This document shows positions 1 through 64,000 of a stretch of DNA of 64,000 nt, piece by piece (position 1 is the first letter of the stretch; every line of letters begins with the position of its first letter). Made by a program: the position numbers and the translations under genes. The stretch is taken from the NCBI GenBank assembly GCA_046726415.1, contig JBKPAK010000008.1, positions 64,766-128,765 of the forward strand, in the 5' to 3' direction. Source of the DNA: Candidatus Methylomirabilota bacterium (GTDB lineage Bacteria > Methylomirabilota > Methylomirabilia > Rokubacteriales > CSP1-6). The notes below the pieces were generated by a model. The model searched no databases and was not told the DNA's origin. It saw only the letters and a list, made by a program, of their open reading frames with translations.

Positions 1-447
1 GCGGAGCGGGTAAATCTCGTGAATGCGCGCCTGGTGGCCGCGGAGCGGGGCATCCACGTCAGCGTGTCCAAGGAAGAGGAAACGTCCGGCTACAAAAGCC
101 TCCTCACCGTGGCCATCGAGGCGCGTGGGGGGCGCAAGGTGCTGGCGGGCACCGTCTTCGATGGCCAGCCGCGCATCGTCCGCATGCGCGACCTCAAGAT
201 CGAGTTCACGCCCGAGGGCTACATCCTGGTCCTTTCCTACGAGGACCGGCCGGGCGTGGTGGGTGCGATCGGAACGCTGCTGGGCCGGCGGAACATCAAC
301 ATCGCGGCCATGCATGTGGGACGCCGGGTCCGGCGGGGACGGGCCATCGTCGTTCTCATCCTCGACGAGGACCTGAGCCAGGAGCTGCTCGACGAGGTGA
401 CCGCTACCATCGGTGCGGACTTCGCCCGCCTGATCCGATTGCCGTGA
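1..447 (+). CDS. serA: D-3-phosphoglycerate dehydrogenase, C-terminal ASB+ACT domains (5' truncated by window edge)
   Basis: Frame open from position 1; VNLVNARLVAAERGI...GTVFDGQPRIV...DRPGVVGAIGTLLGRRNINIAAMHVGR is typical of the type I PGDH C-terminus. Confidence 0.85.
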   Translation, partial: AERVNLVNARLVAAERGIHVSVSKEEETSGYKSLLTVAIEARGGRKVLAGTVFDGQPRIVRMRDLKIEFTPEGYILVLSYEDRPGVVGAIGTLLGRRNINIAAMHVGRRVRRGRAIVVLILDEDLSQELLDEVTATIGADFARLIRLP

Positions 448-549
448 AACATGGGAGGCCTCGACATCCCCGCAAGCCCCGGGGGCCTCGGTCCCCGCCG
501 GGGCCGGCGCGCGACAACCGTCAGACGCCGACGCGATTCCCCACGACCG

Positions 550-1620
550 TCACGCTCGGGCGCCGAGTCGATTCTCGACGAAGCGCTTGGCGTCGAACTC
601 TTCGGCGACGCGGTTGTCCTTCTCCAGCAGGGCCTCGGCATCGACCTCCGCGAAGTCCAGCACCCCCATGTCGGCATAGGCCTTGCGCACGCGAGAGCCC
701 CACAGCCCGATGTCCTTCACGGTGGGGACGATTCGGGTGAAGAGCCGCGTCCGGAACTGGCGCATCTGGTCAGACTGGAGCGTGACCCGGACGCATTCCT
801 CGACGGGCAGGCCGAGGTTGTCCCACACCTCGCGCTGGTTGAAGCGGTCGCGCATATGATGGCAGGCGTCGACGACGAATTCCTCGCGCTCGTCGCGCTC
901 GGCTTCGGTGAGCCGGGGGTAGTAGTCGCGCAGGGCCAGCCGGCCGAAGGCCACGTGGCGCGCCTCATCCTGCATCACGTAGGCGTTGACGGCCGCGGCC
1001 AGCGGGTTCTTGGCCGTGTCCCGAATGCGCTGGAAGGCGGCCAGGGCCAGCCCCTCGATGAGAATCTGCATGCCGAGGTAGGTCATGTCCCAGCGCCGGT
1101 CGGTGAGGGTGTTTTCCAGCAGCGCCTTGAGGCCGGGCGTGATCGGGTAGACGATCTCGAACTTCTGGTGGAGCAAGCGCGCGTAGGCTTCAACGTGCCG
1201 GGCCTCGTCCATCACCTGGGTGGCGGCGTAGAACTTCGACTCGGTGTCCGGCACGGTCTGGACGATCTTTGCCGTCGCGATGAGGGCGCCCTGCTCGCCG
1301 TGCATGAACTGGGAGATGGACTGGGCCTGTAGATGGTGGCGGACGCAGCCCCTTTCCTTGTCGGTGAGCCGGTTCCAGATATCCGAGCCGTGGATCTGCA
1401 CGGTCCGGTCGTCCAGCCCCATCGGGTTCTCGGGGTCCAGAGCGACCGACCAGTCGATGCGCTCGGCCGCGTCCCACTGTTGCTTCTTTCCCTTGTCGTA
1501 CAGGCTCAGCAGCTTGTCACGGCCGTCCTCGTATTCCCAGGAGAAGCGGGTGTCGGTCGTGCCCTCCACCGTCCACCCTGTCTGCTCGACGGGAACCGTA
1601 TAGCGAAATCTCGTGGCCAT
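550..1620 (-). CDS. Ferritin-like diiron oxygenase (AurF-like family)
   Basis: Two DEARH (ExxH) motifs plus HGEQGAL and IEGLAL helices; 356 aa. Confidence 0.75.
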
Positions 1621-1753
1621 CCAACACCTCCCGGGCCCACCGTACCAGAACTGGGGGTCCCATCGTCGAACTTCCCCCGGAGTGGTGGCCGTTGGGCGGC
1701 CGTCAGAGCTTCTCGCCGTCAGGCCTGGCCACGCCGGCTATACTGAGCTGACC

Positions 1754-3100
1754 GTGAGCTACAACGCATGGTTCCAGTGCATCAACGGCTGCCCGGGCCA
1801 GTACAGCCTCCTGGAGGTCATCTATCGCTGCCCCACCTGCGGGGACCTGCTGGAGGTTCAGCACGATACCGACGCCCTGCGGAGCCGCTCGGCCGCCGCG
1901 TGGATGCAGCTCTTCGATGACCGCTACCGCCGCAACACCTATCCCTACGGCTCCGGCGTGTGGGGCAAGAAGGAGTGGGTGGTGCCCTTCATCGACAACG
2001 AGAGCATCGTGTCGATGTACGAGGGCAACTCGAATCTGCTCTGGGCCGACCGATACGGCAAGCAGCTCCACGTCGAGGACCTGTGGGTCAAACAGTGCGG
2101 CAACTCACACACCGGCTCGTTCAAGGATCTCGGCATGACCGTGCTGGTGTCGATCGTCAAGCAGATGAAGGGGGACGGCGTCCCCATCGACGCGGTGGCC
2201 TGCGCGTCGACCGGCGACACCTCGGCCGCGCTCGGGGCGTACTGCGCGGCGGCGGCGATCCCGGCGGTGGTGCTGCTGCCGCGAAACAAGATCTCGATCG
2301 CCCAGCTCGTCCAGCCGCTGGCCAACGGCGCCCTGGTACTCTCGCTCGACACCGACTTCGATGGATGCATGGCGGTGGTGCAGAAGATCACCCGGGACCG
2401 TCGCATCTACCTGGCCAACTCCATGAACAGCCTGCGCATCGAGGGTCAGAAGACGGTGGCCATCGAGATCGTGCAGCAGTTCGACTGGGAAGTGCCCGAT
2501 TGGATCGTCATCCCTGGGGGCAATCTCGGCAACGTGCACGCCCTCGGCCAGGGGTTCACCATGATGCGCGAGCTCGGGCTCATCCAGCGCCTCCCGCGCA
2601 TCTGTCTGGCTCAAGCCGAGCGGGCCAACCCGCTCTACCGCTCCTATCTCGAGGAGTTCAAGCGCTTCGAACCCATCGAGGCCCAGTCCACCCTGGCCAC
2701 GGCGGTTCAGATCGGCAATCCGGTGTCAGTCAAGCGCGCCATCCGCACGCTGCAGCGCTTCAACGGCGTGGTGGAGCAGGCGACGGAGCAGGAGCTGGCC
2801 GACGAGGCGGCCCGCGCCGACCGCACGGGGATGTTCAACTGCCCGCACACTGGGGTGGCGCTGGCCGCCCTGCGCAAACTCGTCGAACGCAAGATCGTCC
2901 GTTCGCACGAGCGGGTGGTGGTGATCTCGACCGCGAACGGGCTCAAGTTCGCCGATCAGAAGGCGGCCTATCACATGGGTGCCCTCGAGGGAATCCGGCC
3001 GTCACAGCGCAACACGCCAGTGGAACTGCCCCCCGATCCGACGCAGGTAACCCGGGCCATCGCCCGCCACGTCGAGAAGGCGCGCCTGCTCGTGTCATGA
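1754..3100 (+). CDS. thrC: Threonine synthase, plant-like type (PLP)
   Basis: [14 protein letters not shown]-lysine motif, [19 protein letters not shown] start chosen at 1754. Confidence 0.9.
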
Positions 3101-4323
3101 CGTCCCGGCGATCGAGCCCAGGCGACCCGGTGACCCCCCCGCACAAGCCGCAGGGGCCGAGCACCATGGCCGTTCACGCAGGCGAGCCGCGGCCCAAGGC
3201 CGGTCACTCGCTGGCCACACCCATCATGCAGACGGCCACCTTTACGTTCGCGAATTCTCAGGAAATCCGGGATCACTTCGACGGGAAGATCGACCGCGTC
3301 GAGTACGGGCGCTACGGCAATCCCACCCAGCGCATCGCCGAGGCCAAGCTCGCGGCCCTGGAGGGGGCGGAGGACTGCCTGCTTTTCTCGAGCGGCATGG
3401 CCGCGGTGACGACGGCCCTCTTCGCCATGCTCTCGCGGGGCACGCACGTGGTGGTCACCGACGACAGCTATCGCCGCACGCGCCAGTTCCTCAACCAGAC
3501 GCTGCACCGCTACGGCATCGAGGTCTCGACCGTGCCCCCCGGGGACTACGAGGCGCTCGAGGACGCCATTCGCCCGACCACTCGGGTGCTGGTGAGCGAG
3601 TCGCCGACCAACCCGTACAACCGCATCGTCGACCTCGAGCGCTTCGCCGCCGTCGGCCGGCGCCACCGGGTGAAGACCCTCATCGATGCGACCTTCGCGA
3701 CGCCGTACAACCAGCGGCCCCTCGAGTGGGGGGTGGACGTGGTCATCCATTCGGCCACCAAGTACCTCGGGGGACACAACGATCTTCTCGCTGGCGCGGC
3801 GCTCGGCTCCCGCGACGTCGTGGATGCTCTTCGAGGGCTCCAGGGCGTCACCGGCGCGGTCGTCGATCCGTTCGTGGCCTACCTACTCGTGCGAGGGCTC
3901 AAGACTTTCGCGCTCCGCATTGAGCGGCAGAACGCCAACGCGCAGGCCCTGGCCGAGTTCCTGGCCGGGCACCCGCGGGTGGTCGCGGTCCACTACGCTG
4001 GGCTGCCGAGCCACCCCGAACACGACATCGCCCGCCGGCAAATGCGCGGCTTCGGCGGCGTGGTATCGTTCGAGGTGCGCGGTGACCTCGATGCGGCCTC
4101 GCGCGTGGTCGACGCCTGCGGCATTCCCTACATCGCCGTCTCGCTGGGCGGCGTCGAAAGCCTCATCGAGCAGCCGGCCCTCATGAGCTTCTACGAACTG
4201 ACCACGGAGGAGCGGCTGCAGATCGGCATCAAGGACACGCTCATCCGATATTCGGTCGGCATCGAAGACATCGACGACCTGATCGCGGACCTCGGACAGG
4301 CGCTGGACCGCGCGGACGCCTGA
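3097..4323 (+). CDS. metB: Cystathionine gamma-synthase, plant-like (Cys/Met metabolism PLP enzyme)
   Basis: [38 protein letters not shown] overlap with thrC stop. Confidence 0.85.
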
Positions 4324-4355
4324 CGGGGGGCGGTTACGTGAGCGAGCGCGCGCCA

Positions 4356-4964
4356 ATGAACCCACTTCGCGAGGAGACGGTCGCCCCTCGGGCGCACTTC
4401 GCCGCTGAGCTGCGCGCCGGTCAGGTGCTTCGTATTGTCGACATCGAGGGCCAGCAGGTGGCTGACCTCGTCTGCTTCGCCCTGGCCGATCTGGCCGAGC
4501 GGCTCTCGATCGTCAACACGATCAGTCTCAACCGGCAGGTCTATCCGCGCGTGGGCACGGTCCTGTGGTCCGAGCAGGCCCGGCCGATGCTGACCATCAT
4601 CGCCGACACGTGTGGCGTCCACGATTTCCTGGCCGGTGCCTGCAGCCGATTCATGAACGAACGCCGCTACGGCGTGAAGGACACCCGCAACTGCCGCGAT
4701 AACCTGGCCGAGGCCGTCAAGCCGTGGGGCATCGCGGGCAAGGATGTCCCGTTCAATATGAACGTCTTCATGAATTGCCCGATTGGTCCCGATGGGACCT
4801 GGTCCATCCAGGTGCCCCGGAGCAAGGCCGGCGACGCCTTCGACCTCCGCGCCGAGATGGACGTCCTGGTGGCCTTCTCCAACTGCCCTCAGATCTACAA
4901 CGCCTGCAACGCGTTCAGACTCAAGCCGCTGAAGGCACTCATCTACCAGTACAGCCCTTCCTGA
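4356..4964 (+). CDS. DUF1989 / urea carboxylase-associated family protein
   Basis: GQVLRIVDIEGQQVADL, HDFLAGAC, NCRDNL, AFSNCPQ..N.CN; alternative GTG start at 4338. Confidence 0.8.
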   Translation: MNPLREETVAPRAHFAAELRAGQVLRIVDIEGQQVADLVCFALADLAERLSIVNTISLNRQVYPRVGTVLWSEQARPMLTIIADTCGVHDFLAGACSRFMNERRYGVKDTRNCRDNLAEAVKPWGIAGKDVPFNMNVFMNCPIGPDGTWSIQVPRSKAGDAFDLRAEMDVLVAFSNCPQIYNACNAFRLKPLKALIYQYSPS

Positions 4965-5053
4965 GGGGCACGGCCGAGGCGGCCGCCCCACCGGTCACCC
5001 GGGACGGGCAATTTTCTTGGGAGCGGCGCGGGCTTCTTGCTAGGCTGCGAAGC

Positions 5054-5569
5054 ATGAAGACACCTCAGCGCACTGTCGCCGCGTTCGCTCTGCTCCTGTC
5101 CGCCGGGTGTGCGTCCTCGCAGGTGAAGCCGCCGTACACCGCGTTCGAATCCATCCCGGTCCCGAAGGGGCTCGAGTACCGTCCCGATGACTCGACGATC
5201 ATCGAGACGCCGGAAGTGAAGGCTGGCCGGGTGATCTACCGGGGCCGGCTCGAGCCTGAGAGCCTCGCCCTTGGCCTGCGGTCGAATCTCGAGGCGGCCG
5301 GCTGGCGCATGGTGGGGAGCACCACCACCTCGCGCTACGGGACGACGCAAGTCTACGAGAAGGGCGGGACGTCGCTTCACGTGAGGATCTGGGAGGGCGG
5401 TCCCTTCTCCTGGTATACCTACGTGGAGCTGGCGGCCGTCGAGATGTCGCCTGGGCGGCCGGGCTCGAGCCAGGCGCCCGTTTCGAGGGCCGCGCCCGCC
5501 CCGACCGCGGCACCGATGCCCAGTGTGTCGGGGGTGCCGGTCGTGCCTGCCCCCGTCATTACGCGCTAG
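5054..5569 (+). CDS. Hypothetical lipoprotein with Pro/Ala-rich tail
   Basis: MKTPQRTVAAFALLLSAGC lipobox signal; the ORF-track start at 4724 overlaps the upstream gene. Confidence 0.65.
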   Translation: MKTPQRTVAAFALLLSAGCASSQVKPPYTAFESIPVPKGLEYRPDDSTIIETPEVKAGRVIYRGRLEPESLALGLRSNLEAAGWRMVGSTTTSRYGTTQVYEKGGTSLHVRIWEGGPFSWYTYVELAAVEMSPGRPGSSQAPVSRAAPAPTAAPMPSVSGVPVVPAPVITR

Positions 5570-5633
5570 GTCCCGGGGGTCCGACAGGAACGATCAGCCG
5601 ATCTGGGGTGATTCCGGTCGCGTGAGACGGGAA

Positions 5634-7073
5634 TCACAGCCTTGCGTCGAGCCGGCGTTGACGGTGGAGCGCGTCGCGATACCGCGCGTGGCGCGGGGGA
5701 TCGGGCTCGATGGTCGTGCCCAAGGGAAGGTGCGCCGCGCGCAGGTCGGGCAGGCGACCCAGTGACTGAAGCGCCAGCAGCGCGCACCCGCGGCTGGTGG
5801 CCTCTTCCTCAGCGGATAACGCGAGGGGACGCCCGAGCGCATCAGCAATCATCTGCGCCCACGTCCGAGAGCGCAGCGCGCCACCTGAACCGATGATGGC
5901 GTGGCTCGGCCCCACGAGCGGGGCGAGGAGGCCATAGACGAGGGCGAGGCGAAGGGCCACCGCCTCCAGCCCGGCCCGGACGAGTTCGATTGCCGTCGTG
6001 TCCAGCGAGAGCCCGGCAATCGCCGCCCTCCGTTCGCTTCGCCAACCCGGCGACCGCTCTCCGGCCAGGAAGGGAAGGACGGTGAGGCCGTGCGCGTCGG
6101 CCTCTTCGCGCCCCAGAGCCGCCTCCAGCTCGTCATCGCCAGGAAGACGGAGCAGGCTCCGCAGCCACGCGTACACGTTGCCACCCTCAGAGGTGGCCCC
6201 GCCGACGAGGGCACGCATCCGATCGATGCGATAGCTCCAAAGGCCGCGGGGAGGGGCCAGGAAGTCCTCGGCCACGAAGCGCAGGGCTGCCGATGTCCCC
6301 AGGTTGAGCGCGATGCGGGTCCGGTCGATGCAGTCGGATCCAATGGTGCCGGTGGCCCCGTCGCCGATGGCGGGAAACCACATCGCGCGCGCCAGGGCGG
6401 GCCAGCGGCGCGCCCACGGCGATCGGAGACCCCGCCGCCCGGCATCGCGGTCGCGCAGGGCGAAGAGCTGACCCTCGTCGATCCCCGCGGCGGCCAGGGT
6501 CTCGGGGTCCCAGGTGAGCGCACGCTGGTCGAAAAGGCCGGTGGCTGAGGCCATCGAGATGCTGGTGGTTGCCTCTCCGAGAAAGGTCAGCTCCAGGTAT
6601 TCGCCGATGGACCCCCAACGGGTCACGCGGCGAATCGCCACTGGGCGGTCATGGGCCAGCCAGTGGAGCTTGGCGGGCCAGTAGCACGCATGAATGTGGC
6701 AGCCCGTACGCGCGTGGACCGGATCGTCCCCCAAGGCGTCGCGCAGCAGGGCTGCATCGCGAGCGGCCCGACTGTCAGCCCAGGTGAAGATGGGCGTGGC
6801 CGGTCGCCCTGCCGTGTCAAACCCCAGCAGGCCGTGCCAGAAAGACGTCACGCCGACAGCCAGGATCTCCGGTCGGTGGGGGCCAGCCAGCGCTCCATCG
6901 ACACAGGCGATCACGGCGCGAAGCAGGCGGTCGGCATCGTGCTCCACGCCACCGTCCGCCGTCGTGGTGGGGTGGTAGCGCTCCTGATGGGCATGACCCT
7001 CGATAGGCACCCCCCGTTCGCCGTAGATCCGGGCGCGTGCCGAGGAGGTACCGACGTCGAGGGTGAGGATCAC
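5634..7073 (-). CDS. gntK: FGGY-family carbohydrate kinase, gluconokinase-like
   Basis: LDVGTSSAR, TWADSRA, NLGTSAALR, PFLAGERSPGW; GTG start at 7073. Confidence 0.75.
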   Translation of the reverse strand: MILTLDVGTSSARARIYGERGVPIEGHAHQERYHPTTTADGGVEHDADRLLRAVIACVDGALAGPHRPEILAVGVTSFWHGLLGFDTAGRPATPIFTWADSRAARDAALLRDALGDDPVHARTGCHIHACYWPAKLHWLAHDRPVAIRRVTRWGSIGEYLELTFLGEATTSISMASATGLFDQRALTWDPETLAAAGIDEGQLFALRDRDAGRRGLRSPWARRWPALARAMWFPAIGDGATGTIGSDCIDRTRIALNLGTSAALRFVAEDFLAPPRGLWSYRIDRMRALVGGATSEGGNVYAWLRSLLRLPGDDELEAALGREEADAHGLTVLPFLAGERSPGWRSERRAAIAGLSLDTTAIELVRAGLEAVALRLALVYGLLAPLVGPSHAIIGSGGALRSRTWAQMIADALGRPLALSAEEEATSRGCALLALQSLGRLPDLRAAHLPLGTTIEPDPPRHARYRDALHRQRRLDARL

Positions 7074-7185
7074 CGGGCCATCGTCGGGGAAGTTGCGCGT
7101 TAGGGCAAGAGTCGACCCATTCGGGGTGTGAGGTAAGATGGCGGCCAGAGCAGAGGCTCCGCCGGCCGCTGGACAAGGAGAAATC

Positions 7186-7752
7186 ATGGCACGCATCCGA
7201 GTGATGAGCCCCGTCGGAGAGGTCACGCAGGAGCGAATCGCCGTTCCGCCCGTGCCGGAGGACCTGGCGGGCCGGGTCGTCGGCTTCATCGACAACACCA
7301 AGCACAACTTCGACCGGTTGGCCGAGGGGCTAGGGACGCTCCTGCAGCAGCGCTACGGCGTCCGCGCCGTCGTCCATCGGCGCAAAGCCAATGCGTCCAC
7401 GCCAGCCGGGCCCGAGCTGATCGCGGAGCTGTCGAAGGAGTGCGATGTCGTCTTTGCCGGCTCAGGCGACTGAGGGTCGTGCACGTCGTGGAGTCTCCAC
7501 GACGCCATCGAGGTCGCGAGGATGGGTACGCCCGCCGGTCTGATCGCAACCACGGCGTTCCAGGGGCTTGCCGTGAGCGAGCTGACCTCGCTGGGCGTGG
7601 CGGGACTGCCGCTCCTCGTCGTTCAACATCCACTCGGCGGGGAGCGCCCCGAATCTGTCGCTCGCCGAGCACAGCAGGCGCTCGAGCAGCTGGCCAGTCT
7701 CATCGGGGGACGTCGTGAGCATCGCGGCGGGGGGCCCGGCGACGGGCGCTGA
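7186..7752 (+). CDS. UGSC-family selenoprotein (thioredoxin-like UxxC), Sec encoded by TGA at 7471-7473
   Basis: AAGGAG RBS then ATG 7186; ...VVFAGSGD-TGA-GSCTSWSLHDA... continues in frame into track ORF 7522-7752; SECIS-like hairpin immediately downstream. Confidence 0.85.
7484..7504 (+). promoter_or_regulatory. Putative bacterial SECIS element
   Basis: Perfect 9-bp stem CGTCGTGGA/TCCACGACG with GTC loop, starting 10 nt after the in-frame TGA. Confidence 0.75.
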
Positions 7753-8770
7753 GAGCGAGCGGTTCATCGAGGTCGACGACGATCCGCAGGCGCTCCTCGC
7801 CGCCTTCTGCGAGCGTCGCTGGTGCGATGGACTTCCCATCGTGGCACCCACCGAGGCGCGCGTCGCCGCCATGCTGGCCGGCCGCACTCCCGATCGCGCG
7901 CTGGGAGCCGTGCCTCCGCTCTGGAGGCAGGCCACCCTCGAGAAGCTCGCCGTCAACGCGGTCATGGCCGGCTGCGAGCCGGCCTATTTCCCGATCATCG
8001 TGGCCGCCGTCGAGGCGATGCTCGATCCCACGTTCAACCTCTACGGGGTGCAGGCCACGACCCATCCAGTCGCTCCGCTCGTTGTCGTACACGGCGAGTA
8101 CGGGCGCTCAGTCGGTGTTCACGCCGGAAGTGGCTGCCTCGGCCCGGGCTTTCGCGCCAACGCCACCCTCGGTCGCGCCATCCGGCTCATCCTGCTGAAC
8201 ATCGGCGGCGCCTGGCCGGGACGGCACGACATGGCCACGCAGGGCAGCCCGGCCAAGTTTTCCTACTGCGTCGGCGAGAACGTCGAGGCCTCGCCGTGGG
8301 GCCCGCTCCACGTCGATGACGCCGTCACCGTGTTCGGCGGGGAGCCGCCGCACAACGTGAACGACCACGTGTCCACCACCGCGTCCGGCATTCTCACCAC
8401 GGTGGCGGACACCGCGGTGTCCCTGGGGTCGAACGTCGGGTGGTTCATGGCCCAGAGTCAGCTCATGCTGATCCTCGGCCCCGAGCACGCGGCGACCATC
8501 GCCAGCGATGGTCTCTCTCGGCGCGACGTCCAGCAGTTCATCTTCGAGCACGCGCGGCTGCCCCTGCGCGTGCTCAAGCTCAGCGGCATGTGGGGGATGC
8601 ACGATTGGCCGGCGTGGATGCTGGCCACGCGAGACGACGACGCCCTCATGCCGCGGGTGCTGTCCGCCGACGAGGTGTTCGTGGTGGTCGCCGGAGGGCC
8701 GGGCAAGCACTCAGCCGTGGTGCCGAACTGCACCTTCAGCCGCGCGGTCACGCGCCCTATCCACCCCTGA
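7715..8770 (+). CDS. Conserved hypothetical protein, partner of the UGSC protein
   Basis: WCDGLPIVAPT, EKLAVNAVMAGC, GPGFRANATLGRA, GGPGKHS motifs; overlaps the 3' end of the selenoprotein gene. Confidence 0.7.
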   Translation: MSIAAGGPATGAESERFIEVDDDPQALLAAFCERRWCDGLPIVAPTEARVAAMLAGRTPDRALGAVPPLWRQATLEKLAVNAVMAGCEPAYFPIIVAAVEAMLDPTFNLYGVQATTHPVAPLVVVHGEYGRSVGVHAGSGCLGPGFRANATLGRAIRLILLNIGGAWPGRHDMATQGSPAKFSYCVGENVEASPWGPLHVDDAVTVFGGEPPHNVNDHVSTTASGILTTVADTAVSLGSNVGWFMAQSQLMLILGPEHAATIASDGLSRRDVQQFIFEHARLPLRVLKLSGMWGMHDWPAWMLATRDDDALMPRVLSADEVFVVVAGGPGKHSAVVPNCTFSRAVTRPIHP

Positions 8771-8800
8771 CGTCCACTCCATTGACATGGAGGCTCGGCC

Positions 8801-9703
8801 ATGAAGATCGCGTTCTTGGGCACCGGCACCATGGGTCGGCCGATGCTGGCCAATCTCGTGAAGAAGGGTCACGCGGTGCTCGCCCACGATATCGTTCCCG
8901 AGGCGCTCAGCGCCGCGGTGAAGCTCGGAGCCACCGCGGCGGGCTCGGCCGCGGAGGCCACCGTCCAGGCCGAGGTTGTCATCGCCATGCTGCCTTCGTC
9001 TTCGCACGTGGTCACCGCTTTCCTCGGCGACGGCGGCGTGCTCGCGGCGGTGCGCTCCGGTCAGCTCTGCATCGACATGTCGACCATCGATCCCAGCACC
9101 TCACGGATGGTGGCCGAGAAGGTCCGCGAGCGCGGTGCTCGCTTCATCGACGCGCCCGTCTCGGGTGGGGTCCCGCGCGCCGAGGATGGCACGCTGGCCA
9201 TCATGGTGGGCGGCGACGTGAAAGATGTGGAGGGCGCGCGGCCCATCCTCGGCTGCATGGGGGCGAGCATCTTCCACGTCGGCCCGGTGGGCAGCGGTGA
9301 GGTGGCCAAGCTGTGTAACAACCTGATCGCCGGCGTGGCCGCGGTGGCGGTGAGCGAGGCGTTTCGCATCGCGGAGGGCTTCGGTGTCGATGCCAAGATC
9401 CTCACGGACGTCATCGCAAAATCGTCGGGGAACACCTGGGTGATGGAGGCGATGCATCCGGTGCCGGGTCTCGTGGCGAAATCCGCATCGACTCGCGACT
9501 ACGCCCCCGGCTTCATGACCGACCTCATGGCCAAGGATCTCGGCCTCGCCGTCAACGCCGCTCGCGAGCTGCGCGTGCCCGTCATGGTCGCTCCCGCCGC
9601 GCAACAAGCTCTGCGGTTGGCGTCCTCTCACGGCTGGGGTCGGAAGGACTTCACGTCGATCTACCAGTTCCTGAAGCCCTCGAGCGACCAGGCGCCTGTT
9701 TGA
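8801..9703 (+). CDS. mmsB: 3-hydroxyisobutyrate dehydrogenase family
   Basis: GTGTMG Rossmann motif, DAPVSGG, AKLCNN, YAPGFMTDLMAKDLGLA. Confidence 0.8.
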   Translation: MKIAFLGTGTMGRPMLANLVKKGHAVLAHDIVPEALSAAVKLGATAAGSAAEATVQAEVVIAMLPSSSHVVTAFLGDGGVLAAVRSGQLCIDMSTIDPSTSRMVAEKVRERGARFIDAPVSGGVPRAEDGTLAIMVGGDVKDVEGARPILGCMGASIFHVGPVGSGEVAKLCNNLIAGVAAVAVSEAFRIAEGFGVDAKILTDVIAKSSGNTWVMEAMHPVPGLVAKSASTRDYAPGFMTDLMAKDLGLAVNAARELRVPVMVAPAAQQALRLASSHGWGRKDFTSIYQFLKPSSDQAPV

Positions 9704-9705
9704 GA

Positions 9706-9871
9706 TGGGGGGCCTCGAGCGGGCCCCCCAAACCCCCCGGCGCTCGTCGCGCCCCGGCGAAGCCGGGGCGCTCCTCCAAACCCCTGGGCGCCCGGCGCGC
9801 CCCGGCGAAGCCGGGACGCTCCTCGAAGTCAGCGCTCGGCGCGCCCCGGCGAAGCCGGGGCGCTCCTCGAA
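9706..9871. repeat. REP-like palindromic repeat cluster
   Basis: Three copies of GCGCCCCGGC-GAA-GCCGGG(G/A)CGCTCCTC at 9749, 9797 and 9841, preceded by a GGGGGGCC-n7-GGCCCCCC hairpin. Confidence 0.85.
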
Positions 9872-10010
9872 GCGCGCGGCGGTTGGCGGGTGTGACATCG
9901 AGCCTCGAGCTGCCTCGAAACAGCCGGTGAGTTCCCGCGAGCTGATGACGTGTCGCGATCTTCTCCGGCGTGATTTCGTCCGTGGGCGCGCGGGAGGCTT
10001 GAGACCTGCG

Positions 10011-10019
10011 TGCTATACT
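10011..10019 (+). promoter_or_regulatory. Putative extended -10 promoter of the GYD/AOR operon
   Basis: TGCTATACT upstream of AAGGAGG RBS and GTG 10065. Confidence 0.5.
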
Positions 10020-10064
10020 GGCGAGCGTTTCGCCAGGTGAGTAGCGTTCCAAGGAGGCTTTGCG

Positions 10065-10388
10065 GTGAGTCTGTACGTGATGCTGAGTACTCTCTCGGAG
10101 TCGGGGCGCAAGGTTCTCCGGGAGCGCCCCGGCTGGATCCGCAAGGTCAATGCGGACGTCGAGCGCATGGGCGCCCGCGTGATCTCGCAGTACGCCGTGC
10201 TCGGCCCTTACGACTTCGTGACCGTCGTGGAGGCCCCCGACAACCCCACGATCTCTCGGATCTCCGTCGAGTTGGGGGCGCGCGGATCGGTACAGATGAT
10301 GACCATGGCCGCCATTCCCCTCGACGAGTTCATCGGCCGCCTCGAGGGGCGAGGCAGTGCGGCCGGCAACGCTCGAAAGAAACGGTGA
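10065..10388 (+). CDS. GYD domain protein
   Basis: YAVLGPYDFVTVVEAPD motif; AAGGAGG RBS. Confidence 0.8.
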   Translation: MSLYVMLSTLSESGRKVLRERPGWIRKVNADVERMGARVISQYAVLGPYDFVTVVEAPDNPTISRISVELGARGSVQMMTMAAIPLDEFIGRLEGRGSAAGNARKKR

Positions 10389-10390
10389 GC

Positions 10391-10888
10391 ATGACGACCC
10401 TGGCTGTGCCTGCCATGCGAGTCCTGAAGATCATCCCCGAGCGGTGCACGGGCTGTCTGCGCTGCGAGCTAGCCTGCTCCTACATGCAGACTGGAGAGTA
10501 CCAGCCGGCCAAGTCGGTGATCAGGGTGTCGCCCTTCGAGGGGCATACGTCCTACGCGCCGTACACGTGCACGCAGTGCGCTGAGGGCTGGTGCATGACG
10601 GCGTGTCCGGTGGGGGCCATCACCATCAACGCGGCCGGCGCCAAGGACGTGGTCGACGACATCTGCGTGGGCTGCAAGCTCTGCACGATCGCCTGCCCCT
10701 ACGGGACGATGTTCTACGACACCGACACTCGTAAGGCCTTCAAGTGCAACCTGTGCAACGGCGCTCCCGCGTGCGCCGAGGCCTGTCCCACGGCGGCCAT
10801 TCTCTACGAGGAGGTGGCGAACCAGGACTGGCTGGGGGATTTCGCGCGAGAGCGGTTCGAGCATGCGCTGACCCTGGAGGCCCGGTGA
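10391..10888 (+). CDS. 4x[4Fe-4S] electron-transfer subunit (AorA-like)
   Basis: CTGCLRCELAC, CTQC..GWCMTACP, CVGCKLCTIACP, KCNLCNGAPACAEACP. Confidence 0.85.
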   Translation: MTTLAVPAMRVLKIIPERCTGCLRCELACSYMQTGEYQPAKSVIRVSPFEGHTSYAPYTCTQCAEGWCMTACPVGAITINAAGAKDVVDDICVGCKLCTIACPYGTMFYDTDTRKAFKCNLCNGAPACAEACPTAAILYEEVANQDWLGDFARERFEHALTLEAR

Positions 10889-12210
10889 TGGTCCGCCATC
10901 TGATCATCGGGGGCGGCACCGTCGGCATGAACGCCATGCGCACCATTCGGGAAGAGGAACCCGAGCGCTCGGACATCACCCTGGTCAGCGCCGAGAAGCC
11001 GTACTCGCGCATGGTGCTGCCGTACTATCTCGATCGCTCCATCGCGGAATCGCACGTGTACACGGCCACCGCGAAGGTCCTGGCCGGCTGGGGTGTCAAG
11101 ACGCACGTCGGGCGCCGGGCCAGCGCTCTCGACACCACGGCCAACGTCTGCACCCTCGACGACGGCACCCGGATCGAGTACGACGACTGCCTGGTCGCCA
11201 CCGGATCCTCGGCGGTGCGAGCGCCGGTGCCGGGCGCGGATGGTCGGGGTGTGCACTCCTTCTGGACCCTCGACCAGGCCAAGGGGGTGTTGGCCGAGAT
11301 CGGGCCGGGGAGCCACGTGGTGATGGTGGGGGCTGGCTTCATCTCGTTCACCATCCTGAATTCGATCCTCGCCCTCGGCGCCACGCTCACCATCGTCGAG
11401 ATCGCGCCGCGGATCCTGCCGCGCATGGTGGATGCGGCAGGCGCGGAGCTGGTGGAGACGTGGCTGATCAAGAACGGGGTCAGCGTGCGGGCGGGCGCCG
11501 TGCTCAAAGCCATCGAGGACGCCAAGGCCAAAAAGCGGCTCCGCTTCGAGCAGGGTCCCGATCTTCTGGCCGACGTCGTGGTCATGGCCACCGGCATCAG
11601 GACCAATCTCGAGTGGCTGAAGGGATCCGGCGTCGCGATCGAGCAGGGCGTCGTCGTCGACGACCATCTCCGATCCAGTGTTCCGAATGTCTATGCCGGG
11701 GGCGATGTGGCCGAGGGGCGTGACCTCGTGACCGGCCGTCCCGCCGTGCACGCCATCGAGCCAACGGCGCAGGAGCACGGGCGCGTGGCCGGCGCCAACA
11801 TGGCGGGCCAGAGCATCGCGTACAGGGGCAGCTTGCTCATGAATATCGTGGAAGTCTGTCATCTGGACATCGCCTCGTTCGGCGCCTGGGATGACGGCGA
11901 GGCCGAGGTGTTGACTGGGCTTCGATCGGACCGTCCGGCGTATCGCAAGCTCGTGTGGCGCGGCGACCGCTTGATCGGCGCCATCATCCTCGGGCCCTCG
12001 AGCGACATCTGGACCTCCAACGACATCGGAATGCTGAAGGGACTCGTGCAATCGGGATCCCCGATCGGGCGGTTCAAGGCTCACCTGGCTCGGAATCCCT
12101 TCGACATCAAGCCGGCGTACATTGCCTCGAGGACCACTGCCATGCTGCTCCCCGAAACCGTGCTCGGGCGGCCGGCGAAGGCGCCCGCAGACACTCCGGT
12201 GGCCGTATGA
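10888..12210 (+). CDS. FAD/NAD(P)H-dependent oxidoreductase (AorC-like)
   Basis: IIGGGTVG, VATGS, VGAGFIS, YAGGDVA; TGATG overlap. Confidence 0.8.
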   Translation: MVRHLIIGGGTVGMNAMRTIREEEPERSDITLVSAEKPYSRMVLPYYLDRSIAESHVYTATAKVLAGWGVKTHVGRRASALDTTANVCTLDDGTRIEYDDCLVATGSSAVRAPVPGADGRGVHSFWTLDQAKGVLAEIGPGSHVVMVGAGFISFTILNSILALGATLTIVEIAPRILPRMVDAAGAELVETWLIKNGVSVRAGAVLKAIEDAKAKKRLRFEQGPDLLADVVVMATGIRTNLEWLKGSGVAIEQGVVVDDHLRSSVPNVYAGGDVAEGRDLVTGRPAVHAIEPTAQEHGRVAGANMAGQSIAYRGSLLMNIVEVCHLDIASFGAWDDGEAEVLTGLRSDRPAYRKLVWRGDRLIGAIILGPSSDIWTSNDIGMLKGLVQSGSPIGRFKAHLARNPFDIKPAYIASRTTAMLLPETVLGRPAKAPADTPVAV

Positions 12211-14180
12211 GTCCCACGACACGGACCGCGCGCGCGACGGCGAAGAAGCCCACGAGAACCAAGGCGGCGCCAGGCAAGGCGGCGAGGCCGCGGCCTGTCC
12301 TGCCCGGCGGCTACGCCGGGAAGATTCTCCGAGTCGACCTGGCATCCGGGCGCTGCTGGGCGGAGCCGTGGGGCCCGGCCGAGATGCGGGAACAGATCGG
12401 GGGGATCGGCCTGGGCGCCATGATCCTGTACCGCGAGACGGCCGCCAAGAATGGCAAGGGCAACGTGAGCTGGGACCATCCCGACAACCGATTGGTGCTC
12501 GCCACCGGCCCGCTGGCCGGGCTGCCCGTGTGGGGCACAGGCGGGCTCACCGTGGTCACCATCGGCGCCGGCACCAATGGGCCGACGTCGACGCAGGCCA
12601 ACGGCTTCTTCGGCACGAACATCAAGTATTGCGGGTACGACGCCATCGTCTTCCAGGGTCAATCCGAGAAGTGGGTGTACCTCTACGTCCACGACGACGT
12701 GATCGAGCTGCGCGACGCGAGCGACCTGGTCGGGCTCGATACCTGGGAGACCCAGTACCGCCTCTCTCGGCTGCACGGGCTCTCGGGTCACCAGCTCTCG
12801 GTGTACTCGATCGGGCCGGCCGGCGAGAACCTCGCCCGCTTCGCGGCCATCCAGGGGGACTTCGGCCATGTCGCCTCCAAGAATGGCGTGGGCGCGGTCA
12901 TGGGCAAGAAGAAGGTCAAGGCGGTCGCCATCGCCAAGGGCACCAAAAGCCTCCGCGCGGCCGATCCCAAGGGGGTCATCCAAGCGGCTGACGACATCGC
13001 CCACGACCTCCAGACGGACCCCTCGGCGCGCTCGCTGTACGAATACGGCACGCTGCCCGGCGTCTCGAACCTCTCCAAGATGGGCGCGCTGCCCGTCAAG
13101 AACTACACGACGAATCTCACCCTCGGGGTCGACATGAGCGAGTGGGACGCCGCCAAGCTCCGCGAGGGCTTCGACCACCGCGGGCACCAGTGCAACGCCT
13201 GCGGCATGCACCACTGCCACATGTCGGTGATCCGGAGCGGCGAGAACAAGGGCAAGATCGTCGACGAGCCGGAGTACGAGGGTTGGTCGGGCGCGGGCTG
13301 GACCATCGGGCTCACCGATCGCGATTCGATCGCGTGGCTCAACACCGAACTGGACAAGGCCTGCCTGGACGTCAACGAGTTCGGGTGGGTGTGCGGCTGG
13401 GTGATGGAGTGCCAGGAGAAGGGCTACATCACCAAGGAGCAGCTGGGCTTCGAGCTGCCCTGGGGCGATGTCAAGGGCGCGGCCCGCTTGATCCAGATGA
13501 TCTCGAAACGCGAGGGGCTCGGCGATCTCCTCGCCGAGGGTGTCAAGCGCGCCGCGGAGTCGCTCGGCAGTCCCGCCAAGGACTGTGCGATCTACATCGA
13601 GCGGGGGGCCGCGCCACGCGGCCACGACCACCGCGCCCGGTGGGAGGAGATGCTCGATACCTGCACCTCTGGCACCGCCACCATGGAAACCGGCAATCCC
13701 GTCCATCCCACGGAGCTCGGCCAGCCCGCTCGCATCAATCCCTTCGACGGCGAGCAGGTGGCGAAGTACGTGGCGAATCTGCGCGGGCGGCGGAACTTCG
13801 AGGACTCGCTGGGGATCTGCATCTTCACCATCCGCACGCGGCTCGAGAACGTCTGCCGAGCCCTCAGCGCCGCCACCGGGTGGAACTACACCGTCGAAGA
13901 AGCCATCCGCTTCGGCCGGCGCACCGCCGCCATCAACCGCACGGTGCTCCTGCGCTGCGGAATCACCCCGGCATCCGAGTACCCCTCGGCACGCTACGGC
14001 TCCACGCCCGTCGACGGGCCCGCCCAGGGGCAAGCCATCCGCGATCAGTGGGAGAAAATGCTGGACACCTGGTACGAGGTCGTTGGCTATGATCGCAAGA
14101 CCGGCAAGCCACTGCCGGCGACCCTGAAGGATCTCGGGCTCGACTGGCTCGTCGCCGAGCATTGGGGGAAGAGGGCCTAA
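12207..14180 (+). CDS. aor: Tungsten-dependent aldehyde:ferredoxin oxidoreductase, catalytic subunit
   Basis: GYAGKILRVDL, IGPAGENL, GVGAVMGKK, CNACGMHC, EPEYE, GDLLAEG. Confidence 0.85.
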   Translation: MSPTTRTARATAKKPTRTKAAPGKAARPRPVLPGGYAGKILRVDLASGRCWAEPWGPAEMREQIGGIGLGAMILYRETAAKNGKGNVSWDHPDNRLVLATGPLAGLPVWGTGGLTVVTIGAGTNGPTSTQANGFFGTNIKYCGYDAIVFQGQSEKWVYLYVHDDVIELRDASDLVGLDTWETQYRLSRLHGLSGHQLSVYSIGPAGENLARFAAIQGDFGHVASKNGVGAVMGKKKVKAVAIAKGTKSLRAADPKGVIQAADDIAHDLQTDPSARSLYEYGTLPGVSNLSKMGALPVKNYTTNLTLGVDMSEWDAAKLREGFDHRGHQCNACGMHHCHMSVIRSGENKGKIVDEPEYEGWSGAGWTIGLTDRDSIAWLNTELDKACLDVNEFGWVCGWVMECQEKGYITKEQLGFELPWGDVKGAARLIQMISKREGLGDLLAEGVKRAAESLGSPAKDCAIYIERGAAPRGHDHRARWEEMLDTCTSGTATMETGNPVHPTELGQPARINPFDGEQVAKYVANLRGRRNFEDSLGICIFTIRTRLENVCRALSAATGWNYTVEEAIRFGRRTAAINRTVLLRCGITPASEYPSARYGSTPVDGPAQGQAIRDQWEKMLDTWYEVVGYDRKTGKPLPATLKDLGLDWLVAEHWGKRA

Positions 14181-14277
14181 AGCCGCCCACCCACCGGGGC
14201 GCGAATCCCGCTTGACCCTCCGCTCAGCGGTGTGATAAGTGTCTGCCGCGCCTCACAGTCACACACCCGGGGGGAGT

Positions 14278-15162
14278 ATGCCGCAAACAATTGGATTCAT
14301 TGGCCTTGGCATCATGGGTCGCCCTATGGCCAAAAACCTCCTCAAGGCTGGCTTTCCGCTGATCGTCCATAGCCGGAGCCGGGGACCCGTCGATGAACTG
14401 GTCGAGGCGGGCGCCAAGGCTGCGCAGGCCCCGCGGGAAGTGGCCGGCCAGTGCGATGTCCTCATCACTATGCTCCCGAACTCACCGGATGTGGAACTGG
14501 TCGCCCTCGGCAAGGACGGCATCATCGAGGGCGCCCGGTCTGGCCTGATTTTCATCGACATGTCCACGATCTCGCCCATCGTGTCGCAGAAGGTGGGCGC
14601 GGCGCTCGGGGCCAAGGGCGTTCGGATGCTGGACGCGCCGGTCTCCGGAGGCGAGAAGGGCGCGATCGAGGGGGCGCTCTCCATCATGGTGGGAGGCGAC
14701 CAGGCGGTCTTCGACGCGGTGCTGCCCATCCTCAAGGCGATGGGGAAGACCATCACCCTGCTCGGTCCGCTCGGCTTCGGCGGATTCACCAAACTGGCCA
14801 ACCAGATCATCGTGGCCATGAACCTCACGGCCCTGGGCGAGGCGCTGACCTTGGCCCGCAAGGCGGGACTTGATCGAGAGCTCACCCTCAAGGCGCTGGC
14901 CGGTGGGCTGGCCGGGTCGCGATGTCTCGACCAGAAGGCCGCCAACTACATCGCGGGGACCTACAATCCCGGCTTCAAGATCGATCTGCACTTCAAGGAT
15001 CTCGGACTCATCATGGAGTCGGCCCGCGCCCTGGGGGTGCCGCTTCCCGCGACCGCCGTGGTGCAGGAGCTGTTCAACGCGCTGCGAGTCAAGGGGCGGG
15101 GTGGTCTCGACCATTCCGGCGTGATCACCCTCCTGGAAGATCTCGCGGGCCTGTCCGCGTGA
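14278..15162 (+). CDS. garR: 2-hydroxy-3-oxopropionate (tartronate semialdehyde) reductase
   Basis: GFIGLGIMGRPMAKNL, MLPNSPDV, KLANQIIVA, PGFKIDLHFKDL. Confidence 0.8.
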   Translation: MPQTIGFIGLGIMGRPMAKNLLKAGFPLIVHSRSRGPVDELVEAGAKAAQAPREVAGQCDVLITMLPNSPDVELVALGKDGIIEGARSGLIFIDMSTISPIVSQKVGAALGAKGVRMLDAPVSGGEKGAIEGALSIMVGGDQAVFDAVLPILKAMGKTITLLGPLGFGGFTKLANQIIVAMNLTALGEALTLARKAGLDRELTLKALAGGLAGSRCLDQKAANYIAGTYNPGFKIDLHFKDLGLIMESARALGVPLPATAVVQELFNALRVKGRGGLDHSGVITLLEDLAGLSA

Positions 15163-16202
15163 GGGCGACGGTCGACAGGCCAGGCCTCGACTCGCACGGC
15201 CGCTCCTCCAGGGTTCAAGTGCGCAGGATCCGCAAGGGAGATCTCTCGCGGACCCGCGACGTCCTCGAGCAGACATTCGCCGACTTCTTCGAGCGGCAAC
15301 TCGGCACCCGCCCGCGCCAGGCGTTTGGCGGGGCGCAGTACGTCCACCATCGGTGGCTCATGGAGCCCTGGGGTTGCTTCGTGGCCGAGGAGGATGGCGG
15401 TCGCATCCTCGGCGTGGCCCTCGCTGTCACGTGGGGCACCGTGGGGCTGATCGGTCCTATCGCGGTCCTGAGCAATCACCAGAACCAAGGGATCGGAGGG
15501 CAGCTCATCGATGCGGTCGAAGGGTTCTTCCGGGAGAACAAGACCGCGCTCCAGGGCCTGGTGACCTATCCGACGAGCCCGAAGCATCTCGCCCTCTGCC
15601 ACAAGTTCGGCTACAAACCGAAGTCCCTCATGGCGGTCATGAGCCGGACCGTCGATCGCGATCCCGCGCGGCCGCCCGTGGCCACCAAGCCGGCTCGCCC
15701 TCAGCTCACCGCGCGAAAATTCTCCACCCTCGAGGAGGCTCGCAAGAAGACGGCGCTGGCGCGGGTCAACCGCATCGCCGGTGGCATCTGCCGCGGCATG
15801 GATCTGTCCAAAGAGGTGGAGATCGTGGACGGGCTGGCCCTCGGCGACACGCTGCTCCTGGAACGCGAGCGCGATATCGTGGGCTTCGCCGTCTACCACG
15901 TGCCCGGCGTCAGCGAGGCACCGGGCGGCGCTCTCTACGTGAAGTTTCTGGCCATCGACCCGCCCGGGCGCCGCCCCGAGCACCCCGAGCAGCTCGAGCT
16001 GTTCGTGACCGCGCTGGAAGAGGTGGCGCTGGAATTGGGACTCGCGCGGGTCATTCTTCCCGTCTATCTCGCGTACTGGCTTGCCTATAGTACGCTGGTG
16101 AGGTGCGGCTACCACGTCGACTTCACTATGCTGCGGATGCAGAAAGGCAAAAGCGAGGGGTACGAGGACGAGGCGCATCTCGTCCTCGACGACTGGCGCT
16201 GA
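15159..16202 (+). CDS. Two-domain GNAT N-acetyltransferase
   Basis: GPIAVLSNHQNQGIGGQL acetyl-CoA motif; GTGA overlap; start uncertain. Confidence 0.7.
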   Translation: MRATVDRPGLDSHGRSSRVQVRRIRKGDLSRTRDVLEQTFADFFERQLGTRPRQAFGGAQYVHHRWLMEPWGCFVAEEDGGRILGVALAVTWGTVGLIGPIAVLSNHQNQGIGGQLIDAVEGFFRENKTALQGLVTYPTSPKHLALCHKFGYKPKSLMAVMSRTVDRDPARPPVATKPARPQLTARKFSTLEEARKKTALARVNRIAGGICRGMDLSKEVEIVDGLALGDTLLLERERDIVGFAVYHVPGVSEAPGGALYVKFLAIDPPGRRPEHPEQLELFVTALEEVALELGLARVILPVYLAYWLAYSTLVRCGYHVDFTMLRMQKGKSEGYEDEAHLVLDDWR

Positions 16203-16558
16203 TCCCCCGCGCGACGAGCGGCCTCCTGCTCGTCGCGATGGTGGTGGCTGGCGCGGGCGCCACCGCGCACTCGCTGCTGATCGATTCCACCCCGGCCGCC
16301 AATGCCATCGTCCCCGCGCCGCCGCGCGAACTGGTGCTTCGCTTCAACAATCGCATCGAGAAGAAGCTGTCGAAGGTGCGGCTGGTTGGCGGGAACGGCG
16401 AGCGGGTGGAGGTGCCCGTGGCGGTAACCGGACGCACCGACACGATCACCGCCGTCATGCCCGCCGTGGCCGCCGGCCCCTGGCGCGTGGAATGGCAGGT
16501 GTTGTCGACCGACGGTCACGTGGTCACCGGGGCCTTCTCGTTTCGTCTCGGCCCCTGA
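16199..16558 (+). CDS. copC: Copper resistance protein CopC
   Basis: Signal peptide then AHSLLIDSTPAAN, W..LSTDGHV; start uncertain (CTG 16199 or ATG 16238). Confidence 0.8.
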   Translation: MIPRATSGLLLVAMVVAGAGATAHSLLIDSTPAANAIVPAPPRELVLRFNNRIEKKLSKVRLVGGNGERVEVPVAVTGRTDTITAVMPAVAAGPWRVEWQVLSTDGHVVTGAFSFRLGP

Positions 16559-16893
16559 GCACCGCGTCGGGGCGGTGCCCAGTGAGATGGGCGCTCCCGA
16601 AAGACCCACATCCCCCATTCACCCAGGGGTGCGCTTCCCGCTGGACGTGGTGGCGCGCACCCGCGATAATCGCAAGCCTGAGCAGACCACGCACCGCCCC
16701 CCAGGCGTTGTCGTGATTGCGCTCGAACGCGCGTGGGAGCGCGCTCTGGGTGTGCGCCAGAGTGCATCCGCGGTCACCTCCGACCGGCGCGGTCCACTCC
16801 TTCCTACCACGCTCCTTCCCAATCATCGCGTGCGCATTCGCGACGCGACCGCCCGCCTGGCGGCGGCGTTCATCCGATAAAGGAGGGCTCACC

Positions 16894-17649
16894 GTGGTAC
16901 GACGCATTCATCATGTCGGGATCGTGGTGAAACGGCTGTCCGACGCTTACCTGTTTTATCGGGACACGCTGGGGCTCCCGCTCATCAAGGAAGCTGAGAT
17001 CGCCGACCAGGGCGTTCGCGCCGCGCTCTTGGCCGCCGGCGACAGCGAGATCGAGCTCCTCGAGCCCGCCAGTCCGCATACGGGAATCGGCCGCTTCCTG
17101 GCCAAGCGAGGCGAGGGACTCCATCACGTGTGCTTCGACGTGCCCGAATTGACCACGGCCCTTCGAGACCTGACCGCGCGGCAGGTGGCCCTGCTCGACA
17201 CCGTGCCTCGGCGTGGGCTGGCCGGGCAGATCGCCTTCCTCCACCCGAAGGCCTGCGCGGGCGTGCTCGTGGAGTTGGCCACTCCCGATCCTTCCGAGCG
17301 CGAGTGGAACGGGGTGCCGCTGCGCCTGAAACGGCTGGTGATCGGCGGCCGTGAGCCCAAGCAGACGGCCGAGGTGTTCCAGGCCCTCTTTGGCCTGTCG
17401 GAGATCGCCATGAACGGCGGGCTTCGCACCATGCTGGCGGTGGGGCGCGGCGCCCTTCTCGTCGTCCCCGCGGACGAGGTCGGGGGAACCGAGGGCATGG
17501 TCGCTCTCTCGCTGGTCGCCGAGGATTTCGCGGCCCTCACCGCCGCCTTCGACCAGAAGAAAGTGCGCTTCATCCGCGGCACCGGCGAGGTCACCGTCGA
17601 ACCGGCCTCCAGCCACGGCGTCCACTTGCACATCTCGCGCTACGAGTAG
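16894..17649 (+). CDS. mce: Methylmalonyl-CoA epimerase-like VOC protein with an extra C-terminal VOC-like domain
   Basis: IHHVGIVV, EIELLEP, FLAKRGEGLHHVCF, IAFLHPK..GVLVEL; AAAGGAGG RBS. Confidence 0.7.
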   Translation: MVRRIHHVGIVVKRLSDAYLFYRDTLGLPLIKEAEIADQGVRAALLAAGDSEIELLEPASPHTGIGRFLAKRGEGLHHVCFDVPELTTALRDLTARQVALLDTVPRRGLAGQIAFLHPKACAGVLVELATPDPSEREWNGVPLRLKRLVIGGREPKQTAEVFQALFGLSEIAMNGGLRTMLAVGRGALLVVPADEVGGTEGMVALSLVAEDFAALTAAFDQKKVRFIRGTGEVTVEPASSHGVHLHISRYE

Positions 17650-17812
17650 TCAGTTCAAAGGCGATCCCCGGCGGTCCGTGGTGGTCCGGCAGGGCAGAGT
17701 GCCCTTGTCAGACCTCCCCGTGTGCGCGAGCCCAACGCCGTGGCCGCCCTCCGCATAGCGCGGGACCGGCCTCAGCAGCATTCGGGGTGCGTATCCGGGC
17801 TGGCCGCATTCA

Positions 17813-19543
17813 TCAGAACGCATCGGAGGCGCCGGCGATGCGGTCGAGATCGAGACGGGTGTAGGAGCCGAGGCTTCGGAAGTCGAGTTCTGCGTAGTTC
17901 TTGATCCACCGCAGGGCGATCTTGACGGCGCTCCGATAGCGTTCGGCCGTTTCCTCGAAGGCGCGGCGCCCGCGCTCGTCTCTCAGGCTCGCGCGGGCGA
18001 GAGCCAGAATGTCCTCACACTCCTCCTGGAGGAGCCGTCTGACCAAGGGGAAGTCGTGCACCGCGTCCGGGCCCGCAGTTGTCTTTGCGTGATGCCGGAT
18101 GCGCTGGGCGATCTGCGCCACTGACATACGCCCCGTCGCGAGGTCTTCCATGAGCGCCGGGTGGATGCCCGGCTTGCCGGCGAGGCTGTCGATGCCCTTG
18201 GCCCCACGGCCGTTCAGCCATCCCTCCAGATACTCGACGAGCATGCGGGCGTTGCGCCGCGTCCCCTCCAGCGTGATGGGTCCCGCTGGCACCTGGATCT
18301 CGACGGGGTAGTTGTCGGGATTGGCCATGGCCGCCGTGGGCCTCCAGCCGGAGGCCTGCCGGCGCTTGAAGGGCTCAGCCGCCGTCTTCATGTGGAAGAT
18401 GTGGGCGACCCAGGCGCGGATGAATCCCTGCTCGGCCTCCCACTCCTTGTCCTGGCGGATGGCCTCGGCCGCGACGCGATTGACCTCGGGATCGGGATTC
18501 GGTAACGCGGTGGCCATGCCGCCGATGGGCACGGCGCCACGCTTCAGACAAATGGCGACCAGCCGCCGGAAGATGTTGGCGAGGAATGGCGTCGTCTTGA
18601 TGTCGACTCCAAAACGGTCGGGCCACACAGACATCGGGTCGGCCATGACGAACTCAAATATGCTGGCCTTGAGGTCCCATCGCGCCGCGTTGAGGCCGGC
18701 CGCATACGGACCCAGCTCGTACAGCATTTCCTCCATCGCGTACACCGCGGGCAGCGACTCGACCAGATGGATCCCGCGGATGGTGGCATTCCGCAGCACG
18801 GGCAGAGCTTCACGGCTGGCGTCGAAGAGGTCGCGATACCAGCGCGCCTCCGCCGCCGACTCCAGCTTGGGGAGATAAAAGTAGATGCCCTGACCGCGAT
18901 CGGCCTGCGCCCGTCCCGCATAGAAGAGGGTCAGGGCGCTGCCGAGAATGGCCGCCGGCACCGGGTGGCCGTCGATGGTCACGTCGGGCTCGTCGAGGTG
19001 GAGCCCGCGCTCGCGGTGCATGAAGAACGGCAGCTCGCCCTCGGCGATCCGGTACTCGCGATTGCGCTCCCGGTCGGTGTAGGTCAGCTCGCGGTTCACC
19101 GCGGCCAGCCGATAGTGCGCGGCGCGCACGGTGTCGATGAGGCGGTGACCCCCGGAGTCCTCGTCGTCGTCCAGATCGCCTTCCGCGCGCTCGCCCTCCG
19201 GGCCGGGGTTGAGCGCGTTGATGAACATGTTCGGGATCGAGCAGGGCCCGGAGATCTCGATGCCGGCCTTGCGCAGCTCAGCCGGGACGTCCGGAACCCT
19301 CCAGCCGCCGGTGTTGATCTCGCTCATGGGAGGATGAGCAGGCGGCGCGCCCTGGTGGAGCGCGCGCTGGAGCGCCTCCGCGCGCTGGCCGCGCAGGGCA
19401 CGAGCGCGCGGGGTCAGCCGCTCGTGCAGGCCCACGAGATAGTCGCAGAAGGCTGATGTGAAGAGCTGGGCCGCGCCCTCTACGGGCGCGAGCTGCACGC
19501 GGGCCACGGCCGACGTTCCGGAAGGCTGGGACACCGGGGTCAT
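17813..19543 (-). CDS. Malate synthase (divergent)
   Basis: RERGLHL, YFYLPKLES, GLNAARWD, IGGMA, LMEDLAT catalytic motifs. Confidence 0.8.
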   Translation of the reverse strand: MTPVSQPSGTSAVARVQLAPVEGAAQLFTSAFCDYLVGLHERLTPRARALRGQRAEALQRALHQGAPPAHPPMSEINTGGWRVPDVPAELRKAGIEISGPCSIPNMFINALNPGPEGERAEGDLDDDEDSGGHRLIDTVRAAHYRLAAVNRELTYTDRERNREYRIAEGELPFFMHRERGLHLDEPDVTIDGHPVPAAILGSALTLFYAGRAQADRGQGIYFYLPKLESAAEARWYRDLFDASREALPVLRNATIRGIHLVESLPAVYAMEEMLYELGPYAAGLNAARWDLKASIFEFVMADPMSVWPDRFGVDIKTTPFLANIFRRLVAICLKRGAVPIGGMATALPNPDPEVNRVAAEAIRQDKEWEAEQGFIRAWVAHIFHMKTAAEPFKRRQASGWRPTAAMANPDNYPVEIQVPAGPITLEGTRRNARMLVEYLEGWLNGRGAKGIDSLAGKPGIHPALMEDLATGRMSVAQIAQRIRHHAKTTAGPDAVHDFPLVRRLLQEECEDILALARASLRDERGRRAFEETAERYRSAVKIALRWIKNYAELDFRSLGSYTRLDLDRIAGASDAF

Positions 19544-19716
19544 CCTCCGATCGTATCGAGGTCGACGGATGCGCCGCGAGTGCGGCGACGGGGGAACGCT
19601 GTCTTTTCGCATGGCGATCGAGAGGCTGTCAATGGCAGAATGCGCCAGGCGAGGCCATGGTCGATCGACGCTCCGATGCCAGGCGTCGCGGCGCCGCGAT
19701 TCGCCGCCTGCGTGGG

Positions 19717-20112
19717 ATGGCCCGCGGCCGGGCCACCCGGCGGGCACTGGCTCGCGGAGGCACCGGCCCCGCGCGCCGACTCAACGATGCGCTCGCCGGG
19801 TGGAGCGACGTCCGCATCACTCCCATGTTCGGTCGGTGGGGCTACTTCGTGCGGGGGCAGCTCTTCGCGTGCTTTCCCCTCCGGCCCCAGGAACGCGACC
19901 TGTGGGTGCGTCTACCCCTCGCCCAACAGTCTCGGGCCTTGGCCGAGGCGGGCGTGCGCCCGCATCGCCGCTTCGGGCGCCAGGGCTGGATCGAGATGGA
20001 GATCGAGACCGAGCGCGACGTGGACCGCGCCCTGCGCTGGCTTCGCCAGGCGCACAGCGCCGCGCTTGCCCAAGCGGCGCGCGCCTCCGACGAGGAGGAC
20101 CACTTCGCGTGA
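19717..20112 (+). CDS. TfoX-N / DUF5519-like small protein
   Basis: PMFGRWGYFVRGQLFA, GWI, ALRWLRQAH pattern. Confidence 0.55.
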   Translation: MARGRATRRALARGGTGPARRLNDALAGWSDVRITPMFGRWGYFVRGQLFACFPLRPQERDLWVRLPLAQQSRALAEAGVRPHRRFGRQGWIEMEIETERDVDRALRWLRQAHSAALAQAARASDEEDHFA

Positions 20113-20209
20113 GCGACCGTCAACGCCGACTGAGCGGTGAGGCGACCCGCGGCCGTCGGCCAGTGATCCAGGCCAGGGGTGCAGACGGACGTCGAGTTCG
20201 ACTGATCGC

Positions 20210-21466
20210 TCACGTTCTCGAGGTCGGGGCGGCGCCGGCGCGAGCCGCGGCTTCGATCCGGTCGATGTTCACCAGCGGTACGAGAAGCCACGCCAGCGCG
20301 GTCGTCCCCGCCGAGATGAAGATGAGGGGGGTATAGCCCACCCAGTCGTAGAGGCGGCCGCCGACGTTCTGGGAGAGCTGCGTGCCGCCGTTGAACACCG
20401 ACATCAGGAGCGCGAAGAAGGTGCCCTCCACCCGCCGGGGACAAGCCTTGGCGGCCAGGTCGAGGAAGGCGAGCTGGGTGATCATGGCGGCCACCCCGGT
20501 CGCGAAGTCGATGATGACCGCCGACGTCGGTCCACGGTAGCCGAGGTAGGCCAGCATGCTCAGGACGCCGGCGCCGATCGTCCACACGATCACCCGCCGG
20601 AGGGGATAGCGGCGCGACAGGGGCGCGTAGATCAGCGCGCCCAGCATCGCCCCGACCGAGGTGAGAGAGGCGAGGACGCCGATGAACTCCTGGCTGAATC
20701 CCAGGACGTCGGTCTGATAGTAAAGGAAGGCCGGACCGAACGACGGGCTGAAGTTGAAGAAGAAGATGAAGCCGGCCACCACCCAGACCTCGCGTTCGGT
20801 GGCGGCCTCCCGGATGGCCCGGGCGGTGACGCGCAGCGCCTCCCAGTCGGACCGCACCCGAGGCTCGCGGATGAAAAGCAGGGCCATGAGCAGCGAGACG
20901 AGCGGGAAGGCGCCGGCCAGCGCGAAGGCGATGTCGAGCCGGCGGGCTCCCGCCAGGTAGCCGCCGCCGATGCCGACCGCGATGGAGGCGGCGTAAATCG
21001 CCGCCCACTGCACGGCCTGGAATGCGCCGGTGAGCCCGAGGGGCTTCCCGTTCTCGACCATGAGGGCATCGGTGAGCACATCGGTGAAGGCGAGGCCGAG
21101 GCCCATGAGGGTGAAGAGAATCGCCGTAGGCCAGTAGGGATATCCCGCGAGCAGCGCGAGGGTGAAGCCCGTGCCCGGGGCCAACGCGGTGGCGAGCACG
21201 AAGTAGCTCTTGCGGCGCCGGCCGAACAGCGGCACGAAATCCGACAGCAGGCCGTAGACGGGCTTCATCAGCCACGGGATGGTCACGAGCAAGAAGAAAT
21301 CGGCCACGTGGGCGGCTGAGAGCCCCCGGTCCTTCAACAGGACGGTGAGCGCTTGGTTGGGCAGGTACCACAAGCCCTGGGCGAAGTAGACGACGCCGAA
21401 GAAGACTGCGAGGCGGCGGGCGGCGGGAGTGGTGAAGGGATTGAGCCGGTCGAGGGTCGCGGGCAC
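20210..21466 (-). CDS. MFS transporter, folate-biopterin (BT1) family
   Basis: PWLMKPVYGLLSDFVPLFGRRRKSY, DVLTDALMVE, CPRRVEGTFFALLMS. Confidence 0.8.
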   Translation of the reverse strand: MPATLDRLNPFTTPAARRLAVFFGVVYFAQGLWYLPNQALTVLLKDRGLSAAHVADFFLLVTIPWLMKPVYGLLSDFVPLFGRRRKSYFVLATALAPGTGFTLALLAGYPYWPTAILFTLMGLGLAFTDVLTDALMVENGKPLGLTGAFQAVQWAAIYAASIAVGIGGGYLAGARRLDIAFALAGAFPLVSLLMALLFIREPRVRSDWEALRVTARAIREAATEREVWVVAGFIFFFNFSPSFGPAFLYYQTDVLGFSQEFIGVLASLTSVGAMLGALIYAPLSRRYPLRRVIVWTIGAGVLSMLAYLGYRGPTSAVIIDFATGVAAMITQLAFLDLAAKACPRRVEGTFFALLMSVFNGGTQLSQNVGGRLYDWVGYTPLIFISAGTTALAWLLVPLVNIDRIEAAARAGAAPTSRT

Positions 21467-21494
21467 TGGGCGGCATGATACCGTAGACCCGGTC

Positions 21495-23537
21495 ATGCGT
21501 TCGGTTTGTCCGCACGACTGTCCCTCGGCGTGTAGCCTCCTCGTCTCGATCAAGGACGGACGGCTCGCCGAGGTCACAGGAGATCCCGCCCAACCCTTCA
21601 CTCAGGGCGTGATCTGCGGCAAGGTCCGCGCCTACGCCGAGCGCGTCCACTCGCCGCTGCGGGTTCTCACGCCGCTCAGACGCACGGGCGCCAAGGGCAG
21701 CGGTCGCTTCGAGCGGATCTCGTGGGACGAGGCCATCGGCGAAGTGGCCACCCGCTGGCGAGCGATCATCGGGCACGAAGGCGCCGAGGCGATCCTGCCC
21801 TTCTCGTACGCCGGGACCATGGGCCAGGTGCAATACTACGCGGGTCATCCCCTCTTCCACGCGCTCGGCGCCAGCCTGCTCGATCGGACCATCTGCGTCT
21901 CCACCGCCTATGCCGGTTGGCGCGCCACGCTGGGGGCGGTAACCGGCAACGACTCGGAGCAGATGGTGGGCGCCGATCTGGTCGTGCTCTGGGGGATCAA
22001 CGCGGCATACTCGTCGGTCAACGTGATGACCCTGGTCCAGCAGGCCCGGGCGCGAGGCGCAAGGATCGTGACCATCGACCCCTACCGCACTTCGACCGCC
22101 GGGCAGGCGGACGAGCATCTGATGGTGCGTCCGGGGACCGACGCCGCACTGGCCCTCGCCCTCATGCACGTCCTCATCGACGAGGGGCTCGTCGATCGCG
22201 CGTACATCGGCCGCGCCACGCTCGGCTTCGAGCAGCTGGCCGAGCATGTGAAGGCTTATGCCCCGGCCGCGGTGGCGGGCATCGTGGGCGTTCCGGCGGC
22301 CCGCATCATTGCCCTGGCCCGCGCCTACGGAGCAAGTTCGCGTTCCTTCATCCGCATCGGCATCGGACTCTCGCGGCACGAGAACGGCGGCATGACGTGC
22401 CGGACGCTGGCCTGCCTCCCTGCGCTGACCGGAGCCTACGCGGATGCCCACGGCGGTGCCCTGCTCTCATCGGGCCAGGCCTTTGACTTCGGCTTGAAGG
22501 TCCTGCAGCGCCCCGATCTCCTCCCGCGGCCAGCCCCCCGCGTCATCAACATGATTCACCTGGGGCGCGTCCTCACGGATCGCACCCTGGCGCCCCCCGT
22601 GCGCGCCCTGTATGTGTACAACTCCAACCCCGCCGCCGTCTGCCCCAACCAGTCGCTGGTGATGCGGGGCCTGAGGCGCGAGGACCTCTTCACGGTCGTC
22701 CACGAGCAGGTGATGACCGACACCGCCCGCCACGCGGACATCGTGCTCCCGGCGACGACATCGATGGAGCACCTGGATCTCTACGGCTCTTACGGGCACC
22801 TGTACGTGCAGCTGGCCTCGCCGGTTCTCTCAGCTCCCGGCGAGGTGCGTTCCAACTGGGAGGTGTTCCGCGCGCTGAGCGCCGCCCTCGGCGTGGCCGA
22901 GGCCCACTACGCGAAGGGCGAGGCGCAACTCATCCGGGAGACGCTGGCCGCCGGCGGCCCGGCCTCGCGGGCAATCACCTATGAGCGCCTGGAGCAGGAA
23001 CGTTTCGTCCGCCTGCAGTTGCCGCGCCCGTACCGGCCGTTCGCCGATGGGGCGCCCACCCCATCGGGAAAGGTGGAATTCTATTCCGAGCAGATGGCGC
23101 GAGCGGGTCTGCCACCCTTGCCCAGCTACGTTCCCCTGAAGGAAGGCCCTGACGACCCGGGACTCCGCGCGCAGTACCCACTGCAGTGCATCGTCCCGCC
23201 GAACCGCTTCTTCCTGAACTCATCGTTTAGCCAGTCGGAATTGTTGCGGCGGCGCCAGCAGACCGCGACCGTGCTGTTGTCGCCGGCGGATGCGGCCGCC
23301 CGCGGCGTTCGCGACGGAGATGAGGTGCGGGTCACCAGCGGGCGCGGGGAAGCCCGCTTTCGGGCCCTGGTCGACGGCGGAATGCGGCCGGGCGTGGTGG
23401 TCATCGAGGGACTCTGGTGGCATCGCTTCCAGTCCGGGGGACACAACGTCAACGCACTCACCAGCGATCGGACGGCCGACATGGGCGGCGGTCCGACCTT
23501 TCACTCCAATCTCGTCGAGGTCGGGAAGGTGCCATGA
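21495..23537 (+). CDS. Cytoplasmic molybdopterin (bis-MGD) oxidoreductase
   Basis: CPHDCPSAC...ICGK Fe-S motif, ISWDEA, TPSGKVEF, C-terminal MGD-binding domain; no Tat signal. Confidence 0.85.
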   Translation: MRSVCPHDCPSACSLLVSIKDGRLAEVTGDPAQPFTQGVICGKVRAYAERVHSPLRVLTPLRRTGAKGSGRFERISWDEAIGEVATRWRAIIGHEGAEAILPFSYAGTMGQVQYYAGHPLFHALGASLLDRTICVSTAYAGWRATLGAVTGNDSEQMVGADLVVLWGINAAYSSVNVMTLVQQARARGARIVTIDPYRTSTAGQADEHLMVRPGTDAALALALMHVLIDEGLVDRAYIGRATLGFEQLAEHVKAYAPAAVAGIVGVPAARIIALARAYGASSRSFIRIGIGLSRHENGGMTCRTLACLPALTGAYADAHGGALLSSGQAFDFGLKVLQRPDLLPRPAPRVINMIHLGRVLTDRTLAPPVRALYVYNSNPAAVCPNQSLVMRGLRREDLFTVVHEQVMTDTARHADIVLPATTSMEHLDLYGSYGHLYVQLASPVLSAPGEVRSNWEVFRALSAALGVAEAHYAKGEAQLIRETLAAGGPASRAITYERLEQERFVRLQLPRPYRPFADGAPTPSGKVEFYSEQMARAGLPPLPSYVPLKEGPDDPGLRAQYPLQCIVPPNRFFLNSSFSQSELLRRRQQTATVLLSPADAAARGVRDGDEVRVTSGRGEARFRALVDGGMRPGVVVIEGLWWHRFQSGGHNVNALTSDRTADMGGGPTFHSNLVEVGKVP

Positions 23538-24328
23538 ACGCTCCGCTCATCCAGGTCGATGCATTCACGAACACGGCCTTCGCGGGCAATCCGGCCGCCG
23601 TCTGTCTGCTGAACGGACCGGCTGATGCCGGATGGATGCAGAACGTGGCTCGCGAGATGAACCTCTCGGAGACCGCCTTTCTCCACCCGGACGGGAAGAC
23701 CTATCACCTGCGCTGGTTCACGCCCACGGTCGAGGTCGATCTGTGCGGGCACGCCACCTTGGCCAGCGCCCACGTGCTCTGGGAGACGAAACGCGTTGCT
23801 CCCGGTGTGCGGATCGAATTCCTCACCCGCAGTGGCCTGCTCACTGCGGAACGCGCGGGCCAGTGGATCGAGCTGGACTTTCCCGCCAAGCAGGTGGAGC
23901 CGGTGACGCCGCCTCCCGACGTGCTGGGCGCGCTGGGGGCCGCGGCGCGCTACGTCGGGCGCAATCAGTTCGACTACCTGGTCGAGGTCGATGCGGAAAC
24001 GACCGTGCGGGGTCTGGCGCCCGATTTCGCGCGCCTGGCCACCGTGCCGGTGCGCGGCGTCATCGTCACCAGCCGATCGTCGCATCCCGAGTGGGACTTC
24101 GTGTCGCGCTTCTTTGCTCCGGGCTCGGGTATTGCCGAGGATCCCGTCACCGGATCGGCGCATTGCGCCCTGGGGCCGTTCTGGATGGATCGCCTCGGTA
24201 AGCGCGAGCTGGTGGGCTACCAGGCCTCAGCGCGCGGAGGGGTGGTGCGGGTACGCGTGGTCGCAGATCGGGTGCGCCTGGGTGGCCAGGCGATCACGGT
24301 TCTGCGCGGGGAGCTGGTCTCCAGCTAG
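23534..24328 (+). CDS. PhzF-family isomerase
   Basis: VDAF..GNPAAV, EMNLSETAF, EVDLCGHATLA, EDPVTGSAH. Confidence 0.85.
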   Translation: MNAPLIQVDAFTNTAFAGNPAAVCLLNGPADAGWMQNVAREMNLSETAFLHPDGKTYHLRWFTPTVEVDLCGHATLASAHVLWETKRVAPGVRIEFLTRSGLLTAERAGQWIELDFPAKQVEPVTPPPDVLGALGAAARYVGRNQFDYLVEVDAETTVRGLAPDFARLATVPVRGVIVTSRSSHPEWDFVSRFFAPGSGIAEDPVTGSAHCALGPFWMDRLGKRELVGYQASARGGVVRVRVVADRVRLGGQAITVLRGELVSS

Positions 24329-24402
24329 CTTAGCTAGGAAAGTCCGAGCACGATGGCGCCCGCCCCGGACAACTGTGCGAGGACGAGGTCCATCTGCTCA
24401 AT

Positions 24403-27168
24403 TCAATCGATACCCACCGGGGCTGGTGCCTCGGTGGCCATCACCGGCACTGGCCCCGGTCGAGGGCCTGGCCGAATCATCCGGAGGAGTACGGGCAGCA
24501 CCACGAGAGAAGCGACCAGGCTGGCCAATGTGCCGAGCGTGAGGAGCAAGCCGAGGCCGAAGATGCCCCGGTGGTCAGCCAGCATCAGGCTTCCGAAGCC
24601 CACGATCGTGGTCAAGCCGGCCACCAGCACGCCCATGACCGTGCTGCGCGCGATCAGCGGCGCACCCGCGTCGCGCCGCGTCTCTATGTAGCGCATCACG
24701 ATGTTCAACCCGTACTCGGCGGCGGCGCCCAAGATCAACGGGAGCCCGAAGATGTTCCCCATGTTGAAGTCGAGCCCAAAGAGCCACATCAATCCGCCCG
24801 TCCAGATCAGGCCGAGGGCCAAGGGGAGCAGGGCGAGCGCCGTCTCTCGCACACGGCGAAGCATCGCGAAGGTAAGCCCGCTCACCAGCAACACCGCGTA
24901 GATCGTCCCCTGCTTATAGGCCCGCTCCATGAGGGTGATGGCCTCATAGGTGATGATGGGCGTGCCCGTCACCTCGGGGTCGATGGCCCGCAACTCCTGA
25001 ACGAAGCGGCTGGCACCTTCGCGCTCCCAGATGTCCACGGCCGGGTGGATCTGCAGGAGGAAGCCCCCGCGGTCGCTGATGAACTTGCGCTTCAGCTCGG
25101 GCGGAATGCTGGCCAGCCCGATCTCCCTCGGATTGAGATTGGCCTGCAGGCGCTGGAACTTCTGCAGGAAGTCCCGGTAGATCTGGCGCTGGAGGTTGTT
25201 GAGGATCGGCTCGCTCACCTCCGGCTCGGTCGTCTTGAGCTTGCTCATGAGCCGTTCCAGGTCCGCCACCGTGCGCGTGAGCTTCTGCTTCGCCTCTCCG
25301 GCCGGGGCCTCGCTGGCGGCAATGTCCAGGCGCCGCTTGAGCGATTCCAGTTCCGTGACCAGCCGGCTCACATCGACCGGCACCGGGCGCCCGATTCGCA
25401 CCGGTCCCACCAGCTCCGCGAAATCGCGGATGATCTTCAGCTTCTGCGGCTGGTCGCTGGGGATGAGGAGAAGCGCGGAGTCGACCTCGGAGACGCTGGG
25501 CACCTTGACGAAGGCGTCGCGCTTCTTCTTCAGTTCCTCCAGCGACGAGGCGCTGGCGAGGGCGGCGAAGCCGGAGCGCCCGGACGAGGCCAGGATGCGG
25601 CGCTCCCACACCACGGACTCCGTGCCCGGCGCCTGGAGATTGAGCAGGTTGAAGTCGAAGTGCACGTAGCGTATGCCCCACAGCGAGAGCACGGTGACGA
25701 GGGCGGCGACGGCGAGCACGGTGCCGGGATGCCGGGTGAGCTGCTCGACGAAGGGGACGTGGATGCTCTCCAGTCGCATGGCGCGGGGGATCGGGGGCAC
25801 CGCCCGCGCCAGATGCCGCCGGTCGACGACGACGAGCACGGCAGGGAACACCGTCATCATCGCTACCCACGCCAGCAGGATGGCCGTGCCGGCGATGAAG
25901 CCCAGTTCTTGAAGTCCGCGAAAGTCGGTGAGCATGAGGACGTAGAACGTTCCGGCGGCAGTGATGGCCCCCAGCAGCACCCCGGGACCGCTGCGCTGCG
26001 CCGTGATCTCGATGGCCGCTCGCAGGTTCCGCCCGAGGAACAGCTCTTCCTCGTAGCGGAAGAGGAAGTAGATGCCGTAGTCGATGCCGATGCCGATGAC
26101 GATCGAGATGAACATCACGGAAAACAGCGACAAATGGCCGATGGCCAGGGTGGCCACACCGATCGACCAGCACAGACTGACGGCCAGCACGGTCAGCATG
26201 AGAATCGGCTTGCCGACTCGCATGAAGGCCAGCACGAGCAGCCCCAGGGTAAGGCCGAAGGCCAGCAGGGTGGCTCGCTCGCTGTCGCGGAAGGCAGCCG
26301 TCATCTCGTCGTTGGAGAGCACGGGCTTCCCGGTGACGCCGACCTGTACGTTGGGGAAGTCGCGCTTGAGCGAGGCCACCACCGCCCGGATGCCGTCGAT
26401 GGCCTCGCGGTCGTCGGTGAAGCTCCCGGACTGACTGACGGGCTCGGCCAGGATGAAGAGGAGTCGCTGGTCCTCGGAGAGGAAGTAGCCGGCCCCGCCT
26501 TCCTCGGTGTCCGGCACCGAGAAGAGGGAGCCGAAGGGCGATCGGTAGGCGATGGCCCGATCGAGACGCTCGGAGATCTGCGCAACCAGGTCCTGAATGA
26601 ACCGGAGGTCCACGGCCCCTTTGGGGTCCGAGAGACCCAAATCGAGAAAGCCCGAGGCGAAGCCGCTGGCCACGTGGGTGGAGATCCCGTTCACGAGCGT
26701 GTCCAAGGTGGGTCGGGAGGCGAAGGCCTCCATCAATTCCTGGTTGTCATAGATCTTCTCCCGGATCTCGCTGAGGCGCTCCGGGGACAGGTAGAGCAAC
26801 GCGCGTCCCTCGAACTGCTTCGGATCGATGCGGTAGGCGATGCGCTTGAGCGGCACCTGCCGGGCTCGCAGTTCGCGGACGAGGCGCGTGGCATACTCTT
26901 TCGCTTCGGTCAGCGAGGGGGCTTCCACCACGATGGCGATGTCGTCGAGGTCGCCGAAGTCCCGGCTGTACTCCACCCAGCGCAGGATGTAAGGACGATC
27001 CTGAGGGAGGAGATCTCGTGGAGACGTCTTGAGGGTGAGCGTCGTGAGGGCGTACACCACGCTCAGCGCGGCTAGCGCGAGGGCCGCCGTCAGCGTCCAC
27101 CAGGGGCGCGCCGTGGAGACCCGGGCGAGCCGACCCAGGAACCGTCCGGTCGTGGAGACCCGCGCCAA
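24403..27168 (-). CDS. hpnN: Hopanoid RND/MMPL transporter
   Basis: Two MMPL repeats (IGIGIDYGI; LTTIVGFGSL), 921 aa, at the end of the shc operon. Confidence 0.8.
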   Translation of the reverse strand: MARVSTTGRFLGRLARVSTARPWWTLTAALALAALSVVYALTTLTLKTSPRDLLPQDRPYILRWVEYSRDFGDLDDIAIVVEAPSLTEAKEYATRLVRELRARQVPLKRIAYRIDPKQFEGRALLYLSPERLSEIREKIYDNQELMEAFASRPTLDTLVNGISTHVASGFASGFLDLGLSDPKGAVDLRFIQDLVAQISERLDRAIAYRSPFGSLFSVPDTEEGGAGYFLSEDQRLLFILAEPVSQSGSFTDDREAIDGIRAVVASLKRDFPNVQVGVTGKPVLSNDEMTAAFRDSERATLLAFGLTLGLLVLAFMRVGKPILMLTVLAVSLCWSIGVATLAIGHLSLFSVMFISIVIGIGIDYGIYFLFRYEEELFLGRNLRAAIEITAQRSGPGVLLGAITAAGTFYVLMLTDFRGLQELGFIAGTAILLAWVAMMTVFPAVLVVVDRRHLARAVPPIPRAMRLESIHVPFVEQLTRHPGTVLAVAALVTVLSLWGIRYVHFDFNLLNLQAPGTESVVWERRILASSGRSGFAALASASSLEELKKKRDAFVKVPSVSEVDSALLLIPSDQPQKLKIIRDFAELVGPVRIGRPVPVDVSRLVTELESLKRRLDIAASEAPAGEAKQKLTRTVADLERLMSKLKTTEPEVSEPILNNLQRQIYRDFLQKFQRLQANLNPREIGLASIPPELKRKFISDRGGFLLQIHPAVDIWEREGASRFVQELRAIDPEVTGTPIITYEAITLMERAYKQGTIYAVLLVSGLTFAMLRRVRETALALLPLALGLIWTGGLMWLFGLDFNMGNIFGLPLILGAAAEYGLNIVMRYIETRRDAGAPLIARSTVMGVLVAGLTTIVGFGSLMLADHRGIFGLGLLLTLGTLASLVASLVVLPVLLRMIRPGPRPGPVPVMATEAPAPVGID

Positions 27169-27179
27169 CGACCTTTCGC

Positions 27180-28253
27180 CTACTCTTCGCCGGCGATGAA
27201 CCTTTCGAGGCGCTGCCGGGCCGCGTCGTCAGGCCACTGTTCGGGCGGTGACTTCATCAGGTAGGCGGACGGGGCCAGCAAGGCGCCCTTGATACCGCGA
27301 TCGAGGGCGAGCTTGCAGGCCCGGAGGGCGTCGATCACCACGCCCGCCGAGTTCGGTGAGTCCCACACCTCGAGCTTCAACTCGAGGTTGATGGGTTGGT
27401 CGCCAAAGCCGCGCCCCTCCAGCCGGATGTGAGCCCACTTGCGGTCGGCCAGCCACGGCACGTAGTCGCTGGGGCCGATGTGGATGGCCTCGGCCGGCAA
27501 CTCGTGGCCGAGCTGGGAGCGCACGGCGTCCGTCTTGGAGATCTTCTTGGAGACGAGCCGCTCGCGCTCCAGCATGTTGTAGAAGTCGGTGTTGCCACCG
27601 AAGTTGAGCTGGCTGGTGCGGTCGAGGTGCACGCCGCGATCCATGAAGAGCTTGGTGAGCACGCGGTGGACAATGGTGGCGCCGACCTGGGACTTCACGT
27701 CGTCACCGACCAGGGGCAGGCCGCGCTCCTCGAAGCGGCGTCGCCAATAGGCCTCGCGCGCGATGAAGACGGGGATGCAGTTCACAAAGGCACAGCCCGC
27801 GTCGAGGACTTGCTCCACGTACCACTTGGTGGCCATCTCGCTGCCCACCGGTAGGAAGTTGACCACCACGTGGGTGCCCGTGTCCCGGAGGATGCCCGCG
27901 ATGTCGGCCGTCGAGCCGGGCGCCTTGCGGATCATCTGGGCGAGATAGACGCCGAGGCCATCGTGCGTCATGCCTCGCTGGACGGTGACGCCCAGCGGGG
28001 GCACCTCGGCGAACTTCACGGTGTTGTTCGGCTCCTGAAAGATGGCGTCTCCAAGGTCGCGACCCACCTTGCGCTCGTCGATGTCGAAGGCCGCCGAGAA
28101 CTCGATGTCGCCGACATGATAGCCCCCGAGGCGGGGATGCATCAGTCCGGGGATGAAGACGTCGTCGGCAGCGTGGCGATAGTACTGCACCCCTTGGACG
28201 AGCGACGAGGCACAGTTGCCGACGCCAATGAGGGCGACACGTAGGGAGCTCAC
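27180..28253 (-). CDS. ino1: myo-inositol-1-phosphate synthase
   Basis: [39 protein letters not shown]. Confidence 0.92.
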
Positions 28254-28357
28254 GCGGTCCTCCTCGTGCGGCGTGAGCGGAACGTCACGCGCGGTGATCT
28301 CGACGGCAACGGCTTAGTCTAGCACAGCGACGGCGGCGGCCCCTCATTCGCCGGCGC

Positions 28358-28999
28358 CTAGGACTTCTTGGACTTGTCGGACTTATCGGAGTCGATCAGC
28401 TCGTTCTGCCTGGTCTTCATGCGGTCGACCAGGGACTGATAGGACGAGGTCTGGATGATCTTGTTGAACTGGGTGCGGTAGTTGTTGATGAGGCTGACGC
28501 CCTCGATCACCACGTCGTAGACCAGCCACCGGTCGTTGCGCTTCACCATGCGGTAGTCGACCGGGACGTCGGTGCCCTGCTTGGTGATGATCTTGGTCTT
28601 GACCAGCGCGGCGTCGCCCTCGATGGTGTCGCCGTTGTAGGCGATTTTCTCGCCGCCGTAGTTCTCGATCTTGGACACGTAGGCGCGCTCCAAGAGGTCC
28701 GCGAAGAGCTTGACGAATTCCTCCCGCTCCGCCGGCGTCCGCGCCTGCCAGTGGCGCGCCAGCGCGCGCTTGGACATCTCCTCGAAGTCGAACGTCTCGA
28801 AGGCGATCTTCCGGACGGCGGCCCGCCGCTCGGTGGCCTTACCGTCTCTCTTGAGGTCCGGGTCGTCGACCGTCTTGATGACGCGGTCGATTTGGGCGCG
28901 AAGCTGGTCGGTGGGCACGCCCGCCCATGCCGCGGAGGCGAGGATGAGGCCGGCCACCAGGGTGAGGGCGAGAGCGATGTGTGGGGCACGTGACATCAT
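28358..28999 (-). CDS. mlaC: MlaC/Ttg2D (HpnM-like) periplasmic lipid shuttle
   Basis: FDFEEMSKRAL..W, YDVVIEGVSLINNYRTQF; signal peptide. Confidence 0.85.
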   Translation of the reverse strand: MMSRAPHIALALTLVAGLILASAAWAGVPTDQLRAQIDRVIKTVDDPDLKRDGKATERRAAVRKIAFETFDFEEMSKRALARHWQARTPAEREEFVKLFADLLERAYVSKIENYGGEKIAYNGDTIEGDAALVKTKIITKQGTDVPVDYRMVKRNDRWLVYDVVIEGVSLINNYRTQFNKIIQTSSYQSLVDRMKTRQNELIDSDKSDKSKKS

Positions 29000-29027
29000 G
29001 AGAGTCCTCCCTCCAGCGCTCGCATGC

Positions 29028-29468
29028 TCACACTTTGCCGAACACGTACTTCGAGATCAACTCTTCCAGGTCGACGGGAGGTTGAACCTCCGTGAGGCGT
29101 CCGTTCGGAGGGACCATCCGGTCAGAGCCGCCGGGGCTGATGTTCAGGTACTTCTCGCCGAGGAGGCCCTTGGTCTTGATGGCCACGATGGCGTCCTCGC
29201 TGATCTTCACCTGGGGTTGCATGCGCAGCACCAGGTGCGCCTGGTCGTTCTTCAAGCTGATCGACTCCACGCGGCCCACCGGTACCCCGGCGATCTCGAC
29301 GTTGGCCCCGATCTTGAGGCCAGCCGACGACGGGAAGTCGGCGCTCACGAGATAGCCGCCGCCGCCGAACAGCGATACCCGGCCCAGCTTGATGGACAAG
29401 TAGCCCAGGGCGAGTATGCCCAGCACCAGAAAGATTCCTACCGCCATGTTCACTCGCGTCCGCTCCAT
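29028..29468 (-). CDS. mlaD: MCE-domain protein MlaD
   Basis: GLKIGANVEIAGVPVGRV, TKGLLGEKY. Confidence 0.88.
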   Translation of the reverse strand: MERTRVNMAVGIFLVLGILALGYLSIKLGRVSLFGGGGYLVSADFPSSAGLKIGANVEIAGVPVGRVESISLKNDQAHLVLRMQPQVKISEDAIVAIKTKGLLGEKYLNISPGGSDRMVPPNGRLTEVQPPVDLEELISKYVFGKV

Positions 29469-29504
29469 GTTCGACCTTCTCCTCTGAGGTCCGAGGCGAC
29501 CGCC

Positions 29505-30242
29505 TCAGCTCTCCGGCTCGGGCTCGCCGCGAATGAAGCGGCGGACCACGGGGTTCGTGGTGGCCTGGATGACCGACGGCGGCCCTATCTCGATGATCTT
29601 ACCCTCGTGCAGCATGGCCACCGTATCCGCCACCGCGAAGATCTCGGGGATCTCGTGGCTGACCATGACCGCGGTGAATCGGTGCCGTCGGTGGAGGTCG
29701 AGGATGAGGTGATGGATAGCGTTGACGAGGACGGGGTCGAGCCCGGTGGTCGGCTCGTCGAAGAAGACGATCTCGGGCTCGGTCACCAGCGCGCGGGCGA
29801 TGGCCACGCGCTTGCGCATCCCCCCCGAGACCTCGGCGGGGTACTTGCGGCCGATCTCGGCGAGGCCGACTGCCCCGAGGGCGGCGTGCACGCGGCGGGC
29901 TATCTCTCGGCGCCGCAGTCTCATCTTCTCGCGCAGCGGGAAGGCGACGTTGGCCGCGCAGGTCATGGAGTCGAAGAGGGCGCCTCCTTGGAAGACGACG
30001 CCAAAGCGCTGGCGAATGGCATCCAGTTCGCGGGTGGGCAGCCGGGTGATGTCGATCCCGTCGATCAGAATGCTGCCGCCATCCGGGCGAACGAGACCGA
30101 GGAGATGGCGAAGGAGCACCGTCTTGCCCCCGCCGCTCCGCCCGATCACGATGGTAATCGAGCCGGTCTGCACCTCCAGGTCTACCCCCCGGAGCACGGC
30201 CTGACGCCGGAAAGACTTCCGCAGGCCTTGGATCTTGATCAC
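29505..30242 (-). CDS. mlaF: ABC ATPase MlaF
   Basis: GRSGGGKT, VSGGMRKRVAIARAL, DEPTTGLDP; GTG start overlapping mlaE stop. Confidence 0.85.
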   Translation of the reverse strand: MIKIQGLRKSFRRQAVLRGVDLEVQTGSITIVIGRSGGGKTVLLRHLLGLVRPDGGSILIDGIDITRLPTRELDAIRQRFGVVFQGGALFDSMTCAANVAFPLREKMRLRRREIARRVHAALGAVGLAEIGRKYPAEVSGGMRKRVAIARALVTEPEIVFFDEPTTGLDPVLVNAIHHLILDLHRRHRFTAVMVSHEIPEIFAVADTVAMLHEGKIIEIGPPSVIQATTNPVVRRFIRGEPEPES

Positions 30243-31033
30243 GGGAACACCGAGCCCATGACGTAGTCCCACAGGAGGATGAGCACGGAGGCGAGCACCA
30301 CGGTCTGGGTGGTGGCGCGCGCCACGCCCTCGGCACCGTGTCCGACGTAGAACCCCTTGTAGGTGGCCACCCAGGTGACGATCACGCCGAAGCAGAGGGA
30401 CTTCCAGAAGCCAGTCAGGATGTCGTCGAGGTCGACGAAGGTCTGCATCTCGCCGAAATACGTCCCGCTTGAGAGTCCCAACAGCTCGACCGCCACCAGG
30501 TGCCCGCCAAGGATGCCCACCGTGTCGAAGATGGCCGTGATCAGGGGGAACGTCACCACCCCGGCCAGAATGGACGGGGTGACGAGATAGCGCATGGGAT
30601 TGAGGGCCATGACCATGAGGGCGTCGATCTGCTCGGTGATGCGCATGATCCCGATCTCGGCGGTCAGGGCCGAGCCCGCCCGTCCCGTCACCATGAGCGC
30701 GGCCAGGACGGGCCCCAGTTCCCGGAGCAGCGAGATGGCCAGAGCAGGTCCCAGCCACGCTTCGGACCCGAAACGGCTCAAGGTGAGGTAGAGCTGCAGC
30801 GCGAGCACCATGCCCGTGAAGCCGCCCGTCAAGACGATGACCAGGAGCGACCTGAACCCGATGAAGTGCACGCGGTGGAGGAAGGCATTGAACCTCGGCG
30901 GCGTCGTCACGGTGATCAGCAGGGCTTCGCCCATGAAGGTGCCGAAACGACCCAGAGCCAGGACGATGTCGATGGCCTTGCGCCCGAGCGCCTCCACCGG
31001 GCGCAAGGGAAGCGGAAGCGGCGCCTCCGTCAT
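30239..31033 (-). CDS. mlaE: ABC permease MlaE
   Basis: RELGPVLAALMVTGRAGS, EIGIMRITEQIDAL, GAEGVARATT; ATGA overlap with shc. Confidence 0.88.
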   Translation of the reverse strand: MTEAPLPLPLRPVEALGRKAIDIVLALGRFGTFMGEALLITVTTPPRFNAFLHRVHFIGFRSLLVIVLTGGFTGMVLALQLYLTLSRFGSEAWLGPALAISLLRELGPVLAALMVTGRAGSALTAEIGIMRITEQIDALMVMALNPMRYLVTPSILAGVVTFPLITAIFDTVGILGGHLVAVELLGLSSGTYFGEMQTFVDLDDILTGFWKSLCFGVIVTWVATYKGFYVGHGAEGVARATTQTVVLASVLILLWDYVMGSVFP

Positions 31034-32931
31034 GCAGCGGTGCTTCGATACACGCCCAGAGCCCAGAGGGGGAAGTACTTTGCATAATAGTGGTACTTGA
31101 GGAAGAAGACGCGCGGGAAGCCCGTGCCGTTCCACAACGGGTCGACCCAGGCGCCGTCGGGCCGCTGTGTCCGCAGGAGATACGCGACACCGCGCTCGAC
31201 GGCGGCCCCCCCGCGCACGCCGGCGGCGAACAAGGCTAGGAGGGCCCACGCGGTTTGGCTCGGAATCGAGGGCCCGATCCCCGCCACCTCGGGGCGCCAG
31301 TAGCTGGCACATGACTCGCCCCAACCACCGTCGTCGTTCTGTCGGCCCTCGAGCCAGCGGACAGCCCGCTGGATGTACTCCTGGCGCGGATCCTCGCCGA
31401 TGGCCCGAAGCCCGCGCAGGACCGACCATGTCCCGTAGATGTAGTTCACGCCCCAGCGCCCGTACCACGGACCATCGTGCCGCTGGGCTCGGCGAATCCA
31501 GCCGATAGCCCGCGCCGCGGGCTCCAAGCTGGCCGACATCCCGAGCGTGCCCATCACCTCGAGCACGCGTCCGGTGATGTCGGCGGTGGGAGGGTCGAGC
31601 AGGGCGCCGTGATCGGCAAAGGGAATGTTGTTGAGATAGAGACGGTTGTTGTCGGCCTCGAACGAGGCCCAGCCGCCGTCCTCGCACTGCATGGCCAGCA
31701 CCCAGCCCATCCCGCGTTCCTTGGCCAGGCGCGTGCGGTCCGGATCGAGACCGTGCAGCTTCTGAAGGGCCATGAGCACGACGGCGGTGTCGTCGACGTC
31801 AGGGTGAAAGTCGTTGCCGTACTGGAAGGCCCAGCCCCCGGGCGGAGCGTGCGGGCGCTTGACCTGCCAGTCTCCCCGCACGAGGATCTGCCGTTCGAGC
31901 ATCCACTCGCCGGCCCGCAGAAGCCCGGGGTGATCGGGCGAGAGCCCGCTCTCCACGAGGGCGTTCGCTGCGAGACACGTGTCCCACACCGGCGACGGGC
32001 ACGGCTGATAGCGGATCTCATCGCCCTCCTCGACCGCGAGGGCCTCGATCTCCTTGAGCTGACCGGCCACGAGTGGGTGATCGTCACTGTAGCCGAGCAG
32101 TTGCATGGCGAGCACGGCGTTGGTCATGGCCGGGAAGATCCCGCCCAAGCCGCCGGCGACGCCCAGCCGCTCCTCGAGCCATTGGCGCGCCGCCTCCACG
32201 GCGCGCCGGCGCAAGGGGCGCGGTGAGAATCGGTCCCAGATCTTCATCCCATCGTCGACGGCGATGAAGAAGTTCTTCCAGAAGAGATCGTGCCATCGGA
32301 AGGGTGCCGGCCAGCGCGGAAAGCGCAGGCTGGCCTTCTCTCGGGGCTCGGGCCACAACTCGTCCAGGCCGATCTGACGGGGCAGCCAGGTGACGGGCTT
32401 GCGGTCCAGGATGACGAGGAGCGGTACGATGACCGTCCGCGACCAATACGACACCTCGTAGATGTTGAAGAGGAAGAAGGGCGCCGGCAGCAGCATGATC
32501 TCGACGGGCATGGCCGGCACGCCGTTCCAGTCGTACTCGCCGAACAGGGCGAGGAGGATCTTGGTGAACACATTGGCCTTGACCGGACCGCCCATGGCCA
32601 GGATGCGCGCGCGGGCGCGGAGCATCGCCGGATCATCGACGGGCACTCCCGCCATCTTCATGGCGAAGTACGCCTTGATGGTGGCGGACAGATTCGCCGG
32701 CCCCTGCTCGTAGAGACTGAAGCCCCCGTCGGGCAACTGGCGCCGCCGCAGGTAGCGAACCATCCGCACCTCGCGGTGGCGCTGCACGCGGTCGATCAGA
32801 TGGCAGAAGAGCAAGTACTCACTGGTGATGGTGGCGTCGGCTTCCACCTCGCCGACCCAGTGGCCATCGGGCTGCTGGTGCGCGAGGAGATGATCTTGGG
32901 CGCGGTCGATTGCAGCGTCCAGCGTGGTCAC
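31030..32931 (-). CDS. shc: Squalene-hopene cyclase
   Basis: DVDDTA catalytic motif; QW repeats (QPDGHW, QNDDGGWGE, QRPDGAW); GTGFP. Confidence 0.95.
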   Translation of the reverse strand: MTTLDAAIDRAQDHLLAHQQPDGHWVGEVEADATITSEYLLFCHLIDRVQRHREVRMVRYLRRRQLPDGGFSLYEQGPANLSATIKAYFAMKMAGVPVDDPAMLRARARILAMGGPVKANVFTKILLALFGEYDWNGVPAMPVEIMLLPAPFFLFNIYEVSYWSRTVIVPLLVILDRKPVTWLPRQIGLDELWPEPREKASLRFPRWPAPFRWHDLFWKNFFIAVDDGMKIWDRFSPRPLRRRAVEAARQWLEERLGVAGGLGGIFPAMTNAVLAMQLLGYSDDHPLVAGQLKEIEALAVEEGDEIRYQPCPSPVWDTCLAANALVESGLSPDHPGLLRAGEWMLERQILVRGDWQVKRPHAPPGGWAFQYGNDFHPDVDDTAVVLMALQKLHGLDPDRTRLAKERGMGWVLAMQCEDGGWASFEADNNRLYLNNIPFADHGALLDPPTADITGRVLEVMGTLGMSASLEPAARAIGWIRRAQRHDGPWYGRWGVNYIYGTWSVLRGLRAIGEDPRQEYIQRAVRWLEGRQNDDGGWGESCASYWRPEVAGIGPSIPSQTAWALLALFAAGVRGGAAVERGVAYLLRTQRPDGAWVDPLWNGTGFPRVFFLKYHYYAKYFPLWALGVYRSTAA

Positions 32932-32969
32932 GACCAATAATGCTAACATGATGGGAGAACGTTCAGGAC

Positions 32970-33710
32970 ATGGAGCTCATCCTCAGCACCCTTCTCCTCC
33001 GTCCCTACGTCTTCGGCTTCCTCCTCGCCTTTGCCGTTTCGGCCGGTACCGATCTCGGCTGGCCCCGGATGGCGCTCTTCGCCGCGTGCGTGTGGCCGGT
33101 GGCGTGGGTGGCGGAATTCGCCTCCACCCGGGTGGGCTTTCCCTTCGGGCTTTATCACTACACGGAGCACACGCGCGGGCAGGAGCTCTACCTCGGCAAC
33201 GTGCCCTTCTTCGATTCTCTGTCCTTCGTCTTCCTCGCCTACGCCGCCTTCTGCCTCGCCCGCGTGGTGCTGGGCCGCCAGCGGGCAACCGGACTCCGCC
33301 TGGCCCTGCTGACCGGCGTACTGATGATGCTGCTCGACGTGGTGATCGACCCCCTGGCCGTCCGCGGCGATCGGTGGTTTCTCGGGCGGATCTTCTACTA
33401 CCCAGAGGGTGGAATGTACTTCGGCGTCCCGCTCTCGAACTTCGCCGGCTGGGTAATCGTGGGTGTTGTCGGAGCGGCGACCTATCTGGTGAGTGCCGGC
33501 GCGCCCGCGGAAGGGCGTCCGTGGACAGGCGTCGCGCTATACTACGCGGTGCTGGCCTTCAACCTGATCGTGACGCTCTACATCGGCGAGTGGATCTTGG
33601 CGAGCGCTGGACTGGCGGTACACGCGGCGGTGGGCGTGGCGCTGGCCACGGTGGCCCCGCGTGACGAAGGCCGCACTCGCCTGGGAAGGAAGGAACTTCA
33701 GGGCGTATGA
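32970..33710 (+). CDS. CruF/DUF422-family membrane protein (carotenoid hydratase-like)
   Basis: [29 protein letters not shown]. Confidence 0.75.
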
Positions 33711-34726
33711 GTGTGCCGCTCTCTCAGATGTGGACGGTCGCCACCTATGTGCTTCGCCAGAAATTGAAGGGTCGGAAGCGCTACCCGTTGGTGCTGATGC
33801 TGGAGCCGCTCTTCCGCTGCAATTTGGCCTGCGCCGGCTGCGGCAAGATCCAGTACCCCGCGCACATCCTCAAGAAGCACCTGACCGTGGAGCAATGCCT
33901 GCGCGCCGTGGACGAGTGCGGGGCGCCCATGGTGTCGATTCCCGGGGGCGAACCGCTGATGTATCCCGAGATCGAGCGCCTGGTCGACCAGCTAGTGGCG
34001 CGCAAGAAGTATGTCTACCTCTGCACCAACGCCATTCTCCTGAAGGCGAAGCTGGAGGCGGGCCTCTTCACACCGTCCCGATATCTGAGCTTCAGTGTCC
34101 ATATGGACGGGTTGCGCGAGGAGCACGACGACGCGGTCTGCCGCGAGGGCGTTTTCGACCAGGCCGTCGAGGCCATCCAGGAAGCCGTGCGGCGAGGCTT
34201 CCGAGTGACCACCAACTCCACGCTCTTCGACGGCGCTTCGCCCATGCGGATGCGGAGGTTCTTCGACGAGATGATGGAGCTCGGGGTGGAGGGCATGATG
34301 CTCTCGCCGGGCTATAGCTACGCCAAGGCCCCCGACCAGGAGCACTTCCTCCGGCGCCAAAAGACCCACGAGCTGTTCGGGGCGATGCTGTCCCAACCCG
34401 AGAAGCGCTGGAAGTTCAACCAATCCCCCATCTTTCTCCAGTTCCTGATGGGCAAGCGTGACTTCGAGTGCACGCCGTGGGGCAATCCCACGTACAACAT
34501 CTTCGGGTGGCAGCGCCCGTGCTACCTCCTGCAAGAGGGCTACGCGGCGACCTTCGAGGAATTGATGACGACCACGCCGTGGGAGCAGTACGGTCGGCGC
34601 AGCGGCAACGAGAAGTGCCGGGACTGCATGGTCCACTGCGGATACGAGCCCACCGCCGTGGACTACACCTTCAGTTCCTGGCGCGGGTTCCGCGAGACCG
34701 TCGCCGCCACCTTCGACAAGCTCTGA
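33707..34726 (+). CDS. hpnH: Adenosylhopane synthase (radical SAM)
   Basis: [39 protein letters not shown]. Confidence 0.93.
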
Positions 34727-34903
34727 GGCGCGGGTCGGCCGATGAACAAGGACCATCTGCATCGCTGGCTCGTCGGGCGCTCCCTGCGGTGCTTGTCGGC
34801 CACCCGCGGGCAGGGGGTGGGGACATCGACGGGAGCCCAGCTTCGCCGGGGCCTGACCAAAGTCGCGCGGCGCGGGGGCCCGAGCTAGGCCCCATCGTCC
34901 CTC

Positions 34904-35266
34904 ATGCCGGAGCACACGTCGCTCGAGGGCTGGACACCGGACATCACCGACCCCGCGATCCTCGCCGATGTCGTGGACAAGGCCTTCGACTATCGCGGGG
35001 ACGTCACCATCATCACCCGCGACGGCGCGCGCCGGGTGGGGTACGTGTTCAACCGCCGGTCGGACGTGGCCGCGCCGTTCATCCAAATGTTCCCGGCCGC
35101 CGGCGGTGGCCCCGAGCACATCACCTATGCGGAGATCCAGAGCATCGCGTTTAGCGGCCGGGACACGGCGGCCGGAAACTCCTACGCGGCCTGGTTGAAG
35201 CGCAAGGAGGCCGAGCGCACCGGCCCGGAGGCCTCTTCCGACGGATCGCCTTCCGAGGGCGCGTGA
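34904..35266 (+). CDS. Hypothetical protein in hopanoid cluster
   Basis: 120 aa ORF with GC-rich third positions (AFDYRGDVTI..GYVFNR); GTGA overlap with hpnG. Confidence 0.7.
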   Translation: MPEHTSLEGWTPDITDPAILADVVDKAFDYRGDVTIITRDGARRVGYVFNRRSDVAAPFIQMFPAAGGGPEHITYAEIQSIAFSGRDTAAGNSYAAWLKRKEAERTGPEASSDGSPSEGA

Positions 35267-36033
35267 GCGGTATCCTCGTCGTCACCGCGGTGGACATCGA
35301 GACGCGCGGGCTCGCCCGCCGCCTCGGCCTCGCCCGCGCCTCTGACGTCGAACATCTCCGATACCGCGGCGACGACCTGGAGATCGTGTGCGCGGGTCCC
35401 CGCGCGGCGCGACTGCCCCAGCTCACCCCACTTTCGCCAAGCGTCTCCCTGGTCGTGTCGGCCGGCACCTGCGGTGCCCTCGCCCCGCATCTGAGCGAAG
35501 GCGACCTCGTGGTGCCGGAGATCGTGCTGACCTCGCAGGGGCAGCGCTTGCGGATGTCCGCCACGCCCGGGCTCCAGCAGTGGGGCAGCCTCCTGAGCGT
35601 CGACCGCGTGGTGGAGACGGCCGAGGCCAAGGCGCGCCTCTGGGAAGAAACGGCCGCTCTCGCCATCGACATGGAATCCGCCGCCGTCCTCGCCTGGACC
35701 CAAGCCCTCGGCGTCCCCGCCATCGCGATACGCGGCGTGTCTGACGCGGCCAATCGCGCTGTCCCCGCCGCCCTCGCTGCCCTCGTCGACAGTGAAGGGA
35801 GAACGCGCATGGTTCGCGCCGTGCGGACGGTCTTCGCCCATCCGCGGACGCTGCCCCACGCCCTGGCCCTCCGCCGGGGCACGGCGGCCGCGCTCCGAAG
35901 GGTCGCCACCGCGGTGCGTGTCCTCACGGCCGCGCGCAACTCCACCGAGATCCGCGATGAGCAAATAGGACGTGGGCCGAGCGGGTGGCGCGCGGGGACG
36001 CACGGCGAGCGCCTCGGCCCGAGCTGCCGATGA
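35263..36033 (+). CDS. hpnG: Nucleoside phosphorylase, adenosylhopane nucleosidase-like
   Basis: SAGTCGAL, AIDMESAA, IRGVSD; next to hpnH. Confidence 0.75.
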   Translation: MSGILVVTAVDIETRGLARRLGLARASDVEHLRYRGDDLEIVCAGPRAARLPQLTPLSPSVSLVVSAGTCGALAPHLSEGDLVVPEIVLTSQGQRLRMSATPGLQQWGSLLSVDRVVETAEAKARLWEETAALAIDMESAAVLAWTQALGVPAIAIRGVSDAANRAVPAALAALVDSEGRTRMVRAVRTVFAHPRTLPHALALRRGTAAALRRVATAVRVLTAARNSTEIRDEQIGRGPSGWRAGTHGERLGPSCR

Positions 36034-36120
36034 GCAACCAAGGCCGGACCCGGACGGGTGGCGCTCGGGGCGTCCCGCCCGCGAGGGGCCGAGGGTCGTT
36101 CATGGCCGATTCCGACTGAG

Positions 36121-37143
36121 ATGGACGCCCTGGTCACGGGTGGCACGGGTTTCATCGGCGCAAATGTCGTCCGCGAGCTCCTTCGCGCCGGCGCGACGGT
36201 GCGCGTCCTCGCGCGAGGCTCGAGCGACCGCCGGGCGCTGGCCGACCTCCCCGTCGAGATCGCGGAAGGCGATTTGCGCGACCGCGCGTCGCTGAGCCGT
36301 GCAGCGGTCGGTGTGCGCCAGGTCTACCACGTGGCCGCCGATTACCGGTTGTGGACGCCCGATCCTCGGGAAATCTACCGCGCCAACGTCGAGGGTACCC
36401 GGACCATCCTCGAGGTCGCCGCCGAGGCTGGCGCGCAGCGAATCGTTCATACCTCGAGCGTGGGCGCACTGGGCATCCCCAAGGACGGCTCATCGGGGAC
36501 CGAGGACACGCCCGTCTCCCTCCAGAGCATGATCGGCCACTACAAGCGCTCGAAATTTCTCGCCGAGCGTGCGGCCATCGAGCTGGCCGCCAAGGGTGTG
36601 CCCGTGGTGATCGTGAATCCCTCGGCCCCGGTCGGGCCGTGGGATGTGAAGCCCACGCCCACCGGGCAGATGGTGGTGGATTTCATGTGCGGGAGGATGT
36701 TCGCGACCATGGACACCGGTCTCAATCTCGTGCATGTTCGCGACGTCGCCGTCGGCCACCTGCAGGCCGCTCAGCGGGGGACGGTGGGTGAACGCTACAT
36801 CCTGGGGTGCGAGAACGTGTCCCTGGCCGGCATCGGCGTCCTGCTGGCCCAGATCACCGGAATAGAGCCGCCGCGGTGGCGCGTGCCGTACTCCGTGGCG
36901 TGGAGCGGCGCCCTGTGCATCGAGACCGTGGCGCGCCTCCGGGGCGCCACGCCGCGCGTGTCCCTCACCGCCGTCCGCATGGCCCGCAAGCGCATGTACT
37001 TCAGTGCCGCCAAGGCGGTGCGCGAGCTGGGATTGCCGCAGACGGACGTGCGGGAGGCTCTGTACGACGCGGTGGAATGGTTCGCCCGTCACGGCTACGC
37101 CCCCCTGGCGCGGCACAGCATGGCCATCGATCGAGGCGCCTGA
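36121..37143 (+). CDS. hpnA: Hopanoid-associated NAD-dependent epimerase/dehydratase
   Basis: VTGGTGFIG, HVAADYRLW, YKRSK, DVKPTPTG. Confidence 0.88.
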   Translation: MDALVTGGTGFIGANVVRELLRAGATVRVLARGSSDRRALADLPVEIAEGDLRDRASLSRAAVGVRQVYHVAADYRLWTPDPREIYRANVEGTRTILEVAAEAGAQRIVHTSSVGALGIPKDGSSGTEDTPVSLQSMIGHYKRSKFLAERAAIELAAKGVPVVIVNPSAPVGPWDVKPTPTGQMVVDFMCGRMFATMDTGLNLVHVRDVAVGHLQAAQRGTVGERYILGCENVSLAGIGVLLAQITGIEPPRWRVPYSVAWSGALCIETVARLRGATPRVSLTAVRMARKRMYFSAAKAVRELGLPQTDVREALYDAVEWFARHGYAPLARHSMAIDRGA

Positions 37144-38013
37144 GTGGGGCCGGCGGACCTAGTCGCGCGCATCACCCGGCGCAGTCGCTCGAACTTTTAC
37201 TACGGTTTCCTCGCCCTGCCGCGCCCGCGCCGTGAGGCGCTCTATGCGGTGTATGCCTTTTGTCGCACCGTCGACGACATCGCCGACGTCGGCCAGGGGC
37301 GGGGGGACAAGCCAGCGACCCTCCGCCGTGAGCTGGCGTATTGGCGGCAAGAGGTGGCCCGCTGCTTCGGGCCAGACGGCGAGCCCGAGCATCCGATCGC
37401 GCGGCGCCTTCGAGTGGCCGTCCGCACCTTCCCCATCCCCCGCGCCGCCCTGGAGGCCATCATCGACGGGGTGGAGAGCGACCTCGAGCCCCAGTCCTAC
37501 GAGACGCCGGAAGACCTCTATCCCTACTGCTATCGGGTGGCGTCGGCGGTGGGGTTATGCGCCATCGAAATCTTTGGCTACACCGATCCGCGAGCGCGCC
37601 AGTACGCGATCGATCTCGGCACGGCACTGCAGCTCACCAATATCGTGCGCGACGTAGGAGCCGACGCCCAGGCGGGTCGCGTGTACCTGCCGCAGGAGGA
37701 TCTGCGCGCGTTCGGGGTGACGGCGGAGGATCTCCGCGACGGGCGCTACAGTGAGGCCTTCGTGCGCCTCATGGAGCGCGCGGCGGAGCGGGCGCGACAG
37801 TTCTATCGCGCGGCGTGGTCCAGCTATCCGACGACCGATGCGCGATCCCTCGTGCCCGCCGAGATCATGGGCCGGACCTACTTCGCGCTGCTCCGGGAGA
37901 TCGAGGCCCGTCGCTTTCGCGTGTTTGGCGCGCGCATCGCGTTGCCCGCGCGACGCAAGGTCGCGGTGGCGTTCGGATGCTGGTTGCGGGCGCGCTACGT
38001 CCGCGCCGCATGA
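37144..38013 (+). CDS. hpnD: Presqualene diphosphate / squalene-phytoene synthase
   Basis: SNFYYGF, YAFCRTVDDIAD, YCYRVASAVG, QLTNIVRDV, GRVYLP. Confidence 0.85.
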   Translation: MGPADLVARITRRSRSNFYYGFLALPRPRREALYAVYAFCRTVDDIADVGQGRGDKPATLRRELAYWRQEVARCFGPDGEPEHPIARRLRVAVRTFPIPRAALEAIIDGVESDLEPQSYETPEDLYPYCYRVASAVGLCAIEIFGYTDPRARQYAIDLGTALQLTNIVRDVGADAQAGRVYLPQEDLRAFGVTAEDLRDGRYSEAFVRLMERAAERARQFYRAAWSSYPTTDARSLVPAEIMGRTYFALLREIEARRFRVFGARIALPARRKVAVAFGCWLRARYVRAA

Positions 38014-38032
38014 CCCCACCCGGAGCCCGGCC

Positions 38033-39040
38033 ATGAGGGCAGTGGTCCGGCGCGGCGCGGGCGCGCTGGCCGCCGAGGAGTGGCCGTGTCCGGAGATCGG
38101 GGCCGGGGAGCTCCTGCTGCGGCTGCGCGGCTGTGGGCTGTGCGGCTCGGATATTGCCAAGATCGCGGCTCCCCTCGCGACGCATCCCCTCGTCGTGGGC
38201 CACGAGGTGGTGGGCGACGTCGTCGCGGCGGGGACAAGCGCGCCGTTTGCCGTCGGCGAGCGGGTGGTGGCCGCTCATCACGTGCCATGCGGCCATTGCC
38301 ACTACTGCCGTCGCGGCAGCACGTCGATGTGCCGGGTCTTCAAGGCGAGCAATCTCGACCCCGGAGGCTTCGCCGAGTTCGTGCGGGTCCCCGCCGTCAA
38401 CGCCCGTCACGCCACGTTCCGACTCCCCCCGCACGTGAGCGACGAAACTGCCTCGTTCGTGGAGCCGCTGGCCTGCTGCGTCCGCGCGGTCAAGCGGGCT
38501 CGCGTCGAGCCGGGGGACACCGTGGTGGTGGTCGGTCTCGGCTCCATCGGCTGCCTGTTCGTTCAGCTCCTGAAGCGGGCGGGGGCGTTCGTGGCCGGTG
38601 CCGACCTCCTGCCCGCCCGCGCGGCCTTGGCGATCGCCCTGGGAGCCGACGCCGCCGGCAACACCGAGAACGCCGCCGCAGCGGCTCGCCAGGCCAGCGC
38701 AGACCGGGGCGCCGATCACGTCTTCATCACGGGTGGGGGCGGCGCGGTGCTGCCCTGGGCGGCGGGGACGGCCCGCGACGGAGCGTCTATCCACCTCTTC
38801 GCGGGTGGCGGCGGCGACACCCTGCCGCTGGCCCTGCAGACGCTGTACGCGCGCGAGCTGACCGTCACCGCCACGTATTCGTCATCGCCCGCCGAACTGC
38901 GCGAGGCCTTCGATCTCATCGTCGAGGACCGCGTCCGGACGGCCGAGCTCGTCAGTCACCGGGTGCCGCTGGCTCGGCTGGCCGAGGGCGTCGCTCTCGT
39001 GCAGCGCCACCAGGCGCTCAAGGTCTACGTCACGCCGTGA
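38033..39040 (+). CDS. Zinc-dependent (MDR) dehydrogenase
   Basis: CGLCGSD, GHE, CGHCHYC....C, GLGSIG. Confidence 0.85.
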   Translation: MRAVVRRGAGALAAEEWPCPEIGAGELLLRLRGCGLCGSDIAKIAAPLATHPLVVGHEVVGDVVAAGTSAPFAVGERVVAAHHVPCGHCHYCRRGSTSMCRVFKASNLDPGGFAEFVRVPAVNARHATFRLPPHVSDETASFVEPLACCVRAVKRARVEPGDTVVVVGLGSIGCLFVQLLKRAGAFVAGADLLPARAALAIALGADAAGNTENAAAAARQASADRGADHVFITGGGGAVLPWAAGTARDGASIHLFAGGGGDTLPLALQTLYARELTVTATYSSSPAELREAFDLIVEDRVRTAELVSHRVPLARLAEGVALVQRHQALKVYVTP

Positions 39041-40062
39041 GGGCGATGGTCTTCCACGGGCCGGGCGACCTTCGCTACGAGGAGGTCCCCGCCCCATGGC
39101 CCGCGCGGGGCGGACTCGTCGTGAAGATCGAAGCGGCCCTCACCTGTGGCACCGACGTCAAGACGCTTCGCCGAGGACACCCGGTGATGATTCCCCGGGT
39201 GCCGACCGTGTTCGGCCACGAGTTCGCGGGCGTGGTCAGCGCCGTCGGCGCGGGCGTCACGCAGTTCCGCGAGGGCGATCGCGTCGTGGCCGCGAACTCC
39301 GCCCCGTGCGGACGGTGTCCCTCGTGCGGGTGCGGGCGCCCCAACCTCTGCGAGGATCTCCTCTTCGTCAACGGCGCCTACGGTGAGTTCATTGCCCTGC
39401 CTCCGCGCCTGGTGGTGGCCAACACCGTGCGCCTCGCCGACGGCGTGCCCGCCGCGCGCGCGGCCTTCGCGGAACCGCTGGCCTGCGCGCTCCTGGCCAT
39501 CGAACGCGCGAACGTCCAGGCCGGACAGACGGTCGCCGTCCTCGGGCATGGCCCGCTGGGGTGCCTGCTGGCCATGGTGGCGGCCGGGCGAAGGGCCCGG
39601 GTCATCGTGGTCGGACGCGCCGGATGGCGGCTCGCCCGCGTGCAGGCGCTTGGCCTCGGGGAGTGCGTCGACGCCTCGGCCTCGGCAGACCCGGCGGCGG
39701 AGATTCGCGCGCTGACCGGGGGGCGCGGGGCCGAGGTGACCATCGACGCCACCGGACGTCCTGACGTATGGGAACAAGCCGTGAATACCGTGGGTCGCGG
39801 GGGCTGTGTGGTATTTTTTGGAGGGTGTGCGCCGGGAACGAGGATCGAGCTCGACACCCGCCGCGTGCACTATGAGGAGTTGGCGCTTCTCGGCGCGTTC
39901 CACCACACTCCGGAGACCATCCGGCGGGCGGTGGCTCTGGTGCAGTCCGGGGCGTTGCAGCCCGACGGGCTCATCACCCATCGCATGGCGTTGTCCGCCG
40001 TAAAGGAGGCACTGGATCTGATGGCGAGGAGTGAGGCGCTCAAGGTGTTGATAGAGCCGTGA
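39037..40062 (+). CDS. Zinc-dependent (MDR) dehydrogenase
   Basis: TCGTD, FGHE, CGRCPSC....LC, GHGPLG; GTGA overlap. Confidence 0.85.
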   Translation: MRAMVFHGPGDLRYEEVPAPWPARGGLVVKIEAALTCGTDVKTLRRGHPVMIPRVPTVFGHEFAGVVSAVGAGVTQFREGDRVVAANSAPCGRCPSCGCGRPNLCEDLLFVNGAYGEFIALPPRLVVANTVRLADGVPAARAAFAEPLACALLAIERANVQAGQTVAVLGHGPLGCLLAMVAAGRRARVIVVGRAGWRLARVQALGLGECVDASASADPAAEIRALTGGRGAEVTIDATGRPDVWEQAVNTVGRGGCVVFFGGCAPGTRIELDTRRVHYEELALLGAFHHTPETIRRAVALVQSGALQPDGLITHRMALSAVKEALDLMARSEALKVLIEP

Positions 40063-40658
40063 AACGCGGGCTCGCGGTCGGTGTCGTGAGCGCGATTGCC
40101 CTGATGATCGCCCCGCCCGCCCACGCCTTCGACCCCGGCGAGATATTCGCCCGAAACACGTTCGTGCTCTCCGGCGAGGCGGCCTACGGCCATCAGTTCA
40201 ACCCCGAGAACTTCTCGCAGATCAGCGACGTCCAGTTCGTCAACGTGGGGGTGCGCTTCGGATGGCTTCCCTTCGATCCCGTGGGCCCCAGCGTTCTGCG
40301 CGGATCGCTGGAGGCCGGCCTGGAGCCCATCTACCAGCAGTACTTCGAGCCCTCGGTGGAATACTTCGCGGGACTGGCCGCCGTGCTGCGGTATCACTTC
40401 GTGTCCCTCGGTCGCTTCGTGCCGTACGTCGAGGTGGCAGGAGCGGCGGGAGGGACGAATCTGAAGACGCCCGAGATCGACTCGAGCTTCAGCTTCCTCC
40501 TCTTCGCCGGCCTCGGCGCCTCCTACTTCGTGGCCGACCGGGCGGCCATCTACGCCGGGTATCGCTGGACGCACCTGTCCAACGGCGGCACCAGCTCGCC
40601 CAACCGCGGGATCGAGGCCCATACCGCGGTCGTGGGCGTCTCGTGGTTCTTCAAGTAG
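40059..40658 (+). CDS. Outer-membrane acyloxyacyl hydrolase (PagL-like beta-barrel)
   Basis: Signal peptide, GYRWTHLSNGG (H-x-S-N), aromatic C-terminus. Confidence 0.75.
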   Translation: MKRGLAVGVVSAIALMIAPPAHAFDPGEIFARNTFVLSGEAAYGHQFNPENFSQISDVQFVNVGVRFGWLPFDPVGPSVLRGSLEAGLEPIYQQYFEPSVEYFAGLAAVLRYHFVSLGRFVPYVEVAGAAGGTNLKTPEIDSSFSFLLFAGLGASYFVADRAAIYAGYRWTHLSNGGTSSPNRGIEAHTAVVGVSWFFK

Positions 40659-40667
40659 AATCGGAGC

Positions 40668-41672
40668 ATGATTGCCGAGACGAGGCGACCCATCGCCGAG
40701 ATCGTGCTCGCCGGGCCCCGGGGCTTCTGTGCCGGCGTCGAGCGCGCCATCGACATCGTGGAGCTGGCCCTATCGGTCTGTTCGCCCCCCGTGTACGTGC
40801 GCAAGGAGATCGTGCACAACCGGCACGTGGTGGAGGACCTGCGCGCCAAGGGGGCCATCTTCGTCGACGAGCTGGACGAGGTGCCGGACGACGCGACAGT
40901 CATCTTCAGTGCCCACGGCATCTCGCCGGAGGTGCGCGGCGAGGCCAGGCAGCGCGGGTTGCGCGTGATCGACGCGACCTGCCCTCTCGTCACCAAGGTC
41001 CACCTGGAGGCCATTCGCTACGCCCGCGAGGGCTACTCGATCATCCTCATCGGCCACGCCGACCACGACGAGGTCATCGGGACGCTCGGGGAAGCCCCGG
41101 ACCGCATGATCGTCATCGACTCGGCGGCCGCGGTGGCAGCCCTCGAGGTCCCGAATCCGCAGAAGATCGCCTATCTGACCCAGACGACCCTGTCGGTGGA
41201 CGATACGCGCGACGTCATCGATGCCCTTCGCCGAAAGTTTCCGGCCATCGTGGGACCTTCGCGCGACGACATCTGCTACGCCACCCAGAACCGGCAAGCC
41301 GCCGTCAAGCACATTGCCGGTGACGTGGACGTCGTCCTGGTCATCGGGGCCGCCAACAGCTCCAACGCCAACCGGCTGGTCGAGGTGGCCGAAAGCGTGG
41401 GAACCCGGGCGTACCTCATCAATGACGTCGGGGACATCCGCGCCGAGTGGCTGCGCGGCGCCCGCCGCATTGGCGTGACCGCCGGCGCCTCGACCCCGGA
41501 GATCCTGGTGACGGAAGTGATGGAGGCTCTCCATCGCGATGGCGCCATGGTCCGGGAGGTGCGAGTGGTGGATGAAGACGTTCGCTTCGCGCTGCCCCAG
41601 GAGCTGGAACACATCGCGCGCGAACGAGGCGTGACCCCGCCCTCGCGGTCCGCCCCCCGGCAGTCCCTGTAA
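40668..41672 (+). CDS. ispH: 4-hydroxy-3-methylbut-2-enyl diphosphate reductase
   Basis: PRGFCAGVERA, EIVHN, DATCPLV, DICYATQNRQ, TAGASTPE. Confidence 0.95.
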   Translation: MIAETRRPIAEIVLAGPRGFCAGVERAIDIVELALSVCSPPVYVRKEIVHNRHVVEDLRAKGAIFVDELDEVPDDATVIFSAHGISPEVRGEARQRGLRVIDATCPLVTKVHLEAIRYAREGYSIILIGHADHDEVIGTLGEAPDRMIVIDSAAAVAALEVPNPQKIAYLTQTTLSVDDTRDVIDALRRKFPAIVGPSRDDICYATQNRQAAVKHIAGDVDVVLVIGAANSSNANRLVEVAESVGTRAYLINDVGDIRAEWLRGARRIGVTAGASTPEILVTEVMEALHRDGAMVREVRVVDEDVRFALPQELEHIARERGVTPPSRSAPRQSL

Positions 41673-41701
41673 CGCCAACCTCGACCACCAGTGGGAGGTC
41701 G

Positions 41702-42937
41702 GTGAGCTTCGTCTCTCATGTCGAGTGCACGGTCTGCCGCGCCGCGCACAATGCCCAGCGCGTGCTCACGGTGTGCGAGCAGTGCGGGCAGATGCTGGCC
41801 GTGCGCTACGACCTCGGACGGGTGGCGAGCTCGGTCACCAAGGACGCGTTGCAGCAGCGGCCGCCCGGGATGTATCGCTTTCGCGAGCTGACGCCCCTCG
41901 ACGATGGCGAAGGGCCGATCACCCTCGGCGAGGGCGGGACGCCACTCCTACCCCTGCCGCGTCTCGCGACGCACTTCGGCTTCCGGCAGGTATGGGGCAA
42001 GGACGAGGGGCAAAACCCCACCGACTCGTTCAAGGCGCGAGGCCTTGGCATGGCGATCACCCGGGCCCGGACGCTCGGCGCTCGTGGCTTCATGATCCCC
42101 TCGGCCGGGAATGCGGGGGGCGCGGCTGCGGTCTACGGTGCCCGGGCCGGGATACCCGTGGCCGTCATCGTGCCCCGCGGGACGCCGGCCGCGGCGGTCG
42201 CCGAGGCGTTGATCGCGGGGGCCCACGTCTTCACCGTGGAGGGCTCCATCGCCACCGCGGGCAGGATCGTGGGACATGTGGCGCCTCAGATCGGCTGGTT
42301 CGACCTCTCGACCTTGAAGGAGCCGTATCGCCTCGAGGGAAAGAAGACCATGGGACTCGAGCTGGCCGAACAGCTCGACTGGTCCATGCCCGATGTCCTG
42401 CTCTATCCCACCGGCGGGGGCACCGGTCTGGTCGGGATCCCCAAGGGCTACGAGGAACTTCGCGCGATGGGGTGGCTCCGCGGCGCGCTGCCGCGGTTTT
42501 ACGCCGTACAGGCCGAGGGCTGCGCGCCGGTGGTCAAGGCCTTCCGGGAAGGCGCGGAGACCACGACGGCGTGGGACGACCCGGTGACCCACGCGGCAGG
42601 GCTCCGCGTGCCCTCGCCGTTCGCGGGTCGCCAGATGCTCCGCGTGCTGCGCGACTCGGGTGGCGGGGCAGTGGCCGTGAGCGAGCGAGATATCGCCGAG
42701 GCTCAGCGTCTGCTCGCCCGGCTGGAAGGCGTGTGGACGGCCCCCGAGGGCGCGGCCCTGGTGGCGGCTCTGGGCCGTCTCAAGGATCGCGGTGAGGTGA
42801 CGCCCGACACCCGGATCGTCCTGGTGCTCACGGGGACCGGCATCAAGTACGAGCCACCGGCTTTGCCCCCGCCGACGGGGCTGCGCGGGGGGGAGGACGA
42901 GATGGTCAGCCACGTGAAGCGCGCCCTCGGCGTCTGA
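41702..42937 (+). CDS. Threonine synthase-like PLP enzyme (second paralog)
   Basis: N-terminal CxxC/CxxC, NPTDSFKARG, PSAGNAG, YPTGGGTG. Confidence 0.8.
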   Translation: MSFVSHVECTVCRAAHNAQRVLTVCEQCGQMLAVRYDLGRVASSVTKDALQQRPPGMYRFRELTPLDDGEGPITLGEGGTPLLPLPRLATHFGFRQVWGKDEGQNPTDSFKARGLGMAITRARTLGARGFMIPSAGNAGGAAAVYGARAGIPVAVIVPRGTPAAAVAEALIAGAHVFTVEGSIATAGRIVGHVAPQIGWFDLSTLKEPYRLEGKKTMGLELAEQLDWSMPDVLLYPTGGGTGLVGIPKGYEELRAMGWLRGALPRFYAVQAEGCAPVVKAFREGAETTTAWDDPVTHAAGLRVPSPFAGRQMLRVLRDSGGGAVAVSERDIAEAQRLLARLEGVWTAPEGAALVAALGRLKDRGEVTPDTRIVLVLTGTGIKYEPPALPPPTGLRGGEDEMVSHVKRALGV

Positions 42938-43000
42938 GGCAGGCTCCCGCCCTGTGGTAGCATCACGATTACCGCATCGCTCTTCCCGGGAGGCCGGTCA

Positions 43001-45079
<2,079 letters not shown>

Positions 45080-45086
45080 ATCAACG

Positions 45087-47204
45087 TCACGGGGCGTTGC
45101 GCGCGAGGGGGGCCTTGACCGCGCTGAGCCCGCCGCCCGCCTGACGCTGGTGAAGGGTTTCCACGGCCGCGTCGTCGCTCCGGAAGATGTTGTCCTCGCC
45201 GATCTCCGTCAGAAGGCCGGTGCGGGAGAGGACGCGCAGCACCTGGTGCTTGAGCCCGCTGAAGCAAAGGGTGACGCCGCTTTCCCGAAGGCGACGGTTG
45301 AGGTGGCGAATGACCTGCTCGCCCGAGGCGTCGAGCCGGTTGATCCCGCTCCCCACGATGAGGATGTGCCGCGCCCTCGGAAAGCGGGCGGCCACCTCCA
45401 AGATCGCATCCTCGAAGTACGAGACGTTGCCGAAGTAGAGCTGACCGTCGAACCGCACGGCGGCCACCGTCTCGCTGAGGGGCAGACCGTGCAGGTCGGC
45501 GTCGCGGAGTGTGCCGTCGGGGTGTCGGCCGAGCACCGCCAGCCGAGGCCGCATGGTGCGGATCAGGAACAGGACGAGGGCGAGCCCGACACCGACCAGG
45601 ATGCCCACATCGAGATGCGGCGCGAGGCCGAGGGTGACCACGAAAGTGGCGACCGCCGCGGCGCCGTCGTGGCGTTCGGCCTGCCACGCCTGTCGCATGG
45701 CGTGGAAGTCGATCAGTCCCACCACCGCGGTCATGATGATCGCGGCCAGCACCGATTGCGGCAGGTGGTAGAGGAGCGGGGTGAGGAACAGGAGCGTCAC
45801 GAGCACCACCAGCCCGCTGACTACCGACGCCAGACCGGTGCGGCCCCCGGCATGGAGGGCGAGCGCCGAGCGCGAGAAGGAGCCACTCACCGGGAACGCC
45901 TGAGACAGGCTCGCGGCGATGTTGGCCAAGCCCTGGCCGACCAGCTCTTGATTCGGGTCGAGTCGTTGCCTGGTCTTGGTGGCGATCGCCCTGGCGCTCG
46001 ACATGGCTTCGGCGAGGCCGACGAGGGCCACGACAAACGCAGGGACCAGGAGCGAGGGGAGTGTCTCTGAGCTGATCCGGGGAAGCTCCAGGCGAGGTAC
46101 CCCGGCCGGGATGCGGCCCACCACCTCTCCGCCGCCGACGAGTTCCAGCCGGTCCCCTTCGAAGCGGCCGATTCGCCACCGAGAGCCGTCGCCGGTAGCC
46201 CCGGCGGGAAGCCGCCCGGGCGCGAAGAGCCTGCCGCGAACCGAGGCGGGCACGTCGCCCCGCTCGAAGATGAACCGGCGCAGATCGCTGAGCCGCGTCC
46301 GGTTCTCCGTCACCGCGCCCTTGAGCTCCAGGTTGAGGATCTCGACCTGGTAGCGGATGGCCGCGGTGTGCGCGCTTCCCTCCGGGTTGGCCCGGGTCGA
46401 GTCCTTCAGCGCGGCCGCGCGCTCGCCGATCTGCTGGCGAAGCTTCGCGATACCGGCCTCGGTGGTGACGTAGTCCTGGGCGAGTGCGCGCACGGCGGGG
46501 TCGGCGATGTCGTCGACGCTCGCGCGGCCGCTCCGTTCGAAGCCGATGCCCCAGCTCACCAAGGTGGTGAGGACGGCGGCCACGAGAACCGCGGGCATCC
46601 TCGGTTGGAACCGCTTGAGCAGCACGATGATCGCGGCGGCCGCGACACCCATCCCGAGCGTCGGCAGGTGGGTGTTGCCGGCCTGCAGGAGCACGGCCCA
46701 GATATCCCGGAGGAACAGCTCGTTCCTTTCCCCCGCCAGGCCGAGGAGCCGCGGCAGCTGGGAGAGTGCAATGATGATGGCCGCGGCGTTGGTGAAACCC
46801 ACGAGCACGGAATGGGACAGAAAGTTCACGATCACCCCGAGCTTGAACACTCCAAGGGCGACGCGCACCAGTCCTGCCAGCAGGGCGAGGGCGATGGCCA
46901 GCGCGATGAACTGCTCGGAGCCGGGCGTGGCCAGAGGGAGCAGCACCGAGGCGGTGAGCAGTGAGGTCACGGCCACCGGCCCGGTCGCCAGGTGCCGGGA
47001 CGAACCCCAGAGCGCGCCGACGATGACGGGCAGAAAGGCCGCGTAGAGCCCGTGGTTGGCGGGCATGCCGGCGAGCTGCGCGTAGGCCATGGCCTGGGGC
47101 ACCAGGACCAGTGCCACGGTCATACCCGCCAGCACGTCGGCCGCGAGCCCGGCGCGATTCATGGGAAGCCACGTCAGGAACGGCAACCAGCGACCAGGGT
47201 TCAT
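45087..47204 (-). CDS. SulP/SLC26 anion transporter with STAS domain and a soluble insertion
   Basis: VPQAMAYAQLAG, NQELVGQGLANI, GSFSRSA, FDGQLYFGN. Confidence 0.88.
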   Translation of the reverse strand: MNPGRWLPFLTWLPMNRAGLAADVLAGMTVALVLVPQAMAYAQLAGMPANHGLYAAFLPVIVGALWGSSRHLATGPVAVTSLLTASVLLPLATPGSEQFIALAIALALLAGLVRVALGVFKLGVIVNFLSHSVLVGFTNAAAIIIALSQLPRLLGLAGERNELFLRDIWAVLLQAGNTHLPTLGMGVAAAAIIVLLKRFQPRMPAVLVAAVLTTLVSWGIGFERSGRASVDDIADPAVRALAQDYVTTEAGIAKLRQQIGERAAALKDSTRANPEGSAHTAAIRYQVEILNLELKGAVTENRTRLSDLRRFIFERGDVPASVRGRLFAPGRLPAGATGDGSRWRIGRFEGDRLELVGGGEVVGRIPAGVPRLELPRISSETLPSLLVPAFVVALVGLAEAMSSARAIATKTRQRLDPNQELVGQGLANIAASLSQAFPVSGSFSRSALALHAGGRTGLASVVSGLVVLVTLLFLTPLLYHLPQSVLAAIIMTAVVGLIDFHAMRQAWQAERHDGAAAVATFVVTLGLAPHLDVGILVGVGLALVLFLIRTMRPRLAVLGRHPDGTLRDADLHGLPLSETVAAVRFDGQLYFGNVSYFEDAILEVAARFPRARHILIVGSGINRLDASGEQVIRHLNRRLRESGVTLCFSGLKHQVLRVLSRTGLLTEIGEDNIFRSDDAAVETLHQRQAGGGLSAVKAPLARNAP

Positions 47205-47256
47205 CCGCAACGAAGTGTAGATCGCCTCCGGCGGTCGAGAACCCGGGCCAGGGTCG

Positions 47257-48246
47257 TTACGAACCTCGGAGGCGGGGGTCGAGCACGTCGCGCAGGGCGT
47301 CGCCGAGCATGTTGAAACCGAACACGGCGAGCGAGATGGCCACGCCGGGCCAGATGGCCATCCACGGCGCGCGGAACATGTAGGTGCGGCCCGAGCCAGA
47401 CAGCATCGCCCCCCACGATGGATAGGGTGGTGGCACGCCAAACCCGAGGAAGGATAGGGCCGACTCGGCCAGGATGGCCGCGCCCAGGCCGATGGTGGCC
47501 AGGATGATGATCGTCGCCACCACGTTGGGTAGGATGTGGCGCACGATGATGCGCGCGTGGCCGCATCCCATGGCGCGGGCCGCTTCCACGAAGGCGTGCT
47601 GGGCCACCGCGATGGTCGTCCCGCGGATCACTCGTGAGTTGGTGGCGGTGATGATGAGCGAGAGCGACAGGACGACGTTCAAGAGCCCGGGGCCGAGCAC
47701 GGCCATGACCGAGAGCACGATGATCAAGTAGGGGAACGAGAGCCACGCGTCCACCACCCGCTGCACCACCAGGTCATAGGCGCCGCCGAAGTATCCGCTG
47801 GAAATCCCCACGGCGGTCGCCATGACGGTGGCGAGCCCGATCGTCAAGAAGCCCACGGTGATGGACACCCGCGCCCCGTACACGATCCGGCTCCACATGT
47901 CGCGGCTCAGATTGTCAGTCCCGAGCCAATGCGTCGCGCTCGGTGCCTTCATGCGGGCGCCGCGCACCGTCTCGTCGTAGCCATAGGGCGCGATCCGCTC
48001 GGCAAACACCGCCATGACAAGCATGGCCACCACGATGAGCCCTCCCAGCGCTCCCAGCGGCTTGCGCCGCGCGAACCGCAAGGTCCAGAGGAGTCCGCCG
48101 AGCCCTCGCCCGTGAGCGGGCCGCGCCGGGAGCGATCCAGCTCGTTCGAGCGCAGGCTCCGGCTGGGCAATCCCGGGTTGAGGTCCAGAAAGGGGCCGGA
48201 GCCCCCCTCCCGCCCTAGTAGCGGATGCGCGGATCGAGGACGGCAT
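47257..48246 (-). CDS. ABC transporter permease (DppC/OppC family); start uncertain
   Basis: HWLGTDNLSRD, EAARAMG, HILPN, GDALRDVLDPR. Confidence 0.85.
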   Translation of the reverse strand: MPSSIRASATRAGGGLRPLSGPQPGIAQPEPALERAGSLPARPAHGRGLGGLLWTLRFARRKPLGALGGLIVVAMLVMAVFAERIAPYGYDETVRGARMKAPSATHWLGTDNLSRDMWSRIVYGARVSITVGFLTIGLATVMATAVGISSGYFGGAYDLVVQRVVDAWLSFPYLIIVLSVMAVLGPGLLNVVLSLSLIITATNSRVIRGTTIAVAQHAFVEAARAMGCGHARIIVRHILPNVVATIIILATIGLGAAILAESALSFLGFGVPPPYPSWGAMLSGSGRTYMFRAPWMAIWPGVAISLAVFGFNMLGDALRDVLDPRLRGS

Positions 48247-49159
48247 AGAGTGCGTCGACCGTGAGGTTCACCAGGATGACGGCCGACACCACCACCAGGT
48301 TGACCCCCTGGATGACCGGATAGTCGCGCTGATTGATGGCGTCGAAGAGAAAGCGACTCATGCCGGGCAAGCCGAAGATCGTCTCGATGATGACGGTGCC
48401 TCCGATGATCTGGGGCAGCTGGGTGCCGAGCAAGGTCACCACGGGAATGACCGCATTGCGCAGGCTGTGCTTGACGACGATGACGCCTTCCCCGAGGCCC
48501 TTGGCCCAGGCGGTCCGCACATAGTCCTGGCGCAAGACCTCCAGAAGCATGCCGCGCGTCAGTCGCATGAGCGCCGCGGCTGCCGCGATGCCGAGGATGA
48601 CCGCGGGGAGCATGAGCTGACTGAGATGTCCCCACGGGTCCTTGGTCAGCTCGGTGAACCCGGTGAGGGGGCGCCAGCCCCACCAGATGGCGGGCAGCAC
48701 GATGACCAAGGTGGCCAGCCAGAAGCCTGGGACGGAGAGGCCCAGGATGGCCGCGCTGCGCGCCACGTAGTCGCGAAGGGTGTCCTGGCGCGTCGCCGAG
48801 ATCACCCCCACGGGAAGGGCGATGAGCAGGGCGATAATGACGGCCATCAGGGCCAGCTCGAGGGTCACCGGAAGGCGTCGGCCGATCTCTTCGATGACCG
48901 GGCGCCGGGTCCACAGCGACTCGCCGAGATCACCGCGCAGGGCCCGGCCCGCCCACTCGAAGTACTGGATGTAGAGGGGGCGGCTCAGCCCGAGTTTCTC
49001 GCGCAGCTCCTGGAGGTCCTTGGCGTAGGCCTTTTCCTCGAGCATGAGCTGGACGACGTCCCCGGGAATGAGGCGCGGCAGCGTGAAGACGATGAGCGAG
49101 GCGATGAGCAGCGAGGGAATCGCCACGAAGAGGCGCTTGGCGAGATAGCGCCTGAGCAT
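48215..49159 (-). CDS. ABC transporter permease (DppB/OppB family)
   Basis: GDLGES, DYVRTAWAKGL, HSLRNA, RDYPVIQG, LDPRIRY. Confidence 0.9.
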   Translation of the reverse strand: MLRRYLAKRLFVAIPSLLIASLIVFTLPRLIPGDVVQLMLEEKAYAKDLQELREKLGLSRPLYIQYFEWAGRALRGDLGESLWTRRPVIEEIGRRLPVTLELALMAVIIALLIALPVGVISATRQDTLRDYVARSAAILGLSVPGFWLATLVIVLPAIWWGWRPLTGFTELTKDPWGHLSQLMLPAVILGIAAAAALMRLTRGMLLEVLRQDYVRTAWAKGLGEGVIVVKHSLRNAVIPVVTLLGTQLPQIIGGTVIIETIFGLPGMSRFLFDAINQRDYPVIQGVNLVVVSAVILVNLTVDALYAVLDPRIRY

Positions 49160-49163
49160 GGGC

Positions 49164-50789
49164 TCAGCGGTCGAGCCAGGCGGCCATGAGGCGGCCGCCG
49201 TAGTCGTAGCCGACGTTGGGGCCGTAGTTCTTGAGCGCGCCTTCCCACACCGCCACGTACACCCCGGAGGGGATCTGCACGTAGTACTGCTGCTTGGCCA
49301 GATAACGCTGGATCTCGTAGATGATCTCGCGGCGCTTGGCCACGTCGAAGGTGCGCCGCTGGCGCACGAGCATGTCGGCCACCACGGGATCGTTGATGTG
49401 GCTCTGGTTCTTCGGCTCCCCAGGGTAGTACTGGGCATAGAGGAAGTTGTCGGGATCGAGGAATGGCGTCTGGGGGCCGTAGGTCATCGACGGGAAGTTG
49501 CCGTTGAAGCACGTCGCGATGTAGGCCCCGTACTCCTTCTGCTCGAGCTTGGCCTCGATCCCCACGTCCTTCAGGTTCTTGAGGATGATCTGCATGGCGT
49601 CGACCAGGACGGTCGAACCGTAGGTGGTGAAGCACATGGTGCCCGGGAACCCCTGCGGGTAGCCGGCGGCGGCCAGCAGCCGCTTGGCCTCGGCCGGGTC
49701 ATACTTATAGTACTTGGCCCCTTCGCCGAGCTGATTCATGGGGATCGACCAGTCCTTCAGGGCGGCGGGCACGGCGGGGTTGAAGACCCCCACGCCCTCC
49801 GCGGTGGCGTCGAGGATGCCCTGCCGATCGATGGCCAGGGACATGGCCTGCCGAACGCGCACATCGCCGAACGGCTTCTGGTCCGTTCGCATGGAGATAT
49901 GGCTCATCACGTTGGCCGGGAACTCCGCCGTGCGCAGATGGGGCCGCGTGCTCTTCAGTTTGTCCGCGATCTGCACCCAGTCCGTGCGATTGATGATGCC
50001 GGGGTTCTCCCACCCCAGGTCGTACTTGCCGCTGAGAAAGGCGGCGATGCGCGAGGCGTTGTCCTCGTCGACGGAGACCTCGACCCGGTCGATGTACGGC
50101 AGCCCCGGGAGGAAATAGTTCGGGTTGCGGACGAAGGTGTAGCCCTGGTTCGGCCGGTAGCTGTCGAGCATCCAGGGGCCGGTGCCGATCACCGCCTCGG
50201 CCTTCTTGAGATCCCCGAACTTCTCGACGACTTCCTTGGCCACGATGGCCACGGCCATGGGCGAGGCCAGCATATCGAGCAGCCAGGCGAAGGGCTCCTT
50301 AGTGGTGATCTTGACGGTGTACTTGTCGGTCGCCTCGACCTTGTCCACCGACTTCAGCATGTAGGCGTTGGAGTTGCCCTTGACCGTCATGAAGCGCTCG
50401 AGGCTGTACTTGACGTCGTCGGCCGTGAGTTCGCGGCCGTTGACCGGGGGCTTGTTGTGCCAGCGCACACCCCGGCGCAGCTTGAAGAGATAGGTCGTCT
50501 CGTTGGGCTGGGTCCACGACTCGGCGAGATCGCCCTCCAGGGGGAAGGTGCCGGGGGCGACGGACGGCCCCGCTTTTTGCTTGACCAGGCGGCTGTGGGT
50601 GAAGGACAGCGCGATGTTGGTCTTGTAGGAAATGATCAGCATGTGATCGAAGTGCGGTGGATCCCACAGGCGCAGCGACACGGTGCCGCCGCGCTTGGGG
50701 CTTTGCGCGCGCGTCAGCGCGGGTACCAACGCCGTGCCGGCGGCGGCGAGGCCGGCCACGGCGAGCACAGTGCGACGGGTCAGGTCCAT
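49164..50789 (-). CDS. Family 5 ABC substrate-binding protein, Tat-exported
   Basis: MDLTRRTVL Tat signal, LAESW, IGTGPW. Confidence 0.88.
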   Translation of the reverse strand: MDLTRRTVLAVAGLAAAGTALVPALTRAQSPKRGGTVSLRLWDPPHFDHMLIISYKTNIALSFTHSRLVKQKAGPSVAPGTFPLEGDLAESWTQPNETTYLFKLRRGVRWHNKPPVNGRELTADDVKYSLERFMTVKGNSNAYMLKSVDKVEATDKYTVKITTKEPFAWLLDMLASPMAVAIVAKEVVEKFGDLKKAEAVIGTGPWMLDSYRPNQGYTFVRNPNYFLPGLPYIDRVEVSVDEDNASRIAAFLSGKYDLGWENPGIINRTDWVQIADKLKSTRPHLRTAEFPANVMSHISMRTDQKPFGDVRVRQAMSLAIDRQGILDATAEGVGVFNPAVPAALKDWSIPMNQLGEGAKYYKYDPAEAKRLLAAAGYPQGFPGTMCFTTYGSTVLVDAMQIILKNLKDVGIEAKLEQKEYGAYIATCFNGNFPSMTYGPQTPFLDPDNFLYAQYYPGEPKNQSHINDPVVADMLVRQRRTFDVAKRREIIYEIQRYLAKQQYYVQIPSGVYVAVWEGALKNYGPNVGYDYGGRLMAAWLDR

Positions 50790-50804
50790 GCGGGCTGGTC
50801 TCCT

Positions 50805-52430
50805 TCAGCGATCGAGCCAGGCGGCCAGGAGTCGACCGCCGTAGTCGAAGCCGAGATTGGGTCCGTAGTTCTTGAGGGCCCCCTCCCACACGGCGACATA
50901 CACGCCGGAGGGCACGTGGACGTAGTACTGCTTGATGGCCAGGTAGCGCTGGATCTCATGGATGACCTCTCGGCGTTTCGCCGGGTCGAAGGCGCGGCGC
51001 TGGCGCACGATGAGGTCGGTCAGCACGGGGTCGTTGATGTGGCTCTGATTCCGCGTTTCGTCCGGGTAGTGATGGCCGAAGAGGAACGAGTCGGGATCGA
51101 GGGCCGCCGTCTGCGGCCCGAACGTCAGCGAATCGAATTTCCCGTAATAGCAGGTCGACAGATAGGCGCCGTATTCCTTCTGATCGAGCTTGGCGTCGAT
51201 GCCGATATTCTTGAGATCCTTCAGGACGAGCTGGGTGGTGTCGACGAGCAAGGTCGATCCGTACGTGGTGAAGCACACGCTGGCCCCAAAACCATTCGGA
51301 TAGCCGGCCGCGGCCAGCAGCTTCTTGGCCTCGCCGGGATTGTGCTTATAGGAGGCCGCGCCCGGCCCCAGCTGCTCCACGGGCAGCGACCATTCCTTGA
51401 GCGCGTAGGGCACGGGCGGATTGAAGACGCCCACCCCCTCCAGCACCGCGTCTATGATGCCCTTTCGATCAATGGCCATCGACATCGCCTGCCGGACCCG
51501 CACGTCATTGAACGGCGTCTTGTCCGTGCGCATGAAGATCCCCGTCATGACGTTGGAGGGGTACTCCGCGGTCTTGAGCATGGGGCGCGATGCCTTCAGC
51601 TTGTCCTTGATCTGCACCCAGTCGGTCCGATTGATCGTCCCGGGAAACTCCCAGCCGAGGTCGTATTTGCCCGCCAGAAAGGCCGACATCCGCGAGGCGT
51701 TGTCCTCGTCAACCGCCATCTCGACTCGGTCGATGTAGGGGAGCCCCGGGAGGAAGTAGCTCGGGTTGCGGACGAGGGTCATCCCCTGATTGGGTCGGTA
51801 GCTGTCGAGCATGTACGGCCCGGTGCCGACGACGGCCTCGGCCTTCTTCAAGTCGCCGTGCTTGTCGACGACCTCCTTGGCCACGATGGCCAGCACCATC
51901 GGATTGGCCAGCATGTCGAGAAACCAGGCAAACGGTTCCTTGAGGGTGAACTTCACGGTGTGGGCATCGAGCGCCTCCACCTTGTCGACCGACCGGAGCA
52001 TATAGGCGTTGGCGTTGCCCTTGACGGTGAGGAAGCGCTCGACGGAGTAGCGAATATCGTCGGCGGTGAGCTCGCGGCCATTCACCGGGGGCTTGTTGTG
52101 CCAGCGCACCCCGCGCCGCAGCTTGACGATGTACGTGGTCTCGCTGGGCTGTGTCCAGGATTCGGCCAGGTCGCCTTCGAGGGGAAAGGTGCCCGGCTGA
52201 ACGCCGGGGCCCGCCTTGTGCTTGAGGAGGCGGCTGTGGGTGAAGCTGAGGGGGATGTGAGTCTTGTAAGAGACGGTGAGCATGTGGTCAAAGTGCGGGG
52301 GGTCCCAGGTGCGCAGGGCCAACGTGCCGCCGCGCTTCGGCGCCTGGGCATGGGCGCTCCCGGGCCGGAGCGCCGTGCCTGTGAGAGCGAGACTGCCGCT
52401 GCGCAGGAGTTCGCGCCGGCTGAGCTTCAT
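50805..52430 (-). CDS. Family 5 ABC substrate-binding protein, Tat-exported (tandem paralog)
   Basis: MKLSRRELL Tat signal after GGAGGAGG RBS; long stretches identical to 49164-50789. Confidence 0.88.
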   Translation of the reverse strand: MKLSRRELLRSGSLALTGTALRPGSAHAQAPKRGGTLALRTWDPPHFDHMLTVSYKTHIPLSFTHSRLLKHKAGPGVQPGTFPLEGDLAESWTQPSETTYIVKLRRGVRWHNKPPVNGRELTADDIRYSVERFLTVKGNANAYMLRSVDKVEALDAHTVKFTLKEPFAWFLDMLANPMVLAIVAKEVVDKHGDLKKAEAVVGTGPYMLDSYRPNQGMTLVRNPSYFLPGLPYIDRVEMAVDEDNASRMSAFLAGKYDLGWEFPGTINRTDWVQIKDKLKASRPMLKTAEYPSNVMTGIFMRTDKTPFNDVRVRQAMSMAIDRKGIIDAVLEGVGVFNPPVPYALKEWSLPVEQLGPGAASYKHNPGEAKKLLAAAGYPNGFGASVCFTTYGSTLLVDTTQLVLKDLKNIGIDAKLDQKEYGAYLSTCYYGKFDSLTFGPQTAALDPDSFLFGHHYPDETRNQSHINDPVLTDLIVRQRRAFDPAKRREVIHEIQRYLAIKQYYVHVPSGVYVAVWEGALKNYGPNLGFDYGGRLLAAWLDR

Positions 52431-52571
52431 TGGTCGCCTCCTCCATCGATTCTGACACGCGCCACACCGGTGGGCTGGACGAAGTTGCCGGATAATACCG
52501 TGGCCGCCGAGGCCCTCCAAACGGATTCACCGCTCGCATGACGCGTGGCGCCAGGCACCGGGCCACGCCGC

Positions 52572-52631
52572 GCCTCAGCATCGCTGCTCGCAATGGACTG
52601 CTGCCTCAGCATCGCTGCTCGCAACGGACTG
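52572..52631. repeat. Tandem direct repeat, 29-nt unit, 31-nt period
   Basis: GCCTCAGCATCGCTGCTCGCAA(T/C)GGACTG at 52572 and 52603, one mismatch. Confidence 0.9.
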
Positions 52632-52663
52632 TGCTAAGGTGCCGGGCAGCCCGGGGGGATTCT

Positions 52664-53932
52664 ATGAACACGGTGTCGCGCAGGCAGTTCCTGATGGCGT
52701 CGGCAGGCGCGCTCGGCACACTGGCCCTCGGCGGCGTGGCCGGTTGCGCCACCTCGATGAAGGGCGACTTCGCCCCGAAGGCCGGCAAGCGGGTCGTCGT
52801 CCTCGGCGGCGGTTGGGGGGGAGCCACCGCGGCCAAGTATGTCCGGCTGGCAGATCCGACGATCGAGGTGATCCTGCTCGAGCCGCAGAAGCAGTTCATC
52901 TCGTGCCCGCTGAGCAATCTCGTGCTGAGCGGAGTCCGGACGCTGGAGAGCCTGACGATGTCGTACGATGGGCTGCGCCGGCGCGGGGTCAAGATCATCC
53001 ACGAGGAGGCATCTGCGCTCGACCCTTCCGCGCGCCGGGTGCGCATCGGGGAGGGATTGCTCGAGTTCGACCGACTCATCCTCTCTCCGGGCATCGACTT
53101 CCAGTGGGATCAAGTCGAGGGTCTCGCCCAAGCCAAGGACACCGTGCTCAACGCGTGGAAGGCCGGCCCCCAGACGATCGCCCTGGCTCAGCAGATCCAG
53201 TCCATGGCGGACGGCGGCGTCTTCGTCCTGACCATTCCCCCTGCCGCCTATCGCTGTCCGCCCGGACCCTATGAGCGGATCTGCCAAGTAGCGTGGTATC
53301 TCAAGAACAACAAGCCGAAATCGAAGGTCATCGCCCTCGACGCGAACCCGAACATCGTCTCCAAGGGGGGCCTGTTCAAGGCGGCCTGGCAGGCCTATCC
53401 CAACATCGACTACCGCCCGTCGAGCAAGGTGGTGAAGGTGGACGTGAGCGCTCGCACGGTGAGCACGGAGCTGGGCGACACCGTCAAATATGACGTGCTC
53501 AATCTGATCCCGCCCCAGCGGGCGGCGGCCATCGCCGTGCAGGCGGATCTGGTGGGCGGCGACAAGCGATGGTGCGAGGTCGACCACGTCACCTACGAGT
53601 CGGTGAAAGCCAAGAACATCCACATCATCGGCGACTCGACCATCGGGATTCCGGTGCCGAAGTCCGGTACGGTGGCCAACGCCATGGGCAAGATCGCGGC
53701 GAACGCGGTGGTGAGCCTCGTCAACGGCACGCCCGTGGCCGCCATGCCGCCCATCAACGTCTGCTACAGCTGGGTGAACGACCGCGAGGCGATGGCGATC
53801 ATCAACGCGTATCGCCTCGAGAACAACAAGGTCGTGCAGGTCGAGCAGAAGCTGACGCCGGGGCAGTCGGTGGCCATCGGGCAGAACGCCCTCGGCTGGG
53901 CCCAGAGCGTCTGGAGCGACACCCTTGCCTAG
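52664..53932 (+). CDS. fccB: Flavocytochrome c sulfide dehydrogenase, flavoprotein subunit (FccB/SoxF)
   Basis: SRRQFL Tat signal, GGGWGGATAA, SCPLSN, YRCPPGPYER, PKSG, NVCYS. Confidence 0.9.
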   Translation: MNTVSRRQFLMASAGALGTLALGGVAGCATSMKGDFAPKAGKRVVVLGGGWGGATAAKYVRLADPTIEVILLEPQKQFISCPLSNLVLSGVRTLESLTMSYDGLRRRGVKIIHEEASALDPSARRVRIGEGLLEFDRLILSPGIDFQWDQVEGLAQAKDTVLNAWKAGPQTIALAQQIQSMADGGVFVLTIPPAAYRCPPGPYERICQVAWYLKNNKPKSKVIALDANPNIVSKGGLFKAAWQAYPNIDYRPSSKVVKVDVSARTVSTELGDTVKYDVLNLIPPQRAAAIAVQADLVGGDKRWCEVDHVTYESVKAKNIHIIGDSTIGIPVPKSGTVANAMGKIAANAVVSLVNGTPVAAMPPINVCYSWVNDREAMAIINAYRLENNKVVQVEQKLTPGQSVAIGQNALGWAQSVWSDTLA

Positions 53933-53966
53933 GCTCCGAGGTCGGCGCGCGGAGGGACCGAACGGC

Positions 53967-54575
53967 ATGAGCGCGATGCCGCGCCGTCTTACCGGCCTGG
54001 TGGGAGGATGTCTGGCGGCCATGGGACTCATGGGGAACGCCGCTGCCGGCCCGCTGGATCCGCCCGACTACCAAAAGGCCTTCTCGTGCAGTGCCTGCCA
54101 TGGATTCGCCGGCAATAGCCAGACCAACACCATGCCCATCCTCGCTGGCATGGCCCCCTGGTATTTGAAGAAAGCCATCGCCGACTACGCGAGTGGTAAA
54201 CGACCGGCGGCGGAGATGGAACCGTATGCCAAGATGGTCGACATTCTCGGCGTCGATGCCGTGGCGGCCTACTTCGCGGCGCAGCCGCGGCAACCGTCTC
54301 CCATCAAGGTCGATCCCGCGGCGGTAGAGCGCGGGCGCACCGCCTCGGCTCAGTGCGTGGTCTGCCACGGCCCGAACGGGAAGGGCGATCCGAGCAAGGG
54401 CATTCCGGATATCACCGGCCAGCCGCCCGGTTATCTCCAGGTGCAGATGCTGAAGTTCAAGTCGGACACGCGGAGTCCAGGCGATCCGGTGCTCAAGGCG
54501 TTGAAGGCGCTCATGGCGACGATTCCCGATCCCACGCTGGCCGATCTGGCGGCGTACTACTCGAGCCTGCGATAG
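53967..54575 (+). CDS. fccA: Diheme cytochrome c (c4/FccA-like)
   Basis: Signal peptide; CSACH and CVVCH heme motifs; directly after fccB. Confidence 0.8.
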   Translation: MSAMPRRLTGLVGGCLAAMGLMGNAAAGPLDPPDYQKAFSCSACHGFAGNSQTNTMPILAGMAPWYLKKAIADYASGKRPAAEMEPYAKMVDILGVDAVAAYFAAQPRQPSPIKVDPAAVERGRTASAQCVVCHGPNGKGDPSKGIPDITGQPPGYLQVQMLKFKSDTRSPGDPVLKALKALMATIPDPTLADLAAYYSSLR

Positions 54576-54701
54576 TCCGATGACTGGCCCGTCGTGGTGG
54601 CGGCCCGGCACCACGTCGCGCAGGCGATCTGCTGGAGCGTCGTCGTCGAGAAGAGGACCGACGCTCCGGCGCGGTCGCGGCGAGCAAAGGAGCATCGACG
54701 G

Positions 54702-55622
54702 ATGACACGAGCAAAGGCGGTCGCGCAGGTGATCATGGCTCTGAGCCTCCTCTGGGCGGTGGACCACGCGGCCGGGCAAGCGCGCCTCATCAAGGGCGAA
54801 GACGGCGCCGACATGGTGCTCGTGCCCGCCGGAGCTTTCTGGATGGGGAGCCAGGCCGAGGACATCCAGATCCGTATCAACGAGTGCAAGAAGAGCGTGA
54901 GGCCGGAGAATCGCGACAAGTGCGAGGAATGGTTCAAGGACGAGGGGCCGCAGCGCCAGGTCTTCCTCGACGCCTTTTACATCGATCGCTACGAGGTGAC
55001 CAACGCCCTGTTCGAGCGCTTCGTGACGCGGAATTCGCATCGCACCACGGCCGAGGCCGAGGGGTGGGGCTGGGTGTTTCGCCCCGGCGATGGGAAGTGG
55101 GACAAGGTCAAGGGAGCCACCTGGCGCGCCCCGGACGGCCCCGGCACCACGGCGCCTGCCGCGCATCCCGTGGTCCAGGTCTCGTGGTCCGACGCCGAAG
55201 CGTACTGCAAGTGGGCCGGCAAGCGGCTGGCCTCCGAAGCCGAATGGGAGAAGGGTGCGCGCGGGGTCGATGGTCGTCGCTACCCGTGGGGTGAGGAGTG
55301 GACCTCCTCGCGCTCCAATGGCGACCTGGCGGTCAAAGCGACGCGGCCCGTCGGCAGCTACGCCGTGGGCGTCAGCCCGTACGATATCCACGACATGGCC
55401 GGGAACGTCTTCGAATGGGTCGGCGACTGGTACGACGCGGACTACTACCGGAAGGGAGGGGATCGGAATCCGCCCGGCCCGACGTCCGGGCAACAGCGCA
55501 TCTTGCGCGGCGGCGGCTGGCATTCCCGCCCGATCGCCCTCCGGGCGGCGAGCCGCGGCAGCGGCGTGGCCGATTTCCGGTACAACTATGTTGGATTCCG
55601 GTGCGCGAAGGGACTGCCCTGA
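54702..55622 (+). CDS. Secreted formylglycine-generating-enzyme-fold protein (SUMF1/EgtB/PvdO family)
   Basis: F.MGS, YEVTN, HPVVQVSW.DA..YC.W, DMAGNV.EW, RGGGW, GFRC. Confidence 0.85.
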   Translation: MTRAKAVAQVIMALSLLWAVDHAAGQARLIKGEDGADMVLVPAGAFWMGSQAEDIQIRINECKKSVRPENRDKCEEWFKDEGPQRQVFLDAFYIDRYEVTNALFERFVTRNSHRTTAEAEGWGWVFRPGDGKWDKVKGATWRAPDGPGTTAPAAHPVVQVSWSDAEAYCKWAGKRLASEAEWEKGARGVDGRRYPWGEEWTSSRSNGDLAVKATRPVGSYAVGVSPYDIHDMAGNVFEWVGDWYDADYYRKGGDRNPPGPTSGQQRILRGGGWHSRPIALRAASRGSGVADFRYNYVGFRCAKGLP

Positions 55623-56782
55623 CCGAGGCATTCAAAAACCAGTACCGGGCGCTTTTTGAGCGGCCGTGGACTGTCGGAGGCGCGGCCATCCTGGTGGCCG
55701 CCATCAATGTGTTCCTCTTCGCCTTCGATCGTCCCTGGACGGCTTCTGACGGCGTCCGCAACTGGGGTGACTGGATTCTCACCGGGTTCGGCGTGGTCAA
55801 GCGCCCCGATCTCGTCGCCCCCTGGCTCTACTCTGGCTCGCTCATCGACCTGGGAGTGATCGTGGGCGGCTTTGCGGCGGCCCTCCTGGGGCGCGAATTC
55901 GCCATCCGCGTGCCGCCGGCTGGCGAGCTGGTGAAAGGCGGAGTCGGCGGCACGTTCATGGGGATCGGAGCCATGCTGGCTTTCGGGTGCAACATCGGCG
56001 GCTTTTTCAGCGCCACCAGTGCCTTGTCGCTCTCCGGCCTGTGCATGATGGTCGGCCTCTTGGCCGGGGCGCTTCTCGGGCTGCGCTACCTGCTCTGGGA
56101 GACCGAGCACCGGCCAGCCTGGTCGAATGGCACCTCGCGGGCGTACGCAAGAGCGCGTTCAGACGGCAGCCGCCAGCCCCTGGTGGGCGGCCTCGTGCTG
56201 CTCCTGGTGGTGGGGGCGCCGTTCGTGTATGCCGGCTGGGGCTACGTGCCGCAGGGGATCTTTCTCCTGTTCGGGGTGGCTTTCGGGTTCGTCTTCCAGC
56301 GCTCGCGCTTCTGCCTGGTGCGCGCGTTCCGTGAACCGTTCATGACGGGCGACGGCGAACACACACGGGCGGCCGCCATGGCGGTCGTGGTGAGCATGTT
56401 GGGGTTCGCGATCTTGAAGTTCACGGACCTCAAGGACAAAGGCGAGTGGGTGTTCGCGGGCGCGGGTATCGGGGCGCTCCTCGGTGGGCTTATCTTCGGG
56501 ACCGGCATGACCCTGGCCGGTGGCTGCGGCGCCGGCTCCATCTGGCGCGCCGGCGAAGGGCAGGTGAAACTCTGGGTCGCCGTGGCGTGCTTCGGCCTGA
56601 GCGCGTCGCTCAGTCGGTTGATCCTGCAGCAGACGGGCGCGCTCGGAAAGCTCGGCTGGGCGATCTTCCTACCGTCGGCGCTCGGCTGGGGCGCCGCCCT
56701 CATCTTGGTGGTGGCCGTGATGGCGGTGTGGGCCGCCTGGGCCACGTGGAACGAGTCCTCGCGAACGTTCAGTGCAGTGTAG
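55619..56782 (+). CDS. YeeE/YedE-family sulfur/selenium-compound transporter
   Basis: FGCNIG, FQRSRFCL, LAGGCGAG; start uncertain (CTG 55619 or GTG 55601). Confidence 0.85.
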   Translation: MTEAFKNQYRALFERPWTVGGAAILVAAINVFLFAFDRPWTASDGVRNWGDWILTGFGVVKRPDLVAPWLYSGSLIDLGVIVGGFAAALLGREFAIRVPPAGELVKGGVGGTFMGIGAMLAFGCNIGGFFSATSALSLSGLCMMVGLLAGALLGLRYLLWETEHRPAWSNGTSRAYARARSDGSRQPLVGGLVLLLVVGAPFVYAGWGYVPQGIFLLFGVAFGFVFQRSRFCLVRAFREPFMTGDGEHTRAAAMAVVVSMLGFAILKFTDLKDKGEWVFAGAGIGALLGGLIFGTGMTLAGGCGAGSIWRAGEGQVKLWVAVACFGLSASLSRLILQQTGALGKLGWAIFLPSALGWGAALILVVAVMAVWAAWATWNESSRTFSAV

Positions 56783-56811
56783 TCAGCCATTTGCCGGGAG
56801 GATCGAAGAGA

Positions 56812-58347
56812 GTGCGCTACGGGTTCGCAATCGATCAGCGCAAGTGCATCGGCTGCCACGCGTGCACGGTGGCCTGCAAGGAGGAAAACCGCGTCCCGCT
56901 GGGGGCCTTCCGCACCTGGGTGAAGTACGTCGAGCGGGGGACCTTTCCCGATACTCGGCGCTACTTTGCGGTCCTGCGGTGCAATCACTGCGACGACGCG
57001 CCCTGCGTGTCTATCTGCCCTACGGTGGCCCTCTACCGCCGCGACGACGGTATCGTGGACTTCGACGGCGACCGCTGCATTGGCTGCAAGTCGTGTATGC
57101 AGGCCTGCCCGTACGACGCGCTGTACATCGACCCCGCCACGCACACCGCCGCCAAATGCAACTACTGCGCACATCGGGTGGAGGTCGGGCTGGAGCCGGC
57201 CTGCGTCATCGTGTGTCCGGAGCAGGCCATCGTGGCGGGCGATCTCGACGATCCTTCGACGCCGCTGGCTCGGCTGGTCGCCACCGAGCAGGTCCAGGTG
57301 CGCAAGCCCGAGCAGGGGACGCGTCCCAAGGTCTTCTATCTCGGGGCTGATGCCTCGGCCCTGTCGCCGTCGCTGCAGCGAGTCTCCGACCGCTTCATGT
57401 GGGCGCAACGGACGAGTGAGGAGATCGATCTCGTGCGGCTGGTCGCCCGGGCCCGGAGAAACGAACCTCTCGGCGATGCCGCGCTCAGCCGGCCAGTCTA
57501 CGATGTGTCTCACCTGTCGCGGCCCTGGGGATCGCGGGTGGCCGCCTATCTCTGGACCAAGTCCATCGGCGCCGGCGCGCTCCTGGTGTCGGCGCTCGGT
57601 GTGGTCGTGGGCAGCGTGGAGGGCGGCCTCCTCACCGGTGTGGTGGCTCCTGCCCTGGCGCTTCTGTTTCTGGCCATCACCACGGGGTTGCTCGTCGCCG
57701 ATCTGAAGCGGCCGGATCGCTTCTACTACATCCTGACCATAGGCAACCGCAGGTCGTGGCTGGTGTGGGGAGCCTGGATCCTCATGGCGTATGGCGCGGC
57801 GGGCGCGCTCTGGCTCTTCGGGGGACTCACCGAGAACCAGGCGCTGCTCCGGCTCGTGGCGATTCCCGTGATCCTGCTCGCCGCGGCCTCGGCCGGCTAT
57901 AGCGCCTTCTTGTTCGGCCAGGCCGAAGGGCGCGACTTCTGGCAAAGCCCGCTGCTGCTCCCCCAGTTGCTGGTAGCGGCGCTGGTCGCCGGATCGGCGT
58001 CGCTCATGCTCGCTCATCTGGCCGTGGGGGGCCTGCCACAGAGACTGCCCCCGCTGGTCATGGGTTTCGCGCTGAGCATGGTGGCCCACGGGGTTCTACT
58101 GCTGGCCGAGCTGTTCGGCTCGCACGCGAACGTCGACGTCGCCCGCACCGCTCGGCTGATCACCACCGGTGAGGGCTTCCGGGCGAGCTTCTGGCTGTGG
58201 GTGGTGGCGGTCGGGATCGCGATGCCCCTCCTCCTGGTCTGGTTTGGGCCGGTGGGGGCCGCCGTGGCCGCGGTGCTCTCGCTGGCCGGGCTCTGGGTCT
58301 ACGAAGATCTATGGGTCAAGGCCGGCCAATCCCTCCCGTTGAGTTAA
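56812..58347 (+). CDS. Fused 4Fe-4S (PsrB/NrfC-like) plus NrfD/PsrC membrane anchor
   Basis: CIGCHACTVAC, CNHCDDAPC, CIGCKSCMQACP, KCNYC, followed by multiple TM helices with DLKRPDRF..SWLVWGAW. Confidence 0.85.
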   Translation: MRYGFAIDQRKCIGCHACTVACKEENRVPLGAFRTWVKYVERGTFPDTRRYFAVLRCNHCDDAPCVSICPTVALYRRDDGIVDFDGDRCIGCKSCMQACPYDALYIDPATHTAAKCNYCAHRVEVGLEPACVIVCPEQAIVAGDLDDPSTPLARLVATEQVQVRKPEQGTRPKVFYLGADASALSPSLQRVSDRFMWAQRTSEEIDLVRLVARARRNEPLGDAALSRPVYDVSHLSRPWGSRVAAYLWTKSIGAGALLVSALGVVVGSVEGGLLTGVVAPALALLFLAITTGLLVADLKRPDRFYYILTIGNRRSWLVWGAWILMAYGAAGALWLFGGLTENQALLRLVAIPVILLAAASAGYSAFLFGQAEGRDFWQSPLLLPQLLVAALVAGSASLMLAHLAVGGLPQRLPPLVMGFALSMVAHGVLLLAELFGSHANVDVARTARLITTGEGFRASFWLWVVAVGIAMPLLLVWFGPVGAAVAAVLSLAGLWVYEDLWVKAGQSLPLS

Positions 58348-61181
58348 TGACGATGAACGTGAGGACGACGGCCGAACCGTTGCACCCCGCCGCCCGCGAG
58401 CTGACCCCGCGCCCGGGCGGCCTGGCCAGCTATCCGCCCGTCGACCGCTGGGAGGACTGGGTGGAGTACGACCCGGTGGCCTGGCCTCGCAAAGTCGAGC
58501 GGCGCTATGCGCTGATCCCCACGATCTGCTTCAACTGCGAGGCGGCCTGCGGGTTGCTCGCCTACGTCGACAAGCACACCCTTCAGATCCAGAAGTTCGA
58601 GGGCAATCCCGCGCATCCCGGCAGCCGCGGGCGCAATTGCGCGAAGGGACCGGCCACACTGAATCAGGTATATGACCCCGAGCGCATTCGATATCCGATG
58701 CGCCGGGCGGGGCCCCGCGGGGGCGGGACGTGGGAGCGCGTGACATGGGACGACGCCCTCGACGACATCGCCGGACGCATCCGGGCCGCGCTGATCCAGG
58801 GACGCCAGAGGGAGATCATGTACCACCTCGGCCGGCCCGGTCACGAGCTGGTCTATTTGCAGCGCGTCTTTCACGCCTGGGGCATCGACGGCCACAATAG
58901 CCACACCAACGTCTGCTCGTCGAGCGCGCGCGCCGGCTACGCCTTCTGGCACGGGATGGATCGTCCCTCGCCCGACCATGCCAATGCGCGTTTCATCCTG
59001 TTGCTGTCCTCACACCTGGAAACCGGCCATTACTTCAATCCCCACGCGCAGCGCATCATCGAAGCGAAGATGCGTGGGGCCAAAGTTTGCGTCCTCGACA
59101 CCCGGCTCAGCAACACCGCCTCGATGGCCGACTGGTGGCTCTCGCCATGGCCGGGTTCGGAGGGCGCCGTCCTGCTGGCCATGGCCAACATCCTCGTGCG
59201 GGAGCGCCTGTACGACCGCGAGTTCGTCCGGCGGTGGACGAACTGGGACGAGTACCTGCGCGGCGAGCGGCCCGATCTCCCGGTGACATTCGAGGCGTTC
59301 GAGCGGGCCATTCTGGAGCTGTATGCCCGGTTCACACCGGAGTTCGCCGAGTCCGAGAGCGGCGTGGAGGCGGCCAAGATCGTGGAAGTGGCGCGTGGCG
59401 TCGGCAGCGCCGGCTCCGCCCTGGCCACCCACATCTGGCGCAACACGGCCGCCGGTAACCTCGGTGGCTGGCAGGTGGCGCGGGCGTTGGAGTGGATCGT
59501 CGTCCTGATGGGCGCGGTGAGCACCGAAGGGGGAACGGCACCCAGCGCCTGGCACAAGGCCGTCCCGGCGCCGCCCATGATGCCGCCTCCCGGCAAGGTG
59601 TGGAGCGAGCTCCTGATGCCCAGGGAGTACCCTCTGGCCTTCTTCGAGATGAGCTTCCTGCTGCCGCATTTCCTGCGCGAGGGACGAGGCAAGCTGGCCA
59701 TGTACTTCACGCGCGTCTACAACCCCGTATGGACGAACCCCGACGGGATGTCGTGGATGGAGATGCTGACGGATGAGACCAAGGTCGAGCGACACGCGTG
59801 TCTCACGCCGGTGTGGAGCGAGACGGCGTGGTTCGCCGACTACGTGCTGCCGATGGGGTTGGGGTCCGAGCGTCACGACCTCATGTCCCAGGAAACCCAC
59901 GCCGCGCGCTGGATCGGCTTCCGCCAGCCGGTGCTGCGGGTGGCCCTCGAGCGGCAAGGCAAGAGCTTCGAGTGGACCTGGCAAGCGCACGAGGCGGCTG
60001 GCCTCGGTCAGGTGTGGGAGGAAGACGAGTTCTGGATCGCGCTGTCGTGGCGCATCGATCCCGACGGCGCGCTGGGGATCCGGAAGTATTTCGAGTCGCC
60101 GTACCGACCCGGACAGATGCTCCGCGTCGAGGAGTTCTATCGCTGGATATTCGAGCACAGCGTGCCCGGGCTTCCCGACGCGGCGCAGGGCGAGGGACTC
60201 ACGGCGCTCGAGTACATGCGAAAGTACGGCTCCTTTCTCGTGGAGGATGGTGTGTACCGGACCCACGAGCAGCTCGTCTCCGTCCAGGAGCTCGAGGGCG
60301 CCGTGATCGACCCTGTCACCAAGCTCATCGCGAAGGGCGGGGCGGCGTTCGGTGTGGAGGTCGACGGGCGGCCCTGCATCGGCTTCCCCACTCCGTCACG
60401 CAAGCTGGAATTCTTCTCGCCGACTCTGAAGACGTGGAAGTGGCCGGAGGCGGCGGTGCCCAACTACATCAAGAGCCACGTCGCGAGGTCCGAGATCAAC
60501 CGCGAGCGGGGAGAGATGGTGTTGCTACCGACCTTCCGGCTGCCCACATTGATCCACACGCGCTCGGGCAACGCCAAGTGGCTGTACGAGATCTCGCACA
60601 CCAATCCGCTGTGGCTGCATCCGGAGGACGCGGGCCGCCTCGGGGTGACCACGAACGACCTCCTGAAGGTCTCGACCCGCATCGGATACTTCGTCGACCG
60701 CGTGTGGGTGACCGAGGCCATCCGACCCGGCATCGTCGCCTGCTCGCACCACCTCGGGCGCTGGCGCCTGGCCGAGGATGCGGGAGGAGAGCGCTGGTCC
60801 ACCGCCCTCGTCGATCTGACCCAGCCGGCCCCCGGCCAGTGGCGCATGCGCCATGTGCATGGCGTGCGCCCGTTCAAGAGCGACGACCCGGACTCCGAGC
60901 GCATCTGGTGGGAGGACGCGGGGGTCCACCAGAACCTGACGTTCCCCGTGCAACCTGACCCGGTGAGCGGTCAGCACTGCTGGCATCAGAAGGTGACCGT
61001 CTCGAAGCCCGGTCCCGACGACCGTTACGGCGACATCTTCGTAGACACGAGCAAGTCCTTCGAGGTGTATCGAGAGTGGCTTGCCATGGCGCGCCCCGGC
61101 CCAGGCCCGGGCGGCCTGCGGCGCCCGCTCTGGCTGCCGCGGGCCTTCAAGCCCGACGTATCCGCGTACGCCATCGAGTGA
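58347..61181 (+). CDS. Molybdopterin oxidoreductase catalytic subunit (Psr/Phs/Soe-like), no Tat signal
   Basis: CFNCEAAC...NCAKG Fe-S motif, SHTNVC putative Cys ligand, FPTPSRKLEF; TAATG overlap. Confidence 0.85.
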   Translation: MTMNVRTTAEPLHPAARELTPRPGGLASYPPVDRWEDWVEYDPVAWPRKVERRYALIPTICFNCEAACGLLAYVDKHTLQIQKFEGNPAHPGSRGRNCAKGPATLNQVYDPERIRYPMRRAGPRGGGTWERVTWDDALDDIAGRIRAALIQGRQREIMYHLGRPGHELVYLQRVFHAWGIDGHNSHTNVCSSSARAGYAFWHGMDRPSPDHANARFILLLSSHLETGHYFNPHAQRIIEAKMRGAKVCVLDTRLSNTASMADWWLSPWPGSEGAVLLAMANILVRERLYDREFVRRWTNWDEYLRGERPDLPVTFEAFERAILELYARFTPEFAESESGVEAAKIVEVARGVGSAGSALATHIWRNTAAGNLGGWQVARALEWIVVLMGAVSTEGGTAPSAWHKAVPAPPMMPPPGKVWSELLMPREYPLAFFEMSFLLPHFLREGRGKLAMYFTRVYNPVWTNPDGMSWMEMLTDETKVERHACLTPVWSETAWFADYVLPMGLGSERHDLMSQETHAARWIGFRQPVLRVALERQGKSFEWTWQAHEAAGLGQVWEEDEFWIALSWRIDPDGALGIRKYFESPYRPGQMLRVEEFYRWIFEHSVPGLPDAAQGEGLTALEYMRKYGSFLVEDGVYRTHEQLVSVQELEGAVIDPVTKLIAKGGAAFGVEVDGRPCIGFPTPSRKLEFFSPTLKTWKWPEAAVPNYIKSHVARSEINRERGEMVLLPTFRLPTLIHTRSGNAKWLYEISHTNPLWLHPEDAGRLGVTTNDLLKVSTRIGYFVDRVWVTEAIRPGIVACSHHLGRWRLAEDAGGERWSTALVDLTQPAPGQWRMRHVHGVRPFKSDDPDSERIWWEDAGVHQNLTFPVQPDPVSGQHCWHQKVTVSKPGPDDRYGDIFVDTSKSFEVYREWLAMARPGPGPGGLRRPLWLPRAFKPDVSAYAIE

Positions 61182-61527
61182 TGCGGGTTTCCGATCGGAA
61201 TTGGTAAAATTTTTGTACATGATATCGTGATAGTTGTGAGGGGTTTCCACTCTCGTTGACAGTACTCGCGGTCGTCAGGGCGCGGCGTCCCATCTAGGGA
61301 CATGTCCGGATCGCCCAACGAATCAAAGAGATCATGGGCACGGGTGAAGATGGAGATTGAACGTCGTTAGCGCGACGCACTGACCGGCAGCGAGGGCGTC
61401 GGCATGCCTGGGTGGCCGACCGCGCTGGCGCGGGACGTCGCCTACTGGGGCGAAGAGGTGACTAGAAGTGGCCTGCTGGGGCTGGGCGATGATTGGAAGT
61501 GGCCCGGTGGCGCGAGGAGATGACTGA

Positions 61528-62037
61528 ATGAAGGGTGAGCGCGAGCTTCACGACCGAGCCGACATGCCCCGCCGCTCCGTGCTGGGGATGCTCGGCGCGC
61601 TGGGCGCCGCCACGGCCGCCGGCACCTTGTCGGCGGCAAGGGTGGTCTCGGCCCAGGCGCTTGGCGTGCATGAGAGTGTCGACGCCGCCCTCAAGCGCTT
61701 CTTCGGAGCGCGGCCCCTCAAGGAGGGCGGTGCGCTGGTCAAGCTCGACATCCCGCTGATCGCCGAGAACGGCGCCGTGGTTCCCGTCGCGGTGGAGGTC
61801 AACTCGCCCATGACGCCGACGAACTACGTGAAGCACATCTACATCGTGGCCGACAAGAACCGGATCCCGATGGTGACGAGGGTCACGCTGAGCCCCGAAG
61901 CCGGGCAAGCGGCCATCGGCGAGAACATCCGGCTGGGAGAGACCGGCGACGTGCGAGCCATCGTCGAGCAGAGCGACGGGACACTGCTGCAGGTGAAGCG
62001 CGAGGTCAAGGTCACCGTCAGCGGCTGCGGCGGCTGA
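61528..62037 (+). CDS. soxY: Sulfur carrier protein SoxY
   Basis: PRRSVL Tat-like signal, IAENGAVVPV, C-terminal VKVTVSGCGG. Confidence 0.9.
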   Translation: MKGERELHDRADMPRRSVLGMLGALGAATAAGTLSAARVVSAQALGVHESVDAALKRFFGARPLKEGGALVKLDIPLIAENGAVVPVAVEVNSPMTPTNYVKHIYIVADKNRIPMVTRVTLSPEAGQAAIGENIRLGETGDVRAIVEQSDGTLLQVKREVKVTVSGCGG

Positions 62038-62051
62038 GGGGAGACGGAGCC

Positions 62052-62384
62052 ATGTCCGACATCGGCAAGGTACGGCTCCGGGTGCCGTCGACGATCAAGC
62101 CGGGTGAAGTGGTCCGGGTCCGCTCGCTGGTCATCCATCCCATGGAGCGGATCGAGCGGGACAAGCAAGGCAAGATCATCGAGCGCAACTACAACTACAT
62201 CACTAAGGTCATGGTGACGTACCTGGGCAAGACGGTGGCGACCTTCGACACCACGCAGAGCGTGAGCGAAAATCCGTTCTTCTCGTTCACTGTCCGCGCC
62301 ACCGACCCCGGCCCGCTGAAGGTGACCTTTACGGACACCAACGGCGGCAAATACGAGGGCACGACCGACATCAAGTTTTCTTGA
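62052..62384 (+). CDS. soxZ: Sulfur carrier protein SoxZ
   Basis: VRSLVIHPME, SVSENPFFSF; follows soxY. Confidence 0.9.
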   Translation: MSDIGKVRLRVPSTIKPGEVVRVRSLVIHPMERIERDKQGKIIERNYNYITKVMVTYLGKTVATFDTTQSVSENPFFSFTVRATDPGPLKVTFTDTNGGKYEGTTDIKFS

Positions 62385-62540
62385 CGAGCGCCATTCTGCC
62401 CAGGGGTGGCCTCACGCACGCCATCGATCCCACGCAAGCCCCGCGCGCTGTCCCGATCGGCGCGCCCTCGGCACCCCGGTAGACTTAGGCCGGAGGCGCG
62501 CCACCACGGGCTGACCTCCGGCCGCCACACCCCCGGCCCG

Positions 62541-62602
62541 CGTCAGGCCGTAGTGCGCTTCTGCGCGAGCACGTCAGGCCGTGGTGTGCTTCTGCACGAA
62601 CT
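62541..62602. repeat. Degenerate 31-bp tandem duplication of the dienelactone hydrolase 3' end
   Basis: CGTCAGGCCGTAGTGCGCTTCTGCGCGAGCA versus CGTCAGGCCGTGGTGTGCTTCTGCACGAACT (5 mismatches). Confidence 0.75.
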
Positions 62603-63347
62603 CGCGAACTCGCCGCCACGCGTCGGCCGATGCGCCGAGGAACTCTGTCTGCTTGCGATCAAAGAAGCTGTGGGGAGCCCCGGGGTAGACCGTGACGTCG
62701 TGGGCTACGCCGGCGCGGCGGCACGCGGCATCAAACGCCTCGACGTCGGCCTGGGGGATCCCTTCGTCGGCGCCCCCGAAGAGCGAGAGCACGGGACAGG
62801 TGTAGCGAGCGACGGCGTCGATCGGTTTGGGGCGATCCGGCCACCGCCGCAGACCGAGTGGCCAGCCATAGAAACCGATTACGCCGGCGTAGCCGAGGCC
62901 GCTGGCCGCTTGCAAATATGAAAGGGCGCCGCCAAAGCAGAAGCCCACGGAGAACAGCGCGCGCACGGCTCCGCCCTGGGGACTGCGCAGATGAGTGGCG
63001 GCGGCCGCGATGTCCGCCTGCAGCGCCTCTGGCTTGGTCTGCGGGACGTGGGCCATGAAGTCGAATGCCTCGCCGCGGTCGTCGCTCGGAGCGGTACGCG
63101 CGAAGAAGTCGATGGCCACAGCGTCGACCCCGGCCTCGGCAAAGCGCTCCGCCAGCTCCTTGTAGTAGGGATGCAGGCCGCGCACGTCCGGGATGACGAT
63201 CATCCCGGCTCCGGTCGGCGTGCCCGCGCGCGCGCGGTACGCCATGAAGCGCGTCCCATCCGACGAGACGAGGCGCAGGTCGGTGGTATTGGCGGACCCC
63301 CCAGCGATCGGAGGAATCGGAGGATGAGAGTCGGCGTCAACGCACAT
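62574..63347 (-). CDS. Dienelactone hydrolase family protein
   Basis: GFCFGG nucleophile motif, FGGAD, YPGAPHSF. Confidence 0.88.
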   Translation of the reverse strand: MCVDADSHPPIPPIAGGSANTTDLRLVSSDGTRFMAYRARAGTPTGAGMIVIPDVRGLHPYYKELAERFAEAGVDAVAIDFFARTAPSDDRGEAFDFMAHVPQTKPEALQADIAAAATHLRSPQGGAVRALFSVGFCFGGALSYLQAASGLGYAGVIGFYGWPLGLRRWPDRPKPIDAVARYTCPVLSLFGGADEGIPQADVEAFDAACRRAGVAHDVTVYPGAPHSFFDRKQTEFLGASADAWRRVREFVQKHTTA

Positions 63348-63499
63348 AGGGCCTCCCAGCGTTCGCGGTTCTCGGTGCTCGTGCGGCGAGCCATCCGCCG
63401 CCGTGTGGTCAGGCTACGGAACGCGGCACAGGCGCGTCAAGGCCCCACCCCTGCTCCGTCCGACGGTATACTCGGCCGGTCTTGATCGCGGAGGTTGCT

Positions 63500-63937
63500 A
63501 TGAACGAGCCAACGATCGCGGCCCCGGACCGCTACCCTCGCCGGCGCGTGAAGGTCCTCGACACGGAGATGGCGTACGTCGACGCGAGCACGGGTAATCC
63601 CGTGGTGTTGCTCCATGGCAATCCGACGTCGTCGTATCTCTGGCGCAACGTCATTCCGCACCTCGCGCCGGTCGCGCGATGCCTGGCGCCCGACCTCATT
63701 GGCATGGGCGAGTCCGGCAAGATGCCCAGCGGCTCCTACCGCTTCGTGGATCACGCGCGCTATCTCGATGCGTGGTTCGACGCGCTTGGTCTCGCCAGCC
63801 GGGTGACGCTCGTCATGCACGACTGGGGTTTCAACCAGCGCGAGGTCACCGTGCCGGGACGCCACTTCGTTCAGGAGGACTCTCCCGCGGAGATCGGCCT
63901 GGCCATCGCCGGGTTTCTCCGCGATCTCCCGCGATGA
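63500..63937 (+). pseudogene. Haloalkane dehalogenase (LinB/DhaA-like) with large in-frame internal deletion
   Basis: [13 protein letters not shown]...MHDWG joined directly to the C-terminal [18 protein letters not shown]; only 145 aa. Confidence 0.75.
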
Positions 63938-64000
63938 CGTTGAAGGCCTCGAGGATGACCGCGACGGTCGCCGCCCTGCTGGTGGTGACGGGAGCCGCCC
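63934..64000 (+). CDS. Start of a probable secreted protein, truncated by window edge
   Basis: ATGA overlap; [22 protein letters not shown] resembles a signal peptide. Confidence 0.4.

Follow-up and report, generated by a model that had tools for sequence, protein, structure and literature searches.

The 64-kb stretch of DNA analysed here (the window) carries at 7186–7752 what comparison with homologues shows to be, in all probability, a single gene encoding a UGSC-family selenoprotein of 188 residues, in which the UGA at 7471–7473 is decoded as selenocysteine (Sec) by way of a downstream hairpin. Taken whole, the best explanation is a Sec-decoded UGSC gene whose product works with that of the next gene, here called the partner, in a redox enzyme, and to this reading we give a probability of roughly 0.88. 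The gene is a member of a family already described, and its kind is already known; the partner-linkage counts, the predicted flavodoxin-like fold and the association with genes resembling those for thioredoxin reductase (TrxR) are new here. The features referred to below are as follows.

7175–7180, + strand: Shine-Dalgarno-like AAGGAG, read from the sequence, lying 5 nt upstream of the UGSC start codon ATG
7186–7752, + strand: UGSC-family selenoprotein gene, 188 codons including Sec96, stop codon TGA at 7750–7752
7471–7473, + strand: UGA predicted to be read as Sec (U96) in GD-U-GSC, from aligned codon comparison
7484–7504, + strand: putative bacterial SECIS hairpin, 9-bp stem, apical loop GUC at 7493–7495, 19 nt after the UGA
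7715–8770, + strand: partner gene (351 aa, GTG start), overlapping the 3' end of the UGSC gene by 38 nt in a different frame
8801–9703, + strand: 3-hydroxyisobutyrate-dehydrogenase-family gene (TIGR01692, 320.1 bits against a cut-off of 291.6)

Reading Frame, Family Membership and the Predicted Sec Codon

Two ORFs are listed for this region, both in frame 1 of the + strand (7138–7473, 111 aa; 7522–7752, 76 aa). The preliminary description took them to be same-frame fragments separated by a TGA alone, and this is borne out, as 7186–7749 is open apart from TGA 7471–7473 and translates as ...VVFAGSGD-U-GSCTSWSLHDAIEVA... over 188 residues, the motif at the TGA being GSGD-U-GSCTSW. The likely start codon is the ATG at 7186 rather than 7138, because AAGGAG lies 5 nt before it and because the UGSC homologues begin at the matching methionine (MARIRV... 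or MSRIRV...).

The read-through protein scores 160.7 bits (cut-off 25; E 4.8e-47) against Pfam PF24696, the UGSC family, over residues 6–173 and profile positions 2–170 of 172. The homology, whose continuation past the TGA had been put forward as one of the tests, runs straight across U96. The NCBIfam equivalog NF041046, 'UGSC family (seleno)protein', gives 121.1 bits, 3.9 below its cut-off of 125 with U scored as C; among relatives, the close one L001 scores 131.8, and two from cultivated carriers, L043 of a Robertmurraya sp. and L053 of Vineibacter terrae, score 117.1 and 104.1.

Across the 76 homologous domains that span the Sec column, the codon is TGA in 70, TGC in three (L015, L031 and L036) and TGT in one (L058), with TCG and GGC once each, so that Ser or Gly stands there in two of the 76. 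The TGA-bearing domains come from Methylomirabilota, Chloroflexota, Pseudomonadota, Binatota, Actinomycetota and others, and with 70 of 76 domains aligned on it, the in-frame TGA clearly did not arise by chance. Homologues with Cys or Sec at this position, for which a search had been proposed, are thus present, and Cys is also found at the column in 11 of 23 full-length relatives in which UGSC and partner are fused; the remaining 12 have neither Sec nor Cys there, and most of these retain the partner's Cys. The G at +1 is invariant, and the C at +3, completing U-x-x-C, is retained in 64 of the 66 TGA forms that adjoin a partner. The earlier proposal of a 188-residue protein with a Sec redox motif is therefore supported by the PF24696 match, the aligned TGA column and the conserved SECIS described below. 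The word 'hidden', which went with it, has to be dropped, since the family has been in print since 2007–2008 (PMC1976440, PMC2398784) and has both Pfam and NCBIfam models.

The Hairpin as a Probable Bacterial SECIS Element

The hairpin arm at 7484–7492 (CGUCGUGGA) is perfectly complementary to 7496–7504, and folded alone the hairpin has a free energy of −13.5 kcal/mol. The limits for bacterial SECIS (bSECIS) elements given in PMC13188914 include a loop of 3–9 nt, a stem of 4–16 bp, a spacing of 16–37 nt, a G among the first two loop positions and a minimum free energy of at most −7.5 kcal/mol. With its loop GUC, 9-bp stem, 19-nt spacing and stability, the window hairpin lies within all of them, so the SECIS-like element of the preliminary description, a perfect 9-bp stem with a G-initiated loop 19 nt past the TGA, stands. 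Like the bSECIS consensus of the E. coli fdhF type, it is located within coding sequence and has a 3-nt loop that starts with G-U, and its stem, spacing and energy are likewise within the published range; unlike the consensus, it matches no Rfam family, a search around the hairpin returning just two chance-level matches (E 4.1 and 7.2) and one across the 64-kb window returning no match at gathering score.

The hairpin alone is weak evidence, because when its peptide is recoded synonymously (5000 recodings; window codon usage), 873 versions (17%) still pass the bSECIS constraints, and 68 of the 5000 match the stability of the real hairpin. The whole 66-nt fold is also unremarkable against shuffled sequences (z −0.82, with 41 of 200 shuffles equally stable). 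Comparative evidence is stronger than the single-sequence fold. The constraints are passed by 59 of 71 TGA homologues against 109 of 1420 codon-shuffled controls, the other 12 homologues missing the −7.5 kcal/mol limit in a bulge-free evaluation. In 69 distinct homologues, 84.9% of cells in the hairpin columns are paired, compared to 19.8–51.2% when the columns are slid, and compensatory cells number 23, where shuffles give 7.2 ± 2.3 and none of 500 reaches that count; the pair 21–27, for example, is GC in 55 sequences and CG in 10. Of 63 sequences that encode Ser at the loop codon (codon 8), 62 use AGT, which is rare in the window (12 of 253 Ser codons in ten genes), and at Ser codon 3, outside the hairpin, codon choice is freely mixed. 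The CTPAV sub-type, which has a different peptide, carries a hairpin of other sequence at the matching place. Peptide and RNA constraints are entangled, since the stem is built from codons of the conserved T-S-W-S-x-H-D.

Bacterial SECIS elements recruit SelB-GTP-Sec-tRNASec to the ribosome paused at UGA. By acting in this way from within the coding sequence, the hairpin at 7484–7504 would cause UGA 7471–7473 to be decoded as Sec.

Two other accounts of the TGA were considered. The codon could be a real stop, the locus being a pseudogene, two small genes or a sequencing error, with no full-length protein made. Standard gene calling does yield two ORFs, none of selA, selB, selC or selD was found within the 64-kb window, and truncated halves are abundant in public protein sets. 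Such halves have a ready source in gene callers that stop at the TGA: 22 of 62 near-length database matches cover exactly the N-terminal 50% of the query, and the four of these that were examined all end in ...GS[GA]D. All 113 longer matches cover at most 54% of the query, and the sequences read begin after the TGA. Against a real stop are a TGA that is aligned across many phyla (70 of 76 domains) and flanked on either side by conserved protein, the Cys codon that replaces it in four domains, and the conserved, covarying hairpin that follows; recurrence at one column across phyla is expected of neither nonsense mutation nor error, and we regard this account as very improbable. Sec machinery does occur next to the pair in one relative, L038, where selB lies 7 nt after it; in L001–L060, the 60 of 77 loci scanned for tRNA-Sec, none was found.

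The second account, a genome-wide reassignment of TGA to Trp or Gly (tables 4 or 25) that would make the residue something other than Sec, has a negligible probability. At the column P0184 does have W and P0002 has G, two database proteins that probably owe these residues to gene calling under those tables. Elsewhere in the window, however, TGA ends genes (e.g., at 34724–34726, 37141–37143 and 62382–62384), among them the Pfam-supported 33707–34726, 36058–37143, 62052–62384 and, on the − strand, 50805–52520, and it ends the UGSC gene too. Of 17 window TGAs that join two open, GC3-rich stretches, all except 7471 are by context gene ends or shadow frames, leaving 7471 as the only one between two well-coding stretches, and no in-frame TGA was seen at conserved Trp or Gly columns of other window genes. 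Homologues substitute Cys, which is the signature of Sec. Real Sec decoding, together with membership of the UGSC family, is on this comparative basis highly probable.

The Partner Gene

The partner has no Pfam or NCBIfam family match, and its 5919 relatives fall into 5029 clusters at 50% identity. In 77 loci that were selected by the partner alone, a UGSC domain lies within 400 nt of it, adjacent or fused, in 68, and in both gene orders. Together with the window these loci provide 73 UGSC-partner pairs, of which 57 have UGSC first and 16 the reverse order, and 18 are fused; the commonest arrangement (31 of 73, including L002, L003 and L004) is that of separate genes in different frames. Representative proteins of 505–586 aa consist of full UGSC plus partner in 23 of 25 cases, and four of six at about 460 aa are partner plus the N-terminal half of UGSC, ended at the TGA. 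On a tree of 62 partner domains the fused or separate state changes at least six times and gene order at least four times. At six loci whose flanks are complete, the partner gene has no UGSC within some 6 kb of it. From the fusions and the neighbourhoods it is likely that the UGSC protein works together with the product of 7715–8770, and the two may be in physical contact.

A sequencing-error frameshift that split a fusion at the G run 7704–7708 was considered, a near relative (P0185) being fused at that place. It was rejected because separate genes in different frames are the commonest arrangement, and because the 99%-identical P0064, which comes from another contig and represents a 37-sequence cluster, shares the GTG start.

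Partner residues D38, G39, P45, C87, N149, R154 and E188 are identical in 73 of 73 sequences. The predicted model (pLDDT 92.1) has as its best PDB match 7xky_A (E 6.1e-4), yet with TM 0.28/0.33 and an rmsd of 16, so there is no convincing solved relative. Class I fumarate hydratase, or a Toblerone-fold cyclic amide hydrolase, was tried as an identity and rejected, Toblerone-fold entries having a TM of about 0.19 and the best match the 0.28/0.33 just given, where a shared fold would call for about 0.5 or more. The partner profile found nothing among PDB sequences (best E 0.35), matches in the ESM Atlas were solely to its own family, and a lenient Pfam scan of 60 members gave a second family in at most one. 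For want of a convincing solved relative, the terms 'enzyme' and 'carboxylate substrate' as used below depend on the conserved polar residues and the mixed organic-acid neighbourhoods; on these the partner is probably the catalytic subunit.

Predicted Fold of the UGSC Protein

The AlphaFold model of the UGSC protein (pLDDT 93.2) has a beta-alpha unit repeated five times, forming an alpha/beta sandwich of five strands and five helices. Its best PDB matches are flavodoxin, azoreductase, WrbA and G domains (TM 0.41–0.50), and no thioredoxin-family protein is among the 50 PDB matches listed. The fold is accordingly predicted to be flavodoxin-like and not thioredoxin-like; the label 'thioredoxin-like' in the preliminary description suits the UxxC motif and does not suit the modelled fold. 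Sec96 is placed between strand 3 and the N-terminus of helix 3, with Cys99 one turn further, a predicted geometry that suits a selenenylsulfide/selenol–thiol couple. Searches with the UGSC profile against PDB sequences found nothing (best E 0.19), the UGSC domain of a natural Cys relative had no usable match in the ESM Atlas, and a lenient Pfam scan of 60 members gave a second family in at most two.

Gene Neighbourhood

There is no conserved third gene, the commonest neighbour family, TctC, occurring in just 14 of 78 neighbourhoods. Neighbours also include PrpD/MmgE, CoA-transferase III and amidase genes, and with TctC these suggest di- and tricarboxylates and their amides as candidate substrates. 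In the window, the 3-hydroxyisobutyrate-dehydrogenase-family gene starts 30 nt past the end of the partner gene, and such a gene also follows the pair in L001, L003 and L004, which are close relatives, though at 887–3105 nt, and occurs in only 6 of 78 neighbourhoods overall; it is a possible operon member with the pair, the link being weak. A scan of 6800–10200 for promoters and terminators found nothing useful.

At five loci, TrxR-like genes (TIGR01292, about 180 bits) lie 4–64 nt upstream of the pair on the same strand; alphaproteobacterial loci with such a neighbour are L042 and L061. Because their scores are so far below the cut-off of 343, the encoded proteins are paralogues and not the housekeeping enzyme. 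Such neighbours occur in just 5–6 of 78 neighbourhoods, and none adjoins the pair in the window. One representative protein, P0320, is a partner fused to a TrxR domain (331 bits), without a UGSC domain.

Discussion

We infer that UGSC and partner form a two-part, selenol-dependent redox enzyme. The partner would bind a small substrate, probably one bearing a carboxylate, at a site made up of the invariant D38, C87, N149, R154 and E188, where the Sec96/Cys99 pair would give or take two electrons, possibly through a mixed Se–S bond between this pair and C87. Sec96/Cys99 would then be re-reduced by a flavoprotein of the thioredoxin-reductase type or by the general thioredoxin system. The chances of this relay being correct as stated are a little short of even. 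Observations that speak for a relay are U-x-x-C in 64 of 66, the modelled position of Sec at a helix N-terminus, the TrxR-like neighbours and the partner's C87, invariant in 73 of 73. Others speak against its being obligatory, namely the 12 of 23 fused relatives without Sec or Cys, most of which have the partner Cys, the six loci with a partner and no UGSC, the direct joining of partner to TrxR in P0320, and the scarcity of TrxR-like neighbours (5–6 of 78, none adjoining in the window).

The UGSC protein may instead be mainly a structural or regulatory subunit, its Sec/Cys being accessory, for example a redox switch outside the catalytic cycle. The domain has been kept in the 12 fused relatives that lack both residues at the column, the partner occurs without it at six loci, and the invariant C87, D38, E188 and R154 could make a self-sufficient active site. 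Sec, however, is normally retained only where it is doing chemistry, and this costly residue persists in 70 of 76 domains with its resolving Cys in 64 of 66; TrxR-like genes and one TrxR fusion also accompany the pair. A subunit of this kind is unlikely. Still less probable is a free-standing thiol or selenol oxidoreductase, an antioxidant or thioredoxin-like protein, with the partner merely a neighbour. PMC2398784 lists UGSC among UxxC redox-motif selenoproteins of 'likely Trx-like fold', and flanking genes vary greatly among loci, but adjacency in 68 of 77 loci picked by the partner alone, fusions in both orders that have arisen several times, and a predicted flavodoxin-like fold with no thioredoxin-family protein among the 50 PDB matches listed all weigh against it.

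The UGSC-containing selenoprotein family was described in 2007/2008 by Zhang and Gladyshev (PMC1976440, PMC2398784), and the window gene differs from it in nothing essential, sharing the D-U-G-S-C-T-S-W motif, the length, a SECIS directly downstream and the lack of an assigned function. Cys forms are rare in the family, with 255 Sec against 21 Cys in the GOS counts of PMC2398784 (Table 2) and 70 against 4 here. A fusion to a conserved unknown domain is reported in PMC2398784, as in the relatives found here, and its 'Unknown_1' may be the partner family. The flavodoxin-like fold predicted here departs from the 'likely Trx-like fold' given in that paper. As in thioredoxin and TrxR systems, a U/C-x-x-C dyad is placed by the model at a helix N-terminus, and in some lineages TrxR-family flavoprotein genes are adjacent or fused; unlike thioredoxin, the protein is predicted to be a five-stranded flavodoxin-like sandwich, with no thioredoxin fold.

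Annotation of this family is a textbook case, as ordinary callers cut the UGSC gene in two, and public protein sets are full of UGSC halves, as well as copies in which G or W stands in place of Sec. None of the comparisons makes the window's own gene unusual. They narrow the question to the role of a 350-residue partner that has no Pfam model and in which D, C, N, R and E residues are invariant, and to how far it depends on the Sec-Cys pair. Biochemistry is feasible, since the pair could be co-expressed or is available as a natural Cys fusion, such as those of the P0323 class.

Glycine, betaine and D-proline reductases of Stickland-fermenting anaerobes include the selenoproteins GrdA, GrdB and PrdB. 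In these reductases a Sec-x-x-Cys (or Cys-x-x-Sec) protein acts alongside the subunit that binds the substrate, and thioredoxin reductase together with thioredoxin returns it to the reduced state. UGSC and partner may work alike, as a Sec-x-x-Cys protein that cooperates with a substrate-binding subunit. No GRDB or related Pfam model was matched at E ≤ 1 by any of 60 UGSC or 60 partner members, and the hosts and gene contexts differ, being those of organic-acid-using bacteria, aerobic or facultative, from soil and freshwater. The partner side of such a system comprises more than 5000 clusters at 50% identity, with neither a Pfam model nor a solved relative. It could be speculated, with the odds somewhat against it, that this is a widespread two-component selenoenzyme of aerobic soil and freshwater bacteria, in which a flavodoxin-fold Sec-x-x-Cys module feeds electrons, in some lineages via a dedicated TrxR paralogue, to a new catalytic fold acting on small organic acids by reduction or rearrangement. 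If true, bacteria other than anaerobes would have a functional equivalent of the Stickland reductases.

The UGSC reading frame and its family

The features of the window on which the argument draws are the following.

7138..7473 (+), open reading frame in the ORF listing, in one frame with 7522..7752
7522..7752 (+), open reading frame in the ORF listing, in one frame with 7138..7473
7175-7180 (+), AAGGAG, read from the sequence, 5 nt 5' of ATG 7186
7186-7752 (+), UGSC gene, with TGA 7471-7473 as the codon of Sec96
7484-7504 (+), hairpin, 7484-7492 paired with 7496-7504 without mismatch, loop GUC, 19 nt from TGA to loop
7715-8770 (+), partner gene, GTG start, 351 aa, sharing 38 nt with the 3' end of the UGSC gene but read in a different frame
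8801-9703, HIBADH-family gene, 30 nt 3' of the partner gene
14239-15162, second HIBADH-family gene

The preliminary description had two same-frame fragments parted only by a TGA, and translation bears this out: with TGA 7471-7473 read as U, 7186-7749 gives one protein of 188 residues (...VVFAGSGD-U-GSCTSWSLHDAIEVA...) in which this is the sole internal TGA, the terminal stop being TGA 7750-7752. Its start Met (ATG 7186) is also the start Met in relatives. An end of homology at the TGA had been named as grounds for rejection, but the match to Pfam PF24696 'UGSC family' (160.7 bits, gathering score 25; residues 6-173, profile 2-170 of 172) covers both sides, so homology continues across it. With C substituted for U, the protein scored 121.1 bits against NCBIfam NF041046 'UGSC family (seleno)protein', for which the cut-off is 125, and the close relative L001 scored 131.8 bits. 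The original observation is confirmed, and its interpretation as a selenoprotein is supported.

Since this selenoprotein family has been known since 2007 and the window gene is an unexceptional member of it, there is little new in the gene itself. In GOS data, 255 Sec forms were reported against 21 Cys forms (PMC2398784, 2008); its occurrence in sequenced bacteria is tabulated (PMC5029168), and it is placed among algal families (PMC7539508). Two reviews, from 2022 and 2026, give it together with NF041046 and describe the functions of such proteins as largely uncharacterised (PMC9312934, PMC13188914). No functional study was found in the accessible parts of the literature naming 'UGSC' and 'selenoprotein'.

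A divergent FGGY-family sugar kinase lies upstream, its longest ORF (5634-7307, minus strand) running into the UGSC gene start. Since the Pfam domain starts only at residue 79, the kinase gene probably starts far within this ORF, and the overlap would be an artefact of the ORF listing; L001 has a 540-aa ORF in the same divergent position.

Decoding of the in-frame TGA

Related loci were picked via the partner protein and not via UGSC, which left the sampling of the upstream codon unbiased. With one genome scanned per species, 617 relatives of the partner were obtained, and 77 loci (L001-L077) were kept, nearly all with a UGSC domain (local profile scan, TGA treated as X). Among the 76 domains spanning the Sec column, window included, the codon is TGA in 70, TGC in three, and TGT, TCG and GGC in one each; a further domain, truncated N-terminally and outside the 76, also has TGA. 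The Cys-aligned homologues looked for at the outset thus exist, and they include both archaeal records, Natrialba (L031) and a Methanobacteriaceae bin (L058). That gene callers split or truncate the protein, as had been expected, is visible in the database: 22 of 62 near-length matches span precisely the first half (50%) of the query, and the four of these examined terminate in ...GS[GA]D; all 113 longer matches cover at most 54%, those inspected starting past the TGA.

Reassignment of TGA throughout the genome would also yield readthrough, but it is excluded because other genes of the window, among them 33707-34726, 36058-37143 and 62052-62384, use TGA as their normal stop. Two full-length or longer proteins in public protein sets have G (P0002) or W (P0184) at the Sec position, probably through gene callers reading TGA under tables 25 or 4. 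As far as comparison of sequences can show it, the UGSC gene is decoded with Sec, carries a SECIS and is functionally linked to its partner.

The 64-kb window holds no tRNA and no Rfam match, and no SelA, SelB or SelD domain occurs among the 46 window ORFs scanned, which says little for a genome piece of this size; the GTPase at 43001-45079 is EF-G and not Sec machinery. Among 76 same-strand neighbour ORFs scanned, the only Sec machinery adjoining a pair is a selB gene (L038:1948-3870) that starts 7 nt past the partner gene and has GTP_EFTU, the SelB beta-barrel and SelB winged helices 2 and 3.

The SECIS hairpin

The 9-bp hairpin was found exactly where it had been placed, and with its GUC loop, spacing of 19 nt and -13.5 kcal/mol it falls within the published bacterial model (loop 3-9 nt, stem 4-16 bp, G at one of the first two loop positions, UGA-to-loop 16-37 nt, MFE <= -7.5 kcal/mol; PMC13188914, 2026). 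Under strict, bulge-free evaluation, 59 of 71 TGA homologues lie within these limits, against 109 of 1420 codon-shuffled controls, and in the other 12 a hairpin of -5.8 to -7.0 kcal/mol sits at a matching or slightly shifted position, 18-24 nt past the UGA. In an alignment of 71 sequences, 69 of them distinct, the stem is paired in 84.9% of cells versus 19.8-51.2% with the 3' side slid. Both sides change at seven of nine stem pairs (pair 21-27 is G-C in 55 and C-G in 10), and there are 23 compensatory cells versus 7.2 +/- 2.3 in shuffles, a number reached by 0 of 500. RNAalifold alone retains a 5-bp core with compensatory changes at four of its pairs.

The synonymous sites agree with a SECIS. 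Of 63 sequences that code for Ser in the loop, 62 use AGT (which makes up only 12 of 253 Ser codons across ten window genes), and in the 5' arm 53 of 57 use TCG for Ser; codon usage is mixed at the Ser position immediately 5' of the hairpin. In a sub-type with the peptide U-G-[SA]-C-[TS]-P-A-V, always fused to the partner (L017:190-249, L025:9838-9897, L032:11534-11593), the TGA is kept and a hairpin of unrelated sequence, GCCCGCA...UGCGGGC, stands in the same place at the same distance as in the main type. The peptide T-S-W-S-x-H-D itself predisposes to a hairpin, since 873 of 5000 synonymous recodings pass the limits, but only 68 match the stability of the real one. The whole 66-nt fold is no better than shuffles, no Rfam family matches the hairpin, and a weaker hairpin is kept in two of four Cys forms (L031, L036).

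One locus filed as Candidatus Nitrosocosmicus sp., an ammonia-oxidising archaeon (L004), has a bacterial-type TGA with in-frame hairpin and a partner 66% identical to that of the window; it is probably a mis-binned Methylomirabilota-like contig.

Linkage to the partner gene

The partner has no Pfam or NCBIfam family, and no family recurs among 60 relatives scanned at E <= 1, any one family appearing in at most one. Its relatives are numerous, with 5919 matches among 8000 candidates scored and 5029 clusters at 50% identity (E <= 0.001), 1172 of them at E <= 1e-30; the best 120 matches (74-99% identity) are mostly Rokubacteria/Methylomirabilota-type records.

The link to UGSC is strong. There are 73 pairs at most 400 nt apart, in 68 of the 77 loci and the window, of which 57 have UGSC before the partner and 16 the reverse, and 18 are fused in frame while 55 are separate. 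Among representative proteins, 23 of 25 with 505-586 aa combine a complete UGSC domain with the partner, four of six with ~460 aa are the partner followed by the UGSC N-half and end at the would-be TGA, and all five with 410-443 aa begin with the post-TGA half. On a FastTree tree of 62 of the 72 distinct partner domains from these pairs (10 were dropped because envelope coordinates ran over a stop), the fused or separate state changes at least six times, so that fusion arose repeatedly, and gene order at least four times. An assembly frameshift could have split a fused gene in the window, but this is rejected because separate genes in different frames are the commonest layout (31/73), shared with L002, L003 and L004. 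A run of five G lies just 5' of the partner GTG (7704-7708), and the closely related P0185 is fused across it, a single-base frame change separating fusion from split between near relatives.

The partner stands without UGSC within ~6 kb in six full-flank loci (L039, L041, L046, L047, L062, L068), UGSC is 1380 nt away in L058, and L013 and L060 are cut at a contig edge. Poribacteria have a shorter partner (~315 aa; L041:5971-6918, L047:3304-4251, L062:5968-6918, L068:5974-6924) that lacks UGSC within ~6 kb and matches only query residues 18-281 (18-295 in L047). Several genomes carry two or three modules side by side (L051:3332-8780, L032:4498-12916, L025:5944-11214, L017:178-2991, and L014 on both strands); the Chloroflexi contig L051 has three, and of three UGSC domains in L032 one is a Ser form. 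Such arrays suggest that the paralogues differ in specificity.

Neighbourhood and electron supply

Across 78 neighbourhoods the same-strand neighbours are heterogeneous and no third gene is constant: TctC receptors occur in 14, short-chain dehydrogenases and CoA-transferase III in 10 each, enoyl-CoA hydratase in nine, amidase in seven, luciferase-like monooxygenase and HIBADH-like genes in six each, and PrpD/MmgE in five. The HIBADH-family gene next to the window partner recurs, at greater distance, in L001, L003 and L004. Most informative among the neighbours is a paralogue of thioredoxin reductase (TIGR01292, ~180 bits versus a cut-off of 343): in five loci of alphaproteobacterial type (L042, L056, L061, L063, L071) it precedes UGSC on the same strand by 4-64 nt. 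The representative protein P0320 is a partner fused to such a reductase domain (331 bits), with no UGSC domain.

Downstream, a cluster at 10010-15162 encodes a 4Fe-4S protein, a flavoprotein closest to phenylglyoxylate dehydrogenase subunit epsilon (NF045765, 238.6 bits versus a cut-off of 475), a tungsten-type aldehyde:ferredoxin oxidoreductase (AFOR_N/AFOR_C) and the second HIBADH-family gene. Two further clusters, located jointly at 24403-42937 and 52538-62384, sketch the wider metabolism of the organism: one for hopanoids/isoprenoids (squalene-hopene cyclase, squalene/phytoene synthase, radical SAM protein with DUF3463, LytB, MMPL transporter) and one for sulfur oxidation (flavocytochrome c sulfide dehydrogenase, SoxY, SoxZ, molybdopterin oxidoreductase with NrfD/4Fe-4S partner).

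Predicted structures and a possible mechanism

The UGSC model (pLDDT 93.2, pTM 0.85, alignment of 60) has five beta-alpha units, with Sec96 between strand 88-94 and helix 97-112. Foldseek against the PDB returned flavodoxin, azoreductase, WrbA, flavodiiron flavodoxin domains and G domains (TM 0.41-0.50), and no thioredoxin-family entry is among the 50 matches listed. The thioredoxin-like motif first described stands, but the predicted fold is of another kind. The partner model (pLDDT 92.1, pTM 0.91) has no convincing solved counterpart in the PDB structure search, where the best match was a class I fumarate hydratase chain (E 6.1e-4, TM 0.28/0.33, rmsd 16), followed by Toblerone-fold cyclic amide hydrolases (TM ~0.19); profile searches of PDB sequences found nothing. 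Residues D38, G39, P45, C87, N149, R154 and E188 are kept in all 73 UGSC-adjoining partner domains, and would fit an active site combining a Cys and two acidic residues with an Arg for carboxylate binding.

We infer that UGSC and partner may form one enzyme, in direct contact, in which Sec96/Cys99 would cycle between selenol-thiol and selenenylsulfide, exchanging electrons, perhaps via C87, with a substrate bound to the partner, and being reset by a TrxR-type flavoprotein or the cell's thioredoxin system. Against an obligatory relay stand the lone partners, P0320 with its missing UGSC domain, and the 12 of 23 aligned full-length fusions, all taken from the representative proteins, that have neither Sec nor Cys at the column (e.g., D-S-G-V-T types). 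The partner Cys of A-V-M-A-G-C is kept in 22 of these 23, and the sole exception, P0416, also lacks the UGSC Cys. What makes the finding of interest is the chemistry that UGSC and partner would carry out together.
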